Part shown: positions 1 to 54,276 of the stretch, piece by piece | Position numbering within the stretch: position 1 is the stretch's first letter | Layout of the letters: the number at the start of each line of letters is the position of its first letter | Source of the DNA: a virus | Taxonomy: Duplodnaviria; Caudoviricetes | Length of the DNA stretch: 54,276 bases | Direction: 5' to 3' (one strand) | IMG/VR virus record: IMGVR_UViG_3300025121_000066 | Location: 1 to 54,276 of that record | Translations under genes and position numbers: made by a program | Notes under the pieces: model-generated | The model's input: only the letters and a program-made list of their open reading frames with translations | Databases searched by the model: none | What the model was told of the DNA's origin: nothing

Positions 1-86
1 AAGACTGTTTTTGTCAAATTCATCCTTTAAACTAAAGATTTAACGGTTTTCTTTGACTGGTCATATAAAATAAAACTTAAAACTTA

Positions 87-458
87 ATGTATATGGATAA
101 TTTTAGAGATGAATTAAGAACAATAATAAGGAATAAAGAATGGGGTGAAAATGAAGTATTTGAAGCAATAGATGAATTGTTTGGAAAATATAAATATCAG
201 CTAATATCTGATATTAGAAGTAGTAAAATAATTATTTCTAAAATTGGTAGTTCTATGGAATGGGATATTTCCAATGTTGAAAAAGGTATCATAACAATTG
301 GAAGGTGGACAAAACTTGATGGTGGAACTTTTTCAATTTGGAAATCTATCAAACCTTTATTTGAAATACTAAATACAGAAGAACTTTATAATTTTATGTT
401 GGGGAAAAGAATACAAATTGAAAAAGATAGATTTGAAAGTGGATTTGAAAATGTGTAG
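87..458 (+). CDS. hypothetical protein
   Basis: 123-aa ORF in a co-oriented run of small genes; no motif recognised. Confidence 0.6.
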   Translation: MYMDNFRDELRTIIRNKEWGENEVFEAIDELFGKYKYQLISDIRSSKIIISKIGSSMEWDISNVEKGIITIGRWTKLDGGTFSIWKSIKPLFEILNTEELYNFMLGKRIQIEKDRFESGFENV

Positions 459-693
459 TAATGATTTTATATACCCCTTCAAAAAAAACACACAAATCTT
501 TAGTTTGTGTGTAGTTCATATGTGGTGGATACGAACCTTTAAAGTAATATCAAATAAAAAAGCAAAAGAACTTGGATTAAGGCATTGGAGAAGTGTTTAT
601 GGAGATGAAATAAATCACCGAAACTGTAGGTCACTTTGGTATGATAATAAACAACGAATATATAGAGTAAATCATTTGGAAGATGTTTCTTAA
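418..693 (+). CDS. hypothetical protein
   Basis: ORF overlapping previous gene (true start may be downstream); followed by TAACG like the cassette-like ORFs at 40-50 kb. Confidence 0.5.
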   Translation: MKKIDLKVDLKMCSNDFIYPFKKNTQIFSLCVVHMWWIRTFKVISNKKAKELGLRHWRSVYGDEINHRNCRSLWYDNKQRIYRVNHLEDVS

Positions 694-811
694 AAAGGCA
701 TATAACGTTCATCAGATATATTTATATAAAAATAATAAATGAAGATGAAACATTATTAAAAGAACAACAGTATGTAGTTTTTCTTAATTAATAACACAAA
801 ACTTAAAAGAT

Positions 812-1156
812 ATGAATAGATTATGTAGTTATACAATATATCCACCTCCACCTGAACCTACACCTAAATATAGAATAGTTGAATCAGAAGGAACAAAAAC
901 TGGACGAAAATCAATATGGATTGAAAAAGAAGTTATACCAATTGGTAATACAAATACATTTAACATTATGGGATCACAATCATTTAATCTATATAGAGAA
1001 AGAGTTTTCCCATATTGGGAAAGTGTTTTAGGGAGTCACGGAAAAATAAAAAAGTTTAACACAATTTCTAAAGCAAATAAATATATAGATGAAATAACAG
1101 AACAAACTATTTTGAAATATTATATATATGGTGAAAATAATGAAGGAAATGAATAA
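812..1156 (+). CDS. hypothetical protein
   Basis: 114-aa ORF, Pro-rich N-terminus. Confidence 0.55.
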   Translation: MNRLCSYTIYPPPPEPTPKYRIVESEGTKTGRKSIWIEKEVIPIGNTNTFNIMGSQSFNLYRERVFPYWESVLGSHGKIKKFNTISKANKYIDEITEQTILKYYIYGENNEGNE

Positions 1157-1161
1157 AAATT

Positions 1162-1485
1162 ATGATAAAGGTATATATTGCTAGTGCCTATACAATAGGT
1201 GATACTGCTATTAATGTTAAAGTACAAATGGATATGGCAGAAAATTTAATGAATTTTGGTTTTGCTCCATTTGTTCCATTATATTCACATTTTCAACATA
1301 TGATGCATCCAAGACCACAAGAAGAATGGTTAAATTTTGATTTAGAGTGGGTAAAAACGTGTGATTGTTTATTAAGATTACCTGGACATAGTATTGGTGC
1401 AGATATAGAGGTAGAACATGCTAAAAAACACAATATACAAATTTTTTATTCCATAGAAGAATTAGTTAAATTTTATGAAAATTAG
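1162..1485 (+). CDS. nucleoside 2-deoxyribosyltransferase-like (DUF4406/DUF1937-type) protein
   Basis: KVYIASAYT...CDCLLRLPGHSIGADIEVEHAK pattern typical of this small Rossmann-like family. Confidence 0.7.
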   Translation: MIKVYIASAYTIGDTAINVKVQMDMAENLMNFGFAPFVPLYSHFQHMMHPRPQEEWLNFDLEWVKTCDCLLRLPGHSIGADIEVEHAKKHNIQIFYSIEELVKFYEN

Positions 1486-1515
1486 TATATTGTAGTTCAT
1501 ATAAAAATATGTTAA

Positions 1516-1677
1516 ATGAATGATAAATTTGTATTGCCTTGGGGTTTAGATTATTGCAAATGTGGTAAAATTAAACGACAAAATATTGATAAAATTTGTG
1601 TTAATTGTAAATTAGATTTAAACAGATTACGTATACGAAAATTAAAAATTAAAAAATTATTAAAAAATGACACATAA
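1516..1677 (+). CDS. small Cys-containing protein with basic C-terminal RxxKIKKL-like motif (below ORF-track cutoff)
   Basis: manual translation MNDKFVLPWGLDYCKCGK...CVNCK...RIRKLKIKKLLKNDT. Confidence 0.5.
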   Translation: MNDKFVLPWGLDYCKCGKIKRQNIDKICVNCKLDLNRLRIRKLKIKKLLKNDT

Positions 1678-1717
1678 TTCATCGTAAAAAATATGTTAAA
1701 TAAAGAAGATTATTAAA

Positions 1718-1936
1718 ATGTTAGATAGAGAATTAATAAAACAATATTTAATAGAAAAAAAGTATTGGAATTGTAAAAACGATTCACAAATAAAATCTAT
1801 TATAAAAATTGATAATACTATTTACTTAGATATATATTTGTTTCCTACGTCATCCTATTCTGTTTCTAAAAAAATAAATTTAAATGATTATGAACTTTGG
1901 TTAAGAATAAAAAAAATAAAAATATTAATTAAATGA
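1718..1936 (+). CDS. small protein, paralog family ending WLRxKKI
   Basis: ends LNDYELWLRIKKIKILIK; similar to next two ORFs. Confidence 0.6.
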   Translation: MLDRELIKQYLIEKKYWNCKNDSQIKSIIKIDNTIYLDIYLFPTSSYSVSKKINLNDYELWLRIKKIKILIK

Positions 1937-2163
1937 TAACTAAACAATTATTAGAAGAATATTTATTATTTAAAAGAAAATTACCAAAAGATGCTAATAT
2001 TGATAGTTGGAGTTTTCATTATATTGGTAAACAAAAAAGAAAAGTCATTGCTATATGGTTTTCAAAATTAAATTCGTTAGATTGGAAAATTCCTATAGAT
2101 GAATATTTAAGTGATTATATTGTTTGGATAAGAAGAAAAAAAATAGAAAAAATATTAAAATGA
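1933..2163 (+). CDS. small protein, paralog family ending WIRRKKI
   Basis: ATGA overlap with previous gene; ends LSDYIVWIRRKKIEKILK. Confidence 0.6.
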   Translation: MITKQLLEEYLLFKRKLPKDANIDSWSFHYIGKQKRKVIAIWFSKLNSLDWKIPIDEYLSDYIVWIRRKKIEKILK

Positions 2164-2393
2164 TTAAAAAAATATCCAATAAAAATGCTATTGATATATT
2201 AACTTTATATTTAAGAAACAAAACAAATTATGAATATGCTACAATATATGAAATAATTCATATTAATCAGTCGATAAATATAGAATTTAGAGTATCTTTA
2301 TTTGATGATGAACATAGAATTTATGAATTAAATGAAGTAGATTTTAAAATTTGGTTAAGAAGAAAAAAATTAAATAAAATAATGAAAAAATAA
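2160..2393 (+). CDS. small protein, paralog family ending WLRRKKL
   Basis: start reassigned to ATG 2160 (ATGA overlap); ends DFKIWLRRKKLNKIMKK. Confidence 0.6.
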   Translation: MIKKISNKNAIDILTLYLRNKTNYEYATIYEIIHINQSINIEFRVSLFDDEHRIYELNEVDFKIWLRRKKLNKIMKK

Positions 2394-2455
2394 TTTATTA
2401 TTAAAAATTGTTTATTATATATATATTAATACTAAATTTGTATAAAATTATAATT

Positions 2456-2983
2456 ATGAAAAAATTTAATAATATTCCCAACAAATTTTATAAAGTTGAT
2501 GATAAGATAATTTGGGATTCAAGATCAGTAGCGGTTATTGCTTTTATTATACTTGAAAAAGATAATGATATCTATGTCCTTATTGGACAAAGAGGTACTG
2601 GCGCACCTGATAATAACGGATTATGGAATTGTCCATGTGGTTATTTAGATCGAAATGAAACTGGATCAGAAGCTATTGATAGAGAAGTTTGGGAAGAAAC
2701 TGGTTTTGATATAGATACTATTAAAAATCCTATTATAGATTATATGAAACAACCTTGGTTTGTAAATACAGATCCATCTGAAAATAGACAAAATGTTTCT
2801 TTAAGATATGGTGCTTATTTTAAATCTGATATATTACCAGAATTAACTGATGAAAATTCTGAACCTAATGAAATAGCAGATTTAAAATGGGAAAAAGTTA
2901 AAAATCTTGATAAATATGATTGGGCTTATAACCATGATAAAAAAATTGTGGAATTTTTAGAATTAATAAACGATAAATTATAA
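2456..2983 (+). CDS. Nudix hydrolase (ADP-ribose pyrophosphatase-like)
   Basis: Nudix box GYLDRNETGSEAIDREVWEETG; start reassigned to ATG 2456. Confidence 0.9.
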   Translation: MKKFNNIPNKFYKVDDKIIWDSRSVAVIAFIILEKDNDIYVLIGQRGTGAPDNNGLWNCPCGYLDRNETGSEAIDREVWEETGFDIDTIKNPIIDYMKQPWFVNTDPSENRQNVSLRYGAYFKSDILPELTDENSEPNEIADLKWEKVKNLDKYDWAYNHDKKIVEFLELINDKL

Positions 2984-2996
2984 TGAATATTAAAAT

Positions 2997-3710
2997 ATGC
3001 AACAACATTTTATAAATATTTACCAAGATACTGTTAGAAGAATTAATAAATTATCAACTAATTCAATTACTACTAAACATACTATCAAAGATATTAAATT
3101 TACAAAAGGTATTAAACCAAATGTATCTATAATTAACTATGATACTGTTTCGGCTGGTATTATGTATGCAGAAAAAGGAAAAACTTGTGTTATTAATATG
3201 GCATCATATAAAAGACCAGGTGGTGGTGTTAAAAGAGGTGCTCAAGCACAAGAAGAATGTCTATTTAGATGTTCTAATCTAATCAATACAATACCAGAAT
3301 CATTCTACCCTTTAAAATTAGATGAAGGTATATATACAAAAAATGCACTTTTTATAAAAGATAAAAATTATGTTATTATAAAACCTGTTGAATTAGATGT
3401 AGTTACAGTAGCATCTATTAATTTAAATGAAATTGAAGAAGGATTTGAAAATACACTAGAATATAGAACAATAATGATGAATAAAATGTTATTAATGTTA
3501 TCATTAGCATCTGAAAACGGTTGTGATAATTTAATTCTTGGTGCTTGGGGTTGTGGAGTTTTTCATAATAACCCTACAATAGTTGCACAAATGTTTAAAG
3601 AAGTAATAACTAATAATTATTTTAATATTAAAAATATAATATTTGCTATAATTAATGATCATAATTCAACAGATGATAATTATAATATTTTCAAAAATAT
3701 ATTAGAATAG
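2997..3710 (+). CDS. TIGR02452/DUF2263 bacterial PARG-type macrodomain (ADP-ribose glycohydrolase)
   Basis: NMASYKRPGGGVKRGAQAQEECLFRCS (GGG-x-QEE signature) and LILGAWGCGVFHN. Confidence 0.9.
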   Translation: MQQHFINIYQDTVRRINKLSTNSITTKHTIKDIKFTKGIKPNVSIINYDTVSAGIMYAEKGKTCVINMASYKRPGGGVKRGAQAQEECLFRCSNLINTIPESFYPLKLDEGIYTKNALFIKDKNYVIIKPVELDVVTVASINLNEIEEGFENTLEYRTIMMNKMLLMLSLASENGCDNLILGAWGCGVFHNNPTIVAQMFKEVITNNYFNIKNIIFAIINDHNSTDDNYNIFKNILE

Positions 3711-3968
3711 ATGACCGATAATTGCACACATTGTTTATATTCATATAATGATACTACATCATTATTAATTAACGATTTATTTAAAACACAAAAATTCAAT
3801 GAAATAACTTGTATGAAGTGTAATCATATTAATTCACCTTTTTATAATGAATTAGTAGATGAAGAAACTATTTGTCGTTTATTTGTAGATTCTCATGAAT
3901 ACTTTCTATTGAAAGATAGACGAGAAAATATCGAAGAATTAAAAAGGAAAATGAGATTCAAAAAATGA
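3711..3968 (+). CDS. hypothetical Cys-rich protein
   Basis: CxxC and CxxCxH motifs; operonic spacing. Confidence 0.55.
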   Translation: MTDNCTHCLYSYNDTTSLLINDLFKTQKFNEITCMKCNHINSPFYNELVDEETICRLFVDSHEYFLLKDRRENIEELKRKMRFKK

Positions 3969-4378
3969 GATTAGCAGTAATTTGTTCAAGAACATTTAAA
4001 GATTATAATTTATTAAAGTCAAAATTAGACTATATAAACAACTTAAAACAAATAACGTGTATTGTATCAGGTGGATCAAATGGTGCCGATAAATTGGCTG
4101 AAAAGTGGGCTGATGACAATAATATACCTAAGAAGATATACCTTGCTGAATGGAATAACTTAGATGTTGAACATTGTCAAATAAAATATAATAAATATGG
4201 AAATGCATATAATTGTTTAGCAGGATATAATAGAAATGAAGATATCATAAAAAATTCAGATAGAGTTTTAGCTTTTTGGGATAATTCTTCTAAAGGTACA
4301 TTACATTCTATTAATTTAGCAAAGAAATATAATAAACCGATTAAGGTAATTAAATATATAGATGAAATTGAAACTTAA
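3965..4378 (+). CDS. SLOG-family (DUF2493/YspA-like) protein
   Basis: SRTFKDY...IVSGGSNGADKLAEKWA...AGYNRNEDII...AFWDNSSKGT. Confidence 0.85.
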   Translation: MRLAVICSRTFKDYNLLKSKLDYINNLKQITCIVSGGSNGADKLAEKWADDNNIPKKIYLAEWNNLDVEHCQIKYNKYGNAYNCLAGYNRNEDIIKNSDRVLAFWDNSSKGTLHSINLAKKYNKPIKVIKYIDEIET

Positions 4379-4381
4379 ATT

Positions 4382-4702
4382 ATGGATAAACAAATAGAAG
4401 GATATTGGTATTCACAAACTACACCACAATATCCTATGCCTATGCCTAATATATTAACGGAAAAAGAAGCATCTGCTATTTATATATTAATCAAAATAAA
4501 AGAAAGAAATGCTATTATAAATGAAGTCAAAAGTTGGACTATAAGTAAATTAACTAGTGAAAGATTAAGTGGAATTGAATTTGAAACTGATACTTGGGTT
4601 TGGCCAGATGATTTTGCAAAACATTATGTGTTTGAACATAAAGTAAAACCATCAAAAGAATTTCTAAAATATATAGGATATTCCGATATTAAAATAAAAT
4701 GA
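4382..4702 (+). CDS. hypothetical protein
   Basis: 106-aa ORF, WVWPDDFAKHYVFEHKVKPSKEF motif. Confidence 0.6.
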   Translation: MDKQIEGYWYSQTTPQYPMPMPNILTEKEASAIYILIKIKERNAIINEVKSWTISKLTSERLSGIEFETDTWVWPDDFAKHYVFEHKVKPSKEFLKYIGYSDIKIK

Positions 4703-4735
4703 AAAAAGGGGAATTAAAAAGTTTCCCTTTTTTAT
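4702..4735 (+). terminator. intrinsic terminator
   Basis: AAAAAAGGGGAA-loop-TTCCCTTTTTT hairpin with T-tract. Confidence 0.7.
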
Positions 4736-4767
4736 TTTATATATAGTAAAAAAATATTATATTTAGA

Positions 4768-5226
4768 ATGAAAATTAATTTCATAGATTTCATTAATGAA
4801 AATAAATCTGATGATAAATTTGAAAAGTTTTTAGATGATGTTAAAACTGAAATAAAAACATTTAAAAATACTATTGATCAAGCTGATGAATTCGTTGAAA
4901 TGTATTATGATTCATTAAAAAATTCATTTAATAATGGATTTACCGTAAGAGAAGCAATTGCTGCTACTAAAATTCCAGGGAAAAAAATTGAAGATGATAA
5001 AGTTACCGAATCATTTATATTTAATATAGATGATAAATATGAAAGAATATACAATAAAATAAAAAATATTAAGACTTATAGTGATTTAGATGAAAGTTAT
5101 AATGATATACAAAAATATTTTAATGAATTTAATAATAAAAGATATTCTGATATTAGATTATATGAAAGATTTAGAAATAATCATAAAGATCTTATAAAAT
5201 TATACAATAATAGAAATGAATTTTAA
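4768..5226 (+). CDS. hypothetical protein with N-terminal F-x-x-F-x-N-E motif (putative capsid-internal protein)
   Basis: MKINFIDFINE; TTTTATATATA motif upstream. Confidence 0.6.
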   Translation: MKINFIDFINENKSDDKFEKFLDDVKTEIKTFKNTIDQADEFVEMYYDSLKNSFNNGFTVREAIAATKIPGKKIEDDKVTESFIFNIDDKYERIYNKIKNIKTYSDLDESYNDIQKYFNEFNNKRYSDIRLYERFRNNHKDLIKLYNNRNEF

Positions 5227-5599
5227 AGAATTTATGTTTGAAAAATATGATTTAAAAATTCAATACGACATTGATAATATGGATAATGATTTTATTAAAA
5301 AATTAGAAAATGAATTATCTTTTCTTTATAGAAAAAGAAAAGAAAGATATATTAGACCACATAGAATTGTAGGTTCAATGGGTGATGAAATTGATTTAAG
5401 ATTAAATATGACTAATAAAGATATTTTATTAATTAATTTTAAAGATGAAGAATTAAAAGTTACTATTAATGGAGATATTATTTATCATATGGACGAATTT
5501 AAAAAAGAAGATGTGATAGAAAAGGTAGAAAAATTATATAGAAAATATATTGAACAACAAAACTTTACTGTTATGAAAAAAATAAATCCTTTTAAATAA
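5216..5599 (+). CDS. hypothetical protein
   Basis: MNFKEFMFE N-terminus. Confidence 0.6.
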   Translation: MNFKEFMFEKYDLKIQYDIDNMDNDFIKKLENELSFLYRKRKERYIRPHRIVGSMGDEIDLRLNMTNKDILLINFKDEELKVTINGDIIYHMDEFKKEDVIEKVEKLYRKYIEQQNFTVMKKINPFK

Positions 5600-5629
5600 T
5601 GAAAAAATATTGTATAGTTCATGATTGAA

Positions 5630-6031
5630 TTATACTTTAATAATCCCTTTTAATGATGCTTTTTTTAATCCTTGTAAAAATCTAAATCTACGTAACTCAG
5701 GTAAATTGCTAATTCCGTTTACTTTTGATAATTTTTTATCAATATGATTTGGTACACTAATTTTATCCCAACCATTTATATTCATTAATTTAATTATTTT
5801 ATCTATGAAATTATAATAATCCGGATACATATCAATCATTCTTCTACGACTTTTTAACATATCTAATGTATAAATTGCGGTATTAGTATTTTGTTTTATA
5901 GGTTTATTTGGTTTTTTAGGAACATTATCATAATTATACATATCAGCATTATCATTACCTTTATATAAATTATCTAATTGTTCTGGGGTAAGAAAATTTT
6001 CTTTTAAAAATTCACTGAAACTTATAATCAT
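5630..6031 (-). CDS. hypothetical protein
   Basis: MIISFSEFLKE N-terminus; TATATA motif upstream. Confidence 0.6.
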   Translation of the reverse strand: MIISFSEFLKENFLTPEQLDNLYKGNDNADMYNYDNVPKKPNKPIKQNTNTAIYTLDMLKSRRRMIDMYPDYYNFIDKIIKLMNINGWDKISVPNHIDKKLSKVNGISNLPELRRFRFLQGLKKASLKGIIKV

Positions 6032-6107
6032 TATAATATTTTTATTTTTATATATAAAATATAAAACTCATTGAAAAATAAGTTAATTATAAAAAAATTA
6101 AAAATAA

Positions 6108-6422
6108 ATGAAAATAAAAAGATTTAATGAATTATTTGAAAATATATCTGAAAATGAAGTTGTTTCTTTTTTAAAAAAGCAAATGGAAAAAGATAAAAAA
6201 GAATATACAGGTGATATTCCTACAAAATATAATCCTGGTAGTACTTGGGATGATAGAAATTGGATTGTAGATGAAATACTACAATTTTTACAAAATGATT
6301 ATACTACTTCGTACATACTTCAAAAATTTAGTGAAAAATATACATATGACGAATTAGATAATATTTTGAAGAATAATTTTGATTCTGAATATAGATATTC
6401 AAAAAAACTAATAGATGGTTAA
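6108..6422 (+). CDS. hypothetical protein
   Basis: MKIKRFNELFE N-terminus. Confidence 0.6.
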   Translation: MKIKRFNELFENISENEVVSFLKKQMEKDKKEYTGDIPTKYNPGSTWDDRNWIVDEILQFLQNDYTTSYILQKFSEKYTYDELDNILKNNFDSEYRYSKKLIDG

Positions 6423-6451
6423 ATACAATTAAAAATATAATAATATTAATT

Positions 6452-6850
6452 ATGACAGATATAACAAAAAAGTTTAGTGATTTTCAAGCTAAAAAAGAAA
6501 AAAAATTTGATAAAAATAAAGAATATGAACCATTATCAGATGATATGTTAGTTTTAGCACAAATGGAAGATGGTAATTTTAAAAAAATAGAAGGTGGTAT
6601 TGATATTATACAAATTACTGGAATTGCATCACAAGATGAAATTAAAAAAATTGAAGAAAATTTCACATTAGATACATCGATATTAATTAAAAATATTAAA
6701 AGAGGTGATATTATTTGGCTTACTGCACTTCTTCAACGTACAAGTGGATCATCTATAAATTCACAAACTATGGGTGTTGTTAAAGCTAGAATTGTTGATT
6801 ATTTTTTTGGTTTAAATAAACTAAATCAAATAAAACCAATGGATAAATAA
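6452..6850 (+). CDS. hypothetical protein
   Basis: 132-aa ORF, KKFSDF near N-terminus. Confidence 0.65.
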   Translation: MTDITKKFSDFQAKKEKKFDKNKEYEPLSDDMLVLAQMEDGNFKKIEGGIDIIQITGIASQDEIKKIEENFTLDTSILIKNIKRGDIIWLTALLQRTSGSSINSQTMGVVKARIVDYFFGLNKLNQIKPMDK

Positions 6851-6948
6851 TAATATATGAACTATACATATTTTAGTTCATATTTAAATATTTTAAAATC
6901 AAAAAAAAAGATTATATTTTTTATATATACTATAAAAAAAATATAAAA

Positions 6949-8628
6949 ATGGTAAACAATTTTGATTTATATATGTTTAATAGATTATTAGAACAAGTAA
7001 AAACCGGTGAAATATATTTATATTTTTCTTCAAGATTTAGAAGTATATTAAAGTCAATTAATAATCCTATTGCTAAAAGATTATTAGATAATGAAACAAC
7101 ATCTTTTAAAGTTAAAAAATCATATATTGATATCGATGAAAATTCAATAGATAAAATTACATTTATATCTATACCTAAAATAATTGATATTATAGCAACG
7201 GATAAAGATATTAAAAAAAAAGATGTTGATTTATCTTTAAATACAACAAGTTCATATAATTATATTAAAGACAGATCTGATATGTATACAAAATATAGAG
7301 TTTCAATGAAAATTAATAAATTTATTAATGATATATTTAATAATGAGTATAAAACGATTAATTTAACAGACGAAGAAAAAAAAACATTTAAATTAAACGG
7401 TATAATTTCTAAATCACAAGAATTAGAACAATTCGTAAATCAATTTAAATCACTTAGAGAACCAGGAACTTTTGAATTAGTAAGTGGTGATGATTTAGAA
7501 TATTGGTATTTATCATCTCATAATAGTTATGTTAGTAATCCTGATTATAGAGGAACATTACAACAATCATGTATGAATAATACAAATGCTCAAAGTTATT
7601 TAAATTTTTATGTAAATAATCCTGATAAAGTTTCCTTATTAATAATGAAAGATAAAAATAATCCCGATTTAATATCATCTAGATCATTAATTTGGACTTT
7701 GGATAAACCAGAAGGAAGAAAATTTATGGATAGAATTTATACAACATATCAATATCAAGCAGAAATGTTTAAAGATTATGCTAAAACACAAAATTGGTTA
7801 TATAAATCAATACAAAATTCAAATGAAAATACAAATATTTTTGATCCTATGGATAGTACTGATATGGAAAGAGAATTAGTTGTTTCTGAATTTGTCAATA
7901 ATGATAAATATCCTTATTTAGATACATTAAAATACTATAATCCTGATGATGAAATTTTAACTAATAATAGAGATTTTTTTAATAGTAATGATACTGTATA
8001 TCATCTAGAAAGTACTTCTGGTGGTTATGAACCTTCATCTAATCTTTCATATGAAGAACTTGTTGAAATGTATGTTGATTTGATATTAGAAGATTTTGAA
8101 GAATATGCTAAAAATTATTTTGGAGAACAAATTTGGCAATTTGTAGATGATGATAGTTATGTTTCAGAACATATTGAGAATGAAATAAGTTATTATTTAG
8201 ATGATTTTAAACACGTTATGGACGTTGGTAATATTAAAGATTATATTAAAGAAAATTGTGACGAAGATAAAGTAGCTAGAGAAATTAAGTTTGGTAAATA
8301 TAATGAACTTGATGCTGATGATGAAGATAATTCTGATTCTGGTTATGGTGATGTATGGGAAAAGTTAGATGATTTAGATGATGATGAAATATTTGATTTA
8401 TCAGATGAATTAGGTATAAGAGAAGATTTTGTAACTGAATATGTAGAAAATATGTATTCAAATTATACAGCAAGAGAACTAATTGAAGATATTTATGGTA
8501 GAACTAGTGAAATTACTGAAGATATATGGCAGATGATATCTTATTATATAGATGAACGAGAAGCAGCACAATGGTATGCTGAACACGAAGGAGAAGATTA
8601 TTTAAGAGAAATATTTGGAAATGATTAA
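6949..8628 (+). CDS. large phage protein with SCM...MDRIY domain and acidic C-terminus; paralog of 25990-27396
   Basis: LQQSCM...FYVNNPDKVSLLI...WTLDKPEGRKFMDRIYT...YPYLDTL shared with the 25990 ORF. Confidence 0.75.
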   Translation: MVNNFDLYMFNRLLEQVKTGEIYLYFSSRFRSILKSINNPIAKRLLDNETTSFKVKKSYIDIDENSIDKITFISIPKIIDIIATDKDIKKKDVDLSLNTTSSYNYIKDRSDMYTKYRVSMKINKFINDIFNNEYKTINLTDEEKKTFKLNGIISKSQELEQFVNQFKSLREPGTFELVSGDDLEYWYLSSHNSYVSNPDYRGTLQQSCMNNTNAQSYLNFYVNNPDKVSLLIMKDKNNPDLISSRSLIWTLDKPEGRKFMDRIYTTYQYQAEMFKDYAKTQNWLYKSIQNSNENTNIFDPMDSTDMERELVVSEFVNNDKYPYLDTLKYYNPDDEILTNNRDFFNSNDTVYHLESTSGGYEPSSNLSYEELVEMYVDLILEDFEEYAKNYFGEQIWQFVDDDSYVSEHIENEISYYLDDFKHVMDVGNIKDYIKENCDEDKVAREIKFGKYNELDADDEDNSDSGYGDVWEKLDDLDDDEIFDLSDELGIREDFVTEYVENMYSNYTARELIEDIYGRTSEITEDIWQMISYYIDEREAAQWYAEHEGEDYLREIFGND

Positions 8629-8668
8629 AAATAGTTAATATTTTATTTTCATATTAAATAAATTTATG

Positions 8669-8676
8669 TATTTTTG
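8669..8676 (+). promoter_or_regulatory. Bacteroidota-type -7 box
   Basis: TATTTTTG 23 nt before ATG 8700. Confidence 0.5.
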
Positions 8677-8699
8677 TATAAAAATTAATTTTTTTAACA

Positions 8700-8897
8700 A
8701 TGCCAAAAAAAGCTAAAAATATGAAAGACTATTCTGATCTTAAAAAAAGATTAGAAATACGTGTGTCTTTTTTATACAAAGCTTATAAAAGAGGAACATT
8801 TAAATTAGAAGATTTAAGTCCAGGATTAGCTGATATGATTAAAAAACTTGATGAAAATGAATCTAGTGATAATAACTCAGAACCCCTGAACCCCTGA
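8700..8897 (+). CDS. hypothetical protein
   Basis: 65-aa ORF following promoter-like box. Confidence 0.55.
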   Translation: MPKKAKNMKDYSDLKKRLEIRVSFLYKAYKRGTFKLEDLSPGLADMIKKLDENESSDNNSEPLNP

Positions 8898-8918
8898 AAC
8901 AAATAGTAGAAGATTATA

Positions 8919-9737
8919 TTAATCAATTATAATATCCTTATAAGGGAAATAATCATCTTCAAATCTGAAATAGTATTTATTAACTCTTGTTTTTTTATCT
9001 TTATTTTTACAACAAGTAGATATATGTCTTCTTTGAAATCCTGTTTTTTCGGCTGCTTCATGTAAAGAATTAAATTTATCTATTAATTCATCGGTCTCTA
9101 TACAATATTGATATACAATTTTTCTTAAAGGATGATTCATTTTCATTTTAATTTTACTTTCTTCTTTATGTTTAATACCAGTCCAGTAATCATTTTTTTC
9201 CACATATGGAAAATAATTATTTTTATATCTAAAATAATAATCACCTACACTTTTTCTTCTACCTTTACAACAACAACTAATATGTGTTAGATTGGTTTGT
9301 AATTCAGCTTCCACTATAGAATTATATTCTTTTACAAATTTATTATCCTTAGTATATTGACAAACTACTTTTTTATTAGGATGATTTTTCTTTAAATTAA
9401 TAATATGATTATTTTTCAATTTAGTATTTTTTGGTGTAGGATTCTGACCACCAATAGTTGAATTTTTTAAATTAAATCCCCATTGTTTAAATTGGGAAAT
9501 CCAATATATTTCTAAATCATCAATGTTATCTTCATCTCCTTGATCAAGGAATTCCATAATAGGCATAAGATTATTGTTTTTCAAATATTTTAACCATTTA
9601 TTTTTTGGATTCCATAATCTTTTTAAATTAGATGGTTGCATATGTCTAGATAATCTATCCTTTAAATTTTTGGTTTTTCCTATATATTTTACTTCCTTTA
9701 ATATAGGATCAGATAATGTATAAATGTAATATTTCAT
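8919..9737 (-). CDS. GIY-YIG homing endonuclease with NUMOD1-like repeats
   Basis: YIYTL...KYIGKT...RLSRH, E-x-YWI...N; two VxQY...S..EA...HISxCCK repeats. Confidence 0.85.
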   Translation of the reverse strand: MKYYIYTLSDPILKEVKYIGKTKNLKDRLSRHMQPSNLKRLWNPKNKWLKYLKNNNLMPIMEFLDQGDEDNIDDLEIYWISQFKQWGFNLKNSTIGGQNPTPKNTKLKNNHIINLKKNHPNKKVVCQYTKDNKFVKEYNSIVEAELQTNLTHISCCCKGRRKSVGDYYFRYKNNYFPYVEKNDYWTGIKHKEESKIKMKMNHPLRKIVYQYCIETDELIDKFNSLHEAAEKTGFQRRHISTCCKNKDKKTRVNKYYFRFEDDYFPYKDIIID

Positions 9738-9820
9738 ATAATATTATTATTTTCATAGTATATATAAAAATAATATATCCATAAAGTGTTGGAACAAAAA
9801 TGTTAAAAAATAATTTTTTA

Positions 9821-9851
9821 TTTGCAAATTAAATAAATAGTTGTATATTTG
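9821..9851 (+). promoter_or_regulatory. Bacteroidota housekeeping-type promoter for gltX
   Basis: TTTG (9821-9824), 19-nt spacer, TATATTTG (9844-9851). Confidence 0.7.
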
Positions 9852-9893
9852 TATCTGATTTAATAATTCATTTAATAACTAAATTAAACATTT

Positions 9894-11681
9894 ATGATTA
9901 ATAATCAATCAATTTTAAAAAATGACGATGTAAGTAATTCAGTAAGAACGAGATACGCACCAAGCCCTACGGGACCAAATCATATTGGAGGTGTTAGAAC
10001 AGCACTTTATAATTACTTATTTGCTAAAAAGCATGGTGGTAAATTTATTTTAAGAATAGAAGATACTGATAGTAAACGATTTGTACCAGGTGCAGAAGAA
10101 TATATTATTGAATCTTTTAAATGGTTAGGATTAGATTTTGATGAAGGTCCAAATGTAGGTGGTTCGTATGGTCCGTATAAACAATCCGAACGTAAAAATA
10201 TCTATAAAGATTATGCTTTAATGTTAATTAATAAAGGTTTAGCATATTATGCATTTGATAGTTCAGATGATTTAGATCAAGCAAGAAAAATAGATAGTCA
10301 TTTTTCATATGATTATAATAGTAGAAAATCATTAAAGAATTCATTAACATTATCACAAGAAGAAGTTAAACATTTAACTGAAACATCTAATAATTGGACT
10401 ATTAGAATTAAATATCCTGATCAACCAACTACAATAGTAGTTAATGATATTATTAGAGGTGTTGTTAAAGTTGAATCTGATACACTTGATGATAAAGTTA
10501 TTTGGAAATGTATTGATCAATTACCAACATATCATTTAGCAAATATTGTTGATGATCATTTAATGAAAATTTCGCATGTAATTAGGGGTGAAGAATGGTT
10601 GCCATCTGCACCATTACACGTTTATTTATACGAATGCTTTGATTGGGTTCCTCCATTATTTGCACATTTACCTTTAATTCTTAAACCAGAAGGAAATGGT
10701 AAATTAAGTAAAAGAGATGGTGATTTATTAGGATTTCCTGTATTTCCTTTGGAATGGATTGATCCAAGTGGTGATGAAAGTAAAAATTCAAAAGGATATA
10801 GAGGTGAAGGATATTTACCTAAAGCAGTTTTAAATTTTCTTGTATTTTTGGGTTGGAATCCAGGAACAGAAAAAGAAGTTTATTCATTAGATGAATTAAT
10901 TCAAGATTTTTCTTTAGAAAGAGTTAATAAAGGTGGTGCTAGATTTAATCCAACAAAAGCAAATTGGTTTAATGCACAATATTTGAAAAAAACTGATACT
11001 GAACTATTAGTTGATTATTTTAAATCTGATTTAGAAAAAAGAGGAATTTATAAAGATGACGATTTCATTTTTAAAGTAGTTGATAAGTATAAAGGTAAGG
11101 TTGATTTTATTAAGAATCTTTATGATGAAGTTAAATTTATTTTTGATAAACCAATTGATTTTGATAAAAAATCATTAAAAAAATGGAAATATAATTCAGA
11201 TAAAATTGTTAAAGATTTTGTTAATAAATTGAGTAATTTAAATGATTGGTTTGCTAATGATATTCAAAATATTTTTAATAATTATACTATTAACAACAAT
11301 ATCAATACTAATGAATTAGCATCAGTTTTAAGATTATTATTAACTGGTAAAGCAAGTGGTACATCTCCATTTGATACAATGGAGATTATTGGTAAAATAG
11401 ATACATTAGATCGTTTAACTAAACACAATTTATCTACAGATACTAATATATCTAACTTAGATAATAATGTTGATAATATTAAAAAACAAAAAATTAATCA
11501 ATTATCGGCTGAATTAGATGGTTCTAAAAAATCATTAAAATCTACAGAAGGTAAATTAAGCAATGTAAATTTTATGGAAAAAGCACCAAAAGATGTAGTT
11601 GATAACGAAATAATTAAAAAGGATGAATTAATTTTAAAGATTTCTAAAATAGAAAAAGAATTATTTGAATTACAAGCATAG
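9894..11681 (+). CDS. gltX: glutamyl-tRNA synthetase with extra ValRS-like C-terminal coiled-coil arm
   Basis: RYAPSPTG.HIGG, LRIEDTD, PTYHLANIVDDH, HVIRGEEW, KLSKR; tail KLSNVNFMEKAPKDVV resembles the ValRS tRNA-binding arm. Confidence 0.95.
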   Translation: MINNQSILKNDDVSNSVRTRYAPSPTGPNHIGGVRTALYNYLFAKKHGGKFILRIEDTDSKRFVPGAEEYIIESFKWLGLDFDEGPNVGGSYGPYKQSERKNIYKDYALMLINKGLAYYAFDSSDDLDQARKIDSHFSYDYNSRKSLKNSLTLSQEEVKHLTETSNNWTIRIKYPDQPTTIVVNDIIRGVVKVESDTLDDKVIWKCIDQLPTYHLANIVDDHLMKISHVIRGEEWLPSAPLHVYLYECFDWVPPLFAHLPLILKPEGNGKLSKRDGDLLGFPVFPLEWIDPSGDESKNSKGYRGEGYLPKAVLNFLVFLGWNPGTEKEVYSLDELIQDFSLERVNKGGARFNPTKANWFNAQYLKKTDTELLVDYFKSDLEKRGIYKDDDFIFKVVDKYKGKVDFIKNLYDEVKFIFDKPIDFDKKSLKKWKYNSDKIVKDFVNKLSNLNDWFANDIQNIFNNYTINNNINTNELASVLRLLLTGKASGTSPFDTMEIIGKIDTLDRLTKHNLSTDTNISNLDNNVDNIKKQKINQLSAELDGSKKSLKSTEGKLSNVNFMEKAPKDVVDNEIIKKDELILKISKIEKELFELQA

Positions 11682-11682
11682 A

Positions 11683-11709
11683 AAAAGGGGATTTTAAATC
11701 CCTTTTTTT
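11683..11709. terminator. bidirectional intrinsic terminator
   Basis: AAAAGGGGATTT-TA-AATCCCTTTTTTT between convergent genes. Confidence 0.7.
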
Positions 11710-12068
11710 AATTTCTTTATTTTTTCTACCCTATCATAATTTGGAATTACATGAATTATTCTATTATATGGAATTTTACAAACTTTATAATATTGATCAT
11801 AAGTATTCAAATGTAAGCTAATTGGAAGTTTAATAGTATATATGTTTGTATCATATAAATAATAAACTGTTAAATCTGTAGGTTGTTTATCATTAACAAA
11901 ATAAAAATTTTTTAATTCAATATCTGGAATTAAATCATTCAGCATCATATCGTTAATATCACCCACAATATCGGTATAATCTTTTTCATCATATAAAAAA
12001 TATCTAATTTTTATACGATTCCCTATACTTAATTTTATTAGTATATTATATAAATCTTTACCTTTCAT
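11694..12068 (-). CDS. hypothetical protein
   Basis: ends DRVEKIKKLKKGI (basic C-terminal motif). Confidence 0.55.
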   Translation of the reverse strand: MKGKDLYNILIKLSIGNRIKIRYFLYDEKDYTDIVGDINDMMLNDLIPDIELKNFYFVNDKQPTDLTVYYLYDTNIYTIKLPISLHLNTYDQYYKVCKIPYNRIIHVIPNYDRVEKIKKLKKGI

Positions 12069-12069
12069 A

Positions 12070-13062
12070 TTAAAAGTTAAATATCGAACTTAATATTGAT
12101 AATCTTTTATTAATTGGTGGCAATCCAAGTGGTTCAATGAATTTATTTACTATACTTAAAATGGTTTTATCAAATTGTTCATCTATATCAATTTTAACCT
12201 TTTCCTTTTCAACTATTTCTATTGGATGAAAACTTCTTAAATATCCGAATACTTCATTAATAGGATGTTTACAATAATAATATTTAATTCTACCAGATTT
12301 AATCATATCATATTTAGTTTTAAATTCACTATTCTTATTCAATAGATAATTATGGAAACATGCAGCTTTAACACCATAATGAGCACCTTTTACTGTATTT
12401 ACACCCATTGTATCATCTAAAACTTTTATATTATAATTTGTACAGCTAGTAGTCATACTGATATCTTCTATATCTGTTAATTCAAATTCCTTTTTAAGTT
12501 GTTTAACAATTTTTAATACTTCATAAATGTTTAAATTACCTGGATTAGAAAATAAATAATTTATAACTCTATAAATATTTTTTCTTACAAATGGTGGAGT
12601 AGATGATCTAATAATTTCTATTCCCTTTGGATAAAAATATGATAATGATTCATAATTAACACCATCTTCCCAAACTATATTATTTAGGTAATGCTTCTTT
12701 TTTAAAAATAGAGCAGACTTACTAATTGTTTCTAATTCAAAATCGTGTAAATTATGAACATGATATTGTGCAGCATAATCATCTAAAAATTTATCAAAAA
12801 GAGGTTTAATAAAAATATGATCAACGTGAATTATAAAATTTTTAGTTAATGTATCATTTTCATTAGGGTTAAACCCAACAGATTTCATTAATGGTGTCAT
12901 AGAAACATATAGACTATTATGTACTAAAATATCATTTGCTATAAATGTATGTGTATCATCATTTACTTCTATATCATATACGTATTCTTCTTCAAATTCA
13001 CCAATCATTTCACATGATTCCACATCATCAAAAATATATTCTATATCGTCTATCTTATTCAT
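12070..13062 (-). CDS. polB: C-intein fused to C-terminal (palm/thumb) part of family B DNA polymerase
   Basis: first 49 aa end VYDIEV...FIANDILVHN, then SLYV; KKKHY and PKGIEIIRSSTP PolB motifs. Confidence 0.92.
   Translation of the reverse strand: MNKIDDIEYIFDDVESCEMIGEFEEEYVYDIEVNDDTHTFIANDILVHNSLYVSMTPLMKSVGFNPNENDTLTKNFIIHVDHIFIKPLFDKFLDDYAAQYHVHNLHDFELETISKSALFLKKKHYLNNIVWEDGVNYESLSYFYPKGIEIIRSSTPPFVRKNIYRVINYLFSNPGNLNIYEVLKIVKQLKKEFELTDIEDISMTTSCTNYNIKVLDDTMGVNTVKGAHYGVKAACFHNYLLNKNSEFKTKYDMIKSGRIKYYYCKHPINEVFGYLRSFHPIEIVEKEKVKIDIDEQFDKTILSIVNKFIEPLGLPPINKRLSILSSIFNF
12916..13062 (-). mobile_element. split intein, C-fragment (49 aa, acidic)
   Basis: block F VYDIEV and block G HN followed by +1 Ser. 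Confidence 0.92.
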
Positions 13063-13064
13063 TT

Positions 13065-14126
13065 TTATATAATATTATTCATTTTTTCAATTAAATTATC
13101 ATCATATCTAATAATTATGTAATTTATATAATTATTATTACAGTAAGTTTGTTTAATTAAATTTTGAATATATTTTAATGTTTTTTCACCACCAAAGTAA
13201 TCTATTGGTTCATAGTGTTGTTTTCCATTATATTCTATACACAAATTATATTCAGGTAAGTAAAAATCAAAATATAGAGGCAATTTGTTTATGCAATATT
13301 CAAACGTCTTTTGATATTTAAAATTAATATTATTATTTTCTAAAAATAACATAATTTGTTTTTCTCCTTTTGAACTTTTACAATAAGGACAACCTTGTTT
13401 GGAATTAATATGATCTTTTGGGTTTTGTTTAAATATACCATGTTTTTTACATATAATTTTAACTTTGGTATAACTATTAATATAATTAACTAATGAATAA
13501 TCATAAATATTATTATGTATTTTATTAGATTTTTCTATGAAAGATTTTTTATTATCACAAAATTTTTCATATTTACATTTTGGACAACCTTGACCTAATA
13601 TATGTTGTGTTGGTCGTTGTTCAAATTCACCGTGTTTTGGACAAATTATTTTAATTTTAACTGTACTACCTTCATATTTTACTAATGAATAATCATAAAT
13701 ATTATTATGTATTTTATTAGATTTTTCTATAAAAATATGTTCATTATATCTGTTAGCACATTTTGGGCAACCACATTTTTCATTAATATGATTATCTGGA
13801 GTTTGTTTAAATTCACCATGAATTGAGCAAATGATTTTAACTTTTGTTTTTGCATTAATATATTTAAGTAAAGAATAATCATATTTATCATTATGAATTT
13901 TTTTAGATTCTTTTATAAATTCTTCTGTTGTTTTTACTTTACTTCCTCCACATATTTGACAACCTCTACCCGATAAATGCTTTGCTGGAATTTGTTCAAA
14001 TATACCGTGTTCTTTACATATTATTTTAATTTTGGTTCGATTATTAATATAATTAACTAGACAATAATTGTATCTATCACCGTGAATTTTTAATGATTTA
14101 TTTATAAATATTTTAGTTTTAGTCAC
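13065..14126 (-). CDS. free-standing endonuclease between the intein halves (4 Zn-ribbon repeats + Vsr/DUF559-like nuclease domain)
   Basis: repeats YDYSLVxY...KIICxxHGxFxQxPxxH...GCPxC; C-terminal FDFYLPEYNLCIEYNGKQHY; GTG start. Confidence 0.85.
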   Translation of the reverse strand: MTKTKIFINKSLKIHGDRYNYCLVNYINNRTKIKIICKEHGIFEQIPAKHLSGRGCQICGGSKVKTTEEFIKESKKIHNDKYDYSLLKYINAKTKVKIICSIHGEFKQTPDNHINEKCGCPKCANRYNEHIFIEKSNKIHNNIYDYSLVKYEGSTVKIKIICPKHGEFEQRPTQHILGQGCPKCKYEKFCDNKKSFIEKSNKIHNNIYDYSLVNYINSYTKVKIICKKHGIFKQNPKDHINSKQGCPYCKSSKGEKQIMLFLENNNINFKYQKTFEYCINKLPLYFDFYLPEYNLCIEYNGKQHYEPIDYFGGEKTLKYIQNLIKQTYCNNNYINYIIIRYDDNLIEKMNNII

Positions 14127-14151
14127 ATATTATATATTAAAGAAATTGAAA

Positions 14152-14511
14152 TTATTTTTTTCTGATTATTAAAATTTTATCAGTTTTTAATACTTCAGAT
14201 GGTTTTACTTCTATTTTTTCACCATTTCTAAATACAATCATAGAGTGATCATTAGTTACTATTATTTCTTTACCTGTTTTTGTTTTTAATTTCCATTTAG
14301 ATTTAGTTACTTTATGTCTTATAATTCGTTTAACTGGTGCATAATATAAACCTTTTTCTTCACAATAATTTAATATATTATCATTACATTTAACAGATTC
14401 ATGTCCTTTCAATGTTATGCCATTAGAACCATTTTTAATATTTTTATTATATAATTCTTCAATTGTTGAATTACCATTAATAGTATATATAGTAGAATTT
14501 TTATCGACACT
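14152..14511 (-). mobile_element. split intein, N-fragment (119 aa, Ser1)
   Basis: starts at Ser right after YGDTD; block B TxDH (VTNDHS); ends at stop with no terminal HN. Confidence 0.9.
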
Positions 14512-15087
14512 ATCAGTATCACCATATATAACTATTTGATTTTCACCAGTATATTTTTGTCTACCTTCTAAAGTTGTCCAAATAGGGTTTTCATCTAAAG
14601 GATTAACATTTTTAAAATCCCAGATATTATATTGATACATTATTTGAATATCATCGTGTTCAAATTCATATACTTCTAAATCGTCTAAACTAATTTCTTT
14701 ATGTTTAAATAAATCGTTTAATGTATCATGTTTCCAACCTATAATTTTGAAATCCATAGAAAGACATACAAATTTTTCATCCATTTTACCGATATATTCT
14801 ACACCTAACATATCGTGTTTTTTAATATCATTATGCCAATTATTATAAAAATATAATTCAATTCTTTCCATCATAAATTGATTTACATCTCTTCCATGAG
14901 CTGTAATTGAATTAGCAATATCAGCATTAGAACACACAAAATACTTATTAGCAAATGCACCATAAGTTCCGTTAAGTGTTAACTTCAAGGCTAATTGCAT
15001 AGCTTTTGCATAGTCGTGTTCCTTTTTCTTATTATCTATTAGAATTTTTAATTCGTTAATTCTTTGTTTTTTTTGTCTATCGTCCAT
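14152..15087 (-). CDS. polB: family B DNA polymerase fragment (fingers/motif B to motif C) fused to N-intein
   Basis: QLALKLTLNGTYG (motif B), YGDTD (motif C), then intein SVDKNSTI...TNDHSMIV. Confidence 0.92.
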   Translation of the reverse strand: MDDRQKKQRINELKILIDNKKKEHDYAKAMQLALKLTLNGTYGAFANKYFVCSNADIANSITAHGRDVNQFMMERIELYFYNNWHNDIKKHDMLGVEYIGKMDEKFVCLSMDFKIIGWKHDTLNDLFKHKEISLDDLEVYEFEHDDIQIMYQYNIWDFKNVNPLDENPIWTTLEGRQKYTGENQIVIYGDTDSVDKNSTIYTINGNSTIEELYNKNIKNGSNGITLKGHESVKCNDNILNYCEEKGLYYAPVKRIIRHKVTKSKWKLKTKTGKEIIVTNDHSMIVFRNGEKIEVKPSEVLKTDKILIIRKK

Positions 15088-15125
15088 AAATAAAAATTAT
15101 TTAATATATATTATGTATTATATTT

Positions 15126-16727
15126 TTAAAAAAATGTTTTAAAAATAAATTTATAATTTCCAGAATTATAAATACGATAAATTTTACGTTCTAACATAAT
15201 TTCTTTACTTGTTTTATTTTTATCAAATCCTTGTTTTATTAAATTACTTTTTCTAAAATTAAATCTATGTTTTCTGATATTATCAACTATATAATAATGA
15301 TTAGGTGGTGTTAAACTATCTATATTAAATCCTAATTTTTTATACAAATTTCCGTTAGAATAACTTCTATCTGCATAACTTGATATATATTCTGGATTAT
15401 ATTCTTTAATAAAATGTTTAAATAATTTTGAAGCTCCACCAATAACATTAGTATTTAATTTATTACAAAATCTTATAAGTTCAAATTTATTATCTGTTGA
15501 TTTTAAATTCATCATTTTTCTTAATTTACCAAAAGTCATTAAACTAACTAATTCATTTTCAAAAAATAATCCTAACTTAATTGATGATCCTACAAAGCCT
15601 TGAATATGATTTTTATTTAAGAAATTTTTAACTAATTTATTATCAGTTATCTCTCTTATTTCAGTTTTTCTTGCAAATATTCTATTTGATGATTTTTTGA
15701 ATTTATTTAAAATCATTGATTTGACTATATCTTTTTTAAATTCCCAATCATCTTCATAAATATGAATTAATTGAATTCCTTTTTCTTCACATAAATCAGA
15801 TTTATTTTTATGATAATTTTTATCTTTATTTAATTCATTATGCCAATATAATCCATTAAATTCGAATGCTAACTTTAAATCAGGTAGATAAATATCTAAT
15901 TCATATGGTTTTATTATTTTTTTACTATTTTCGACAATTTCGTCTTTATAGTTTTCTTTTATAAAATTTAATAATTGTTTTTCTATTTGTGATATATTCA
16001 TAAACCCAATAGGATTACAATTTAAACACAATTCATTATCGTATAAAATTCTTAATTGTAATAAATTTGAATTAATTAAATAATATTGATTACATTTATC
16101 ACATTTTAATTTATACTTATCATCAATCTTATCGATAATGATTAAATTATGTTTTTCTTTATAAATTTTTATAGAGTTATTAAATTTAGTAATTGAATTA
16201 CTTTTTTGAATTTTATTTTTAAAATAATCTAATTCTGATATATGATTAACACCATACTTATTTTTAATAGTGTTATTTATTTTTTCTCTTATTATATTTG
16301 ATGATAATGCATAATCTGTACCATATACTTCATTACATGTATTTATATATTTAGGCATATTATTATAATTTTCATCACCATATTTTTCGAATTTAGTTTT
16401 TTTCCCCTTTTCTTTTATTGATTCTACTTTCATAGGATTATCAACACCATAATTAATATTAAATGTTTTTTTCTTTTTTATTGTTGAACATTTATGGCAA
16501 GTATAAAAACCATATCTTTCATAATTGTCCATATATTTATTATATGTTAATTGTTTTTCATCATTACAATTTAAACATTTAATATTAATTAAAGCTCTAC
16601 TATTTCTAGGCAAATCATCTATTTTAACTTTTATTATATTATGTAAATCCACATTATAACCCTTATCTTTATAATATGATATATTTCTATATGACATTTT
16701 TATATCTATTGTTTTATCTAAAATCAT
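15126..16727 (-). CDS. Hef-like/Vsr-like homing endonuclease with N-terminal Zn-ribbons and YGV repeats
   Basis: ELDIYLPDLKLAFEFNGLYWH...IQLIHIYEDDW...RIFARK...NHIQG...GGASKLF...SYADRS; start reassigned to MILDKT. Confidence 0.8.
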   Translation of the reverse strand: MILDKTIDIKMSYRNISYYKDKGYNVDLHNIIKVKIDDLPRNSRALINIKCLNCNDEKQLTYNKYMDNYERYGFYTCHKCSTIKKKKTFNINYGVDNPMKVESIKEKGKKTKFEKYGDENYNNMPKYINTCNEVYGTDYALSSNIIREKINNTIKNKYGVNHISELDYFKNKIQKSNSITKFNNSIKIYKEKHNLIIIDKIDDKYKLKCDKCNQYYLINSNLLQLRILYDNELCLNCNPIGFMNISQIEKQLLNFIKENYKDEIVENSKKIIKPYELDIYLPDLKLAFEFNGLYWHNELNKDKNYHKNKSDLCEEKGIQLIHIYEDDWEFKKDIVKSMILNKFKKSSNRIFARKTEIREITDNKLVKNFLNKNHIQGFVGSSIKLGLFFENELVSLMTFGKLRKMMNLKSTDNKFELIRFCNKLNTNVIGGASKLFKHFIKEYNPEYISSYADRSYSNGNLYKKLGFNIDSLTPPNHYYIVDNIRKHRFNFRKSNLIKQGFDKNKTSKEIMLERKIYRIYNSGNYKFIFKTFF

Positions 16728-16852
16728 AATTCGTTTTTTGTTTTTATATATAAAATACAAATGCACCGAAAGTAGCATTTAATATAATGTATAACTTATG
16801 AAAAAAAATGTTTTTATTTTTTTATATATACATTAAAATATAAATAATTTTT

Positions 16853-17641
16853 ATGCCTTTAACTAGAGAAATAGAACGTAAAGCAAAAGATGATGTAACT
16901 AAATGGGTTAGTTATCTAATAGATAAATATTTAGATGAAGGAGTAACAATAACTGATTTAAAGAAGTATTTCAGAACTAAAAAAGCATTTAGTCATTTAT
17001 TAAAAGATATATCATATGCAGGGAGAAGATATTTTGAAGATAATGATAATAAAAATGATTATGATAATTTTGTTAAAAAAATATTAAACAACATGATAGA
17101 AGATAGGTTAGCAACAATAGAAACAGAATCTTTAACAGAAAAAAAAGTTATTAGATATGATAATTTTTTAAACGAGAATGTAGATTTTAGTGAAGTTACA
17201 GTAGAAACACTATTTAACGATATCGGACATTCTGATGATGATATGGATATTATAGCAGATTATTATGATACTAAAGAAGAATTTATTAAAAGTGAAGATG
17301 CTAAATATAATGTTTATAGTGTAGTTGATTTTAAAGGTGATATATTGAAAAATAATAGAACTTCTTTCAAGGTATTGTTATTAGCAGATTTTCAAATTGA
17401 AAAAATGAAACAAAATATAATTAAAAAAATTGTAAGTGGAATATATGCTAAAATTCCTGAGTCTATTGATTATATGGGAATTAGAATTAAACCTCATTCA
17501 GTCATAGATAAAGGTAAAATAGTAGATTCTTTAAAACAATTAATCCAGATTAAAGATATAATAGAATTAATAACTAAATTAACTAAATATAAATTCGATA
17601 AACAACATGGTGAACACTATTTATGGAAAAAAGAAAAATAA
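16853..17641 (+). CDS. hypothetical protein
   Basis: 262-aa ORF; internal VIRYDNFLNE motif; TATATA upstream. Confidence 0.7.
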   Translation: MPLTREIERKAKDDVTKWVSYLIDKYLDEGVTITDLKKYFRTKKAFSHLLKDISYAGRRYFEDNDNKNDYDNFVKKILNNMIEDRLATIETESLTEKKVIRYDNFLNENVDFSEVTVETLFNDIGHSDDDMDIIADYYDTKEEFIKSEDAKYNVYSVVDFKGDILKNNRTSFKVLLLADFQIEKMKQNIIKKIVSGIYAKIPESIDYMGIRIKPHSVIDKGKIVDSLKQLIQIKDIIELITKLTKYKFDKQHGEHYLWKKEK

Positions 17642-17663
17642 TATAAAACAATAAAGTTTAATT

Positions 17664-18257
17664 ATGAAAGATAAAAAAATATATAAATTATTTGAATTTG
17701 AATCAGTAGGAGATAATAAAGATTTGCCATACCCATCACATTTTATATTATTAAATAAATTATATAAAAAAATACAAAAAGAATTAATACCTAAAATATC
17801 TAAGTATTTTGTTCTCAAATATGAAAGTGGTGAAAAAATAACATTAAATACAAATAAAGAAGACGATTTGAAAGTAGTTGTTACACGAAAAAGTGATGTA
17901 ATGAGTATAGATATATCACCTGTTTATGGAATTAATTATGAATTTAATTATACTTTAAATGATGCTGGAATAGAATCTGCTTTTGACATTATTAAAAGTG
18001 AAATAGATAAAAAAGAACAGGGGTTAAAACCAACATCTTCGAAAAAATATAAAATGTCAGATGATAAAGCTAATGATGACAAATTTGATAATCTAAATGT
18101 ACCTATAATTAAAAAACCAGTTCGTAGAAAAAGAAGTATTAATATCAATATTATTCGTGATGTATTAGAAGATGCATTTATTTTAGATGATATTGATTTA
18201 AAAAATACCGATGTTGACGAATTAATAAGAAGAATGTTATTAGAATCTAGAAGATGA
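17664..18257 (+). CDS. hypothetical protein
   Basis: 197-aa ORF, IYKLFEFES N-terminus. Confidence 0.65.
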   Translation: MKDKKIYKLFEFESVGDNKDLPYPSHFILLNKLYKKIQKELIPKISKYFVLKYESGEKITLNTNKEDDLKVVVTRKSDVMSIDISPVYGINYEFNYTLNDAGIESAFDIIKSEIDKKEQGLKPTSSKKYKMSDDKANDDKFDNLNVPIIKKPVRRKRSININIIRDVLEDAFILDDIDLKNTDVDELIRRMLLESRR

Positions 18258-18295
18258 AATATCTTCAACTATTGAGTATATCATCACTACCAAGA

Positions 18296-19219
18296 TTAAA
18301 TATAAATATCTTCATCTATTGGGTGTGCTCTAACAACCATATTTTTAATTTGATCAGCTAAATATAAAATATCATCGTCTGTTAATTCTTGAATATATAA
18401 AGTATGTGATGTATCATTTTGGGTAAATTGTTTAAATTTATATTCTTTCCTTTCACTAAAATCTTTTAATATATTAACAAATTCTAGTGGATAAAAATTC
18501 ACATATATTAGATGTTGATTACTTGGATAAATTCTACTCATTTTTTCTCCTTGTTCATTATTCCATTTTACTTGAAATCCATATTTTATTTCAAATCCTT
18601 CTTCTTGTTCATATTCTTGTAATTTTCTAACAAAAGCATTATATAATATTCTATATTTATTTTTAACACCAATCGCATAATAGAAATTAAAAACTATTTT
18701 ATATAAATTTCTATCTTTTTCAACTTTTATTTGAATATCTGTTTTACCTTTATTTTTGTTTTTACTTAATATATCAGATATAATATTAGAACCGAAATAA
18801 ATATATAACATTGCAGCATAACTAGCAAAAATTCTATTTTTTGTTAAATCGTGTGATAATAATTCATTCATATATTCACCAATATTAGGAATATATTTAT
18901 AAAATATTAAAAATAAAGAAGTAGCAAAAAAAGGAATTTGTAAATATTTTGTTATTTGTTTTAAAAATTTACTAATTTGTTCTTTATTTTTTATACCTTT
19001 ACCTTTTGGTGCAATTCGCATAATGAATTCTACAAAATCTGAATAATTTAAATTTTTAGCTCTATTTGCAAATTCACCTAATTCAACTTCATCTTTATTA
19101 ATTAAATCTTTTATTTTATTACCTACATTACCAAATAAGAATTTTAATTTATCTTTAAATTTAGATTCTTCTGTTAATAATTCATAATTAAAATTATCAA
19201 ATGGTTTTAAAGTTTTCAT
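18296..19219 (-). CDS. hypothetical protein with two hydrophobic segments
   Basis: 307-aa ORF; MKTLKPFDNF N-terminus; PFFATSLFLIFY and IFASYAAMLYIYF segments. Confidence 0.65.
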   Translation of the reverse strand: MKTLKPFDNFNYELLTEESKFKDKLKFLFGNVGNKIKDLINKDEVELGEFANRAKNLNYSDFVEFIMRIAPKGKGIKNKEQISKFLKQITKYLQIPFFATSLFLIFYKYIPNIGEYMNELLSHDLTKNRIFASYAAMLYIYFGSNIISDILSKNKNKGKTDIQIKVEKDRNLYKIVFNFYYAIGVKNKYRILYNAFVRKLQEYEQEEGFEIKYGFQVKWNNEQGEKMSRIYPSNQHLIYVNFYPLEFVNILKDFSERKEYKFKQFTQNDTSHTLYIQELTDDDILYLADQIKNMVVRAHPIDEDIYI

Positions 19220-19330
19220 AATAATTATATATTAATTTTGAAAAATAAAAAAAAATAAGTAAATTTGTAAATAATAATATCATAATTTTAATCCTTTTTT
19301 ATAAGGTCTTGAAAATTAAACACTTATGTA

Positions 19331-19720
19331 ATGATTGATAATTACGCTAAATTAATATTAAAAGTATGGTTAATTGGAAAAACAAAAGTTAGAATAGAGG
19401 TTAGTAATGTACATGAAAAAATTAAATATTTTGATGCTGTTATTTTAGCAGAACATAAAACTATTAATTTTTCAATATTAAAATCTAATTATTGTAATTT
19501 AACACCAGGTTGGTTTACTATTCCAATTGATCCTAAAAAACCAGAAACAAAAAATTGGTGTGAATATATATATGATAGTGAAATAGAACGATATAATAAT
19601 CTTAATAAAATAAGAGAAACTTTAATGGAATATTCAAAATCAAAAGTATTTTATAATACAGGACAAAAAAAAGAAGAACCATATATTGTCTTTAAAGACG
19701 AATTTTGGTTTATATATTAG
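19331..19720 (+). CDS. tandem paralog 1 (W-F-x-Y C-terminus family)
   Basis: LxLKVxLIG start, C-x-Y-x-Y-DSE-x-ERY, ends EFWFIY. Confidence 0.7.
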   Translation: MIDNYAKLILKVWLIGKTKVRIEVSNVHEKIKYFDAVILAEHKTINFSILKSNYCNLTPGWFTIPIDPKKPETKNWCEYIYDSEIERYNNLNKIRETLMEYSKSKVFYNTGQKKEEPYIVFKDEFWFIY

Positions 19721-19725
19721 TAAAT

Positions 19726-20136
19726 ATGAATTTAAACAATATAAAGAATAATAGAGATTTAAAAATAGTTCTTACTGTTACTTTTATAGGTGATAAAACA
19801 ATAAAATTTACACTTTTACATATATGTGATGCAGTGTATATGTGCGAACCAAATATACTTCATATAGATAAATGGGGATACACATTAGTAAAAAATACTT
19901 ATAATTTTCAATATTCTAAAACTAAATTTGTAATACCCGATTATATTTATAAGGGACATAAACATGAATGTTATTTTAGTTTTCGTAATGAAAAAGATAA
20001 ATATGATAGTTTAAAAAGATTAAGTGAAATGTTTTTAGGGTTTTCTAAATCTAAAATATTTTATGATAAAATAAAAGGTCGTAATTTATTTAAAAATAAA
20101 ATTGTATATCATAATGAATTTTGGTTTGTTTATTAA
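19726..20136 (+). CDS. tandem paralog 2
   Basis: ends EFWFVY; start reassigned to ATG 19726. Confidence 0.7.
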   Translation: MNLNNIKNNRDLKIVLTVTFIGDKTIKFTLLHICDAVYMCEPNILHIDKWGYTLVKNTYNFQYSKTKFVIPDYIYKGHKHECYFSFRNEKDKYDSLKRLSEMFLGFSKSKIFYDKIKGRNLFKNKIVYHNEFWFVY

Positions 20137-20157
20137 AATAATAATTACTAATTTGAA

Positions 20158-20538
20158 ATGGAAAATAATTTAAAATTAAATATTAAAGTCAGATTAATTG
20201 GTGAAAAAGAAGTAGAAATTCAATTTGTTAGAATTCATCCAATAATAGTAAAATATGAAATGAGTGTATTTATGATGGATAGGGAAACTGATTACATGTT
20301 TCAAAAATCTGATAATGAATGTAAATTTACAAGTTGGGTGTATATTATGCCTAAAGAGGTAACAGATAAAAATCCTGGAAAATGTAGATATAAATTCAAT
20401 TCAGAAACAGAACGATATAATACAATGAAAAGATTTAGTAAAGCAATAATGAATTTCGCTACTGGATTTCATTTTAAAAATAGAGATAATTCAAATAGTA
20501 GAATATTATATTTTAATGATAATTGGTTTGTATATTAA
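20158..20538 (+). CDS. tandem paralog 3
   Basis: CRYKFNSETERY; ends DNWFVY. Confidence 0.7.
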   Translation: MENNLKLNIKVRLIGEKEVEIQFVRIHPIIVKYEMSVFMMDRETDYMFQKSDNECKFTSWVYIMPKEVTDKNPGKCRYKFNSETERYNTMKRFSKAIMNFATGFHFKNRDNSNSRILYFNDNWFVY

Positions 20539-20544
20539 ATAATT

Positions 20545-20937
20545 ATGATAAAATCTCCTTTAAAAATAGCAATAAAAGTTAAATTACTTGAAGATAATAA
20601 AGTGGCGTTTACTTTACTTCAAATACATTCTAATGTACATAGACATATGTATTCAATATTTTTTACAAATACAAAAGAAGATTTTAGTTTTGAAAAATCT
20701 AATTATACTAGTTATTCAAAATTTAGATTTTTAATGCCATTTAAAGTATTTAAAGATGGTCGGAATGATTGTGTATATCAATTTGATTCAGAAAGAGAAA
20801 GATATGAAAGTATAAATGAACTTAGAAAAAATTTTTTAGAATTTTCAAGATCATTAATATTTAGAGATATTAATGCAAAACCAGGATTAGATAAATATAA
20901 AATACTATATTTTCAAGATGTTTGGTTTTTATATTAA
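20545..20937 (+). CDS. tandem paralog 4
   Basis: CVYQFDSERERY; ends DVWFLY. Confidence 0.7.
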   Translation: MIKSPLKIAIKVKLLEDNKVAFTLLQIHSNVHRHMYSIFFTNTKEDFSFEKSNYTSYSKFRFLMPFKVFKDGRNDCVYQFDSERERYESINELRKNFLEFSRSLIFRDINAKPGLDKYKILYFQDVWFLY

Positions 20938-20944
20938 TATTTAT

Positions 20945-20952
20945 TATCTTTG
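20945..20952 (+). promoter_or_regulatory. Bacteroidota-type -7 box
   Basis: TATCTTTG upstream of a structured non-coding region. Confidence 0.5.
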
Positions 20953-21014
20953 TATCATTAAATTTTAGAATTTTAAGAATATTAACAGCTTATAATATTA
21001 AATATATAGAAGAA

Positions 21015-21180
21015 ACCAATTACATCGGTTCGTAAAGACGATGTAAATAAAAGGAAGGTGAAATCCCTTCTACCATTGATTTAAAAATGAAAAACTTCAA
21101 TGGTGTTTAGTCTGGGAAAGAATTAGAAGTTAAGATAGTTTCAAGCTTCTTCACAAAATTCTTTCCCGACACGAACCAAA
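21015..21180 (+). ncRNA. putative structured ncRNA or 5' leader of unknown class
   Basis: four consecutive hairpins: TTACATCG/CGATGTAA, GAAGG-TGAAATC-CCTTC, ACCATTGA/TCAATGGT, GGGAAAGAATT/AATTCTTTCCC. Confidence 0.5.
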
Positions 21181-21207
21181 CTTTTTAACGTTTTAAATAT
21201 ATAACAA

Positions 21208-21483
21208 TTGAAAAACCAACTTAAATATAATAACGAAACCATTGGAAACTTAAAGGAATATAAATTAGATGATAATGGTAATATGGAAATGTTAAAATTT
21301 CTTATATATGATAAAAGTTGGTATGATATAATTTGGTACAATGGTTTTATTGAACATTTAAAAAAGAGTGTATCTGTTACGTTAGATAAAAACCCAGATT
21401 TAATAGTAATGGAAAATAATAAATTATTTCAAATCGAACTTGTTGAAGATGGAGAATTATATTTGATTTTAAGATTAATGTAA
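21208..21483 (+). CDS. hypothetical protein
   Basis: 91-aa ORF with TTG start. Confidence 0.5.
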   Translation: MKNQLKYNNETIGNLKEYKLDDNGNMEMLKFLIYDKSWYDIIWYNGFIEHLKKSVSVTLDKNPDLIVMENNKLFQIELVEDGELYLILRLM

Positions 21484-21487
21484 AAAT

Positions 21488-21742
21488 ATGAAATTATTAA
21501 TAAACTTTTTAAATTACTTCTATACTAATTTTATTATGGAAGATTGGTCAGATTGGACAAAAACCGGAAAAATATTTATTTATCCTTTTTGGTTAATTCG
21601 TTCAATTGTATATTGGTGTATATCACCTTTATTTATAATCTGGTTTTTGTTAGAAGATACTAAATTTGTAAAATTAATAAAAGAAATTATAAAAGATATA
21701 GAAAATTTTGATGAAGAAAAACTTAAACAAACAATAAAATGA
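21488..21742 (+). CDS. hypothetical membrane protein
   Basis: hydrophobic segment IFIYPFWLIRSIVYWCISPLFIIWFLL. Confidence 0.6.
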   Translation: MKLLINFLNYFYTNFIMEDWSDWTKTGKIFIYPFWLIRSIVYWCISPLFIIWFLLEDTKFVKLIKEIIKDIENFDEEKLKQTIK

Positions 21743-21813
21743 TTTGGTTTAATTATGGTAATTCAAAAAACAAATTGATTTTGTGAAGGTGATTTAGTAA
21801 ACGGATATATAAA

Positions 21814-22014
21814 ATGGAAACAAAATATTCAGATGAAGAAATAATAACTGTGATTAAAAAACTTCAAAAAAATCCAGATATTAATAACAATTTAATACAC
21901 TATAAACTTTTTCATCATATTAACAAAGGTCATTGGATAATAGATATGAATAAAGTATTAGAAAAAAATAGAATAAATCTAAGAAGAAAAAAAATAAATA
22001 AATTAAAAATATGA
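21814..22014 (+). CDS. hypothetical protein with basic C-terminal motif
   Basis: ends LRRKKINKLKI; ATGA overlap with nusG. Confidence 0.55.
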   Translation: METKYSDEEIITVIKKLQKNPDINNNLIHYKLFHHINKGHWIIDMNKVLEKNRINLRRKKINKLKI

Positions 22015-22556
22015 ATGCAAAATGGTATGTAATTAGAACCGTAAACGGAAAAGAAAGAAAAGCTAAAGAAATGCTTGAATTTGAATTACGTGAACGGGGA
22101 TATATGGATAAAATTGAACAAATTGTTATTCCTCTTGAAAAAGTGTTACAAACACGAAAAGGAAAAAAATATGTAATAGAAAAAAATTATTATCCTGGTT
22201 ATATTCTTATTGAAGCTGATCCTAGTATTATAGGTGAATTAAAAGGACTTAATAAAGTAGTTAATTATATTATTGGTTTCTTAGGTGATAATAATCCACA
22301 AGCCTTAAGTCAATCAGAAGTAAATAGAATTTTAGGTAAAATGGATGAATTAACTATGAGTGATAGTGTCATTCTTGATAAATTTATTGTTGGTGAAAAA
22401 GTTAAAATTATTGATGGTCCTTTTCAATCATTTATCGGAACAGTTAATAAAGTTATGGAAGAAAAACAAAAACTCGAACTTATTATTAAAGTGTTCGAAA
22501 GAGAAACTCCAATTGAATTATCTTATGAAAAAGTTAACCGTAATATAACAGTTTAA
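22011..22556 (+). CDS. nusG: transcription termination/antitermination factor NusG
   Basis: KWYVIRTVNGKE, YYPGYILIE, KOW GEKVKIIDGPFQSFIGTV, VFERETPIEL. Confidence 0.95.
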   Translation: MNAKWYVIRTVNGKERKAKEMLEFELRERGYMDKIEQIVIPLEKVLQTRKGKKYVIEKNYYPGYILIEADPSIIGELKGLNKVVNYIIGFLGDNNPQALSQSEVNRILGKMDELTMSDSVILDKFIVGEKVKIIDGPFQSFIGTVNKVMEEKQKLELIIKVFERETPIELSYEKVNRNITV

Positions 22557-22916
22557 ATGCCTGATATCTGTCCATATGAAATGTCACCTGTAAAGACTTT
22601 ATCAATTGATGAACAAAAAAAATTGTTTAAAGTTGGTGAAAAAATATATATAAGACCTAATGGTAAAGAATTTACTAATTATTGGGCGTATTATATGAAC
22701 TTTATGATAAATAAAGGATATTATATATATAAAATAGTTGATTCTTTTAAATTTATAGGTAAAAAATATAAATTACATAAAGATGTTATGGACCATGATT
22801 TAATTATTTATGCTAAAAATGATAGAGATAATGTGTATTATTTCCATTATAAATCGGTATTTCATCCAAATCAACGAATTCCTGATTATAAACCAAGATA
22901 TAAAAAAAATGATTGA
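22557..22916 (+). CDS. hypothetical protein, paralog of next ORF
   Basis: ends YFHYKSVFHPNQRIPDYKPRYKK. Confidence 0.65.
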   Translation: MPDICPYEMSPVKTLSIDEQKKLFKVGEKIYIRPNGKEFTNYWAYYMNFMINKGYYIYKIVDSFKFIGKKYKLHKDVMDHDLIIYAKNDRDNVYYFHYKSVFHPNQRIPDYKPRYKKND

Positions 22917-23286
22917 TTATAAACAATTAAATAAAAAACCTGATTATCTTGAAGATTATCAAATGTCAAAATCTATATATATGACAGTTGATGAACAAGA
23001 AGAATTATTTAAAATAGGTCAAGATATTTATATTAGACACGATGCTAAAAATTATACATATGCTTGGGTAAATGAAATGTACTGTACATTAGGATATAGA
23101 TTCACTATAGAATATATTGGAAGAGTATCAAGTGTGCCTATGTCAAGTTTCTTTGATTATTGTGAATATAATGATTTAATAATTTATATTATTGATAAAA
23201 GTGATCATAAATGGTATTTTCATTATAGATCAATATTTCATCCAAGACAAAGTATACCATCTTATAAACCAAGATATAAAAAATGA
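22909..23286 (+). CDS. hypothetical protein, paralog of previous ORF
   Basis: ends YFHYRSIFHPRQSIPSYKPRYKK; start reassigned to ATG 22909. Confidence 0.65.
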   Translation: MIDYKQLNKKPDYLEDYQMSKSIYMTVDEQEELFKIGQDIYIRHDAKNYTYAWVNEMYCTLGYRFTIEYIGRVSSVPMSSFFDYCEYNDLIIYIIDKSDHKWYFHYRSIFHPRQSIPSYKPRYKK

Positions 23287-23669
23287 TAAAAAGATACGTT
23301 TTTTTAGATGATATTAGATACCCAAAAGATGTATTTAACTATATACCTAACCCTATTTATATTGAGAAAGAATGGGTTATAGTTCGTAGTTATGATGAAT
23401 TTATTAATGATGTTTTAGATAATGGATTAAGTTATCTATATTCTTATGATCACGATTTAGCTGATCAACATTATAATAGTCATTTACTAAAAGTAATAGA
23501 TTATGATAAATTCACAGAAAAAACTGGATATTCTTGTGCTAAATGGTTAGTGAATTATTGTATAGATAATAATAAAGAATTGCCTAAATATCTTTTGCAT
23601 ACAATGAATACCGTTGGTGCAGTTAATATAGATTTGTATTTTAAAAATTATTTAAATCAATTAAGATGA
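23283..23669 (+). CDS. cyclic-phosphate-processing receiver-like domain protein
   Basis: VFLDDIR.P, WVIVRSYDEF, SYDHDL, KTGYSCAKWL, HTMNTVG pattern. Confidence 0.75.
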   Translation: MIKRYVFLDDIRYPKDVFNYIPNPIYIEKEWVIVRSYDEFINDVLDNGLSYLYSYDHDLADQHYNSHLLKVIDYDKFTEKTGYSCAKWLVNYCIDNNKELPKYLLHTMNTVGAVNIDLYFKNYLNQLR

Positions 23670-23869
23670 ATGATATAGACAAATGGAAAAAATTCTTAAA
23701 TAACTTTGGAATGATATACAAAGTTACACATTCTAAAGGTGATAAATTATATAAAGGAGCTACAACAATTGATTTTTTAGCTGATAATAGAAGAAATCAT
23801 GGTCATTTATATTTTGATTTAGCCGAAGATGGTGGAAAATTAAGGTCTAAAACATTAACAATATTTTAA
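23666..23869 (+). CDS. hypothetical protein
   Basis: ATGA-coupled 67-aa ORF. Confidence 0.5.
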   Translation: MNDIDKWKKFLNNFGMIYKVTHSKGDKLYKGATTIDFLADNRRNHGHLYFDLAEDGGKLRSKTLTIF

Positions 23870-23928
23870 CCTATTATTGTTTTATTTTTTATATATTTTT
23901 TGAAAGAAAAACCAAAGAATGAAATAAC

Positions 23929-23959
23929 TTGTGTAATTCAATATTTATTTATATCTTTG
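23929..23959 (+). promoter_or_regulatory. Bacteroidota-type promoter
   Basis: TTG, ~20-nt spacer, TATCTTTG (23952-23959). Confidence 0.6.
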
Positions 23960-23982
23960 CGATGAATTAAAACATTAAGTAT

Positions 23983-24843
23983 ATGAAGATTCAAACATTG
24001 TCGATTGTAGTTCCAACGAAAAAATGTATTAATAATTGTAAAATGTGTGTTTCTAAAATGCACGATAATGATTATGTATATTCACATAAATCTCCTTTTT
24101 ATATAGAAGATTTAAAAAGAAGAATCAATTATGCTGTAATTAATAATGTTGATACAATAATATTAACTGGAACAGGTGAAGCACTACAAAATAAAACATT
24201 TCTATCATTGGTAGATAAAGTATTAAAAGAATTAGGAAATCCCATACCAAGAATCGAATTACAAACTTCAGGTGTATTACTTAATGATAAAAATTTAGAA
24301 TTTTTACGACTTATGGGTGTAACTACAATTAGTTTATCCATAATGGATTTATTTAATGATGAAAGAAATTTAGATATAATGGGTGCTCCACCACACGTTG
24401 AATTCAAATTAGATAATCTTTGTAAAAGCATTTTATCTTTTGGTTTTAATATTAGATTATCATTAAATATGTCAAAAATATATGATAATGTATTAATTCC
24501 AAAATATTTTCAAAGAACTAAGGAATTAGGTGCATCACAAATAACATTTAGAAAATTATATAGTTCTGATGAAACTACAAAAGAAGGACAATGGGTTAAA
24601 GAAAATTCATTTAATGAATTAAGTTTTAAAACATTAAATCAATATATTAAAGATAATGGTAAATCATTATATAGATTGCCATTCGGTGCGATTGTTTATT
24701 CATTAGACGGTATATCATCAATAGTTGATGATGATTGTATGTCAACTGAAACAGAAGTAAGTGAAACACTTAAATATCTTATATTAAGAGAAGACGGAAA
24801 ACTGTATTGTAAGTGGGATAACAACGGATCACTTATATTTTAG
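23983..24843 (+). CDS. radical SAM protein
   Basis: CINNCKMC (CxxxCxxC), ILTGTGEA, IELQTSG. Confidence 0.9.
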   Translation: MKIQTLSIVVPTKKCINNCKMCVSKMHDNDYVYSHKSPFYIEDLKRRINYAVINNVDTIILTGTGEALQNKTFLSLVDKVLKELGNPIPRIELQTSGVLLNDKNLEFLRLMGVTTISLSIMDLFNDERNLDIMGAPPHVEFKLDNLCKSILSFGFNIRLSLNMSKIYDNVLIPKYFQRTKELGASQITFRKLYSSDETTKEGQWVKENSFNELSFKTLNQYIKDNGKSLYRLPFGAIVYSLDGISSIVDDDCMSTETEVSETLKYLILREDGKLYCKWDNNGSLIF

Positions 24844-24853
24844 ATATTAAAAA

Positions 24854-25048
24854 ATGATAAAAGAAATAAAGAAAAAAATAGCATTTTTCATAATAATATT
24901 CATATTGTTATATTTCCTATTAGGTTTACTGAATGAAACATTCATAATAACTAATTGGAGTAAAATTACTATAGATATGCTATATATGTTTTCTTATATT
25001 ATTATATTTATATTTGTATTTGAAATTATTAGTAAAAAATATTTTTAA
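24854..25048 (+). CDS. small membrane protein
   Basis: two hydrophobic helices. Confidence 0.55.
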   Translation: MIKEIKKKIAFFIIIFILLYFLLGLLNETFIITNWSKITIDMLYMFSYIIIFIFVFEIISKKYF

Positions 25049-25059
25049 AAATAAAAATT

Positions 25060-25935
25060 ATGTTAGAAGAAATTAAAGATTATGGTAAAACATTAGGTTT
25101 AATTCGTAATGAATTAGAAAATTATATAGTAAATAATAACCTTAAATCATTAGTATTAGGTATTAGTGGTGGTATCGATAGTGCTTTAGTAGCATCAATT
25201 GCAAAGCCTATTTGTGATTATATAAAAATACCTCTTATCGGAAGAAGTATTTCTATTGATAGTAATAAACAATCTGAAATTGACAGAGCTGATGCTATTG
25301 GTCATTATTTTTGTACAAATTTTAAACATAGAAATTTAACTGATGAATTTATAAAATTATCAGAAATTAATGCTTTTGATGAAGGTGTATTGAATATAGA
25401 TTGGAGTAATAATTTAGCAGATAAAACTCGACTTGGTAATATTAAAGCAAGAATAAGAATGATTTATTTATACCATTTAGCAAGTTTAACTAAAGGAATG
25501 GTATTAGGGACAGAAAATTTAACAGAAGAAAATTTAGGTTTTTTTACTATAGGTGGAGATGAAATATCTGATTATGAACCTATTAAAAAATTATGGAAAA
25601 CTGAAGTATATAATTTATCAGAATGGATTGTAAAAAATGAATTATCTGGTGATAAATCAAAAGTTTTAATGGATTGTATCAAAGCAGATGCAACAGATGG
25701 GTTAGGAATTACTAATACGGATTTAGATCAAATTCTTCCTGATTTTGTAGGAAATAGTAGAGAAGGGTATTTAGAGATAGATAATATATTTAAAAAATAT
25801 TTTGAATTAATCAGTACAAATACAGAAAAGGATAAAATATTAGAATTAGAAAAAACAATAGTGATTCAAAGATATCATAAAACTTCTTTCAAAAGAAAAA
25901 GACCTATTATTATAGAAAGAAATAAAATATTATGA
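25060..25935 (+). CDS. nadE: NH3-dependent NAD+ synthetase
   Basis: VLGISGGIDSA PP-loop, GNIKARIRM, GTENLTE..GFFTIGGD, LWKTEVY. Confidence 0.92.
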   Translation: MLEEIKDYGKTLGLIRNELENYIVNNNLKSLVLGISGGIDSALVASIAKPICDYIKIPLIGRSISIDSNKQSEIDRADAIGHYFCTNFKHRNLTDEFIKLSEINAFDEGVLNIDWSNNLADKTRLGNIKARIRMIYLYHLASLTKGMVLGTENLTEENLGFFTIGGDEISDYEPIKKLWKTEVYNLSEWIVKNELSGDKSKVLMDCIKADATDGLGITNTDLDQILPDFVGNSREGYLEIDNIFKKYFELISTNTEKDKILELEKTIVIQRYHKTSFKRKRPIIIERNKIL

Positions 25936-25938
25936 TTT

Positions 25939-25954
25939 TGTTCCACGTGGAACA
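25939..25954. promoter_or_regulatory. parS: parS-like centromere palindrome
   Basis: perfect TGTTCCACGTGGAACA. Confidence 0.8.
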
Positions 25955-25986
25955 AAAAAGGGAAATCAATCGATTTCCCTTTTTTA
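25955..25986. terminator. bidirectional intrinsic terminator
   Basis: AAAAAGGGAAATC-AATC-GATTTCCCTTTTTT between convergent genes. Confidence 0.8.
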
Positions 25987-25989
25987 ATT

Positions 25990-27396
25990 TTAAATATTTT
26001 CTTCTGATACATCATTATTATTTTTATCTATGTATGTGTTTAATTTATCTGAATATATAGCATCATCTCTTTTAATATATTCTCTACTAAAATCTGAATA
26101 AACATATTTATACATATTTTCTTTAGATATATATTTATTATATTTTTTTAAATAAACACAATCATCATCCATTCTCCATTCTTCTTCATCTCTACACCAA
26201 CGTAAATTCATTTCAGCATAATCTTTAGCAATCCAAACTTTATAATAATCTGAATATATAGAATCTGCTTTAATTCTATAATCGGATCCTATTTCACACC
26301 ATTGTAAATCTATTTCATCAAAAAATTTATTATAATAGTTGACCCATATTTTATACATATCTAATCCACCATTAGTATCTTGTAATACATATTTAGATAT
26401 ATCTCCTGGTAATTCTTTAGCATTATTAGACAAAACATTATAACTTGTATCATAATAAATTAAAGTATCTAAATATGGATAATCTAAAGATTCAGAAGGT
26501 TTCATATCATTAACCGTTAATATCATATTACTTATTGTTCTATCTTCTAATGTATCAATTATAGGTGTATCGGAATCAGATATTTGTAATTTTTTATATA
26601 ACCATCCTTTAATTTTAGCATATTCCTTAAATAATAATATATCACTATCATAATGAGTATAAATTCTATCCATAAATATTCTTCCTTTTGGTTTATCTAA
26701 ATTCCATACTAATGCTCTCCCTTTTATTAAAGTTGGATATTTTACATCATATAATATTAATAATGAAACTTTATTTGGATTTGTTGCATAAAAGTCTATA
26801 TAATCTTCACTCCTTTGACTAGCCATACAAGAATTTTGTAATGCTGATCCATTAACATAAGTATATTGTTTTGAGTTATAATAATATGTAATATCATATC
26901 CTCTTACTAATTCGAATTTTGCTTTAAGTAAATCTATTGATGATTTAAATAAATTTACAAATGTTTCTATATCTTTTCCAGGCATACCATTTGGTTTAAA
27001 TTCATCCGGGAATAATTTATTTATTAATTTACCTACTTTTAATTTAACTCTATTTTTTCTATATACAATAGAATTCTTTTTATTATTATTTTTAATTATA
27101 TTATCTGTTATATCATCTTCTTTTATATTTTTATTTTTAACAAAAAAATCAATAAGTTTGGGAAGTTCAGTTAAAGAAATTAACTCATTATCTTCATCAA
27201 CTAAATCAATATATGTAATTTTTGTTTTAAAATCAGATTTATTTTCTGATTCTAATAATTTAGTTACAATAGGATGCTTATCTTTTAGCATTTTTAAATG
27301 ATCCCTGAACCTTTTAGAGAATAGTAATACTGTTTCTCCATTATTTAACTTTTCTACTATTAAATCGGTTAAATAACCATTAAATGATTTTAACAT
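25990..27396 (-). CDS. large phage protein with SCM...MDRIY domain; paralog of 6949-8628
   Basis: LQNSCM...FYATNPNKVSLLI...GRALVWNLDKPKGRIFMDRIYT...YPYLDTL; C-terminal short YS/WC repeats. Confidence 0.75.
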   Translation of the reverse strand: MLKSFNGYLTDLIVEKLNNGETVLLFSKRFRDHLKMLKDKHPIVTKLLESENKSDFKTKITYIDLVDEDNELISLTELPKLIDFFVKNKNIKEDDITDNIIKNNNKKNSIVYRKNRVKLKVGKLINKLFPDEFKPNGMPGKDIETFVNLFKSSIDLLKAKFELVRGYDITYYYNSKQYTYVNGSALQNSCMASQRSEDYIDFYATNPNKVSLLILYDVKYPTLIKGRALVWNLDKPKGRIFMDRIYTHYDSDILLFKEYAKIKGWLYKKLQISDSDTPIIDTLEDRTISNMILTVNDMKPSESLDYPYLDTLIYYDTSYNVLSNNAKELPGDISKYVLQDTNGGLDMYKIWVNYYNKFFDEIDLQWCEIGSDYRIKADSIYSDYYKVWIAKDYAEMNLRWCRDEEEWRMDDDCVYLKKYNKYISKENMYKYVYSDFSREYIKRDDAIYSDKLNTYIDKNNNDVSEENI

Positions 27397-27518
27397 AATA
27401 CGACTTTATTTATTTTATATTTTTATATATTAAAATAAATAAATATGAATATACTTAATACATATTTTTAAAAAGTTGAAAAAAAATATTAATATATAAA
27501 GAAAAATATTGCTTAATA

Positions 27519-27914
27519 ATGGAATATATAAAATCGTTCGAAGAATATACAAATAATTTAAATGAAGAATTATTTGGATTTAAAAATCTTAAAGATTCAA
27601 TTAATATAATTGAAAAAATGGATGGTAAATCTGATATTAAAAAATTTTTTATAGACTTTTTTGACAAGTATTATGAACACACTAACTTAAGTGTTAAGTG
27701 GTGGAAAACTATAAAACCAATGTTAGAAAAAACAACAAAATTAACAAATGATTTTATGTTAAAAATACTGAGAGAAGCAAAAATAGATTACGAACAAACT
27801 AATGATATTGGTTATTTATATCTTGAAAAAGATACAAATGTATTAAAATATAAACCATCAAATAAAATTAAAACTAAAAATCCACTTTTTAAAGCAAGTG
27901 TTGGTGGTAATTAA
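27519..27914 (+). CDS. hypothetical protein
   Basis: MEYIKSFEEYTNNLNEE N-terminus. Confidence 0.6.
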   Translation: MEYIKSFEEYTNNLNEELFGFKNLKDSINIIEKMDGKSDIKKFFIDFFDKYYEHTNLSVKWWKTIKPMLEKTTKLTNDFMLKILREAKIDYEQTNDIGYLYLEKDTNVLKYKPSNKIKTKNPLFKASVGGN

Positions 27915-28137
27915 CATCCTATTATAATCCCTACAATAACCAATATTAATCCACCGTAAAACATACCCAATGCAAATATTGCACTATCTTCTGATGTTTT
28001 CATAATTCTAGCGAATTTTGGAACACCCATTATTTTAATTATTCTATTATATGTTTTGGATTCTTCTTTTCTTTTTATCATTATTTTTTATTCATTTTTT
28101 AAATATAAAGGTAATAATAATTTATGGAATTATAAAA

Positions 28138-28701
28138 TTATTTTTCAACAAAATATTCATTAATATCTTCGTCTTCTAATTGATCTTCACTTTCAATTAA
28201 ATAATCTGTAAAACAAATAGATACTAATACTGTACCATATTGTTCATTTGGTATCATTGATTGAACAATATAATTTTCTCCTTCCATTGTATAATGTGAA
28301 AAAGATTTGTTTTTAAGTTCTGATAATGATTCTTGTAAAGTTTCTTGTAAAGTTTCTTCGTCATAATATCCACCTCTTTGAACAACAATTCCTCCGATAT
28401 TATTTTCGTTTTTATCGTACAACCAACCGTATGCAATTCCTGCTGAAATCATTTCATCTTTTCTTCCGTCAAATCTACTCATAATACAATTCATAATTGA
28501 ACCAAAATGCAAATTAGTAGGTTGTTCTATTTCTGTTGCTTCTGGTGGTAATATTGAATTAAATTCAATAATATTTAAATTTCCTATTCCTGCATCTCTT
28601 AACGCTAAATAATAACTTCCTGATGTATGGGTATGTCTACTTTCACCACATCCCTGTGTTACAAAAAAACTATGCGGAATAAAATTTTGTATTTTTCTCA
28701 T
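28138..28701 (-). CDS. pyruvoyl-dependent arginine decarboxylase family protein
   Basis: FFVTQGCGES...SYYLALRDAGIGNLNIIEFNSILPP...ISAGIAYG (N-S where the family has the S-S self-cleavage site). Confidence 0.8.
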   Translation of the reverse strand: MRKIQNFIPHSFFVTQGCGESRHTHTSGSYYLALRDAGIGNLNIIEFNSILPPEATEIEQPTNLHFGSIMNCIMSRFDGRKDEMISAGIAYGWLYDKNENNIGGIVVQRGGYYDEETLQETLQESLSELKNKSFSHYTMEGENYIVQSMIPNEQYGTVLVSICFTDYLIESEDQLEDEDINEYFVEK

Positions 28702-28775
28702 ATACTATTTTATATCTTTTTTAATTAGAAGTTTAAAAAATACCATAAAAATAACTTAATATTATATATAAAAAC

Positions 28776-28808
28776 AAAAAAGACCAATTATAAATAATTG
28801 GTCTTTTT
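28776..28808 (-). terminator. intrinsic terminator after RNase P RNA
   Basis: AAAAAGACCAATTA-TAAA-TAATTGGTCTTTTT with T-runs on both strands. Confidence 0.8.
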
Positions 28809-28812
28809 ATTT

Positions 28813-29031
28813 TTGAGAAATGAGCGTAGCCAGAATTCTGTTAATAAAACTAATTAAAGTTTTAAGTGTTATCATTTGTCTATTTGCCCCAACCTTACCA
28901 TTATAGTGTAGCTCACCCACTAAGCTTTTTCGGGTTGCATCCTCGGCAGTACTAACGATTTTAATCTCCTGCCTTCAGCTAAGATGTTCTGAACTTCCTC
29001 TCCGTAGAGCGATAACCCCTCTGTTTCTCAA
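28813..29031 (-). ncRNA. rnpB: RNase P RNA, minimal form (catalytic domain only, S-domain reduced)
   Basis: P1 UUGAGAAA/UUUCUCAA; P2 GUUAUC/GAUAAC; P3 CUC-UACG-GAG; CR-I GAGGAAGUUCAGAA pairs CR-V ACAGAAUUCUGGCUA (P4 with bulged U); P5 CAUC/GAUG-CAA; L15 GGUAA; CR-IV UAGACAAAUGAU; P19. Confidence 0.9.
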
Positions 29032-29046
29032 TTTTAAAAATAAATA

Positions 29047-29922
29047 TTAAATTTTCATTTTTCTTCCTTTGCCCCAACCTTTTTCCACCCAGTCAGTTAA
29101 TTCTTCTTTTTTAATTTTTTTATTTTCTTTTAATTTCTTATTATAAATCCAACAAGTACCAAATTGACTATTTTCTTTTCCAGTATATTTTCCTTTCAAT
29201 GATTTACTTGTTTTTAATCTTGATTCTAAACTATGTTTTTTTCCTTGGTTTATATAAACTAATTCACCTGATAAATATCTTGGGTCATCTACTGATACTT
29301 GATAATTATTATTATATTTATCTTTTACTGTTACCATTCCTTTAGAATGTCCTACTAATTCTTTTGATAAATATCTTGGATCATTTATCGGTACTTTTAA
29401 CGTATTACCTTCTTTATCTTTAACATTAACCATTCCCGTAAATATATAAACTAATTCACCTGATAAATATCTTGGGTCATCTACTGATACTTGATAATTA
29501 TTATTATCTTTATCTTTAACATTAACCATTCCCGTAAATATATAAACTAATTCACCTGATAAATATCTTGGGTCAGTTTTATGTATCATCTGTGTATTGC
29601 CGTTTTTATCTTTTACAGTAACTAAATTTTCGGTATTTAACCCCCACCCACCTAATGATATATTATATGTATCACCTCTTATAATGAATTCTTCATTTAC
29701 TAATTCTTTTTCTTTATTTAACATTTCAATTTCGTTATCAAAATTATAGAGAACTATCTTTTCAAAATTTTCCATACCAAATTCTTTAATTGCCTTTTTT
29801 ATGTTAGAACCAGAACCCATATATTTATCATTAATTCGTTCAGTAATATGAACTCCGATATAAATATTATCATTAATTTTATTAGTAATTTGATAAACTA
29901 CATAATGTTTCTTCTTTTTCAT
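29047..29922 (-). CDS. Seg-like GIY-YIG homing endonuclease with tandem ~32-33-aa repeats
   Basis: VVYQITNKINDNIYIGVH...YMGSG..IKKAIKEFG; four V.VKDK...DPRYLS.ELV repeats. Confidence 0.85.
   Translation of the reverse strand: MKKKKHYVVYQITNKINDNIYIGVHITERINDKYMGSGSNIKKAIKEFGMENFEKIVLYNFDNEIEMLNKEKELVNEEFIIRGDTYNISLGGWGLNTENLVTVKDKNGNTQMIHKTDPRYLSGELVYIFTGMVNVKDKDNNNYQVSVDDPRYLSGELVYIFTGMVNVKDKEGNTLKVPINDPRYLSKELVGHSKGMVTVKDKYNNNYQVSVDDPRYLSGELVYINQGKKHSLESRLKTSKSLKGKYTGKENSQFGTCWIYNKKLKENKKIKKEELTDWVEKGWGKGRKMKI
29250..29625. repeat. intragenic tandem repeat (~96-99 bp unit x4)
   Basis: TATATAAACTAATTCACCTGATAAATATCTTGGGTCA recurs near 29250, 29443 and 29540, with a diverged copy near 29350. 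Confidence 0.8.
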
Positions 29923-29969
29923 ATCTCAAACTATTTTACTTTTATATATAAAAGTTTGAGAATGGAATT

Positions 29970-30209
29970 TTATTTATTATTACTTCTATCTAAATCAAAA
30001 TTTTCAAATTGTTCCATTAAATTTTTAACTATTGGTAAATAATTAATAGAACTTTCTTTAGCATCTTTAAGAATTTTACTAAATTTTTCTTTTAATTCTC
30101 CTTCTTCCATTTTTTCATATCTTTCTAATATAGAAAAATATCCATACATTGATCCTATCTTATTTCTTAAATCAGCTACTAATTCATTTAACCTTGTGTG
30201 TTTTATCAT
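29970..30209 (-). CDS. hypothetical protein
   Basis: 79-aa ORF in minus-strand operon. Confidence 0.55.
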   Translation of the reverse strand: MIKHTRLNELVADLRNKIGSMYGYFSILERYEKMEEGELKEKFSKILKDAKESSINYLPIVKNLMEQFENFDLDRSNNK

Positions 30210-30610
30210 TATTTATTTATTTTAATATTGTTATCTATTTTAAAATCTTGTAACCATAATATAGCTGAAAATACATCACTAAATACTTTATATTCGTATC
30301 TATCTATTGTTAATGCATATAACATAGCTATTGGTGTATCAAATATTTTATCATTATTTTCTAAAATTAATGCTACTTTTATTGAATTAAATTTTTGTAA
30401 TATTCCTTCGATATATATTTTTACTAATTTTTTCTTTTCAGAATCAAAAATATATTCTGATGTTCTTATATAAATAATTGCTCTTAAATCAAGTGGTAAT
30501 TGGCTATGACCTATTTGTTCAAAGCTATTTTTCATTTGATCTGTAGTTATTTCATTTGTATAAACTATTTCTAATACTTTTTTCTTTATATTCCATTTTG
30601 ATGTTATCAT
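30209..30610 (-). CDS. hypothetical protein (possible STAS/SEC14-like alpha-beta fold)
   Basis: KVALIL...YKVFSDVFSAILWL C-terminal pattern. Confidence 0.5.
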   Translation of the reverse strand: MITSKWNIKKKVLEIVYTNEITTDQMKNSFEQIGHSQLPLDLRAIIYIRTSEYIFDSEKKKLVKIYIEGILQKFNSIKVALILENNDKIFDTPIAMLYALTIDRYEYKVFSDVFSAILWLQDFKIDNNIKINK

Positions 30611-30633
30611 AACATCAATATATATTAAAAGTA

Positions 30634-30873
30634 CTATTTTGATAAAATCATTTCTAAATAATCATCCTTATTTACGAACTTATTACGTTTAGGATAATCA
30701 CTTAAAATATTATCTTGTAGTTTCATTAAGAAAATAGTGAATTCATTTAAATCCATATCAGATATTGGGGTATTTAATTTTATTAGAAATTGACATTCAT
30801 TACTAATGAAATTAATATAAATAACTTTTCCATATTGTGTTAAGAATTCTTTTAATTTTTGCTTTATATCCAT
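30634..30873 (-). CDS. hypothetical protein
   Basis: 79-aa ORF. Confidence 0.5.
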   Translation of the reverse strand: MDIKQKLKEFLTQYGKVIYINFISNECQFLIKLNTPISDMDLNEFTIFLMKLQDNILSDYPKRNKFVNKDDYLEMILSK

Positions 30874-30875
30874 AA

Positions 30876-31148
30876 TTATTCCGGTTTATTAACTTTTATA
30901 AATGTTTTACATTTTTTAGGTATTACAAATGCATTAAATTTTTTACCATCACCTTCAAATGGTTGAAATCGTAATGCCATTCCAAATGACCAATTATCTA
31001 AACCTAATGGTATAGCATAATCACCAAAATATACAGCTTGTGATTCATCTACGTATTTTCCACCACTTTCTTTACAATTACATAATCTAAATCCATCTGA
31101 ATATATTCTAAATATATCATGACATTTTTTACAATATATTAATTTCAT
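30876..31148 (-). CDS. Zn-ribbon hypothetical protein
   Basis: MKLIYCKKCHD...CNCKESGG. Confidence 0.65.
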   Translation of the reverse strand: MKLIYCKKCHDIFRIYSDGFRLCNCKESGGKYVDESQAVYFGDYAIPLGLDNWSFGMALRFQPFEGDGKKFNAFVIPKKCKTFIKVNKPE

Positions 31149-31152
31149 AATA

Positions 31153-31184
31153 CAAAGATACTATATTAATAACTTAATTACAAA
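31153..31184 (-). promoter_or_regulatory. Bacteroidota-type promoter
   Basis: TTTG, 20-nt spacer, TATCTTTG on minus strand. Confidence 0.65.
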
Positions 31185-31241
31185 TTTATTTTTAAATGTT
31201 TACTTATATAGAATCAATTACATAGTAAAATAACTTCATTG

Positions 31242-31327
31242 TACCCTGAGTGGGATTTGAACCCACATAGTATATTTCAACTGCCAGTTCCTAAAACTGG
31301 TGCGTCTGCCGATTCCGCCACCAGGGC
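31242..31327 (-). tRNA. tRNA-Leu(TAG)
   Basis: GCCCTGG/TCAGGGT acceptor, CCAGT-TTTAGGA-ACTGG, long V arm, TTCAAAT T-loop. Confidence 0.92.
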
Positions 31328-31355
31328 ATTCATTTGTTATATTGTAACTTTGTTG

Positions 31356-31435
31356 TACCCAAGGTGGGACTTGAACCCACATACCTTTCGGCACTGGTTT
31401 CTTAGGCCAGCATGTCTGCGTTCCATCACTCGGGC
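31356..31435 (-). tRNA. tRNA-Leu(AAG), atypical
   Basis: CTGGC-CTAAGAA-ACCAG (C.A at 31-39), V arm TGCC-GAAA-GGTA, D-loop lacks GG. Confidence 0.75.
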
Positions 31436-31437
31436 AT

Positions 31438-31653
31438 TTATTTTATATTATAATCTCCCCACCATTTATGAACTGCATTGTAAGGAACTACATCTGCTTT
31501 TTGTCCTTCTTTTGGTTCATCGTAAAATTTTAAACACCAATATCCACTCTTATGTACTATATAAAATGTTACCCTATCATATGCATCATATTCTGTATAA
31601 CAATAATCGTCTGATACATGTCTTACACTTTTCCCATTTTTATATTTTGTCAT
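31438..31653 (-). CDS. hypothetical protein within tRNA region
   Basis: MTKYKNGK...; own promoter directly upstream. Confidence 0.55.
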   Translation of the reverse strand: MTKYKNGKSVRHVSDDYCYTEYDAYDRVTFYIVHKSGYWCLKFYDEPKEGQKADVVPYNAVHKWWGDYNIK

Positions 31654-31669
31654 AATTTCTAATTTTACA

Positions 31670-31701
31670 CAAAAATACAAAAAATTATTGAATTATACAA
31701 A
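31670..31701 (-). promoter_or_regulatory. Bacteroidota-type promoter
   Basis: TTTG, 20-nt spacer, TATTTTTG on minus strand. Confidence 0.6.
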
Positions 31702-31704
31702 ATA

Positions 31705-31738
31705 AAGAACACAATATATTAAGGTATATTGTGTTCTT
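31705..31738 (-). terminator. hairpin, probable terminator after tRNA-Gly
   Basis: AAGAACACAATATA-6nt-TATATTGTGTTCTT, 14-bp stem. Confidence 0.6.
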
Positions 31739-31742
31739 ATTG

Positions 31743-31817
31743 AGCATCGTGTCGGGTTCAAACCGACCCTATTCTGCGGTGGAAGCGCAGTGCCATAATC
31801 AACTAGGCGAACGATGC
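31743..31817 (-). tRNA. tRNA-Gly(TCC)
   Basis: GCATCGT/ACGATGC, U73, CTGCG-CTTCCAC-CGCAG; T-loop TTTGAAC, D-loop GA instead of GG. Confidence 0.85.
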
Positions 31818-32522
31818 ATTATATTCTTGTATTAAATTTTCATATGTTAATTTCTTTAATTGATTTCTATATCTTTGTCTTTCACTTCTACCATTTCCAT
31901 TATTTAAAGATCCAAATGTTTTTGTTAATGAATGACAACTAGGACACAATAAATCTAAATTTTCTTCTAAATTATTTTTACTATTTCCATCTTTATGTTC
32001 AACTTGTAAAGGAATTTTATTTGTATAAGGATTTATTTTATTCCATCCACATTCAGTACATTTGCTATTATATTTTTTAAATAAATATTTTCTTATATAT
32101 GTAGATAATCCACTTCCAGATATTCCATTTTCTTCACCATTTTTCCACCTTTTTATATATTCATTATATTCATAATCACATTGACATTTATCACTACAAT
32201 ATTTTTTTTGTCTTCCTTCTAAATTTTTATCACAACATACACAATTTTTAATTTTCTTTTTTTTCTTTTTATTATTAAAAGATGCTGAACAACTTTTACT
32301 ACAAAATTTTCTTTCGTCTCTATCACTTATAATTTCTGTTTGGCAATTTAAACAAAAAAATATTTTAGTTTCTTTATAATCACTACTTTTTATTCCTAAT
32401 CTAAAACACTTTGATCTAATTGATTGATTTGTAGTTTCAAATATATTAGCAATTTCATCATAAGTATAACCATTTGTAATATATTGAATTAATTCTTTTA
32501 TACTTTCTTCTGTCCATTTCAT
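31803..32522 (-). CDS. HNH homing endonuclease
   Basis: CTECG...LQVEHKDGNSKNNLEENLDLLCPSCH; N-terminal HTH and KFCSKSC Zn fingers; start reassigned to MKWTEE (longer ORF runs through tRNA genes). Confidence 0.88.
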   Translation of the reverse strand: MKWTEESIKELIQYITNGYTYDEIANIFETTNQSIRSKCFRLGIKSSDYKETKIFFCLNCQTEIISDRDERKFCSKSCSASFNNKKKKKKIKNCVCCDKNLEGRQKKYCSDKCQCDYEYNEYIKRWKNGEENGISGSGLSTYIRKYLFKKYNSKCTECGWNKINPYTNKIPLQVEHKDGNSKNNLEENLDLLCPSCHSLTKTFGSLNNGNGRSERQRYRNQLKKLTYENLIQEYNASFA

Positions 32523-32583
32523 AATTTTATATCTTTTTTTATTATATATAAAATTTGAGCGGTCTGTTTTTTTTAATTTTTTG

Positions 32584-32657
32584 AGCGAATGACGGGACTT
32601 GAACCCGCAAACCTTCTGCTTGGCAAGCAGACTATCTACCAATTGATATACATTCGC
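32584..32657 (-). tRNA. tRNA-Gly(GCC)
   Basis: GCGAATG/CATTCGC, U73, TCTGC-TTGCCAA-GCAGA, TTCAAGT. Confidence 0.92.
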
Positions 32658-32662
32658 GTTTG

Positions 32663-32753
32663 AGCAGGTAGTGAGATTCAAACTCACGTTGTAGGCATTA
32701 ATGCCATTTCTGGATTGGAAGTCCAGCGCCATCGACCACTAGGCGACACCTGC
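32663..32753 (-). tRNA. tRNA-Gly(TCC) with long variable arm
   Basis: GCAGGTG/TACCTGC, U73, CTGGA-CTTCCAA-TCCAG, V region AAATGGCATTAATGCCTACAAC. Confidence 0.85.
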
Positions 32754-32763
32754 AAAAATTTTA

Positions 32764-32891
32764 AAAAATGATTTAAATATTAGGGAAAATTATTATCGTC
32801 TTTAATTCCACATAGATTGCGATTCTACATGTATTTCCCTTTGTAAAGATTGAAATGAAAAATAGTAAACTATTAACATTAAATCATTTTT
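32764..32891 (-). ncRNA. putative structured RNA between tRNA-Met and tRNA-Gly
   Basis: 13-bp terminal stem AAAAATGATTTAA/TTAAATCATTTTT enclosing AGGGAAA/TTTCCCT and CATGTAGA/TCTATGTG stems. Confidence 0.4.
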
Positions 32892-32892
32892 G

Positions 32893-32975
32893 TTGCGACG
32901 ACTGGTTTCGAACCAGCGGTACCCGAAGGATCTTGGATATGAGCCAAGTGCAATTGACCACTCTGCCACGTCGCA
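32893..32975 (-). tRNA. tRNA with CAT anticodon (Met, or lysidine-Ile) and long variable arm
   Basis: TGCGACG/CGTCGCA, CTTGG-CTCATAT-CCAAG, V region ATCC-TTCG-GGTACC, TTCGAAA. Confidence 0.85.
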
Positions 32976-32980
32976 ATATT

Positions 32981-33160
32981 AAAGTCTTTTTGTCCATTTT
33001 CAGTGAAATACCATTACGTTTTTGGATTGGTCCTGCCGTAACTTATGTATCTTTACAATAAACATCAACTGCTGAATCAGTCTATAATGATGTAGTTTTT
33101 CCTGGCTTTACAAGATTTCTAACTCTTACATTACTGTTTATCTTCAAGCAAAAAGACTTT
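32981..33160 (-). ncRNA. putative 180-nt structured RNA
   Basis: 12-bp terminal stem AAAGTCTTTTTG/CAAAAAGACTTT; central ACATCA/TGATGT + ACTG/CAGT hairpin; fills the spacer exactly. Confidence 0.45.
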
Positions 33161-33166
33161 GTGTTT

Positions 33167-33904
33167 TTAAATTATTTTTAAATCTTTTAATTCTTTTCTT
33201 TTCCATATAAGTAATGGTTCTTTAAATTGTGACCATTTACATTCATCTAAATCTGTTTGATATCCTTTAACTTCTAAATATGTATTCCAATCATGAATAT
33301 AAAAATCGGGACAATATGTTGATTTTTTATCTTTTAAATTAATATATTTAAATCTTTTTTTATTACGTTCCCATTTTACATTTATATTATCCAAATATTT
33401 AGCAACGCCTAATTCCCAACTACCATCTACTTTAATAATTCCTGCTATTGGGCTAGTATAATCATATTTAGGTGCTCTTCCACATTTTACTTCCCATCCA
33501 TTATCATATCTTTCTAATATTTTTTTTCGGATTTTTTTACATCTAATTTCTTCTTTTTCAGGTGTCGATCCTAATCCAGATGATGTAAATCCTCCTTTAC
33601 GACTACCTTCTATATATGATTCATATTTATCTGGTGAAAGAATGTCTTTCATTTTTTTACCTTTATTCCATCCTTGACCTTTTCCTATATTTAATCTTCT
33701 ACGTCTTGGTCCTCTACTATCACAACTATTTACATGTTTTTCTATAGATGATTTTATTTCAAAATTACATTTTGGACATATAAATATTTTTTTATTTTGT
33801 TTTTCCAAATCTGTTTTTGTTCCAAACCCATCACAATAATTTTCGTGATTAGATTTACCAGCTTTATTTTTAAATTCTTTATTACATTTGCTACAATTAT
33901 ACAT
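33167..33904 (-). CDS. PD-(D/E)XK (TnsA-N-like) free-standing endonuclease with N-terminal Zn fingers
   Basis: GSWELGVAKYLD...YCPDFYI...YLEVKGY; CSKC..H..C and CPKC..H..C. Confidence 0.8.
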   Translation of the reverse strand: MYNCSKCNKEFKNKAGKSNHENYCDGFGTKTDLEKQNKKIFICPKCNFEIKSSIEKHVNSCDSRGPRRRRLNIGKGQGWNKGKKMKDILSPDKYESYIEGSRKGGFTSSGLGSTPEKEEIRCKKIRKKILERYDNGWEVKCGRAPKYDYTSPIAGIIKVDGSWELGVAKYLDNINVKWERNKKRFKYINLKDKKSTYCPDFYIHDWNTYLEVKGYQTDLDECKWSQFKEPLLIWKRKELKDLKII

Positions 33905-33971
33905 AATAACTATTATTTTTTATTATATATAAAAATCATACAGGTCTAAAATTACCACTTTAAATATACTG

Positions 33972-34056
33972 CGGAGGACAAGGGAATTGAACCCTCGGAT
34001 CGTGAGACCAGATATTTAGCAGATACCCGCAACTAACCAACATTTGCCTATCCTCC
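33972..34056 (-). tRNA. tRNA-Ser(GCT)
   Basis: GGAGGAT/GTCCTCC, G73, GGTAT-CTGCTAA-ATATC, long V arm. Confidence 0.9.
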
Positions 34057-34073
34057 TTTTGTGTTTATAGTTG

Positions 34074-34153
34074 TGGAACTGGTGGGATTCGAACCCACGT
34101 TTTCGACCCTGCGTGCAAGGCAGGCGCTTACGGCCAAACTGAGCTACAGCCCC
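34074..34153 (-). tRNA. tRNA-Ala(TGC)
   Basis: GGGGCTG/CAGTTCC with G3:U70, CCTGC-CTTGCAC-GCAGG, 9-nt variable region. Confidence 0.92.
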
Positions 34154-34445
34154 AAAACTGCTACTTTTTTTAAAGGAAATCAACAAAACCATTTGTGGAA
34201 TGTTGCGGAATTTCATCGTCATGCCAATTGTCATAATACTATACAACCGTGAGGATTTTAATACCCCTTCACCCCATATTTTAAAGTGAAGGATAATATA
34301 ACTTCTTCATCAGAAATCATATTACCTATTTAGATAACCTAAGTTCGGTCTACACCTCAAACGATATCAAACCCCCTGTAGGTTAGGTAATTTATCGTAC
34401 TTAGTTAAAAATACCGTGAATATTTCTATGTTGTCTAATACTTCG

Positions 34446-34518
34446 TACCTCGGGTGGAACTCGAATCCACAGTCGCAAGTTTAGAAAACTTGTGCTTTTT
34501 CCATTAAGCTACCAAGGC
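34446..34518 (-). tRNA. tRNA-Arg(TCT)
   Basis: GCCTTGG/CCGAGGT, CAAGT-TTTCTAA-ACTTG, TTCGAGT. Confidence 0.92.
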
Positions 34519-34536
34519 ATTTTTGTGTTTTTAGAG

Positions 34537-34622
34537 AACCCCATGCGAGACTCGAACTCGCATGTCATTTCCAATTACTCGTTTAACGACACTGTTTAGA
34601 AGACTGTTGAGAATAATGGGGC
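34537..34622 (-). ncRNA. rearranged tRNA-like RNA with TCT anticodon loop
   Basis: acceptor GCCCCAT/ATGGGGT and perfect T-arm GCGAG-TTCGAGT-CTCGC; no D-arm in normal position; 29-nt insert after anticodon arm. Confidence 0.7.
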
Positions 34623-34663
34623 TTGTGTTTTTATTGTACTTACATAGTAAGACAACTTCGTTG

Positions 34664-34736
34664 TACCCTTAACAAGATTCGAACTTGTACAAAAAATTTA
34701 GGAAATTAATATGCTTCTCCATTACATCATAAGGGC
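34664..34736 (-). tRNA. tRNA-Arg(CCT), weak anticodon stem (possibly degenerate)
   Basis: GCCCTTA/TAAGGGT, TTAAT-TTCCTAA-ATTTT (two T.T mismatches), TTCGAAT. Confidence 0.7.
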
Positions 34737-34742
34737 ATTTTG

Positions 34743-34815
34743 AACCCCCTATGAGATTTAAACTCATAACCTCTCGGGCCGTAACCGAGTGCTCCGTTCG
34801 TTAAGCTAAGGGGGC
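34743..34815 (-). tRNA. tRNA-Arg(ACG)
   Basis: GCCCCCT/AGGGGGT, CTCGG-TTACGGC-CCGAG; T-loop TTTAAAT, D-loop lacks canonical GG. Confidence 0.82.
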
Positions 34816-34847
34816 TTATGTTTTTCATAATTAATTTTATATTTTTG

Positions 34848-34921
34848 TCTAGGTGGCGGGCTACGATCCCACGACATCCACATCCCAAATGTGGCATTCT
34901 ACCTGGCTGAATTACACCTAG
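34848..34921 (-). tRNA. tRNA-Pro(TGG)
   Basis: CTAGGTG/CACCTAG, A73, CCACA-TTTGGGA-TGTGG. Confidence 0.9.
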
Positions 34922-34930
34922 AAAACACAC

Positions 34931-34946
34931 AATACGTCAAAGAACT
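34931..34946 (-). promoter_or_regulatory. boxA-like antitermination element
   Basis: AGTTCTTTGACGTATT; related copies at 35061-35076 and 35178-35191. Confidence 0.55.
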
Positions 34947-34975
34947 TTTCATTGATAAATCAATGAAACTTAATG

Positions 34976-35061
34976 CTGTCCAGGTAGGGTTCAAACCTAC
35001 AAATTCCTCACGGAACACCAGATCCAAAATCTGGCGCGTTTATCAATTCCGCCACTGGACA
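34976..35061 (-). tRNA. tRNA-Gln(TTG) with long variable arm
   Basis: TGTCCAG/CTGGACA (U1-A72), G73, CCAGA-TTTTGGA-TCTGG, V arm TTCC-GTGA-GGAA, Leu-like D-arm. Confidence 0.85.
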
Positions 35062-35079
35062 ATATTTTAAAGAACTAAT

Positions 35080-35095
35080 TGTTCCACGTGGAACA
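35080..35095. promoter_or_regulatory. parS: parS-like centromere palindrome
   Basis: perfect TGTTCCACGTGGAACA, identical to 25939-25954. Confidence 0.8.
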
Positions 35096-35100
35096 AGTTG

Positions 35101-35174
35101 GGTGATATGTGGGTTACGATCCCACTACCTTCTGCGCCACAAGCAGACACTCTACCGATTGAGCTAATACCACC
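35101..35174 (-). tRNA. tRNA-His(GTG)
   Basis: encoded G-1 and C73, TCTGC-TTGTGGC-GCAGA. Confidence 0.92.
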
Positions 35175-35202
35175 ATTTATTTTAAAGAACGTTTATAAAA
35201 AC

Positions 35203-35233
35203 AAAAAACCCGAAACTTTTTTTGGTTCCGGGT
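35203..35233 (-). terminator. attenuator terminator upstream of first tRNA
   Basis: ACCCGGAAC-8nt-GTTTCGGGT followed by TTTTTGTTTTT, lying between promoter and tRNA-His. Confidence 0.85.
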
Positions 35234-35305
35234 GTGTCTTATGGTTTTTTATATTTTATATGAAATTAATCATGTTTTATATAACTGTTTCCAATTAGAC
35301 ACACC
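35231..35305 (-). promoter_or_regulatory. antiterminator helix
   Basis: GGTGTGTCT (35297-35305) pairs AGACACACC (35231-35239), which overlaps the terminator 5' strand. Confidence 0.75.
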
Positions 35306-35371
35306 GCTTCTTCCTGCTGGACGACTGCCCTGTAGTTGATGCATTCTCATATGTCTATTTGTCATTGTCAT
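35270..35371 (-). CDS. leader peptide of the tRNA array (33 aa, MTMTNRHMRMHQLQGSRPAGRSGVSNWKQLYKT)
   Basis: manual translation; codons 6-23 all decodable by the downstream tRNAs; overlaps antiterminator. Confidence 0.8.
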   Translation of the reverse strand: MTMTNRHMRMHQLQGSRPAGRSGVSNWKQLYKT

Positions 35372-35448
35372 AATTTATATTTTGTTATTTTATTATATAT
35401 ATTTAATTATTTAAGTCTATTTTTTCCATTTTGAAATATTTATAGGTA

Positions 35449-35480
35449 CAAAGATATATAAAGTTTATTTATTCTCCAAA
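35449..35480 (-). promoter_or_regulatory. Bacteroidota-type promoter of leader/tRNA array
   Basis: TTTG (35477-35480), 20-nt spacer, TATCTTTG (35449-35456); TATATATA motif also at ~35394-35402. Confidence 0.7.
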
Positions 35481-35773
35481 TTTTTTCGTATATTTTTTTT
35501 TCTTTCATCAATTGTCAAATATGTTTTTTGTTCTACTTCCTTTATATCATCCTGGTTTTGCAATCTTTTATTTATATTAAAATTTAATATTTTATTTTTA
35601 ACATAATCTAAAATTTCGGTATCAGTATATTCTTTTAATACATATGAATCTATTGATAATTTTTTTTCAAAATATAAATATCGATGATTATAACCATCTA
35701 TAATTATATTATTCTTTTTTAAAAGTTTATATATCTTCCTTGTTGAAGTTAATGAATAATCTATATCGGACAT
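35465..35773 (-). CDS. hypothetical protein, paralog of 36334-36941
   Basis: NHRYLYF...YTDTEILDYVK...LTIDERKKNIRKNL. Confidence 0.65.
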   Translation of the reverse strand: MSDIDYSLTSTRKIYKLLKKNNIIIDGYNHRYLYFEKKLSIDSYVLKEYTDTEILDYVKNKILNFNINKRLQNQDDIKEVEQKTYLTIDERKKNIRKNLENK

Positions 35774-35782
35774 AATTAATAA

Positions 35783-36019
35783 TTAAAAAATATGACCACA
35801 TACAATATTAAAATTCTCATCTACTTCAATTTCAATATTAGCAAATTCGCCATATTGGAATTTTTTTTGTACTACTTCTGTATAGAATTTATCAGAAAGT
35901 TCATCTTCATCTAAGCCTGGATGTTCTTTTTCAAATTTATCCCATAATAATTCATGAGCTAATTCCATCCAACCATCAGAAGCTTTAATTGATTCTATTT
36001 TAATTTTTGCTGTTTTCAT
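35783..36019 (-). CDS. hypothetical protein
   Basis: 78-aa acidic ORF. Confidence 0.6.
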   Translation of the reverse strand: MKTAKIKIESIKASDGWMELAHELLWDKFEKEHPGLDEDELSDKFYTEVVQKKFQYGEFANIEIEVDENFNIVCGHIF

Positions 36020-36333
36020 TATTTTTAATATTGTTATTTTACAGTTTTTTCTAATTTATCTATTCGATGAATTAATTCTAACATACTAACTTTAAGTAAT
36101 TTAATTTCATCTTGCTGTATTCTAGCTATATTTGCCAAATGATTTATTTGTTTATCAACATATATTTTATCTTTTTCTATCATATTACAATATTTAAAAC
36201 TTATAATAAAATCTATTATTATGAAAACCATAATCTTTATGATTACAATCTTTACATACTTTTATTTTTTCATTTTGCAAACCCCATTGCCATTCCCAAT
36301 TTTTATGTTTACAAAAAATTTGTTTAAGCCAGT

Positions 36334-36941
36334 TCATAATTTATTTAAATTTTCACGTATAACTTTTTTTCTTTCATCAATAGTTAAAAAAGATTTTCTT
36401 TCAATTTGTGTAACTGTATCTTCTGTTTTTGGTATTGAAAATGTTTGGTTTAATGTATTGAAAATGTTTGGTTTAATGTATTTGCTAATTCATAGCCATC
36501 AGCCATATCTTTAATAGTAACATATGTAGTATTACTTTCACAATTTAACAGTTTAAGTTTTTTAGTGGTACTAGAAAGATAAAATTTAAATATTATTTTT
36601 CCATCAGAATTTCTACCTTGTTTCATCCACTCTGCCCAATCAGGTGTAACTGATTTTGTCAAATGTTCCCAACGAATATTTGTTATAGATGATCTTTTTG
36701 TTTTTTTGTTAGTATCTTCTTTTCTATTAACTATTTTATTAATAATATGTTTTTTTACATATTCTAAAATTTCATCGTCTGAATAATGTTTTATATCATA
36801 TGTATCAATAGATATGTCATTCGATATTTTAACACCTTTAAAAATATAAATATATCTATAATTATGATGATTTATAGATATACCGTGTTCTTTTAAAAGT
36901 TCAACTATTCTTTGAGTATTTTTAAAATCATGAATATGCAT
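36334..36941 (-). pseudogene. paralog of 35465-35773 frameshifted by a 23-bp tandem duplication
   Basis: GTATTGAAAATGTTTGGTTTAAT at 36432-36454 and 36455-36477; removing one copy restores ...FLTIDERKKVIRENLNKL. Confidence 0.7.
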
Positions 36942-36943
36942 AA

Positions 36944-37123
36944 TTAATCATTAGATGGTTTATATCTTTCTTTTCCTGTACCATTACAAGCACCACATTT
37001 AGGAGATCCATTATGATCATAATACCCACTTCCATTACAAGCAGTACAAGGTCGTAATTTCCACCCTTTAACATTTCTCTCAAAATATTCTGTTCTTTTT
37101 TGTTTTCGTTCTAGAAAATTCAT
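36944..37123 (-). CDS. small DnaJ-type zinc-finger protein (59 aa, below ORF cutoff)
   Basis: manual translation CTACNGSG...CGACNGTG (two CxxCxGxG). Confidence 0.75.
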   Translation of the reverse strand: MNFLERKQKRTEYFERNVKGWKLRPCTACNGSGYYDHNGSPKCGACNGTGKERYKPSND

Positions 37124-37134
37124 AGTTGTATTTT

Positions 37135-37350
37135 TTAATTTTCTATAATCGCCATTATTTTATTATTTTTTTGTGTATCTACTATAAATAATGTACCAAC
37201 TAAATTTGAATCAAATTTTGCGGTATCATCAACCAATTTATCTAAAATTTCTTGTTCAGTATATTCAGGTTTAGATGAAATACAATTCTGACGTAATCTT
37301 AATTTTAAATTCATAAAAGTTTTCATAATCTTAATTTTAAAAATTTTCAT
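37135..37350 (-). CDS. hypothetical protein
   Basis: ORF directly after promoter 37355-37386; exact start uncertain. Confidence 0.5.
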   Translation of the reverse strand: MKIFKIKIMKTFMNLKLRLRQNCISSKPEYTEQEILDKLVDDTAKFDSNLVGTLFIVDTQKNNKIMAIIEN

Positions 37351-37354
37351 AATA

Positions 37355-37386
37355 CAAAGATACAAACAAAATTGAAATATACCAAA
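37355..37386 (-). promoter_or_regulatory. Bacteroidota-type promoter
   Basis: TTTG, 20-nt spacer, TATCTTTG. Confidence 0.65.
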
Positions 37387-37415
37387 TTAATTACATTCCA
37401 ATACAATAACCTAAT

Positions 37416-37622
37416 TTAGTATTGAACTTTATTGTATTTGATAATTACAAAATCACCATTTTTAATAATTGTTGTATTCCAATTATCCCTTAAAATTATT
37501 TTACCATTTATTCGCATAACTAAAACTTTAGCTGTATTTTTTTTATATTCTATAAGTTCTTCTATTGTAATTATATTATAAGGAAGTTCTTCTTCTATAG
37601 TATTTAAATTAAATTTCATCAA
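37416..37622 (-). CDS. ThiS-like beta-grasp protein lacking C-terminal GG
   Basis: TIEELI...VMRINGKII.RDNW.TT.IKNGD.V.I matches ThiS pattern; ends KVQY. Confidence 0.65.
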   Translation of the reverse strand: MMKFNLNTIEEELPYNIITIEELIEYKKNTAKVLVMRINGKIILRDNWNTTIIKNGDFVIIKYNKVQY

Positions 37623-37948
37623 TAATTTTTTGATCTAGGTTTATAATTAGGTATTCTTTTTTTAATTATATATTTTATTATATCGTCATCTAATTTTATT
37701 ATACCATTATTATTATTATTAAGTTCTGTTTCAATCGTTTTTATATAATAATCATAGGCTTCTTCTTCATCATTTATATTATTGGAATTAATGATAATAC
37801 TCATAATTTCATTAAAAAGGTTAATATTAAAATCTTTAACGAAATTAATTAATTTGTTAGAATCTATAATTTTACTAATTATATAATTATCTGTTTGTTG
37901 ATCATATATAGTATGAACACCTGTTATTTTTAATATTTCTTGAATCAT
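37619..37948 (-). CDS. hypothetical protein
   Basis: ends RIPNYKPRSKNY, same tail as 22557/22909 ORFs. Confidence 0.55.
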   Translation of the reverse strand: MIQEILKITGVHTIYDQQTDNYIISKIIDSNKLINFVKDFNINLFNEIMSIIINSNNINDEEEAYDYYIKTIETELNNNNNGIIKLDDDIIKYIIKKRIPNYKPRSKNY

Positions 37949-38009
37949 TTTTAAAATTTTTATTAAAATAAATATTTATATTGATGAATGATATTTTCGT
38001 TCACAATTA

Positions 38010-38243
38010 TTATATTGGTATTTTAGTAAATAATCTTTTTAAAGGTGATAATTCAAAATAATCACCTAATTTAGTATTGACTCTTATTGTGCCTGTAGTA
38101 TAATTACAATCAGATTTCAAACAATCTAATGAATATTCATTAGCAATATGTAACATACTACCTAAACTCTCACGCATTATTCTTGCATTTGGTTTTTTAA
38201 TAACACTATTCCTACCGCATTTAGGGCATATTTTTAATGACAT
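38010..38243 (-). CDS. Zn-ribbon hypothetical protein
   Basis: CPKCG...C...C. Confidence 0.55.
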   Translation of the reverse strand: MSLKICPKCGRNSVIKKPNARIMRESLGSMLHIANEYSLDCLKSDCNYTTGTIRVNTKLGDYFELSPLKRLFTKIPI

Positions 38244-38259
38244 AATTTAATATTTTATT

Positions 38260-38595
38260 TTAATTAAGTACTCTTGTTAATTTTACTGCCATATTCCAAC
38301 CTTTAGCATCAGGTGTAAATCTTGCTATAGGATGATGAAATTCTATATCATCTGAAAAACGAGGGTCTATACGTTCTTGATCCCATAAATTATCAAGTGT
38401 AACACCTTTATCAAAAACAAGAATTTTGTTTCCATCAAAATTATTACAACTAGAATAATATATACGCATAATAAGATAATCGTTTATCACTAATGTTCTT
38501 ATAATTTCAAATTTTTTTGGATTTGGTAAACCGTATTCAAAAACATATCTGGATATTTTTCTTACACATTTTTTAAGATATTGATTAAATTTCAT
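38260..38595 (-). CDS. conserved phage hypothetical protein
   Basis: PNPKKFEI...C.NFDGNKILV...IDPRF...PIARFTP..KGW..A. Confidence 0.65.
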   Translation of the reverse strand: MKFNQYLKKCVRKISRYVFEYGLPNPKKFEIIRTLVINDYLIMRIYYSSCNNFDGNKILVFDKGVTLDNLWDQERIDPRFSDDIEFHHPIARFTPDAKGWNMAVKLTRVLN

Positions 38596-38599
38596 AATT

Positions 38600-38800
38600 T
38601 TAATTTTTAGTTAATTTATCATCAATATAAGCACATGCGTCATTAATAGATTTAAAACCGTTTTTAATTAATTTTTTTCTACCTGCATAAATACCAAATG
38701 TTCCATCGTGGAGATTTTTTCTATCATCTAACATATGACGAACATTATAACTACCGTGATGTGCTACTACTTTTCCGTAAACTTTACTTTTATTTGCCAT
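38600..38800 (-). CDS. hypothetical protein
   Basis: 66-aa ORF. Confidence 0.55.
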   Translation of the reverse strand: MANKSKVYGKVVAHHGSYNVRHMLDDRKNLHDGTFGIYAGRKKLIKNGFKSINDACAYIDDKLTKN

Positions 38801-38822
38801 TTTAATTTATTATTTAATTTAT

Positions 38823-39101
38823 TTATAATTTATCGTTAAGTTTTTTTATTTTAAACTTTCTCATTATTACTTTGTGTTCTTGTGACCATATATGTAAAAC
38901 TTCTTTACTTGTTAACTGATAATAATCACTCTTTTCTGGATAATATTTCCACCCGTATCCAACCCAACTATCATTCATATTTTGTAAATTTTGAACGGGT
39001 AAATTGTTCCACCAATCTAATGCTTGTTGTACTATATTATCTGCACTAATTTTTGGTGTTATATGTTCTTTCCATCTTTTTAAATTTTCACTTTCATCCA
39101 T
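38823..39101 (-). CDS. hypothetical protein with basic C-terminal motif
   Basis: ends MRKFKIKKLNDKL. Confidence 0.55.
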   Translation of the reverse strand: MDESENLKRWKEHITPKISADNIVQQALDWWNNLPVQNLQNMNDSWVGYGWKYYPEKSDYYQLTSKEVLHIWSQEHKVIMRKFKIKKLNDKL

Positions 39102-39109
39102 AATTAGTT

Positions 39110-39409
39110 TTAATTAACTACTTTGTAATTATTAACTTCTATTAATTTTAAATTATCACCGACAATTTTGTAAACTAATTTAACTTCATAATTTACCCCT
39201 ATAATATTTTTACCTAATTTTGAGTTTGGATTAATGTTGTGTTTATCACAAAATTCATAACCTTGATCACCGTCACCATCGTGTACATAAGTTATGTATT
39301 TTACTGGGTTTTCAATTTTAATATTGTTTCGGTTTTTACCACAATCAGGACAAAATTGAGAAGTGAATGTACTTTTACATCCTTCAGTATCACATTTTAT
39401 TAAATTCAT
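39110..39409 (-). CDS. Zn-ribbon hypothetical protein
   Basis: C...C...FCPDCG; start reassigned to MNLIKC after promoter at 39434-39464. Confidence 0.6.
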   Translation of the reverse strand: MNLIKCDTEGCKSTFTSQFCPDCGKNRNNIKIENPVKYITYVHDGDGDQGYEFCDKHNINPNSKLGKNIIGVNYEVKLVYKIVGDNLKLIEVNNYKVVN

Positions 39410-39433
39410 ATCTTTTAATTTTATATAATTAAA

Positions 39434-39464
39434 CAAATATAATAAAAAATGTTTAAACTACAAA
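39434..39464 (-). promoter_or_regulatory. Bacteroidota-type promoter
   Basis: TTTG, 19-nt spacer, TATATTTG. Confidence 0.6.
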
Positions 39465-39766
39465 ACTTTTTCACCAATAGTTTTATAATCAAATTCACAA
39501 TTATTCACAGATTTTCTAATTGTTTGATAAGTATTTGTCCTAATTGTGAATTACACACAAACTAAATATCTTCTAACGAAGTAAAGACTGATATGTTTTT
39601 ACGTCACAATCACAATATAACTATTAACTTAGCGTGACACCAGGTTGGTTATTCAAATAAAATTATCTTATATTCAATACTATGTTTACATATCTATCGT
39701 GTTATGTTTCACAAGAATTACAGATGATGGTTTATTAATTCCAAAATTGCCACTTACCATAATATT

Positions 39767-40195
39767 TTAAAAATTTTTACCGTGCATTTTTTCTCTTGTT
39801 TTATTATATCGTTGTTTAAGCTTTATATGATTATTAATATCGATATTAAATTTTCCACATAAATCACCTAATCTAATAAAAACATCTGCTATTTCATCTT
39901 CAAATGTATCTTTAACCGTTTTTTCAAATAATGATACATATTTACTATCATGTTCTAATAATAGTGTATTAATTTCACTTTTTGACATTTTAGTATAACG
40001 ATTCTTTCTTATTGATTCCATTGCTTCAACTACTTCACTAGATATCAGCATCAATTTTTGTGTTATAATCAAATCATTTAATGCTTTTTTATCTTCTTCT
40101 GATTTTATATTTTTTATTAATTTATCATTAATATCATGAAACCCTTTAGATTTTGATGTTTCATACGAATTCTTTATTAGTTCTTTAATTTTCAA
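39767..40195 (-). CDS. MazG-like nucleotide pyrophosphohydrolase
   Basis: LMLISSEVVEAMESIRK...FEDEIADVFIRLGDL...KQRYNKTR. Confidence 0.85.
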   Translation of the reverse strand: MKIKELIKNSYETSKSKGFHDINDKLIKNIKSEEDKKALNDLIITQKLMLISSEVVEAMESIRKNRYTKMSKSEINTLLLEHDSKYVSLFEKTVKDTFEDEIADVFIRLGDLCGKFNIDINNHIKLKQRYNKTREKMHGKNF

Positions 40196-40357
40196 TATAT
40201 TATAATTATTTTTTAAATGAATTTATCATTTATAATCATATTTATATTAAATTATAAATAAAGTTTATAATCAGGTATTTAATTATTTAAGTTGATATAT
40301 AATAGTTATACACAATACTACATTCGTTTTCCAAATTAAGTTTTGTGTTAAAACTTT

Positions 40358-40738
40358 TTAAAAATTTTCCAACGCTTTTTTTATTTCTTCTTCTGTGTTT
40401 ACGATTTTATCTGTTTTATCTTCTACCCATTTTTTTACTACATCAATAGTTGGTGCTGAAAATCCAAATTTATACCAAGGTCTTGCGTTTGGATTTTCAG
40501 GAAAAGCATTCCAATCAGCTCGTGGAACTTTACCTTTTCTATATTCACTTGAGTAAAATTCATTTGATATTCTGCCGTTCCAAGTGTAAAATAAATCTGT
40601 TGGTTTATGAAATCTTTTTTCTTTCAAAAATTTAGCTAAATCAAAAGAAACTATGTTATCGTTTTGAGATATATTCTCATTCAAAAACTGTTTCCAATTT
40701 TTTACTCTGTCTATTTGTTCTCTCATTTCTTTACTCAT
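40358..40738 (-). CDS. hypothetical protein
   Basis: MSKEMREQIDRVKNWKQFLNE N-terminus shared with 50916-51542; VSFDLAKFLKEKRF and SAPT...KW motifs. Confidence 0.65.
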   Translation of the reverse strand: MSKEMREQIDRVKNWKQFLNENISQNDNIVSFDLAKFLKEKRFHKPTDLFYTWNGRISNEFYSSEYRKGKVPRADWNAFPENPNARPWYKFGFSAPTIDVVKKWVEDKTDKIVNTEEEIKKALENF

Positions 40739-40851
40739 AATATTTTACTTTATATATAAATATTCGATTTTAAAATTTTCCACCACACATTTTTAAAAGT
40801 TTTTGTTCAGTGTTTCAAACGAGCATTTGTGGTTATTTACCGTACTGGTTA

Positions 40852-40899
40852 TAACAGCAAGTAAACCACATTAAAACGATGGTTTACTTGCAACCGTTA
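40852..40899 (+). repeat. compact attC-like palindrome
   Basis: TAACA-GCAAGTAAACCA-loop-TGGTTTACTTGC-AACC-GTTA (12-bp perfect arm). Confidence 0.7.
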
Positions 40900-43166
40900 G
40901 CAAACATTTTACTCAATGTAAGCCCATTTTGAAATGTTGAAAGACGTAAATTCATTAGCATCATCTTCAATTAAATCAACTTTAAACCATTTGTATGTGC
41001 TACTCATTACATAATAAACAACATCATAATTTTTACCATCACTAACTAAAACATCAATACCTTCTTCCGGATAGGTATCATAATCATCTTTTATAATTTC
41101 AATCCAATTCATATTAAAAACGTTTGCTGTTATCTTTTGGATAAATTACTTTCATTACGTCTTTATACTCTTTATCAGTTTTGAAGATAGGCGGTAACTG
41201 TTCGCTTTGCCCTACAACAGCAGGTATAGTTAATAAATTTAACTGCTGTTGTGCAAAATCAGCAAGCATTTTCTCTATTTCAAATGCTGTGTATTGTTGC
41301 CCCATACTTTTACAACCTTTATTATCTAAATAAGCGTGTGCCTTTCCAATTAAATCTTCCATAATGTTTTTTCTTTTAATTCGTTAAATTTACTAACCCC
41401 TTTATATGCTATTTTAGATAACCTCCGTAATAACATAATTTATAGACATATTTACATCTACTTCAATTTTAAAAATAAAACCTTTGAACTCGTAAAAATT
41501 GTCTTTGTTTTTTGTACCCGAACTATACTTTGCTAATAGTTCGTAAATTTCAGAAAGTGTCAAGTTATTGACATCTGCTTTAATGTTTAAATTTATTGTC
41601 ATCATATTTTTAAAATTTGCGAAAAAAAACAGCATATAAGCGTGTATAAAAAATGGTGGGTTTCGTGTCATTTAGAAATATTTGTGCTATATTCAACTGC
41701 ATTGCTTTCGAGTTAATTTTGTGATTTAATTCCGCCACTTCTTATACAGATACCGTTAGGCACAATATTGAATAGCCTTGTATCTATATTTAGCCATTTG
41801 TTTATTTGGGTGGTATGCAACTGACCAACAATCTTTATCAGTCCAATATCCTTTCGATTCACAAAAATCTTTTGCTTCTTGCTCAGTTAATTTGTAACCA
41901 AATGGCTCATATCCATCGGCATTATGATTTTCCATATAATCTATCCACCCTTTTTCAATAAGGAAAATATTGTGCCTAACAACAAGTATATCCAATTGCT
42001 CCTGTTGTGACTCTAACTTACTTTGTTCTGTTTTCATACTTTTGTTCTTTTAATTAAATTTACAAGTTATTTACGCAACTGTATATACCTGAAACCGTTA
42101 TATTTAATTGTTAGTTCCTCACAACTCCACTTTGCTAAACATAACAATAAATATAAAATATTATAATCACTACACTTAATAAAAGTGTGAAATTAATTAA
42201 TTTTTGCTTATTAAATACATACCATCCTTTAGGTTTAAAACCACCTCCAAATGGATTATAATCAACTGGTGTATGGTAATCAAAAATTAATTCTTTAAGT
42301 CTATGTTTCAATTTATTTTTCATATCTTAACATTTTATATTTGTAACCGTTATGCCCCATTTAAAGAAACGACATCAAAGAAGCAGTCGAGATTTGATAT
42401 TTCAGTATCATCAAAAAATTCTTGAATTGTTATATTGTAATGTTTGAGCATTCCGTTTATTTGTTCTATTCTTTGCTTAATTCCGTTTCGTGAAATATTA
42501 AAAACTTTTCCACGCATTTCAATTTCTTGCTTCCCTTTGTAAACCTGTTGAGCCAAAAGTAAACCTTTGTTCCAAATAATTATTCCTTCAATCTGTTCTG
42601 GATAATATTGCACGTCATACCAATCATTTTGTGGCTCAACTCCAAAGCAATTAGAAGCATAATCGCTATCATCTTGTGCTATCCAAAATTTAACTTTATC
42701 TTTTAATTTCATAAGAAAACGAATAAAAACGAGGCATACCGCCACCGTTATAAGTAATAAAATAAAAATTATATCTTTTCTATAATAACTTTGTACATAT
42801 TATCACCACGTTCATAAGCAACTCTGTCTTTCAATTTATCACCAAAATTTACACAGAACACTAATGATTGTTTATCTTTTCTAACCATTATTGGTGTGCA
42901 TTTTGACCACAAATCACTTTCATATTGTTTGTGTAAATTTTTCGCAAATTCATAATGTTCATCACTAAATTCAACTTCTTCTGTTATGAACGTCGCTTCA
43001 TCTGTGTATTCTAATTTTTTCATATTGTATAATTTTTTTTTACATACTTATAAGAAGATGTATATGTAATGATTTTTATCACACCTAATCAACCTTGTCT
43101 GTTAATAATTATATTCATTTCTTTTTATAAAGTTTAGTATAAATAATTATATATACACCCCGAACG

Positions 43167-43475
43167 TTAGTAAATATTTAACTGACGTACCACTTTCATC
43201 CTTTGTGCTAATACCCAAGTTCCACCTTGTGATTTTGGTCTATTATAAAATTCCGTATCTTCTATTTCAACTTCTACCCACACTCTATTTTTTGTTGAAA
43301 GGTGTGGTGCAACTGGTTCTAATGTGCAATGCCACCCTTTTCTAAAAGCAAAACCTTTAGTTGGATGTTCTTCAGCTTCAAGCCATACACCAATAGGTAT
43401 TCTACTTTTTTTATTTATAAACAGTGGTGATAAACTACCATCTTTCAACTTTCTAATTAATTTATATGCTGTCAT
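43167..43475 (-). CDS. conserved phage hypothetical protein
   Basis: AYKLIR...PLFIN...GFAFRKGWHC...APHL...QGGTWVLA; stop lies in CGTTA. Confidence 0.7.
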   Translation of the reverse strand: MTAYKLIRKLKDGSLSPLFINKKSRIPIGVWLEAEEHPTKGFAFRKGWHCTLEPVAPHLSTKNRVWVEVEIEDTEFYNRPKSQGGTWVLAQRMKVVRQLNIY

Positions 43476-46400
43476 AAAAAATGTTTGATAATAAGGTATA
43501 TACAAAATACCATATTAAGGTTTATACTAAATTTAAAATTTGTGTCAGGATACTTCAACATTAGCGATAATATTTATTGAATTTTCAATCAGTATAATCT
43601 ATTATACTTTTAACTTTCTGTGATACATAATCAGATGTATTCCAATTACTATTTTTTGTTTTTACTTTTAATTTCATTTTAAACAATTGTTGTCTGTGTT
43701 TATTATTTTCGTTATACACTATTTACCAAGTACCATTGTGGTTTGGTATCGGTTTCTAAATGATATTTATATGTTTTCACAAATTGCCACTTGTGATAAA
43801 CACTTAGATTAGGTGAATAAACCACAATTCCATATAAATATTTATTACCCATAATACCATATATTTTATACAATCCATTAGTATATAAAAAACGGTGTGT
43901 AGCAACAGATAAAATCCATTGCTTATATTGTGCTAGTTTTGAAGTTAATCGTTTCATGTTAATTATCAATTACTTATATTGTTATTTTTATATAATAGTT
44001 ATATGTAATTATTTTAAATTTTTCAAGATTTCAGATAATTCTGCACTACATATAATGAAATTTCCTCTTGGTTTATCTTCCCTAATAGATAAATCAATTA
44101 GTTCTTGTGGTATTTCATCTTCATCATTATATATATCAAAAATTTCAATATATGGTACATAACCTTTATGTAATCTAATGTAGTTTAATGCTTCTATTTT
44201 TTTCATAGGTAAAAATTCTAAATTTTCCATTACTTATTTTTGTTTCATTAGTTTATTTAAAATTATTACTTGTGCTAACTTCATGCTATTTTCATTACAT
44301 TCATGCGAGTAAATTAATTCAAATTCACCTATTTCTAAATTTTCTAATTCATTTGCAGAAATCATTCTCACATCCTTATTATCAATTTTAGATTTTTGAA
44401 TTAATTTACCTATTTGTTTTTCAGTTTTAATTGTTATCATAATTTTATATTTAATTTTATTTAAAATTTTTATGATTGTTTTACACAAAACTTTTCAAGA
44501 AGTTCTTTCCCCCATTCTTGTATACTACCCATATTACTATCTACTCTTACACAATCACCATATGTTTCGTGTTGCCAATAAATAGAACCATCATATCTAT
44601 TGTTGTAAAAAAAATTACACTCATCTCCATACTTACCATTCCAAGTTTTACCATCATTCAACAAAAATGTTATTTTTTCACCTTGTTTAAGTTTTGATAT
44701 AATATCTCTTATACTACATCCTTCTTTATTAATTGCAAACATTAATTTATTAACAATATTATAATCAAAATCATAATCAAACTTTAATCCGCAATTAAGT
44801 AATTTTTTTACTTCATTTTTTGCTTTTTCTGTATTCATAATTAAATTTTTCATTTTATAATTTCTAATATGAGTTTTTTGTAATATTATAAATAACTAAA
44901 GCATCTTCTACTAATTTAAGTTGTTTCTGTTTTCTTAATAGACTATTGAAGCATTTGTTAATTCTTTCATCTGTTTCACCTGCTTTAATTAAATCGTTAA
45001 ATTTTTCAAGTTCATTATTTCTTTTCTCTGTTAAGTAAGAAATGTCGTTTTTAATTGTTATCATAATTTTATATTTAATTTTATTTGTAGTCGTTATAAT
45101 GAATTTATTACTTCAATTTCTTCTCTTATACAAGGTAAAATTCTACCGTCATCAAGTTTTATCATAAACTTTTCAAATTCGCTATCGTCTAAACATTTCT
45201 GATTATCAACTGAAATAATTTTACCTTTCAAGAAATATCTTTCGTCTGTTATACTTAAACCAACTGTTGTTTTTATTCTGTCTTCTATTTTCATATTTTG
45301 TTCTATATAACCCTTTGTTTTTACGGCACTTTTCATATTGCCGAATGTTATAATTATTTACTTAGGTCGTTATCGTCAAATAACTTTTTTAATTTAAATT
45401 TTAGCTCATAAAAAAATTGTTCTTTACCTTCAATTGTTGCACCACAAAATGGGTCATCACTCATAGCAACTAATGTGGTTTCAAACAAATTTTCTACAAT
45501 TTTTATTATATCTTCTTCTCTCATAATTTTTATTATTTTATAGTCATTGTTTTAATATAAGTTGTTGATTAATATTTATTTTTATGTTCACGAGTTATAT
45601 TTGCAACTATTTTAACATACTTATAACAGTAAATATACAATAAAAATTTTTATTTATCTAATTTTTTATTGTATATTTACTTATTATATTTTCAACCATT
45701 ATGTATAGTTCATTTTAGTTCAGTATTAAAATACTTTATGTATACAACTTTTATCGGAAACTTAAGAAACCACAACGACAAAATTATTTAGATTCATTTT
45801 TACTGTCCAACCATTATCATTTTTTAATGTTACAAATTCATTCCATTGAGAGTAATAAATAGTTGTTACCAATGTTGCAAAATATCCCATAACTTTATAT
45901 GTTCTACCTTGTGTTATACTTTTTCTTGTAGATTTTGCAATTAGTTTTGTACCAAAACAAAGTGATTTAGGTTTATTGTTCCACATTTCTGTTCGTTCTG
46001 TTTCTAACCTTTTTTGTTCTGCTATTTTTTCATTTGTGTTCATTTGCAAATACCAATCAGGCTTTAAGTTTTGAATTGTTTTTTGTGAGTACATATAATT
46101 AATTTTAAAATAATATCATTTCTATCATCTTTAAGGATAAATGAATTTATTATCAGTAACCTTAAAGAAGACGTAGAGATCTGAACCAGTTTAAAATTCG
46201 ATTCTTTTCACTTAATGGATAAGTCCATTTTCCTGTTATTAAAAAACAAAAAGGTAATGCAATTAGCATTAAAATCATCAATGTAATTGCAAATGGAAGA
46301 GTGAATCTAACCCAAGTTTTTACAGGTGTTTTTTCATCAGTATAAAAATCAGCACCTAATTCAATCCACCTATCACACATTTCCTCACTTGATATTTTAT

Positions 46401-47271
46401 TTAGTTCGGGAAAAACTTCGTTAAATTTTGGAATGTAATTCGCATCATTGTGCGACCAAGTTCTTTTTAATTTTCTGTACATTTTAATTAATTTTTAGTT
46501 TAAATTATTTATTTGAAAAAAAAACATTAGTTCAAAATTATGAACTGATGTATTGTAAAGTATTTAATGTATTATCTTGTCTTTCACATTATTATATATG
46601 GTTCAATTTTTTGAATTGATACTATAAACGAGTTAGCATCAAAGCCTTTAAGACTTCGGTTGAAACTCAATATTCCAGCAATCATAATATTAATAATTGA
46701 TAGTTATTTTATCACCGACTTTCAACTTTGAAAATTTATCAGATGTTACTTTCATTCTATCTTCATAACCATCTTCAAATCTGAAATATATAAAATAACT
46801 TTCTCCAAATATATTTTTGATATGATCTTTATCAATTATTGTCGCTATTTGTCCATCATTATCTTCCCTTGATATTTTATCCATGATACCATTCATTGTG
46901 TACATATCAAAAATACCTTCATTAATATTATCACTAACATCAGATATATTCAAGTTTTCTTTATGTTCGTTGAAACTTTTTATGTATTTTTTATTTTCCA
47001 TCTTCGTAAATTATTTTTATCTATATATTAAAAATAAAACCTAAATATATCTGAGTATCGTTAGTGGCAATTATTTTTTGCTACGTTCTGCACAATATTT
47101 ACAGTTTTGCTTATGACAAATCCCACCTCCTCCAGAAGACCCGTGTGCTCTGTCAAATACTACATACTCACAACCATCTATTACAACAATCTCAAAATCT
47201 GGATCTTCCATAATATAACGTTCTACTTGTTTCTGAGTTTGTAGTTCACAACCGCAAAAAATGACAGCTAT

Positions 47272-47396
47272 TAACAAGACATAAAAGAAATGCCGAGTTC
47301 TTACTAAAATTGATGTTTTGTTTTTCATATTTACTTTTATTTTTAATTGATTATTTGTACTTTTAATTTCGGTACTTCTCTTATGTCCAGCCGTTA
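47272..47396 (+). repeat. attC-like palindrome containing the start of ORF 47071-47328
   Basis: TAACAAGACATAAAAGAAATGCCGA...TCGGTACTTCTCTTATGTCCAGCCGTTA. Confidence 0.7.
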
Positions 47397-47611
47397 TAAA
47401 ACATTATAAACGACCACCCCACTCAAATTTTATTTCATCAACATTGTAGTCAATATTATAATCTCTTTTAAGTATTTCAATTGCTTTAAGTTTTGCTTCA
47501 TCTTCATTTGAAACAATTCCACCTAATCTAATGTTCTTTCCGTTTATGGTCATACTGTGATTAGTTCCTGCAAAACTTCCGTTCCAATAAAATTTGATTT
47601 CCATATAAATA

Positions 47612-48229
47612 TTATTTCTTTATTTCAACATTAACCATATCGGGTAATTCTTTACCATTTCCATATTTCAACAACTCAAAATATTTTTCATCACCTTTAA
47701 TTCCATCAATTGTCCATTCAGTTTTTACTTCATTTTCATAGATGGGTATTGAATATTTTTCGTTGTTTTTTACTTCATCTTTATACATAATTTTATCAAT
47801 TTTAATCTGCAGGTAATCGTGATATTTTTTTGCTCCGTATAAAAAACTTGTCAGGTCTCCGTTCGGTAAAATATTTCCATCTGATAAAAAAAAGTCTATT
47901 CCTTTTTGGTCTCTTAAATCAGGCTCTTGCAAAAGTGTTTTTAGTCCTTGTTCTAGTTCGTCAATTCTTGATTTTAAAGATCGTATAACCTGACACACTG
48001 CATAGTCATTAATCCATTTAGGATCATCAATAAAAGTTAATACTACAGCTTCATTTCGATTTAAGTCATAAAGTAAGCCATCGGTCGGTTGTTTTATAAA
48101 TTCAGATAGCTTAGTTCCTTGTAATCCTTCGGAAGTAGCAATTATCACATTCCCATTTTTATACTCTTCTAAAATTTTGTCTTTTAATTCGCTCATTTTA
48201 CTTTGAATTAAAGCACATACGCCTAACAT
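47612..48229 (-). CDS. hypothetical protein (start probably MSELKDK)
   Basis: longest ORF of the cassette-like array. Confidence 0.6.
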   Translation of the reverse strand: MLGVCALIQSKMSELKDKILEEYKNGNVIIATSEGLQGTKLSEFIKQPTDGLLYDLNRNEAVVLTFIDDPKWINDYAVCQVIRSLKSRIDELEQGLKTLLQEPDLRDQKGIDFFLSDGNILPNGDLTSFLYGAKKYHDYLQIKIDKIMYKDEVKNNEKYSIPIYENEVKTEWTIDGIKGDEKYFELLKYGNGKELPDMVNVEIKK

Positions 48230-50915
48230 ATAAAATATAGGCGGTTCAGTGCAAGTTTATACTTTTCTACTTTCTATTTAGTTTTATATGGATGAATGGT
48301 GCATTTAAGAACTGTATTTATCAACCAAATCTTTTGAAAGTTCTGGCAAATGTTCCTTAATTTCTTCTGCATATTTTAACACAGCTTTTCTACAAGCTTC
48401 TATGTGTTTTGTGTCACTACCACCTGAATCAAGTCACAAAATAAAATATTCTGCCATTGCATCAATTGGTTCACCACTCATTTTACTCACTACATATCTT
48501 TGATGTAGCCCCTTTGGATTTTGTTCTTTCGTTGGAATCATAATAAAAAACACACCATAACCTGTATAAAATCAAGTGGGGTTATAGTGTCTTATTTGAC
48601 CACTTCGGCTGTTTAGTTCAGTTTGTACAAGTCGGAATGTGTATGCCGTTCAATTCCCACCTACTTTTATACTTAACATTAGTAGTAATAAAATTTACTA
48701 CTAATTTACTGTATCGGTTAAGGTCGCCACTAAAGCAACCTATGTAACGTTATGTGCAAGGCTACCATTTTGACAATAATGCCTGACATAGCATAAATGA
48801 CAACAACGACATAAGAAGCATTGCCATACTATTTGTAAATGATTTGTAATCTATGCTTTTATTCTTGTATAAGCGATATTCATTCAATCCCATTACAATA
48901 AATACTAAAACAAAAGGTATTGGGTAAGTAATTAAAAATTGTGTTATTGTCATTTTCGTTTTCAAATTAAATTTAGTGCTGTGATTATTAGTTGTGTGGC
49001 TGGCACAGCACATACCAGCCGGAACATTATGTACCACTAAACACCCCACCAAATTGAAAATACCCACATGGTATTAGTCTTATTACAACTTACGTGGTAT
49101 CTGTGTCCACAACTTTCTATCTTAGTTCCAGTTCCTTTTTTAGTTTGAATTGGTTCATTATTTTTTCTTTCTTGGTTTATATAATCTTTCACTATTTGTA
49201 ATTGATTTGGAAGACTAATACCATCAACTGCTTCGATTTTTATTTTCATAATAATTTGTTTCTAAATTATGGCTACTAACACCAAACAAACATTCTACAT
49301 CAGTGTTGGTAACGTTTTATACATACAGCCGTTATCGGCAATTAAGACCGTGCTATCGAATCAAGTTCGTTTTTTAAACTATCAATAGCATCATCTAATT
49401 TCACCCATGTTTTAGATGTTAATTTAAAATATTTTTGTAATAAATCAAATTGTTCATCTTCTTTTGCAATTTCTATTTTTTTATCAATTCCTTCGACTAA
49501 ATCGTGAAATCTGTTAATTTGTTTTAAGTGTTCCTTTCTTGGTATCATTTTAATTATAATTTTTATTGCTTATAATCCGTTATAGGTAATTTGCTGTTAT
49601 CTGATTTAACTTTTTCTGTATTCATATTATGTAAATATTTTTTTGATAATTCAATTTCTTTTTTGTTCTTTTTCTTCTTTTTCTACTTTAATTGACATTT
49701 ATGTGTAAAATACTACATAAAAAGTCTACCACAAATTAAATTAACTTTCATATTCTTTTATTAATTTGTTGATTTTCTTCATATCACTTTTAGTTAAAAG
49801 AATTTCAAATCTAGTTGGTATTTTTGATATATTTTCAAATCCAACTAATTCGAATAATGATTCGACTTGCTTATTACTCATACCAACAGTAATCGCTAAC
49901 CCTACTGTGTTTTTTCCATCTTCGTAAACTATATCTGAAATATCAGCTTCTAAGATGTTTTCATCTTTTAATAAAAATTTTAATTTATTTTCCATTTTTT
50001 AAAGTTTTATGTTTTTAAGTTAGGCAACATTTAAAGAAGCCCATTTCTTTTCTGAAAGTTCTCTATACCTTTTATCGTCTTTTTCTTCATCATCACTATA
50101 TCGCCAAGTAAGCACATATTCTAAAGCAACTAATTCTTTCCATTCCTTGTCGGTTAAACAACCTTGTGGATAATCAAAATATTGCCTAACAATATGTATA
50201 TGCAAAAAGCGTTTTACTACTAATTTTAATTTTTTGGCTTGTCTTTTTAATTTTTTCATTATTCAAATAATAGAAACAATATTGATATTTTTCTTTTTTT
50301 AATCAAATTAAAATATAAGCATAATACATATCCAAGAATATTTAATATAAATTGCTGCCATTAAGTATTCTGTTTTTTAAATGTCGTTCAGCAATTCTAT
50401 ATATTTCATCAAGTGTTAAATCAGGTAGTAACGATTTTCTAACATGAAGTATATTCAATTTTTCTCTATTATTTTTATATTTATCAATATTTTTTGCTTC
50501 ATTCATAGTTTCAATTTGATGTCTATTTATAATTCATTATATTGTATTCCAGCCTTAAACAATCGAAACATATCTTCAACACTCACGTGCCATTTATTAT
50601 CTCCGTAAATGTTATTTATTATTTCATTTGTAATCATCTTTCGTTGTCTATAATATGCACTTCCTTCCTCTCCGTTTCGAGTTCCTTTGCCAAGTAAAGT
50701 ATCAGCTATTATATTAGCTACTTCAATAGTACGGTAACTAACATCAATTAAAACTTCGTTGTTTTTTTTCGTTTGAAACTTTTTCTGTGTTCATAATTTT
50801 CAATTTTTAATTAAATTTATCCATTATATTTAAATAGGCAACAATCGTTTAGCCAAAATTTAATTCTTCTAGTTAATATTTGTGTTAAAAAACAAAAAGA
50901 ATTTTCTGATACGTA

Positions 50916-51542
50916 TTAATAAAATTTTTTTTCTTCACCATATAATTCCTTATCGTTCATTTTCACTAAATTTATAAATTCATCTCTAAATCTTGTACCA
51001 ATTAATAATCCAACTTCTTTTAGTGGTGCTGCTTTATCTTTCATTTTTTTATTAAAAGAATCGTATAATAATATATCTTTTTCATAATTTCCTGTTAATT
51101 CTGGTAATTCATTTAAAAAATCCATTAAATTATTAAAATATGGTATTCGGGTTTTAATTTCATCTATACCCAATATAGAAATTATTCCAAATACACCAAA
51201 AAAATAATATTTATAATAACCATAAAAACAAGTTGAAAAGTCTTTAAAAAAATCACCTATTGGAACATTCCTAAGATATCCTTTTTTACCATATTTAGAT
51301 AATAACATTTTTTCAAAATCTGCATATTGTACTGTTTTTGCTAATAATATATATGGTATATCATTGTGATTAATTAAAGATTTAATATTTTTGCCCAATT
51401 TATGTGCATATAAATAATTAGTAATACCCTTTAATAGATATCTTTTCATAGTATCGACTGATATATTATTTACACTTTCATTTAAAAATTGTTTCCACTT
51501 TAGAACTTTATTAATTTCTTTTGACATAATATTTTTATTCAT
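50916..51542 (-). CDS. hypothetical protein
   Basis: MSKEINKVLKWKQFLNE near N-terminus. Confidence 0.6.
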   Translation of the reverse strand: MNKNIMSKEINKVLKWKQFLNESVNNISVDTMKRYLLKGITNYLYAHKLGKNIKSLINHNDIPYILLAKTVQYADFEKMLLSKYGKKGYLRNVPIGDFFKDFSTCFYGYYKYYFFGVFGIISILGIDEIKTRIPYFNNLMDFLNELPELTGNYEKDILLYDSFNKKMKDKAAPLKEVGLLIGTRFRDEFINLVKMNDKELYGEEKKFY

Positions 51543-51942
51543 CTACATTTTCTATTTTTTTATTATAAACTTTACATGGAGATTAAATCCCTAAATGTTC
51601 ATTATCTTTTAAAATTTTTATAAAAGAACGTGTTGGTCTTTTAAAAAATTTAAAAATAAACTTATTTACAACATCTTTTATGGAATTATTTCTATGTTGA
51701 ATTTCAACCATAATTATTCCTAAATCTTCTTTTTTCATATCCTTTTATTTTTTTTCTCTTAAAACTTTACAATTAAATATTTCACCCAACTGTTCAATTT
51801 TTTGTTCCATTATATTTTTATTCATCCGTATTATCTATTTTTCTATCAATTTCATCAATCATTTTAATAAATAAATAATCTAATAATTTATATATTAAAA
51901 TTAAAATAATTATAAATGTTAAAATTTTCATTTTTATGTATT

Positions 51943-52230
51943 TTAATCATCCCATTTAATAACATTTCCAGGAATGTGAAGATAATCTTCTAGGTAAGTA
52001 TGCATATCAAAATTATCCATATTTGTATATCCTTTGATATAGTAATCATCTTGTTCTATATTCCATTGATTATATTCATCACAAGCATCAAATTCATAAT
52101 ATGAACAATGTATATTTGATTCTTGTAAGTGATTCCAAATAGCTGAAATTTGTATTTCAGTTAACATATCTAACGGAATTACAAATGAACTACTAGAACT
52201 ATTACTCACAAAACCGTTTCTTATTTTCAT
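51943..52230 (-). CDS. conserved phage protein of the MKIRxGFVSNSSSSSF family
   Basis: N-terminal MKIRNGFVSNSSSSSFVI. Confidence 0.75.
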   Translation of the reverse strand: MKIRNGFVSNSSSSSFVIPLDMLTEIQISAIWNHLQESNIHCSYYEFDACDEYNQWNIEQDDYYIKGYTNMDNFDMHTYLEDYLHIPGNVIKWDD

Positions 52231-52281
52231 TATTTAAGGTATTACTTTTATATTATATTTATCTAAGATAATATAAAATGT

Positions 52282-52821
52282 TTATGTTTTAATATTTAAT
52301 TTATTAAATATTTCTTCTTTTTTTGTTAATTTTTTATCTGTTTTTAATTTATCTCTAATTTGTTTTTTTCTAATAATAAGTTGTTTATCAGTCAATTCAC
52401 CATTTCTTTGTTTTTCACGATAGCTTGATGGTATATAATTATTTGTTGTTGGTTTATTATCAGTATTATATATGTCATAATAAGAATTTGTTTTGATTTC
52501 ATTCCAAGTTAATAAAAATATTGCCAAACATAATAAAGAAAACAAACAAAAGATAACATATATTTCAGGAAGTGCTTCATTAATATTAGTAAAATAAATT
52601 GGTATACCTATTAATATTCCTATCCACAATGCCACTAAAAACCATTTTAATAATTTTTTCCCTACTATTTTAAGTACGTTTTTTATATCATCACGAGTAA
52701 CATTAGGAAGAAAACTATTAATTGCAAAAGTTATTATCAAACTTATAATTACAAAAAATATAATTAGTTTATCCATAAAATCTAATTTATTGTTGAAATC
52801 TTTTTTATCAAAATCTATCAT
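52282..52821 (-). CDS. membrane protein (3 hydrophobic helices)
   Basis: three long hydrophobic segments; promoter TTTG-20nt-TATATTTG at 52839-52870. Confidence 0.65.
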   Translation of the reverse strand: MIDFDKKDFNNKLDFMDKLIIFFVIISLIITFAINSFLPNVTRDDIKNVLKIVGKKLLKWFLVALWIGILIGIPIYFTNINEALPEIYVIFCLFSLLCLAIFLLTWNEIKTNSYYDIYNTDNKPTTNNYIPSSYREKQRNGELTDKQLIIRKKQIRDKLKTDKKLTKKEEIFNKLNIKT

Positions 52822-52891
52822 TTCTTATATTTAATAGACAAATATAGTAAAAATTAATTAATTAAACAAAATATATGATATATTATTTATA

Positions 52892-53608
52892 TTAAATTTT
52901 AGATAAAACAATATCAAAATAATAATTAAATTTCTTATTAGTTGATAATTGTGTTTGTTTATAATTAACACTAACAGTAGTATCAAAAATGATAGTATTT
53001 ATATTTTTTATTAAGTTAGCATTATTTTTCACATTAACAGTAAATAATGGATTAAATATTAAATTAGGTTTTTTATTTGGATCTATATTTTCTAAATCAT
53101 AATATTTTACATACATATCTAATCTTTTAAATTCATATCTATTTAACAAATTATTAGTTATATATTCTCTTATAAAATAATTAATATTTTCACTTAAAAC
53201 GTCATTATATCTAATACATTTAAATGTTCTAACTTCTTTTAATTTATAAAATAAATATTCCAATAATATGTTTTTCCAATTAATAACTAAATTCCAATTT
53301 GTATTATTTGTTAAATCTAAATTAGATTGAGGTAATAAAACTATATTGTGATTATTTTTTTTAAGAACGGATAAATCTTTTAAAAATTCTGTTTCTAAAT
53401 CATCAACATCAATATAATATTGATAACCATTATTATTAGTATTGCCACTATCAAATATTTCTGTATATTGAATTTGTGATTCATCTACAATAATTTCGTC
53501 TTCCACATCTATCATTTTAGAACCAAAAAAAGTTTTTGGATCAAATGTAGATAATGTACCTATTACTGGTTCGGTTTTAAATCTTGTTATTATTAAATCA
53601 TTTTTCAT
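52892..53608 (-). CDS. hypothetical protein (possibly virion-associated)
   Basis: 238-aa ORF with TATATA motif upstream. Confidence 0.65.
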   Translation of the reverse strand: MKNDLIITRFKTEPVIGTLSTFDPKTFFGSKMIDVEDEIIVDESQIQYTEIFDSGNTNNNGYQYYIDVDDLETEFLKDLSVLKKNNHNIVLLPQSNLDLTNNTNWNLVINWKNILLEYLFYKLKEVRTFKCIRYNDVLSENINYFIREYITNNLLNRYEFKRLDMYVKYYDLENIDPNKKPNLIFNPLFTVNVKNNANLIKNINTIIFDTTVSVNYKQTQLSTNKKFNYYFDIVLSKI

Positions 53609-53625
53609 TTTATTTATATATTTTA

Positions 53626-54006
53626 TTATGAAGGACCTGAAATAGTACTAGATGTTTTTGATATTGTAGAATCAAGAGCAACATTTGTTAATGTAACTAT
53701 AAAATATAAATTATCTTCTTCTACAAAAGTTATTGATGCACCAGTTGAATCGGTAGTAAATGTATGTTCTGGTATATTATACCAAGATATACCAGGTTCT
53801 TCCCAATTTGACCATCCAGAATTGTCAATAGTAATATTTGAAGTATATGTATTTAATAATATGAAAGTTGGTGTATCTACACGTTTTACGTATAATTTAT
53901 ATTCTACACCCACATAGCCAAATATATGTCCAGTAGTATATCCTAATAATATACAATTACATGTTACGCTATTTGTTGTTACTATGGTAGTTAATTCTGA
54001 TCCCAT
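53626..54006 (-). CDS. Thr/Ser-rich beta-strand hypothetical protein (possibly structural)
   Basis: 126-aa ORF; composition typical of virion beta-sandwich domains. Confidence 0.55.
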   Translation of the reverse strand: MGSELTTIVTTNSVTCNCILLGYTTGHIFGYVGVEYKLYVKRVDTPTFILLNTYTSNITIDNSGWSNWEEPGISWYNIPEHTFTTDSTGASITFVEEDNLYFIVTLTNVALDSTISKTSSTISGPS

Positions 54007-54276
54007 TTTTTTAAAAATATTATTTTTATATTCATGTAACTATTTCACCAATTTCAATAGTTAAATTATTAAAATTCCCATTTGGTATAAGTGTTTGTAT
54101 AACCGTATATATTATTTCTAATGTAGAATCAGTATATACTGTTATAGGTAAATTTTCTATATAATATCTATACGATATAATACATTTTAATTCTTGTTGT
54201 GTAATAATATTATTGCCTAAACCAGTTACTGCTTTTAATTCTACATCATTAAAAGTTAAAGTAGTTGTACCGTTTT

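What the first reader, a model, noticed from the sequence alone, without database searches (positions are those of the whole stretch)
28813..29031. Phage-encoded minimal RNase P ribozyme lacking the specificity domain
Seen: the catalytic-domain helices can be drawn (P1, P2, P3 with cUACGg loop, P4 with bulged U, P5, a P6 pseudoknot UAGCU/AGCUA into the P16 loop, P15 with GGUAA, P19). The S-domain is reduced to a ~30-nt GGCAG/CUGCC hairpin and P18 is absent; total ~219 nt versus roughly 350-400 nt for usual bacterial rnpB. It has its own terminator and lies 2 kb downstream of the tRNA array on the same strand. Established: the S-domain reads the tRNA D/T-loop elbow. Inference: several array tRNAs have non-canonical elbows (missing GG; TTTGAA, TTTAAA or ATCGTA T-loops), so an elbow-independent RNase P could be what matures them, probably borrowing host RnpA.
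Basis: partly seen in the sequence, partly recalled or inferred. Interest (0 to 1): 0.85.

Follow-up and report, generated by a model that had tools for sequence, protein, structure and literature searches.

The report
Huge-phage miniature RNase P ribozyme gene
A fragment of a very large phage carries a roughly 219-base gene for a stripped-down version of RNase P RNA, the ribozyme that trims transfer RNAs, and the same miniature form recurs next to tRNA genes in dozens of other large phage genomes.

Summary
On the minus strand at 29031..28813 lies a 219-nt RNA with the catalytic core of bacterial type A RNase P RNA: P1-P5, P6 pseudoknot, P15-P17, CR-I, CR-IV and CR-V. P18 is missing and the specificity domain is a 29-nt hairpin.

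Rfam gives only a sub-threshold, full-length match to RNaseP_arch (26.4 bits, cut-off 84).

Pattern scans plus a covariance model found the same form in 43 viral loci, and I aligned 31 distinct sequences. Of all cells, 93.5% pair, against 35-46% when partners are slid. P4 and P6 were not in the model and pair at 90.2%.

In 24 of 35 loci the gene sits beside tRNA genes. All 205 of those tRNAs are on its strand.

Two of 12 whole or near-whole phage records also encode an RnpA protein.

Nine literature searches found no report of a phage RNase P RNA. No RNA data or activity test was available.

Verdict: a real, apparently undescribed phage variant of RNase P RNA.

The parts
28813..29031 (-). Miniature RNase P RNA gene (219 nt)
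   Evidence: RF00373 matches 28818-29025 at 26.4 bits, E 1.1e-5, over the full model. Family model R1 gives 171.4 bits over 28813-29031.
28987..29000 (-). CR-I (GAGGAA) and the 5' strand of P4, with bulged U at 28993
   Evidence: GAGGAA is present in 30-31 of 31 family sequences. P4 pairs in 98.3% of cells and 5 of 8 pairs show double changes.
28828..28842 (-). CR-V (AACAGAA) and the 3' strand of P4
   Evidence: ACAGAA was not required by scan 2, yet it is kept there, with variants ACAAAA, ACGGAA and ACAGGA.
28873..28882 (-). CR-IV (UAGACAAAUG), running into the 3' strand of P2 (28868-28873)
   Evidence: Aligned to the CR-IV consensus of the Rfam model. P2 pairs in 96.7% of cells. The motif's invariance is partly by ascertainment, because both scans required it.
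28977..28981 (-). P6 pseudoknot 5' strand (UAGCU); pairs with 28909-28913 in the P17 loop
   Evidence: 5 of 5 pairs show changes on both sides and 76.7% of cells pair, in a helix that was not part of the model.
28945..28973 (-). Remnant of the specificity domain: a 5-bp stem, a conserved asymmetric internal loop and a 3-bp stem
   Evidence: Helices 7 and 8 pair in 91.7% and 96.2% of cells. Loop bases G63, A65, C75, A82 and C83 are kept in 26-29 of 31 sequences.
28888..28938 (-). J5/15 GCAA, P15, P16, P17 and the L15 loop, with conserved G-G-U at 28892-28894
   Evidence: P15 pairs in 97.8%, P16 in 100% and P17 in 85.8% of cells. G-G-U is present in 31, 30 and 31 of 31 sequences, and G138 and U140 are invariant (G139 in at least 90%) in the 13 sequences whose scan did not require it.
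28846..28863 (-). P19-like hairpin between the P2 3' strand and CR-V
   Evidence: Read directly from the sequence. Most relatives have 3-5 nt at this position. A few have 8-16 nt (L047, L050, L053, L062).
28777..28808 (-). Terminator-like hairpin (14 pairs) followed by a T-run, 4 nt after P1
29047..29922 (-). GIY-YIG homing-endonuclease gene that ends 16 nt before the RNA gene
   Evidence: phrog_314 at 117.5 bits. PF01541 at 22.6 bits, exactly at its cut-off.
31241..35173 (-). Array of 14 tRNA genes on the same strand, the presumed substrates

Best explanation
The gene encodes the catalytic RNA subunit of a phage RNase P. It descends from bacterial type A RNase P RNA. It keeps the whole active-site scaffold: P1-P5, the P4 helix with its bulged U, CR-I, CR-IV and CR-V, J5/15, the P15-L15 loop with G-G-U, and the P6 pseudoknot. 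It has lost P18 and all of the specificity domain except one short hairpin with a conserved internal loop.

It is transcribed in the same direction as the phage's tRNA array. In the window it has its own terminator. In several relatives it sits inside the array, with a tRNA starting 3-5 nt after its 3' end.

Inferred mechanism: the RNA binds a bacterial-type RnpA protein. That protein is the host's in most phages and a phage-encoded one in at least two. The complex cleaves the 5' leaders from the phage's pre-tRNAs, and probably from its tmRNA where one is present. This gives the phage its own tRNA-maturation capacity during infection.

Shown here: homology, structure, conservation, gene context, and co-occurrence with RnpA in two genomes. 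Inferred: transcription, catalysis, the protein partner in the window's phage, and the benefit to the phage.
For: 1. Homology to RNase P RNA. RNaseP_arch matches over its full length in the window (26.4 bits, E 1.1e-5) and independently in LR756502.1 (32.4 bits, E 1.7e-7). The matched stretches are the GAGGAA, GCAA, UAG..AAUG and ACAGAA blocks of the consensus.

2. A real family.
- Model R1 hits 17 of 45 sources from the first two scans.
- It hits 26 of 27 new loci from a third scan whose pattern was independent of CR-I.
- It also hits three GenBank huge-phage genomes of 634-735 kb.

3. Covariation.
- On a plain MAFFT alignment of 13 sequences, 89.6% of cells pair against 35-46% when partners are slid. 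47 of 56 pairs change on both sides, and 0 of 500 shuffles reach the observed values.
- On 31 sequences, 93.5% pair against 35-46%.
- P4 and P6 were left out of the model and still pair in 90.2% of cells, against 25-49% when slid.

4. Context. In 24 of 35 loci there are tRNA genes in the flanks: 205 on the RNA's strand and 0 on the other. In 5 loci a tRNA starts 3-5 nt after the RNA.

5. Protein partner. PF00825 RnpA ORFs occur in LR756502.1 (52 bits) and LR745206.1 (49 bits), both of which carry the RNA. Relatives of this RnpA lie on other contigs of 268-634 kb.

6. Not the cell's gene. The P18-less pattern found 13 loci in 185,579 species' genomes. Only two carried the mini form: a 548-nt contig flanked by tRNAs, and a 425-kb contig with the same length and R1 score as an IMG/VR viral contig.
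Against: - No transcript or activity data exist. No RNA run holds the stretch.
- The Rfam score is far below the gathering threshold (26.4 against 84). RF00010, RF00011 and RF02357 give no match in the window.
- Ten of 12 whole or near-whole phage records have no recognisable RnpA, so the partner there is assumed.
- From recalled biochemistry, catalytic-domain-only constructs of bacterial RNase P RNA are poor enzymes without the protein and bind pre-tRNA weakly.
- In two relatives (L037, L052) the gene is interrupted by a homing-endonuclease ORF, and in L050 by 432 nt of unknown sequence. Those copies may be inactive.
- Part of the motif invariance is built in by the search patterns.
- The promoter-like site upstream is no better than chance (5 found against 4.5 expected).
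Confidence: 0.7

Rival explanations
1. The enzyme is specifically elbow-independent, and it exists because the phage's own tRNAs have non-canonical D/T-loop elbows that the host RNase P handles poorly.
For: The window has 6 of 14 tRNAs with TTTGAA, TTTAAA or ATCGTA T-loops. L006 has 11 of 24 and L053 has 7 of 23 non-canonical T-loops. The classical elbow-reading modules CR-II and CR-III are absent.
Against: - Across the family, 182 of 214 neighbouring tRNAs are canonical, and 14 of 24 loci have no odd T-loop at all. Examples are L005 (14/14), L037 (13/13) and L052 (12/12).
- L053, with many odd T-loops, has one of the longest S regions (96 nt).
- The S-hairpin's internal loop is conserved. It may be an elbow-contacting T-loop like the one modelled for the type T enzyme (PMC13462272).
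Confidence: 0.1
2. Decoy or modulator. The RNA is not primarily a catalyst. It titrates host RnpA, or pre-tRNA 3' ends, to depress host tRNA maturation or to re-target the host enzyme.
For: Most carriers lack their own RnpA (10 of 12 records), so the RNA must compete for the host protein. The regions that bind RnpA in bacterial holoenzymes (P3, CR-IV and CR-V, recalled) are retained.
Against: - Conservation extends to parts a protein decoy would not need: the P4 bulged U, J5/15 GCAA, the L15 G-G-U and the P6 pseudoknot.
- Two phages add their own RnpA, which builds an enzyme rather than starving one.
- The gene sits within tRNA arrays.
Confidence: 0.1
3. It is an RNase P-derived ribozyme with another main substrate, for example phage mRNA or operon processing, tmRNA, or its own release from tRNA-array transcripts.
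For: tmRNA genes lie on the same strand in L020 and L039. Loss of the S-domain should loosen tRNA specificity (recalled biochemistry).
Against: Co-orientation with tRNA genes is absolute (205 to 0) and often immediate. No other conserved neighbour was seen.
Confidence: 0.06
4. It is a decaying fragment of a host rnpB picked up by the phage, or the contigs are really small-genome cells and this is their own rnpB.
For: One carrier contig is filed as a Pacearchaeota MAG (L085). Published CPR bacteria have RNase P RNAs that lack P12, P13, P14 and P18 (PMC8172020, passages read). Some copies are interrupted.
Against: - Compensatory changes across 31 distinct sequences show purifying selection on the fold.
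- Carriers include curated complete phage genomes (LR756501.1, LR756502.1, LR745206.1). They also include IMG/VR records with terminal repeats and 95-100% CheckV completeness.
- The window has phage homing endonucleases and phage-type DNA polymerase pieces.
- No full-length RF00010 gene was found in 5 carrier genomes.
Confidence: 0.04

Closest known systems
Bacterial type A RNase P RNA (Rfam RF00010, rnpB / M1 RNA)
   Same: - Same order of helices: P1, P2, P3, P4, P5, P6, P15, P16, P17.
- CR-I, CR-IV and CR-V motifs, J5/15 GCAA, an AAACAG-type J15/16, and a G-G-U in L15.
- A bacterial RnpA partner gene in two carrier phages.
   Different: - About 200-220 nt instead of the model's 367 positions.
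- The 154 model positions of the S-domain are replaced by a 41-124-nt hairpin region. The 24 positions of P18 are absent.
- It scores below every Rfam cut-off.
- It is encoded by phages, not cells.
[quoted passage not shown]
   Same: A natural RNase P RNA of about 200 nt whose S-domain is reduced to essentially one stem. That stem is modelled as carrying a single T-loop that still meets the tRNA elbow (PMC13462272, passages read). The phage RNA has an analogous stem with a conserved internal loop.
   Different: - No match to RF02357 in the window.
- The phage RNA is of bacterial build, with an RnpA partner rather than Pop5, Rpp30, Rpp29 and L7Ae.
- The reduction is therefore convergent.
Diverged RNase P RNAs of CPR bacteria (Lui et al. 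2021, PMC8172020)
   Same: Bacterial RNAs found only below Rfam thresholds. Some lack P12, P13, P14 and P18, and often the CCA-binding motif (passages read).
   Different: They are cellular genes that still have an S-domain framework. The phage form keeps the L15 G-G-U but loses nearly the whole S-domain.
Engineered catalytic-domain-only bacterial RNase P RNAs (recalled from the literature, not checked here)
   Same: They show that a C-domain together with RnpA can cleave pre-tRNA, which makes the proposed activity plausible.
   Different: They are laboratory truncations. The phage form is a natural, conserved gene with an added conserved hairpin.
Theta (HDV-like) ribozymes beside tRNAs in gut phages (PMC10879173, listing and abstract only)
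   Same: A phage-encoded ribozyme physically linked to phage tRNA genes.
   Different: A small self-cleaving ribozyme unrelated to RNase P. It acts in cis.

Membership tests
RNase P RNA (Rfam clan CL00002, universal core) | P4 helix formed between CR-I and CR-V, with a bulged U | tested here: met
   Window RNA 37-38 and 40-45 pair with 197-204, and U39 is bulged. P4 pairs in 98.3% of cells and 5 of 8 pairs change on both sides, in a helix that was not in the model.
RNase P RNA (Rfam clan CL00002, universal core) | Conserved sequence blocks CR-I, CR-IV and CR-V | tested here: met
   Aligned to the consensus blocks. CR-IV invariance is partly forced by the search patterns.
RNase P RNA (Rfam clan CL00002, universal core) | Score at or above an Rfam gathering threshold | tested here: not met
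   RF00373 gives 26.4 bits against a cut-off of 84. RF00010, RF00011 and RF02357 give no match at E<=10.
RNase P RNA (Rfam clan CL00002, universal core) | Cleaves pre-tRNA 5' leaders | not testable with these tools
   No RNA runs were listed and no biochemistry is available.
Bacterial type A RNase P RNA | P6 pseudoknot between J5/7 and the P17 loop | tested here: met
   5 of 5 pairs change on both sides and 76.7% of cells pair.
Bacterial type A RNase P RNA | P15/L15 internal loop with a G-G-U that reads the tRNA 3' end | tested here: met
   G-G-U is present in 31, 30 and 31 of 31 sequences. G138 and U140 are invariant (G139 in at least 90%) among the 13 sequences whose scan did not require it. 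Its function was not tested.
Bacterial type A RNase P RNA | Specificity domain P7-P14 with CR-II and CR-III | tested here: not met
   Only 41 nt lie between the P5 strands in the window. Across 31 family rows the median is 52 nt; 30 rows span 41-124 nt, and the L050 row is a local alignment (2 nt) of a gene with a 432-nt insert.
Bacterial type A RNase P RNA | P18 between P15 and CR-IV | tested here: not met
   3-5 nt lie at that site in 31 of 31 aligned sequences. LR756501.1 alone has a 29-nt insert there.
Bacterial type A RNase P RNA | Works with an RnpA protein | tested here: inconclusive
   PF00825 is present in 2 of 12 whole or near-whole carrier records. There is none in the window fragment, which is about 13% of its genome.
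[quoted passage not shown] | Match to RF02357 and archaeal build | tested here: not met
   No match at E<=10. The resemblance is in the reduced S-domain only.

The most novel reading that the evidence does not exclude
Large phages, including the largest phage genomes on record (634-735 kb), carry their own RNase P. It is a new, naturally minimised structural class of bacterial-lineage RNase P RNA, lacking P18 and with the S-domain reduced to one hairpin. In some phages it comes with a phage RnpA. It would be the first virus-encoded RNase P ribozyme. It would let these phages mature their tRNA arrays independently of, or in competition with, the host enzyme. The gene is also a recurrent target of GIY-YIG homing endonucleases.
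Probability: 0.6. Interest if true: 0.9.

Novelty: new variant of a known kind. Interest (0 to 1): 0.85.

Why it matters
RNase P RNA is one of the few ribozymes shared by all cellular life, and I found no report of one encoded by a virus.

If active, a phage copy would add tRNA 5' maturation to the translation-related functions that huge phages bring with them, alongside tRNAs, aminoacyl-tRNA synthetases and tmRNA.

It would also be a natural experiment on a long-standing question: how little of the RNA is needed in the bacterial lineage. Evolution has here removed P18 and almost the whole specificity domain while keeping a small conserved hairpin. The only comparable natural case was found in hyperthermophilic archaea.

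At about 200 nt with a single small protein partner, it would be an attractive minimal system for structure and mechanism work. Current annotation pipelines miss it entirely.

Tried and rejected
- Rfam at gathering thresholds found only tRNAs in the window.
- The single-sequence fold is not more stable than shuffles (z = -1.09), so folding energy says nothing either way.
- The sigma-70-like site ending at 29031 is no better than chance (5 found, 4.5 expected) and I did not use it.
- Pattern scan 1 gave 2 chance coding hits among 5 loci. In scan 2, 28 of the 45 sources searched had no strong model hit; L014 gave a weak 21.4 bits, which I treated as noise. In scan 3, L073 had no hit.
- In the genome-contig scan, 8 of 13 loci were chance and 3 were ordinary cellular RNase P RNAs.
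- No RNA holder was listed for the window. All 15 runs are on record as DNA, from groundwater or soil.
- Group I or II intron as an explanation for the insertions: Rfam gave no match at E<=1 in L037 5250-6350. In L050 it gave only a weak RNase P match. The L037 insert is filled almost entirely by the endonuclease ORF, so an intron core is unlikely there. This remains unresolved.
- Trans-acting S-domain or a second full-length rnpB: no credible RF00010 match in 5 carrier genomes (only an 11.4-bit, 53-nt hit in LR756502.1, unrelated to the RNA locus).
- The T-loop comparison has no control set. The non-carrier loci held only 1 tRNA. My first offset-based count was wrong for loci other than the window, and I replaced it with the motif count.
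- Literature: nine searches returned no paper on a phage- or virus-encoded RNase P RNA. PMC7162821 has no occurrence of 'RNase P', 'ribonuclease P', 'rnpB' or 'ribozyme' in its main text. PMC12636597 uses RNase P only as a processing tool. PMC7191817 has no occurrence of phage, virus or viral.
The supplementary gene tables of PMC7162821 might list the RnpA genes.
- The metagenome-contig scan, structure prediction, complex prediction and the protein-atlas search were not used.

Full report
**What the window is.** The window is a whole IMG/VR virus record of 54,276 bases that CheckV rates 13% complete, so it is a fragment of a very large phage. Its genes fit that picture:
- homing endonucleases and pieces of a family B DNA polymerase with intein signatures;
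- a class I Glu/Gln-type aminoacyl-tRNA synthetase, a NusG-like protein, and NUDIX, PARG and NAD-synthetase-like proteins;
- 14 tRNA genes, all on the minus strand at 31241-35173.

The stretch occurs in DNA runs labelled groundwater and soil. No RNA run holds it.

**Checking the observation.** The feature is on the minus strand. I list the helices and coordinates under the observation check.

Rfam at its gathering thresholds reports only tRNAs. With permissive thresholds, the archaeal RNase P model aligns end to end to 29025..28818 at 26.4 bits and E 1.1e-5. It places the window's GAGGAA, GCAA, UAG-AC-AAAUG and AACAGAA on the model's conserved blocks.

The bacterial A, bacterial B and type T models give nothing. 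On its own that is a hint, not a proof.

**Relatives.**
- A blastn search of GenBank phages found one relative at 70.7% identity, in the 642-kb uncultured phage LR756502.1. That copy independently matches RNaseP_arch over its full length (32.4 bits, E 1.7e-7).
- Two pattern scans of IMG/VR that linked CR-I to CR-IV returned 5 and 41 loci.
- I built a covariance model (R1: 204 positions, 43 pairs, with P4 and P6 deliberately left out) from 13 of the sequences. It hit 17 of the 45 sources then in hand at 89.7-199.3 bits. The chance pattern hits gave essentially nothing.
- A third scan used a pattern that does not include CR-I or the S region: the P15 3' strand running straight into CR-IV, then CR-V. 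It returned 37 loci, 27 of them new, and 26 of the 27 matched R1.
- GenBank holds further copies in LR745206.1 (635 kb) and LR756501.1 (735 kb), at 138.4 and 129.7 bits.
- Many carrier contigs are 150-675 kb. Nine of them are rated 95-100% complete, and three have direct terminal repeats.

**Is the structure real?** On the plain MAFFT alignment of 13 sequences, with the helices as I drew them from the window:
- 89.6% of cells form standard pairs, against 35-46% when the 3' partners are slid by 1-3 columns;
- 47 of 56 pairs change on both sides;
- none of 500 shuffles reaches the observed values.

For the larger test I aligned 31 distinct sequences to R1. Of the 43 sources with hits I dropped 12: 9 rows with scores identical to another row, the interrupted L037 and L052, and the truncated L064. 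On that alignment the whole structure pairs at 93.5%, against 35-46% when slid.

That alignment is fitted to the model, so the fairest test is the two pseudoknot helices the model did not contain. P4 and P6 pair at 90.2%, against 25-49% when slid. P4 pairs at 98.3%, and all 5 pairs of P6 change on both sides.

Every helix of the bacterial type A catalytic domain is therefore supported by compensatory change. So are the two short stems of the S-hairpin (91.7% and 96.2%).

**What is kept and what is lost.**
- Kept in 29-31 of 31 sequences: GAGGAA of CR-I, the bulged-U context, GCAA of J5/15, an A-rich J15/16, G-G-U-U on the 3' side of L15, UAGA..AAUG of CR-IV and ACAGAA of CR-V.
- CR-IV was required by all scans, CR-I by scans 1-2, and GGTT and ACAGAA by scan 3, so part of this invariance is ascertainment. 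The blocks not required in a given scan are nevertheless kept there.
- Against the bacterial A model, the 24 positions between P15 and CR-IV (P18) are empty, and the 154 positions of the S-domain are replaced.
- In the window 41 nt lie between the two P5 strands. The family median is 52 nt (30 of 31 rows span 41-124; the L050 row is a local alignment). The median total length is 215 nt.
The first GGU is the 3' strand of P16, which pairs in 100% of cells. The conserved L15 G-G-U is at RNA 138-140.

**Context.**
- In 24 of 35 loci there are tRNA genes within the fetched flanks. All 205 lie on the RNA's strand and none on the other.
- In L069, L033, L039, L063 and L082 a tRNA begins 3-5 nt after the RNA's 3' end. 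In L006 and L039 the gene sits inside an array.
- In such copies, RNase P cleavage at the next tRNA would itself make the RNA's 3' end. That is an inference.
- The window's copy differs. It lies 2.2 kb downstream of the array, directly after a GIY-YIG homing-endonuclease gene, and ends at a terminator-like hairpin.
- tmRNA genes lie nearby in two loci.

**Protein partner.**
- LR756502.1 encodes a 101-residue RnpA (PF00825, 52 bits), and LR745206.1 encodes another (49 bits).
- Relatives of this protein sit on other contigs of 268-634 kb.
- The other 10 whole or near-whole carrier records have no PF00825 match at E<=1. Neither does the window fragment.
- At least some phages therefore carry a complete two-part bacterial-type RNase P. 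The rest presumably use the host protein, which I could not test.
- No full-length bacterial RNase P RNA or separate S-domain was found in five carrier genomes.

**Is it cellular after all?** The P18-less pattern found only 13 loci in one genome each of 185,579 prokaryote species:
- two ordinary bacterial A genes and one archaeal gene;
- eight chance hits;
- two copies of the mini form. One is on a 548-nt contig flanked by tRNAs. The other is on a 425,361-nt contig filed as an archaeal MAG, whose length and R1 score equal those of an IMG/VR viral contig.

Within the reach of that pattern, the mini form is a phage form.

Six of the window's 14 tRNAs do have non-canonical T-loops. Across the family, a simple motif count gives 182 canonical out of 214 tRNAs, and 14 of 24 loci have no odd T-loop. 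Odd elbows cannot be the general reason for the mini enzyme.

The S-hairpin is also conserved in its unpaired bases. A 2026 study models the equally small S-domain of the archaeal type T enzyme as a single stem whose T-loop still stacks on the tRNA elbow (PMC13462272, passages read). The phage loop (U78...A82 in the window's RNA, with U in 24 and A in 29 of the sequences) could play that role. This is analogy only.

**Prior knowledge.** Nine full-text searches gave no report of a phage- or virus-encoded RNase P RNA. The paper that published the three GenBank genomes does not mention RNase P in its main text. I could not see its supplements.

The nearest precedents are:
- type T archaeal RNAs;
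- the diverged CPR RNAs that lack P12, P13, P14 and P18 (PMC8172020, passages read);
- laboratory C-domain constructs (recalled);
- theta ribozymes beside phage tRNAs, as another ribozyme linked to phage tRNA genes (PMC10879173, listing only).

**Verdict.** Homology to RNase P RNA and selection on its fold are, in my judgement, near certain.

The remaining steps are well motivated but untested: that the RNA is made, that it binds RnpA, and that it cleaves phage pre-tRNAs. I put the overall reading at 0.7.

It is a new structural and biological variant of a known ribozyme. It is not a new kind of molecule.

Noticed in passing
L037:5288-6185 (+): The RNase P RNA gene is interrupted between the P2 3' strand and CR-V, at the position of the window's P19 hairpin. 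The insert is about 680 nt and is filled by a GIY-YIG/NUMOD3 homing-endonuclease ORF (5523-6146) whose stop codon abuts AACAGAA. No intron family matched.
   Followed up: partly
L052:7-856 (-): The RNase P RNA gene is in two pieces, 856-700 and 162-7. A GIY-YIG ORF (80-712, PF01541 at 36.9 bits) is inserted in the P15-P17 region. With L037 and the window's adjacent endonuclease gene, this suggests the gene is a recurrent homing site.
   Followed up: partly
L050:6294-6906 (+): This copy has a 432-nt insertion in the terminal loop of the S-hairpin. Rfam gives no match for the insert. It could be an unknown domain or an intron.
   Followed up: partly
L089:~3120-3150 (LR756501.1, 735-kb phage): This copy alone has a 29-nt insert between P15 and CR-IV, where P18 sits in bacterial RNAs. 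This genome has no PF00825 match.
   Followed up: no
window:12070-16778 (-): A family B DNA polymerase is read as two ORFs in different frames (14152-15087 and 12070-13062). Both have intein-splicing signatures. They flank a zinc-finger/DUF723 ORF (13065-14126). A large HNH homing-endonuclease ORF lies just upstream (15126-16778).
   Followed up: no
window:31241-35173 (-): All 14 tRNA sequences as ARAGORN reports them end in C. In 13 of 14 the next base is A, so the genes carry N-C-A rather than an encoded CCA. Two tRNAs, called Gly(tcc) (92 nt) and Gln(ttg) (87 nt), have long extra arms that are unusual for those identities.
   Followed up: no
L037:8144-8218; L039:9933-10005: tRNAs with a CUA anticodon (ARAGORN labels them 'Pyl') occur in two carrier phages. 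This suggests TAG is read as sense in some members.
   Followed up: no
L020:1263-1644; L039:5069-5412: tmRNA genes lie on the same strand as the mini RNase P RNA and the tRNAs.
   Followed up: no
L085 (JBBACR010000001.1, 425,361 nt): A contig deposited as a Candidatus Pacearchaeota MAG has the same length as the IMG/VR viral contig behind L069 and an identical R1 score (172.8 bits). It carries a dense same-strand tRNA array. It is probably a phage genome that was binned as a cell.
   Followed up: partly
window:28138-28701 (-), 9894-11681 (+), 22011-22556 (+): The window encodes a pyruvoyl-dependent arginine decarboxylase directly downstream of the RNA, a Glu/Gln-type aminoacyl-tRNA synthetase with an added Val-tRNA-synthetase-like C-terminal arm, and a NusG-like protein.
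   Followed up: no

Follow-up and report, generated by a model that had tools for sequence, protein, structure and literature searches.

The window analysed here, a 54,276-nucleotide stretch that makes up the whole of a Caudoviricetes virus record (IMG/VR IMGVR_UViG_3300025121_000066), carries two genes with the anticodon UCU side by side on the minus strand. One, at 34445–34518, is a canonical tRNA-Arg(UCU), called by ARAGORN and scoring 65.6 bits with the Rfam tRNA model; it lies outside the element under study and serves as context. The other is an 86-base gene at 34537–34622 that resembles a tRNA, with just eight bases between its 5′ acceptor strand and its anticodon hairpin. The sequence and this short separation are exactly as given in the preliminary description, and the normal Arg(TCT) tRNA alongside is confirmed.

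Neither ARAGORN nor Rfam detects the 86-base element. ARAGORN did not call it under any of five option sets, none of the 22 Rfam matches in the region 30500–36000 (E ≤ 10) overlaps it, and it falls below the RF00005 gathering threshold of 29 bits, with no match to that model even at E ≤ 10. Contigs from three further sequencing runs are identical to the window across the element, with no other letters, indicating that it is not an assembly artefact; in contigs of the four DNA runs the sequence is the same throughout, with no micro-variation. The sequencing runs containing the window include no listed RNA run. A blastn search of GenBank phages with positions 34400–34760 gave no match, no viral stretch matched an exact pattern of two anchors from the window copy, and a search for relatives of the locus via a nearby arginine decarboxylase open reading frame found none. 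Folded as a single sequence, the element reaches −24.1 kcal/mol (z = −2.28), mildly better than shuffled sequences, of which 3 of 200 fold equally well.

Read 5′ to 3′ along the minus strand, the gene comprises 85 nt followed by the discriminator base U73 (34537), and CCA is not encoded. The acceptor 5′ strand GCCCCAU (34616–34622) pairs with the 3′ strand AUGGGGU (34538–34544), the first pair being a G1–U72 wobble. The U8 A9 connector, UA (34614–34615), leads into the 5′ strand of a D-stem analogue (34608–34613), UUCUC-A, which consists of an extra U (34613), the U22 equivalent (34612), C23 U24 C25 (34611–34609) and the A26 equivalent (34608); its CUC pairs with GAG at 34580–34578. The anticodon arm (34591–34607) has stem strands ACAGU and ACAGU and the loop CUUCUAA, with the anticodon at 34598–34600. 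It is followed by a spacer, GUCGUUAAAC (34581–34590), in which GUCGUU precedes AAAC, and then by the 3′ strand of the D-stem analogue (34577–34580), which provides the equivalents of G10 A11 G12 together with U13. Directly adjoining is a D-loop analogue, AAUUGGA (34570–34576), equivalent to A14 A15 U16 U17 G18 G19 A20, so that the motif from U13 to N20 reads UAAUUGGA in the window copy (34577–34570). A linker, AAUGACAU (34562–34569), ends in a U (34562) that matches Y48. The T arm (34545–34561; GCGAG, UUCGAGU, CUCGC) and the acceptor 3′ strand, both assigned from sequence and fold, complete the element.

On sequence comparison, this element is a member of a large phage-associated family whose core appears to be wired unlike the cloverleaf. 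The 5′ part of the family layout comprises acceptor stem, U8 A9, a short strand, anticodon arm and spacer; the 3′ part comprises the complementary strand, directly followed by a D-loop-like UAAYUGGA, then linker and T arm. The RNAs are 74–90 nt long, with spacers of 2–10 nt, mostly 2–5 nt. A pattern scan of viral contigs returned at least 119 stretches, and 103 among the 119 viral matches listed pass a strict stem filter (at least 6/7 acceptor, 4/5 anticodon-stem and 4/5 T-stem pairs) with the same layout. Under the same filter, 7 among the 120 matches listed from bacterial and archaeal genomes pass, all 7 on MAG contigs. Because the anticodon loop, U13–A15, one G and part of the T-loop were specified in the search patterns, their conservation in pattern-derived sequences carries no independent weight; no constraint was placed on the stems, U8 A9, N73 or most of position 20. 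A covariance model, R2, built from 61 relatives with the window copy left out, recovers the window copy at 49.6 bits (E = 6.6e-11) across model positions 1–75 of 75, while the canonical tRNAs of the window score at most 24.9 bits.

The single-sequence model R1 found full-length homologues in 4 of 5 related megaphage records. The homologue in LR745206 (1501–1581 of the locus stretch L007) lies directly upstream of a canonical tRNA-Arg(tct) (1586–1658), as in the window, and its MFE fold, computed from that sequence alone, gives the family fold including the helix CCC/GGG. A forced ARAGORN drawing of the same homologue (90 nt, starting 9 nt upstream) has a poor acceptor stem and was discarded as an artefact. 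Three matches of R1 and R2, namely L011 687–756, L266 (anticodon UUU) and L264 (UAG), have the canonical order with long variable arms and were set aside as non-members. Members occur in at least 271 plus 49 GenBank phage records, counted by BLAST alone, and in hundreds of viral contigs. They are found within tRNA clusters (median, 7 other tRNAs per locus stretch examined) and are carried by cultured phages including Felix O1 (25951–26029, within a tRNA cluster) and 121Q. Most are unannotated: ARAGORN detects 6 of 120 members, and in a spread of 60 matches five bear any tRNA label and none is labelled Arg. On a typical member (L097), the Rfam tRNA model scores 41.7 bits by deleting the D-arm and placing the D-strand and loop in a variable-region insertion.

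The D-stem analogue was assessed in two alignments. In a structure-blind MAFFT alignment of 61 sequences, excluding the window copy, 92.5% of cells are paired, compared with 63.3% in shuffles, none of 500 of which reaches the observed value; the covariation score is 0.801, against 0.216 for shuffled and at most 0.167 for slid partners. Pair 11:39 of this alignment is CG in 40 sequences, UA in 19, AU in 1 and GC in 1, with none unpaired, and pair 12:38 is GC in 40, UA in 9, AU in 5 and CG in 5, with 2 unpaired. The second, model-based alignment of 119 distinct sequences, window copy included, gives closely similar values (92.8% versus 62.0% paired; covariation 0.828 versus 0.215 and at most 0.161). 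Here columns 13:55, 14:54 and 15:53 are paired in 119, 117 and 79 of the 119 sequences, with 4, 4 and 5 standard pair types, mutual information of 1.07, 1.62 and 0.50 bits, and 25 different triplet combinations. The helix, which corresponds to 34577–34580 covarying with 34609–34611 in the window, also covaries in 69 further members of Ile type. Forty of 119 members lack the third pair; the TGG/GCA subfamily may use a shifted register in which a G is bulged. Given the 61-sequence alignment, RNAalifold returns the acceptor, anticodon and T stems and leaves out the three-pair D-analogue helix.

These homologues with compensatory changes in the helix corresponding to CUC/GAG mean that the gene is no decayed one-off tRNA with a random insertion, the case that the preliminary description had named as its refutation. 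Its central proposal, a D-stem and elbow reassembled in permuted order, the variable-region side providing the D-loop, is borne out by the covarying helix in the 119 distinct homologues. The pairing itself was drawn too long: three pairs (CUC/GAG) plus a U–U apposition stand, whereas a five-pair helix with a bulged T does not. An arrangement in which the D-loop analogue is closed by its own variable-region hairpin was also considered and rejected, as the linker in most members has no complement to the strand of positions 10–12.

The other stems of the family behave as those of a tRNA. All seven acceptor pairs vary on both sides (97.6% of cells paired; G–U at 1:72 in 38 of 119 members), the T stem is 99.0% paired with both-side changes in 4 of 5 pairs, and the constant CUUCUAA loop sits on a covarying 5-bp stem. 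The U8 A9 connector, with A at the equivalent of position 14, is present in 119 of 119 distinct members, and in the alignment exactly one base, equivalent to position 26, lies between the D-analogue strand and the anticodon stem, as in canonical tRNA. The D-loop-like sequence noted earlier after the anticodon arm indeed acts like tRNA positions 13–21 (U13, A14, R15, G18 G19, N20). The tertiary pair 15:48 is AU in 111, GC in 6, UA in 1 and another combination in 1 of the 119 sequences, and AU in 36, GC in 28, AC in 4 and GU in 1 of the independent Ile-type set (n = 69). Of the 108 members with Arg anticodons, 105 have A after G18 G19; among the 11 others this base is U in 9 and A in 1. All 69 Ile-type members have A as N73. 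The identity set of Escherichia coli ArgRS comprises A20, C35 and U/G36, and A73 is an identity element for Ile. The window copy has the arginine bases, with A after G18 G19 (34570) and the anticodon UCU.

We consider it likely that the element is a functional tRNA-Arg(UCU), delivering arginine at AGA codons, in which positions 10–21 have been moved into the variable region. The short strands pair, a single base separates their helix from the anticodon stem, positions 15 and 48 covary, and position 20 tracks the amino acid of the anticodon. In the proposed fold, a strand of 3–4 bases right after U8 A9 would take the place of positions 22–25, followed by base 26 and a normal anticodon arm. After the short spacer would come strand 10–13 and directly the D-loop A14 R15 Y16 U17 G18 G19 N20; a short linker ending in Y48, the normal T arm and the acceptor 3′ strand would complete the RNA. 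An argument from tRNA geometry suggests an ordinary L shape, in which the D-stem analogue would continue the stack of the anticodon stem and the D-loop, from its new place, would still touch the T-loop; the contacts would be G18–Ψ55, G19–C56, U8–A14 and R15–Y48. The RNA would then be processed, charged by the host ArgRS (via A20, C35 and U36) and used on the ribosome.

Within this family the window copy is divergent. It has one extra base after A9, a 10-nt spacer and an anticodon stem whose ACAGU strands are incompletely complementary, a detail missing from the preliminary description; the arm is present, with four pairs around an A–A mismatch at the third pair (34605/34593). The corresponding column, 19:32, is unpaired in just 3 of 119 members, making the window copy unusual at this site, and the mismatch is a deviation of the window copy and not of the family layout. 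A stem between GUCGUU in the spacer and AAUGAC at 34564–34569, which the preliminary description took as the basis of a pseudoknot, holds for the window MFE fold and for two other members (L020 and L048), but is not a family feature (3 of 119); L028 has a helix of other sequence, AGGC/GCCU, in the same place. In the window copy this helix would enclose the D-strand and D-loop in a hairpin loop, turning CUC/GAG into a pseudoknot; with spacers of 2–5 nt in most members, a pseudoknot is unneeded there. Given the extra base, the long spacer with its helix and the A–A mismatch, the window copy may function less well than typical members, and the adjoining canonical tRNA-Arg(UCU) makes it dispensable.

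These features bear on an alternative that we regard as unlikely, namely that the family is functional but the window copy is a pseudogene in decay, redundant beside the canonical tRNA and no longer working in translation. The mid-stem mismatch would fit decay, as would an R2 score among the lowest of the family (5 of 119 other matches score lower, and many reach 70–90 bits), an MFE structure that lacks the anticodon hairpin and is 11 kcal/mol better than the family fold (nearest-neighbour energy −12.7 kcal/mol), and the canonical tRNA of the same anticodon 18 nt downstream. However, everything else in the window copy is intact: 7/7 acceptor pairs, 5/5 T-stem pairs, CUC/GAG, U8, A14, A15–U48, G18 G19, A20 and the CUUCUAA loop. 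The spacer–linker helix is common to L020 and L048, both of which have perfect anticodon stems, which makes the long insertion a lineage trait rather than damage. Nor does redundancy alone predict loss, since LR745206 has both genes side by side with the noncanonical copy intact and both kinds occur in 19 of 97 loci. The identical sequence in the three further runs also speaks against decay.

A tRNA mimic acting outside translation strikes us as very improbable. Such an RNA would look like a tRNA and retain an arginine-type anticodon loop but deliver no amino acid; as a decoy or sponge, it could draw off host tRNA-targeting (anticodon) nucleases or a phage enzyme. In favour of this reading, both the window and LR745206 also carry a canonical tRNA of the same anticodon, which prompts the question of why the two genes persist, and the family is concentrated in viral sequence, as the strictly filtered matches listed show. 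Yet 78 of 97 loci have no separate canonical tRNA(tct) in the stretch examined, and the Felix O1 member is the sole UCU decoder seen in the tRNA cluster examined, a 7-kb stretch in which the only tRNA-Arg annotated or called has the anticodon ACG. Position 20 and N73 vary with the anticodon's amino acid, a match that synthetases require and that an anticodon-loop decoy could do without; the same scaffold bears at least 8 anticodons, which stand for 4 amino acids (Arg, Ile, Lys and Trp), like a working tRNA set; and CCA follows N73 in 32 of 86 distinct members. Between the two possibilities raised earlier, decoy or functional noncanonical tRNA, the isotype-specific identity bases, read from sequence, favour a chargeable tRNA over a pure decoy. 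Least credible of all, and already contradicted by the covariation data, is that the element is an ordinary tRNA misread, of class II with a long variable arm and another anticodon, or a chance tRNA-like fragment. Such a reading could cite the GenBank annotation of the 121Q copy as tRNA-Leu(taa), a tRNA-Val over the match in a Streptomyces phage record, a tRNA-Leu over an Ile-type match in EGole, and the position of the GUCGUU/AAUGAC hairpin of the window, which sits where a variable arm would be. But ‘taa’ falls in the spacer, which varies across the family in length (2–10 nt) and sequence; the D-arm position holds no hairpin, having eight bases of which three pair with the distal strand; and the E value with R2 and the hundreds of homologues exclude a chance fragment.

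The rewired layout of the favoured tRNA-Arg(UCU) reading is without description in the literature searched. A broader proposal, which we put forward as tentative and rather doubtful, is that phages of at least three host phyla share this scaffold, undescribed in that literature, with positions 10–21 in the variable region; that it is fully functional with host synthetases, EF-Tu and ribosomes; and that it is retained as a poor substrate for nucleases or modification-dependent defences that read the canonical core of D-arm and variable loop. The host phyla in question are Proteobacteria, Actinobacteria and, via crAss-like phages and megaphages, probably Bacteroidota. If this were true, the scaffold would give phages an orthogonal, attack-resistant supply of rare-codon decoders, mainly for AGA, AGG and AUA. 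Textbook tRNAs outside mitochondria all have, to our knowledge, the same strand order; the family would show that an L-shaped core can be built with another strand connectivity while every canonical tertiary contact is kept, and that such connectivity is widely used in nature. Phage annotations mostly omit or mislabel its genes, with the result that AGA and AUA decoders are undercounted in phage tRNA repertoires and in analyses of codon usage. The scaffold could be a natural starting point for orthogonal tRNA design, and the family offers a direct way to ask which elements of the core RNase P, modification enzymes, synthetases, EF-Tu and anti-phage tRNA nucleases recognise. Its carriers include cultured E. 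coli phages, among them Vequintavirinae and Justusliebigvirus phages as well as 121Q, making bench work straightforward.

Compared with canonical tRNA-Arg(UCU) (RF00005), the family has the same 7-bp acceptor, 5-bp T stem with UUCGANY loop, 5-bp anticodon stem and 7-nt loop CUUCUAA; U8, A14, R15:Y48, G18 G19 and A20 are all kept, and the genes are sited in tRNA gene clusters, often with encoded CCA. The window copy likewise has a canonical 7-bp acceptor, a 5/7/5 T arm with UUCRANY, and a 7-nt anticodon loop with U33 and R37. Unlike canonical tRNA, the family has no D hairpin (10–13/loop/22–25) between positions 9 and 26, and the partner of the 22–25 equivalent lies 3′ of the anticodon arm together with the whole D-loop. 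This relocation makes the RNA a three-way junction with one long arm instead of a four-way cloverleaf. Class II tRNAs (Leu/Ser/Tyr) do not accommodate the element either: it has no D arm, and the GUCGUU/AAUGAC hairpin is limited to 3 of 119 members.

Metazoan mitochondrial tRNA-Ser(GCU/UCU) resembles the family in having no D hairpin and a short connector between acceptor and anticodon arms. According to PMC4013460, D-arm-lacking mitochondrial tRNA-Ser is counted as functional despite the missing arm; such tRNAs are small, lack a D-loop altogether and rely on mitochondrial factors adapted to them. The phage family, by contrast, retains the D-loop in full, G18 G19 included, along with a standard T-loop and the Levitt pair; its members are 74–90 nt long and presumably served by ordinary bacterial factors. 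The window copy, at 86 nt and with GG in its D-loop analogue and a UUCGAGU T-loop, is similar in wiring to the mitochondrial class and is not a member of it. In models by Steinberg and co-workers, the mitochondrial anticodon stem is reportedly extended by pairs between connector and variable region; the D-analogue helix of the phage family has the same topology as this extension.

Natural departures from the 7/5 cloverleaf are also known in tRNA-Sec, tRNA-Pyl and allo-tRNAs (8/4 or 9/3 acceptor/T), some of which are found in phage tRNA clusters (PMC5389517; review, PMC7609411). Unlike the family, these keep the normal arm order and differ in stem lengths. In the text of the review, ‘phage’, ‘virus’ and ‘permut’ do not appear. 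In none of these tRNAs does the D-loop follow the anticodon arm. Permuted and split tRNA genes (Cyanidioschyzon merolae, Nanoarchaeum) share with the family a segment order in the gene that is not canonical; they are permuted by halves, and processing restores a canonical mature tRNA. In permuted genes the acceptor ends are internal, whereas the window copy has both acceptor strands at the gene termini, and no simple excision, whether of an intron or from a permuted gene, gives the canonical order. With the acceptor strands at the ends and no simple splicing route to the cloverleaf order, it would be the mature RNA itself that is rewired.

The window has a G+C content of 24% over its 54,276 bases, an estimated completeness of 13% and, by tblastn, closest GenBank relatives among uncultured phages of 462–735 kb (LR756501, LR745206, LR756502, LR756504 and LR756500). 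ARAGORN called 14 tRNAs on its minus strand, clustered at 31241–35173. The element under study, the window copy (34537–34622, minus strand), lies inside this cluster between tRNA-Arg(CCT) (34663–34736) and a canonical tRNA-Arg(TCT) (34445–34518), and its sequence is identical, base for base, to that in the preliminary description. Neither ARAGORN, run with five option sets, nor any of 22 Rfam matches at E ≤ 10 across 30500–36000 covers it.

A covariance model of the window copy alone (R1) gave full-length matches in four of five related megaphage records, all sharing the odd layout. In LR745206, a canonical tRNA-Arg(tct) begins 5 nt past the match, the same arrangement as in the window. Placed side by side, the copies have three bases after U8 A9 that are complementary to the three before a UAAYUGGA motif, and these triplets change jointly among the megaphages (CUC/GAG, CCC/GGG, CGA/UCG and CGU/GCG). 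A degenerate pattern combining the anticodon loop, the D-loop-like motif and the T-loop matched at least 119 stretches in IMG/VR; a strict stem filter passed 103 of the 119 listed, resulting in 86 distinct sequences, and 32 of these 86, among the matches listed, encode CCA after N73. The identical pattern matched at least 120 stretches in a bacterial and archaeal genome collection, but the filter passed just 7 of the 120 listed, each on a MAG contig. The family thus shows a strong association with viruses. The search patterns set U13–A15, one G, the anticodon loop and a portion of the T-loop, so that conservation there in pattern-derived sequences is not evidence; the stems, U8 A9, N73 and, in the UUGG form, position 20 were unconstrained.

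To score covariation, we counted pairs on the proposed structure (acceptor 7, helix replacing the D stem, or D-analogue, 4, anticodon 5, T 5). A structure-blind MAFFT alignment held 61 of 91 distinct sequences; the other 30, including the window copy, were excluded because MAFFT shifted them on account of a long spacer or a base inserted behind A9. Standard pairs occupied 92.5% of its cells versus 63.3% after shuffling (0 of 500 shuffles as high), and the covariation score was 0.801 against 0.216 for shuffles and at most 0.167 for slid partners. The family model built from these 61 sequences (R2) then aligned 120 matches, 119 of them distinct, drawn from 97 sources that included the window, with 92.8% of cells paired versus 62.0% and a covariation score of 0.828 versus 0.215 (0 of 500; slid partners ≤0.161). 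The first D-analogue pair is formed in 119/119 (CG 85, UA 29, AU 4, GC 1; mutual information 1.07 bits), the second in 117/119 (GC 63, CG 21, UA 20, AU 13; 1.62 bits) and the third in 79/119. The 22:13 apposition flanking this helix is U-U in 71, C-U in 18 and standard in 30 (A-U 23, G-U 7), and on the 5′ side the helix and the anticodon stem are exactly one base apart, that base corresponding to canonical position 26. A caveat is that RNAalifold does not recover the three-pair helix unaided, although the minimum free energy (MFE) fold of the LR745206 homologue, taken singly, contains it. The preliminary description had proposed a D stem rebuilt in permuted order and had named homologues with compensatory changes as the test; these were found, supporting that topology. 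In a subfamily of ~20 members with TGG/GCA triplets (for example, loci L014, L021 and L257), the third D-analogue position is unpaired. A longer UGGC/GYGCA helix with one bulged G can be drawn there from sequence, and the LR756504 CCA member would fit the same register.

The simplest description would be that segment 10–21, comprising the 5′ D-stem strand and the D-loop, is placed between the equivalents of 45 and 46 rather than between 9 and 22. Canonical tRNAs have their D stem stacked on the anticodon stem, and the 39–43–44 strand continues spatially into 10–13 but is broken there. In the family, this strand would be continuous, with the break moved to between 9 and 22. The resulting secondary structure would be a three-way junction with one long D-analogue/anticodon arm, in which the D-loop becomes a junction strand still able to reach the T-loop. 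This three-dimensional wiring is our inference from canonical tRNA geometry.

Features outside the helices bear on function. Position 15, two after U13, covaries with position 48, just before the T stem (AU 111, GC 6, UA 1, other 1; n = 119); the Levitt pair of tRNAs is R15:Y48. G18G19 is followed by A in 105 of the 108 members with Arg anticodons and by U in 9 of the 11 others. The identity set of bacterial ArgRS comprises A20, C35 and U/G36. Anticodons in this first set (n = 119) are UCU 93, CCU 8, UCG 6, ACG 1, GAU 5, UAU 4, CUU 1 and CCA 1, a spectrum biased because the search pattern demanded UCU. A second, independent scan for Ile-type members matched at least 119 stretches, with 94 distinct matches and, among the matches listed, 69 past the strict filter. 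In these 69 listed matches, the anticodon is UAU (35) or GAU (34), each of the three helix pairs is formed in 69/69 across 13 triplet combinations, 15:48 is AU 36, GC 28, AC 4 and GU 1, and N73 is always A (69/69), an Ile identity element. The identity bases and the 15:48 pair are consistent with tRNAs that adopt the standard L shape and serve as substrates of ordinary synthetases. The preliminary description had also considered a decoy for anticodon nucleases; in a mere anticodon-loop decoy, these features would be superfluous. Evasion of nucleases that read the canonical core is a candidate reason why phages keep the scaffold, and the boldest reading the data allow.

The scaffold extends beyond Arg(UCU) to UAU and GAU (Ile), CUU (Lys), CCA (Trp) and CCU, UCG and ACG (Arg), with examples at L262 1501–1580, L260 1501–1577, L259 1501–1578, L062 11003–11080 and L039 2493–2571; the single phage loci L039, L062 and L043 hold four members each. 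One CCU member (L060 944–1017, minus strand) has a relocated D-loop without GG (UAGAUAGA) and a UGCAAAU T-loop instead of UUCRANY, so that both elbow-contact partners are altered together.

The window copy sits near the bottom of the family. R2, trained without it, scores it at 49.6 bits (E = 6.6e-11), whereas canonical tRNAs in the window reach 24.9 bits at most; just 5 of the 119 other R2 matches score lower than the window copy. It has a single extra U following A9, a 10-nt spacer, a G1-U72 wobble that is frequent in the family (38/119) and an A-A mismatch central in the anticodon stem, a pair unpaired in only 3/119 members. Its MFE fold retains the acceptor stem, the T arm and a long GUCGUU/AAUGAC hairpin and lacks the UCU hairpin; nearest-neighbour energies, computed without the pseudoknot, are −12.7 kcal/mol for the family fold, −18.7 kcal/mol for the four-helix fold of the preliminary description and −24.1 kcal/mol for the MFE. 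Such quirks could reflect decay beside a canonical tRNA with the same anticodon, which we consider unlikely; the sequence recurs identically in contigs from three further runs. We conclude that the window copy belongs, as a divergent member, to a widespread family of phage tRNAs whose core is rewired. GUCGUU of its spacer can pair with AAUGAC in the linker. In its closest relatives, L020 and L048, GUCGUU is retained and faces GUGAC, one U-A becoming U-G. Another locus, L028, has an AGGC/GCCU helix at the equivalent place, predicted by its own MFE fold. A closing helix of this kind, enclosing the D-strand and D-loop, therefore seems to be a genuine option in a few lineages, where it makes the CUC/GAG pairing a pseudoknot; the pseudoknot originally proposed would thus hold for these lineages and is not a family trait.

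One Arg-type member matched 271 GenBank phage records by blastn (hosts Escherichia 143, Salmonella 54, Klebsiella 40, Streptomyces 6, Campylobacter 5 and others), and one Ile(UAU)-type member matched 49 (Streptomyces 45, Microbacterium, Rhodococcus and one crAss-like phage). Annotation is sparse: in a 60-row spread, five carry a tRNA label (tRNA-OTHER 3, tRNA-Leu 1, tRNA-Val 1), none Arg, and the remaining rows are CDS, featureless or wholly unannotated. The 121Q member (L133 695–776) is labelled tRNA-Leu(taa), its variable spacer read as anticodon, and that of Klebsiella phage Roth37 tRNA-OTHER. The Felix O1 member (NC_005282.1 25951–26029; L404 2452–2530) scores 67.1 bits under R2, with no RefSeq tRNA feature over it and ARAGORN silent; across the 7 kb examined there, annotation and gene calls give a single tRNA-Arg, with anticodon ACG. 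An HNH endonuclease CDS begins at 26003, within the 3′ part of this member. ARAGORN calls just 6 of 120 members. The Rfam tRNA model scores a typical member at 41.7 bits, in an alignment that omits the D arm and treats the D-strand and loop as an insertion within the variable region, so some members may surface as odd tRNAs in Infernal-based pipelines. A separate canonical tRNA(tct) occurs in the stretch examined at 19 of 97 loci.

Other features of the window accompany the cluster. Four minus-strand tRNAs keep the canonical order but have variable regions of a length uncommon in their isotypes: Gln(UUG) (34975–35061; 87 nt, 5-bp variable arm), Met(CAU) (32892–32975; 84 nt, short variable arm), Gly(UCC) (32662–32753; 92 nt, variable region ~21 nt) and Ala(UGC) (34073–34153; 81 nt, top Rfam match the tmRNA model, below threshold). 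Related megaphages such as LR745206 (L011 673–756 and neighbours) carry canonical-order tRNA-Lys genes of 84–87 nt with long variable arms, adjoining ordinary 73–74-nt tRNA-Lys genes. Within the cluster lie minus-strand ORFs resembling an HNH endonuclease (31803–32732; 309 aa as listed), whose 5′ end overlaps two tRNA-Gly genes, so that its true start is probably internal, and an endonuclease/resolvase (33167–33904; 245 aa). In Felix O1 and Roth37, HNH genes lie next to family members as well. An intein-like segment and two large ORFs for homing endonucleases (PHROG 559/3339, DUF723) break the family B DNA polymerase into pieces (12070–16778, minus strand). Auxiliary genes typical of very large phages (2408–3710, 9894–11681, 23983–25935 and 28138–28701) include a Glu/Gln-type aminoacyl-tRNA synthetase with a C-terminal tRNA-binding arm, a NUDIX hydrolase beside a microbial-type PARG, a radical SAM protein, NAD synthase and a pyruvoyl-dependent arginine decarboxylase.

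Judged from its sequence, the element would be tRNA-like in its working, yet it lacks a defining canonical feature, a D hairpin at positions 10–25. Permuted and split tRNA genes yield canonical mature tRNAs. A full-text literature search, covering main texts and few subscription journals, returned no tRNA with a D-loop downstream of the anticodon arm; an earlier description of the layout may exist beyond the literature searched. Unlike the family, tRNA-Sec, tRNA-Pyl and allo-tRNAs retain the normal arm order (PMC7609411; PMC5389517). The nearest known wiring is that of mitochondrial tRNA-Ser lacking the D arm, which has no D-loop and no G18G19/T-loop contact and needs adapted factors (PMC4013460).

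What the first reader, a model, noticed from the sequence alone, without database searches (positions are those of the whole stretch)
35174..35480. Leader-peptide attenuator whose codons mirror the anticodons of the downstream phage tRNA array
Seen: promoter (35449-35480), 33-codon ORF (35371-35270), terminator (35233-35203), then the tRNA array. Codons 6-23 are AGA CAT ATG AGA ATG CAT CAA CTA CAG GGC AGT CGT CCA GCA GGA AGA AGC GGT (RHMRMHQLQGSRPAGRSG). The array encodes tRNAs for exactly these nine amino acids (His, Gln, Pro, Arg, Ala, Ser, Met, Gly, Leu). Ten of its 13 distinct anticodons have their exact cognate codon in the stretch (TCT, CAT, TTG, TAG, GCC, ACG, TGG, TGC, TCC, GCT) and His GTG reads CAT by wobble. 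The two unmatched tRNAs, Arg-CCT and Leu-AAG, are the canonical-type tRNAs with mismatched anticodon stems. The stretch is GC-rich in a very AT-rich genome. Codons 23-25 (GGTGTGTCT) pair 9 bp with AGACACACC, which removes the first three pairs of the terminator stem, so the helices are mutually exclusive. Established: this is the logic of trp/his-type attenuation. Inference: a ribosome stalled on any hungry codon lets the antiterminator form, so the phage transcribes replacement tRNAs only when host tRNAs are depleted or cut (e.g. by anticodon-nuclease defences). That would be a multi-input tRNA-pool sensor; I do not know a described example controlling a phage tRNA array. Caveats: stalls at the last few codons would themselves cover the antiterminator strand, and a hairpin at 31705-31738 plus a promoter at 31670 may uncouple the two Leu tRNAs.
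Basis: partly seen in the sequence, partly recalled or inferred. Interest (0 to 1): 0.96.

Follow-up and report, generated by a model that had tools for sequence, protein, structure and literature searches.

The report
Leader-peptide attenuator of phage tRNA array
A tiny gene in front of a giant phage's block of tRNA genes is written almost entirely in the codons that those same tRNAs read, and sits before a stop signal for transcription, so the phage most likely makes these tRNAs only when ribosomes struggle to read those codons, a control principle known for amino-acid genes but not for tRNA genes.

Summary
The 33-codon ORF (35371-35270, minus strand) lies between a Bacteroidota-type promoter and one of only two strong intrinsic-terminator loci in the 54 kb window, 34 nt upstream of a 14-tRNA array. 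Codons 6-23 are all readable by the array's anticodons. This is the longest such run in the window in six frames (18; next 9). It appeared in 0 of 300,000 composition-preserving shuffles.

The decisive evidence is comparative. Other huge phages carry the same cassette (promoter, short ORF, terminator, tRNAs) with different arrays, and the leader codons change with the array: poly-Gln before Gln tRNAs, SSRSRSS before Arg/Ser, KHKHF..KWF before Lys/His/Phe/Trp. In 15 leader types, 13 match their own array best, and 0 of 200,000 leader-array swaps scored as well. The match holds at codon level, and the ORF tails are specifically complementary to their own terminators' 5' arms.

I read this as ribosome-mediated transcription attenuation gating tRNA genes. 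Weak points: no expression data, only a 3-nt antiterminator/terminator overlap in this copy, and no close homologue of this particular leader. Eight literature searches found no prior description. New variant of a known kind, high interest.

The parts
35449..35480 (-). Bacteroidota-type promoter: -33 TTTG (35480-35477), 20-nt spacer, -7 TATCTTTG (35456-35449)
   Evidence: Sequence. The pattern TTTG-N19-21-TAnnTTTG has 11 matches in the window against 3.1 +/- 1.8 in shuffles. Its core (AAACTTT...TAnnTTTGTA) resembles the promoters in front of leaders in other huge phages. That this consensus is the Bacteroides promoter is recalled knowledge, not from a call.
35270..35371 (-). Leader ORF of 33 codons plus TGA stop: MTMTNRHMRMHQLQGSRPAGRSGVSNWKQLYKT
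   Evidence: The N-terminus MTMTN resembles other leaders (MTTIN, MTTNS, MRTIN, MKTIN).
35303..35356 (-). Regulatory codons 6-23, all 18 decodable by the array's anticodons
35348..35356 (-). Segment 1 (AGACAUAUG, codons 6-8): pairs with segment 2 as anti-antiterminator or pause hairpin
   Evidence: MFE folds. The 1:2 domain folds at -17.0 kcal/mol.
35297..35305 (-). Segment 2 (GGUGUGUCU, codons 23-25): 5' strand of the antiterminator
   Evidence: duplex with segment 3 at -16.1 kcal/mol; own pairing -15.8 against a median of -6.8 with the terminators of 24 other units (rank 1 of 25).
35231..35239 (-). Segment 3 (AGACACACC): 3' strand of the antiterminator; its last 3 nt are the first 3 nt of the terminator stem
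35197..35233 (-). Intrinsic terminator: 9-bp stem 35233-35225 / 35216-35208, 8-nt loop, T tract 35207-35197
   Evidence: Energy -12.7 kcal/mol, and -3.8 without the first three pairs.
31241..35173 (-). Array of 14 tRNA genes (His, Gln, Pro, Arg x3, Ala, Ser, Met, Gly x3, Leu x2) with two homing-endonuclease-like ORFs inside. The first tRNA starts 34 nt after the terminator stem.
   Evidence: The Leu pair (31241-31435) may have its own promoter (31701-31670) after a hairpin at 31738-31705.

Best explanation
This is a ribosome-mediated transcription attenuator that gates a phage tRNA array.

Proposed mechanism:
1. Transcription starts at the Bacteroidota-type promoter and a ribosome begins translating the 33-codon leader.
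2. If every codon of the stretch 6 to about 18 is decoded quickly, the ribosome runs on. Segment 2 is then either covered or re-captured by segment 1. The terminator (35233-35208 plus T tract) forms and transcription stops 34 nt before tRNA-His.
3. If the ribosome stalls on any codon whose decoding tRNA is scarce, uncharged or damaged, segment 1 is covered and segment 2 stays free. Segment 2 pairs with segment 3 and takes the base of the terminator stem. RNA polymerase then reads into the array.

Because the products are the tRNAs that read these very codons, the circuit is a negative-feedback homeostat of decoding capacity, with many inputs (about 10-14 codons, 9 amino acids).

Shown: the anatomy, the statistical codon/anticodon match, its co-variation across phages, and the specific antiterminator complementarity.

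Inferred: translation of the ORF, regulated read-through, and the physiological trigger. The trigger could be start-up of infection, host tRNA shortage or cleavage, or amino-acid starvation.
For: 1. Anatomy in the right order and spacing. Only 34 nt, 11 of them the T tract, separate the terminator stem from tRNA-His, so no promoter of the TTTG-N19-21-TAnnTTTG type fits there. The terminator is one of only two strong terminator loci in 54 kb.

2. Codon match beyond chance. The run of 18 compares with a next-best of 9 in six frames. None of 300,000 shuffles reproduced it, and the iid estimate is 1.5e-7. At codon level the probability is 0.0044 given the peptide.

3. Co-variation. A blind pipeline looked for a terminator within 200 nt upstream of a tRNA, with an ATG ORF of 10-60 codons ending just upstream of it. 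It found 21 units (20 unique peptides) in the window and 9 loci of other huge phages. Their leaders track their arrays:
   - NLNMNMNTLTVVNNTL before Asn/Leu/Val/Thr/Leu/Met
   - PQPQDQD before Gln/Pro/Asp
   - QQQQQQQ before four Gln tRNAs
   - YYYEE before Glu/Tyr
   - SSRSRSS before Arg/Ser/Arg
   - KHKHF..KWF before Phe/His/Lys (a related leader, KSHKWF, precedes an array that also has Trp)
   - TTINNTICNKK before Asn/Thr/Lys/Ile/Met/Cys
   Five more were found by eye or in LR756501. An example is VKFTPAPAVAFRRGTGTGTGTCVPAG before Arg/Thr/Val/Ala/Gly/Pro.
   Own-versus-swapped test: summed -log10 p of 56.8 against 12.0 +/- 4.5, 0 of 100,000. With one unit per leader type: 13 of 15 rank first, 51.9 against 10.2 +/- 4.0, 0 of 200,000.

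4. Synonymous-codon level across 15 units: 166 of 183 codons decodable against 147.5 +/- 3.8 expected, 0 of 20,000 simulations reaching 166.

5. Antiterminator. Summed duplex energy of each ORF body with its own terminator 5' arm is -291 kcal/mol, against -200.7 +/- 12.2 for swapped arms (0 of 100,000). The window's unit ranks 1 of 25. With a ribosome A site at codons 8-18, the 9-bp antiterminator is the predicted structure when the polymerase is at the terminator loop.

6. Promoter-anchored scan that ignored codon content. Of 82 matches to AAACTTT-N3-4-TAnnTTTGTA in IMG/VR, 10 had a same-strand tRNA within 600 nt. Of those 10, 8 showed the short ORF plus terminator, with codons fitting the array.
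Against: - No RNA or ribosome data. No RNA run holds the locus, and the DNA contigs laid showed only an identical copy.
- In this copy the antiterminator overlaps the terminator by only 3 nt. Equilibrium folds of the complete leader let a shortened 6-bp antiterminator coexist with the full terminator, so the switch must be kinetic. In many relatives the overlap is 7-12 nt.
- Codons 20-23 lie in the shadow of a ribosome that would cover segment 2, so stalls there should not antiterminate.
- The CTA codon refers to a Leu tRNA that may sit in a separate unit.
- I found no close homologue of this particular leader. The nearest relative's array starts at a contig end (L023).
- Not every tRNA group has a leader. 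One of 5 large groups in LR756501 lacks one, as do 3 small groups there, single Met tRNAs and a suppressor/Lys pair.
- 7 of 25 units show no specific antiterminator complementarity by my crude measure.
- Units from related phages are not phylogenetically independent.
- Anticodon calls for the unusual tRNAs and the wobble rules are assumptions.
Confidence: 0.8

Rival explanations
1. The same attenuator hardware reads amino-acid supply (charging) as in classical trp/his attenuation, not tRNA abundance or integrity. The codon match would then exist only because the array serves those amino acids.
For: The mechanism cannot tell an empty A site caused by a missing tRNA from one caused by an uncharged tRNA. 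Part of the match is at amino-acid level: some leaders use Ser, Ile or Val codons that the array's anticodons do not read under strict wobble (17 of 183).
Against: Codon choice is biased towards the array's own anticodons beyond synonymous usage (166 against 147.5 +/- 3.8). In the window, rare codons such as CTA, GGC, CGT and AGC are used exactly where an anticodon matches. Making more tRNA does not relieve amino-acid starvation.
Confidence: 0.1
2. The ORF encodes a small protein or is an unrelated short transcript with a leaky terminator. The tRNAs are then expressed by constitutive read-through or from a cryptic start, and the codon match has no regulatory meaning.
For: No expression data. 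The terminator overlap with the alternative helix is small in this copy. Short ORFs are common in AT-rich DNA.
Against: What is conserved across phages is codon content that follows the array, not a peptide sequence. The chance estimates are 1e-7 or lower. The ORF tails are specifically complementary to their own terminators.
Confidence: 0.05
3. The element is an untranslated RNA that binds tRNAs directly through codon-anticodon pairing (T-box-like or a tRNA sponge), with the reading frame incidental.
For: The triplets are exact Watson-Crick complements of 10 of the 13 anticodons.
Against: In all 25 units the triplets are in frame with an ATG and a stop in a 17-43-codon ORF. Wobble-read synonyms are used as well (CAT, CAG, AGT, GGT). 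No T-box or other Rfam family matched at E <= 1. Many triplets lie inside a stem in the free RNA.
Confidence: 0.03

Closest known systems
Leader-peptide transcription attenuators of amino-acid biosynthetic operons (trpL, hisL, leuL, thrL, ilvL, pheL)
   Same: A promoter-proximal short ORF carries regulatory codons cognate to the operon's product. There are four segments forming 1:2, 2:3 and 3:4 helices, and an intrinsic terminator just before the first structural gene.
   Different: The controlled genes are tRNAs, not enzymes. The regulatory stretch samples up to 9 amino acids and 14 distinct codons, mostly once or twice each, rather than runs of one to three amino acids. It lies in a phage. 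No Rfam leader family matched. The description of the classical systems is established knowledge, and I saw only the search listings and abstract starts of PMC1183508 and PMC3082878.
pheM leader controlling pheST (phenylalanyl-tRNA synthetase) in E. coli
   Same: A leader-peptide attenuator governs a component of the translation apparatus through codons of the cognate amino acid.
   Different: The target there is a synthetase and one amino acid is sensed. This comparison is recalled and was not checked in any call.
T-box riboswitches
   Same: They sense the tRNA pool through a codon-like specifier and switch between terminator and antiterminator.
   Different: T-boxes bind uncharged tRNA directly without translation and have the Stem I and T-box motifs. 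None was detected here, and the triplets here sit in a translatable frame.
tRNA arrays of huge phages (Al-Shayeb et al. 2020, PMC7162821)
   Same: Same kind of genomes: up to 67 tRNAs, phage synthetases related to Bacteroidetes ones. The window has such a GluRS.
   Different: A term search of that paper's main text found 0 occurrences of 'attenuat', 'leader' or 'terminator' (passages seen, supplements closed).

Membership tests
Ribosome-mediated (leader-peptide) transcription attenuator | Short ORF with start and stop between the promoter and the first structural gene | tested here: met
   ORF 35371-35270 lies downstream of the promoter at 35480-35449.
Ribosome-mediated (leader-peptide) transcription attenuator | Regulatory codons cognate to what the operon supplies, more than chance | tested here: met
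   18 of 18 codons. Co-variation.
Ribosome-mediated (leader-peptide) transcription attenuator | Intrinsic terminator between the leader ORF and the structural genes, with no room for a second promoter | tested here: met
   Terminator 35233-35208 plus T tract, 34 nt before tRNA-His. In relatives the distance is 6-35 nt in 12 of 21 units.
Ribosome-mediated (leader-peptide) transcription attenuator | Antiterminator mutually exclusive with the terminator | tested here: inconclusive
   A 9-bp helix at -16.1 kcal/mol, specific to its own terminator (rank 1 of 25), but it overlaps the stem by only 3 nt. Equilibrium folds allow the terminator plus a shortened helix. Relatives overlap by 7-12 nt.
Ribosome-mediated (leader-peptide) transcription attenuator | Upstream segment (1) that sequesters the antiterminator strand unless a ribosome stalls on it | tested here: met
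   Codons 6-8 pair with codons 23-25 in the MFE fold, -17.0 kcal/mol. This is a prediction only.
Ribosome-mediated (leader-peptide) transcription attenuator | The ORF is translated and read-through rises on stalling | not testable with these tools
   No RNA holder was listed. This needs reporter, Term-seq or Ribo-seq work.
Rfam leader families (His_leader, Trp_leader, Thr_leader, Leu_leader and others) | Match to a curated covariance model | tested here: not met
   cmscan of 30500-36500 at E <= 1 returned only tRNA-clan hits and three weak unrelated hits.
T-box riboswitch | Stem I specifier loop and T-box sequence (Rfam T-box model) | tested here: not met
   No T-box hit at E <= 1.

The most novel reading that the evidence does not exclude
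Huge phages of Bacteroidota run a distributed, programmable tRNA homeostat. Most multi-tRNA arrays carry their own bespoke leader peptide, written in the codons that the array's tRNAs read. Each array is therefore switched on separately whenever the decoding capacity for its own codons falls. The fall could come at the start of infection, when the host pool is poor, or when host anticodon nucleases or phage-induced turnover remove tRNAs. This would be the first leader-peptide attenuation of tRNA genes and the first attenuator with about ten independent codon inputs.
Probability: 0.65. Interest if true: 0.93.

Novelty: new variant of a known kind. Interest (0 to 1): 0.9.

Why it matters
How phages regulate their tRNA genes is largely unknown, and why huge phages carry dozens of them is debated (codon supply, host shut-off, counter-defence). 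A per-array sensor that reads decoding capacity codon by codon would do four things.

- It would show that phage tRNA supply is under feedback control, not merely timed.
- It would extend leader-peptide attenuation from amino-acid metabolism to the translation machinery itself.
- It would give a sequence-readable label of which tRNAs form one regulatory unit and which codons the phage treats as limiting.
- It would offer a natural, compact, multi-input design for synthetic circuits that report tRNA availability.

It also makes the counter-defence hypothesis for phage tRNAs directly testable.

Tried and rejected
- **Close relatives of this leader.** A blastn of 34900-35800 against 50,697 phage records gave only tRNA-His hits. 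The search for related loci with the two upstream proteins and with GluRS as a single protein found none. An exact 35-nt pattern from the leader had 0 hits in IMG/VR. The closest GluRS relatives (58-59% identity) are L001 and L002. L001's record has its array at the contig start, so any leader is cut off, and L002's record has no tRNA.
- **Expression.** No RNA holder was listed.
- **Strain variants.** Read laying on four DNA runs showed an identical copy in one run and otherwise only short, unrelated or tRNA-like pieces.
- **Complex prediction.** No complex-prediction job was sent.
- **PHROGs and Pfam.** The neighbouring small proteins returned nothing.
- **Control phages outside the group.** Arthrobacter phage Atuin (L031) has no such unit. 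Vibrio phage D260 (L032) has only a weak candidate overlapping an annotated gene. This is too little to say how far the cassette extends.
- **GluRS.** I considered and rejected a leader for the window's GluRS. A promoter match at 9821-9851 lies about 43 nt before the ATG, with no room for one.
Full report
**What the window is**

The window is 54,276 bases at 24% G+C, and it is the whole record held for this virus. It encodes a 595-aa glutamyl-tRNA synthetase. The named homologues of that protein are from Bacteroidota at about 54% identity, and its closest unnamed homologues reach 58-76%. There are homing-endonuclease-like ORFs, two of them inside the tRNA array, and DNA-polymerase pieces.

IMG/VR contigs carrying the closest synthetases have the same base composition. 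CheckV rates them 4-6% complete at 13-43 kb, so their genomes are several hundred kb. The window's tRNA-His is 83.5% identical to one in the 735-kb phage LR756501. The window is therefore most likely a fragment of a huge phage of a Bacteroidota host. The DNA runs that hold it are groundwater and soil metagenomes.

**The observation**

On the minus strand, in order:
- TTTG (35480-35477), a 20-nt spacer, then TATCTTTG (35456-35449);
- an AT-rich 5' region of about 70 nt;
- ATG at 35371, 33 codons, TGA ending at 35270;
- a 9-bp G+C-rich hairpin (35233-35208) followed by TTTTTGTTTTT;
- tRNA-His from 35173, the first of 14 tRNA genes running down to 31241.

The promoter pattern TTTG-N19-21-TAnnTTTG occurs 11 times in the window, against 3.1 +/- 1.8 in shuffles. 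With stricter criteria the window has only two terminator loci, this one and a bidirectional one between convergent genes.

Codons 6-23 (RHMRMHQLQGSRPAGRSG) are all readable by the array's 13 distinct anticodons under ordinary wobble. 13 of the 18 codons are exact cognates, covering 10 anticodons.

**Is it chance?**

- Array-decodable triplets make up 19% of all triplets in six frames. The longest run is 18, at this site, and the next are 9 and 8.
- Shuffling the 54 nt, which is 50% G+C, never gave 18 of 18 in 300,000 trials (the maximum was 16). The iid estimate with the stretch's own composition is 1.5e-7.
- The nine amino acids make up 33% of residues in the phage's long ORFs, so 18 in a row has a probability of about 2e-9.
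- Given the peptide, the phage's synonymous usage would make all 18 codons decodable with probability 0.0044. The leader uses CTA, GGC, CGT, AGC and CAG, each 2-7% of its synonyms, exactly where an anticodon matches.

The post-hoc choice of window ends cannot absorb factors of this size.

**The comparative test**

Loci came from three sources: a GluRS alignment searched in IMG/VR, the huge-phage records hit by tRNA-His, and tRNA positions in those records.

A first scan for runs of array-decodable codons put the top runs 85-215 nt upstream of arrays on the same strand. A pipeline blind to codon content then looked for a terminator within 200 nt upstream of a tRNA, with an ATG ORF of 10-60 codons ending just upstream of the terminator. 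It returned 21 units with 20 unique peptides. Five more were found by eye or in LR756501.

| Leader stretch | tRNAs that follow |
|---|---|
| MTTINLNMNMNTLTVVNNTL... | Asn, Leu, Val, Thr, Leu, Met |
| ..PQPQDQD.. | Gln, Pro, Asp |
| ..QQQQQQQ.. | four Gln |
| ..YYYEE.. | Glu, Tyr |
| ..SSRSRSS.. | Arg, Ser, Arg |
| ..KHKHFSKLNKWF.. | Phe, His, Lys |
| ..KSHKWF.. (related leader, L014) | His, Phe, Trp, Lys |
| ..TTINNTICNKK.. | Asn, Thr, Lys, Ile, Met, Cys |
| ..PMGYMG.P..DD.. | Pro, Asp, Tyr, Gly, Met |
| ..IINMIQEQMQQIQ.. | Met, Gln, Ile, Glu |
| Leu-rich leader | five Leu |
| ..VKFTPAPAVAFRRGTGTGTGTCVPAG.. | Arg, Thr, Val, Ala, Gly, Pro |

Each leader was scored against every array by a binomial test.
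- Own arrays rank first for 11 of 20 leaders. The summed score is 56.8, against 12.0 +/- 4.5 for swapped pairings, and 0 of 100,000 swaps reach it.
- With one unit per leader type, 13 of 15 rank first. The score is 51.9 against 10.2 +/- 4.0, and 0 of 200,000 swaps reach it.
- Among codons for amino acids served by the own array (excluding Met and Trp), 166 of 183 are readable by the array's anticodons, against 147.5 +/- 3.8 expected from synonymous usage. None of 20,000 simulations reached 166.

A second discovery set was anchored only on the promoter core shared by these cassettes. It gave 82 matches in 80 IMG/VR loci. Of these, 10 had a same-strand tRNA within 600 nt, and 8 of the 10 showed the ORF plus terminator with fitting codons.

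**Misses, told in full**

- By the pipeline, 9 of 16 first-in-locus tRNAs had a leader.
- Two more (L015, L017) had one further upstream, because ARAGORN missed the first tRNAs.
- The rest are single Met tRNAs (one site counted twice), a suppressor/Lys pair and an odd tRNA.
- In LR756501, 4 of 5 groups with five or more tRNAs have a leader. One large group and three small groups do not.
- Two unrelated phages gave no convincing case.

**Structure**

The free leader folds into a hairpin in which codons 6-8 (AGACAUAUG) pair with codons 23-25 (GGUGUGUCU), enclosing the regulatory codons, followed by the terminator. The same GGUGUGUCU pairs 9 bp with AGACACACC, and the last three bases of AGACACACC open the terminator stem.

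| Structure | Energy (kcal/mol) |
|---|---|
| 1:2 domain | -17.0 |
| 2:3 domain | -21.0 (duplex -16.1) |
| Terminator | -12.7 |
| Terminator without its first three pairs | -3.8 |

With a ribosome's A site on codons 8-18 and the polymerase at the terminator loop, the predicted structure is the antiterminator. With the A site on codons 20-22, segment 2 is covered and no antiterminator forms. This is the classical four-segment layout.

Across 25 units, each ORF body is more complementary to its own terminator's 5' arm than to other units' arms. The summed energy is -291, against -200.7 +/- 12.2 for swapped arms, and 0 of 100,000 swaps were as low. Eight of 25 rank first, including the window (own -15.8, best other -10.4). 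Seven of 25 rank below tenth.

In 12 of 21 units the first tRNA starts 6-35 nt after the terminator stem. That leaves read-through as the only evident route to the tRNAs.

**Weak points**

- In this copy the overlap of antiterminator and terminator is only 3 nt. Equilibrium folds let the full terminator coexist with a 6-bp remnant of the antiterminator. The switch would have to be kinetic and may be partial.
- The last four regulatory codons are probably ineffective.
- The Leu pair may be a separate unit, behind a hairpin at 31738-31705 and a promoter match at 31701-31670. Without the Leu tRNAs, 17 of the 18 codons remain decodable.
- There is no expression evidence at all.
- There is no close homologue of this leader in which to look for compensatory changes.

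**Interpretation**

The best explanation is ribosome-mediated transcription attenuation of a tRNA array, giving negative feedback on decoding capacity for the codons that the array serves. What triggers it in nature is inference. Candidates are the start of infection, a poor host pool, tRNA cleavage by host defences, or amino-acid starvation. The codon-level bias favours sensing of isoacceptors over sensing of amino acids.

**Comparison with what is known**

It works like the trp/his/leu/thr/ilv/phe leaders, and I file it under that mechanism. It matches no Rfam leader or T-box model. It differs in its target (tRNA genes), in the breadth of its input (9 amino acids, 14 distinct codons) and in its carrier (huge phages).

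Eight full-text searches found no description of such control. A term search of the huge-phage paper PMC7162821 found 0 occurrences of 'attenuat', 'leader' or 'terminator'.

**Verdict**

It is a new variant of a known kind, with interest 0.9.

Noticed in passing
window 34975-35061, 32892-32975, 32662-32753, 34073-34153 (minus strand): Several array tRNAs have a long variable arm or extra variable-region bases, although their anticodons belong to classes that normally lack one: Gln-TTG 87 nt, Met-CAT 84 nt, Gly-TCC 92 nt, Ala-TGC 81 nt. Related huge phages also pair a normal-length and a long tRNA with the same anticodon, for example Lys, Gln, Glu and Asn of 85-90 nt. If identity follows the long arm, these might be charged with Ser or Leu.
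   Followed up: partly
window 34540-34625 (minus strand): A tRNA-like sequence with a 7-bp acceptor stem and a canonical T arm (GCGAG TTCGAGT CTCGC). Neither ARAGORN nor Rfam called it. It may be a tRNA with an insertion, or a pseudogene.
   Followed up: no
window 34160-34440 and 32980-33160 (minus strand): Two stretches inside the array with raised G+C (0.31-0.36 in the first, 0.24-0.39 in the second) and no called gene. The second is bounded by an inverted repeat (AAAGTCTTTTT ... AAAAAGACTTT). Possibly unknown structured RNAs or intron remnants.
   Followed up: no
window 31803-32732 and 33167-33904 (minus strand): HNH and endonuclease-like ORFs sit inside the tRNA array. The first starts within tRNA-Gly(TCC) at 32662-32753 and ends overlapping a second tRNA-Gly(TCC) at 31742-31817, as if an endonuclease insertion had duplicated its target.
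   Followed up: no
window 12070-16778 (minus strand): Two homing-endonuclease-like ORFs (13065-14126, 15126-16778) lie next to a 330-aa ORF with DNA-polymerase matches (12070-13062). An unsearched ORF (14152-15087) lies between the two endonuclease ORFs. This suggests a polymerase gene split by mobile elements.
   Followed up: no
window 9894-11681 (+) and 28138-28701 (-): A phage-encoded GluRS with an extra C-terminal coiled-coil domain (PF10458), preceded by a promoter match at 9821-9851, and a pyruvoyl-dependent arginine decarboxylase homologue.
   Followed up: partly
L025 (LR756501, minus strand) 902-1042: The one large tRNA group of LR756501 without a leader is preceded by an ORF whose C-terminus looks like ribosomal protein bL12 (my recognition, not a search), then by a G+C-rich non-coding stretch.
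   Followed up: no
L032 (Vibrio phage D260) 7116-7260: A 29-codon ORF rich in Val, His, Ile and Phe ends 37 nt before a weak terminator that lies 6 nt before tRNAs Ile, Val, Phe and His. It overlaps an annotated gene in another frame, so it may be chance, or a hint that the device exists outside huge Bacteroidota phages.
   Followed up: no
L016, L030 (G003 and LR756501): Related huge phages carry tRNAs with anticodon CTA (reading TAG), suggesting stop-codon recoding in those genomes. These tRNAs have no leader cassette.
   Followed up: no
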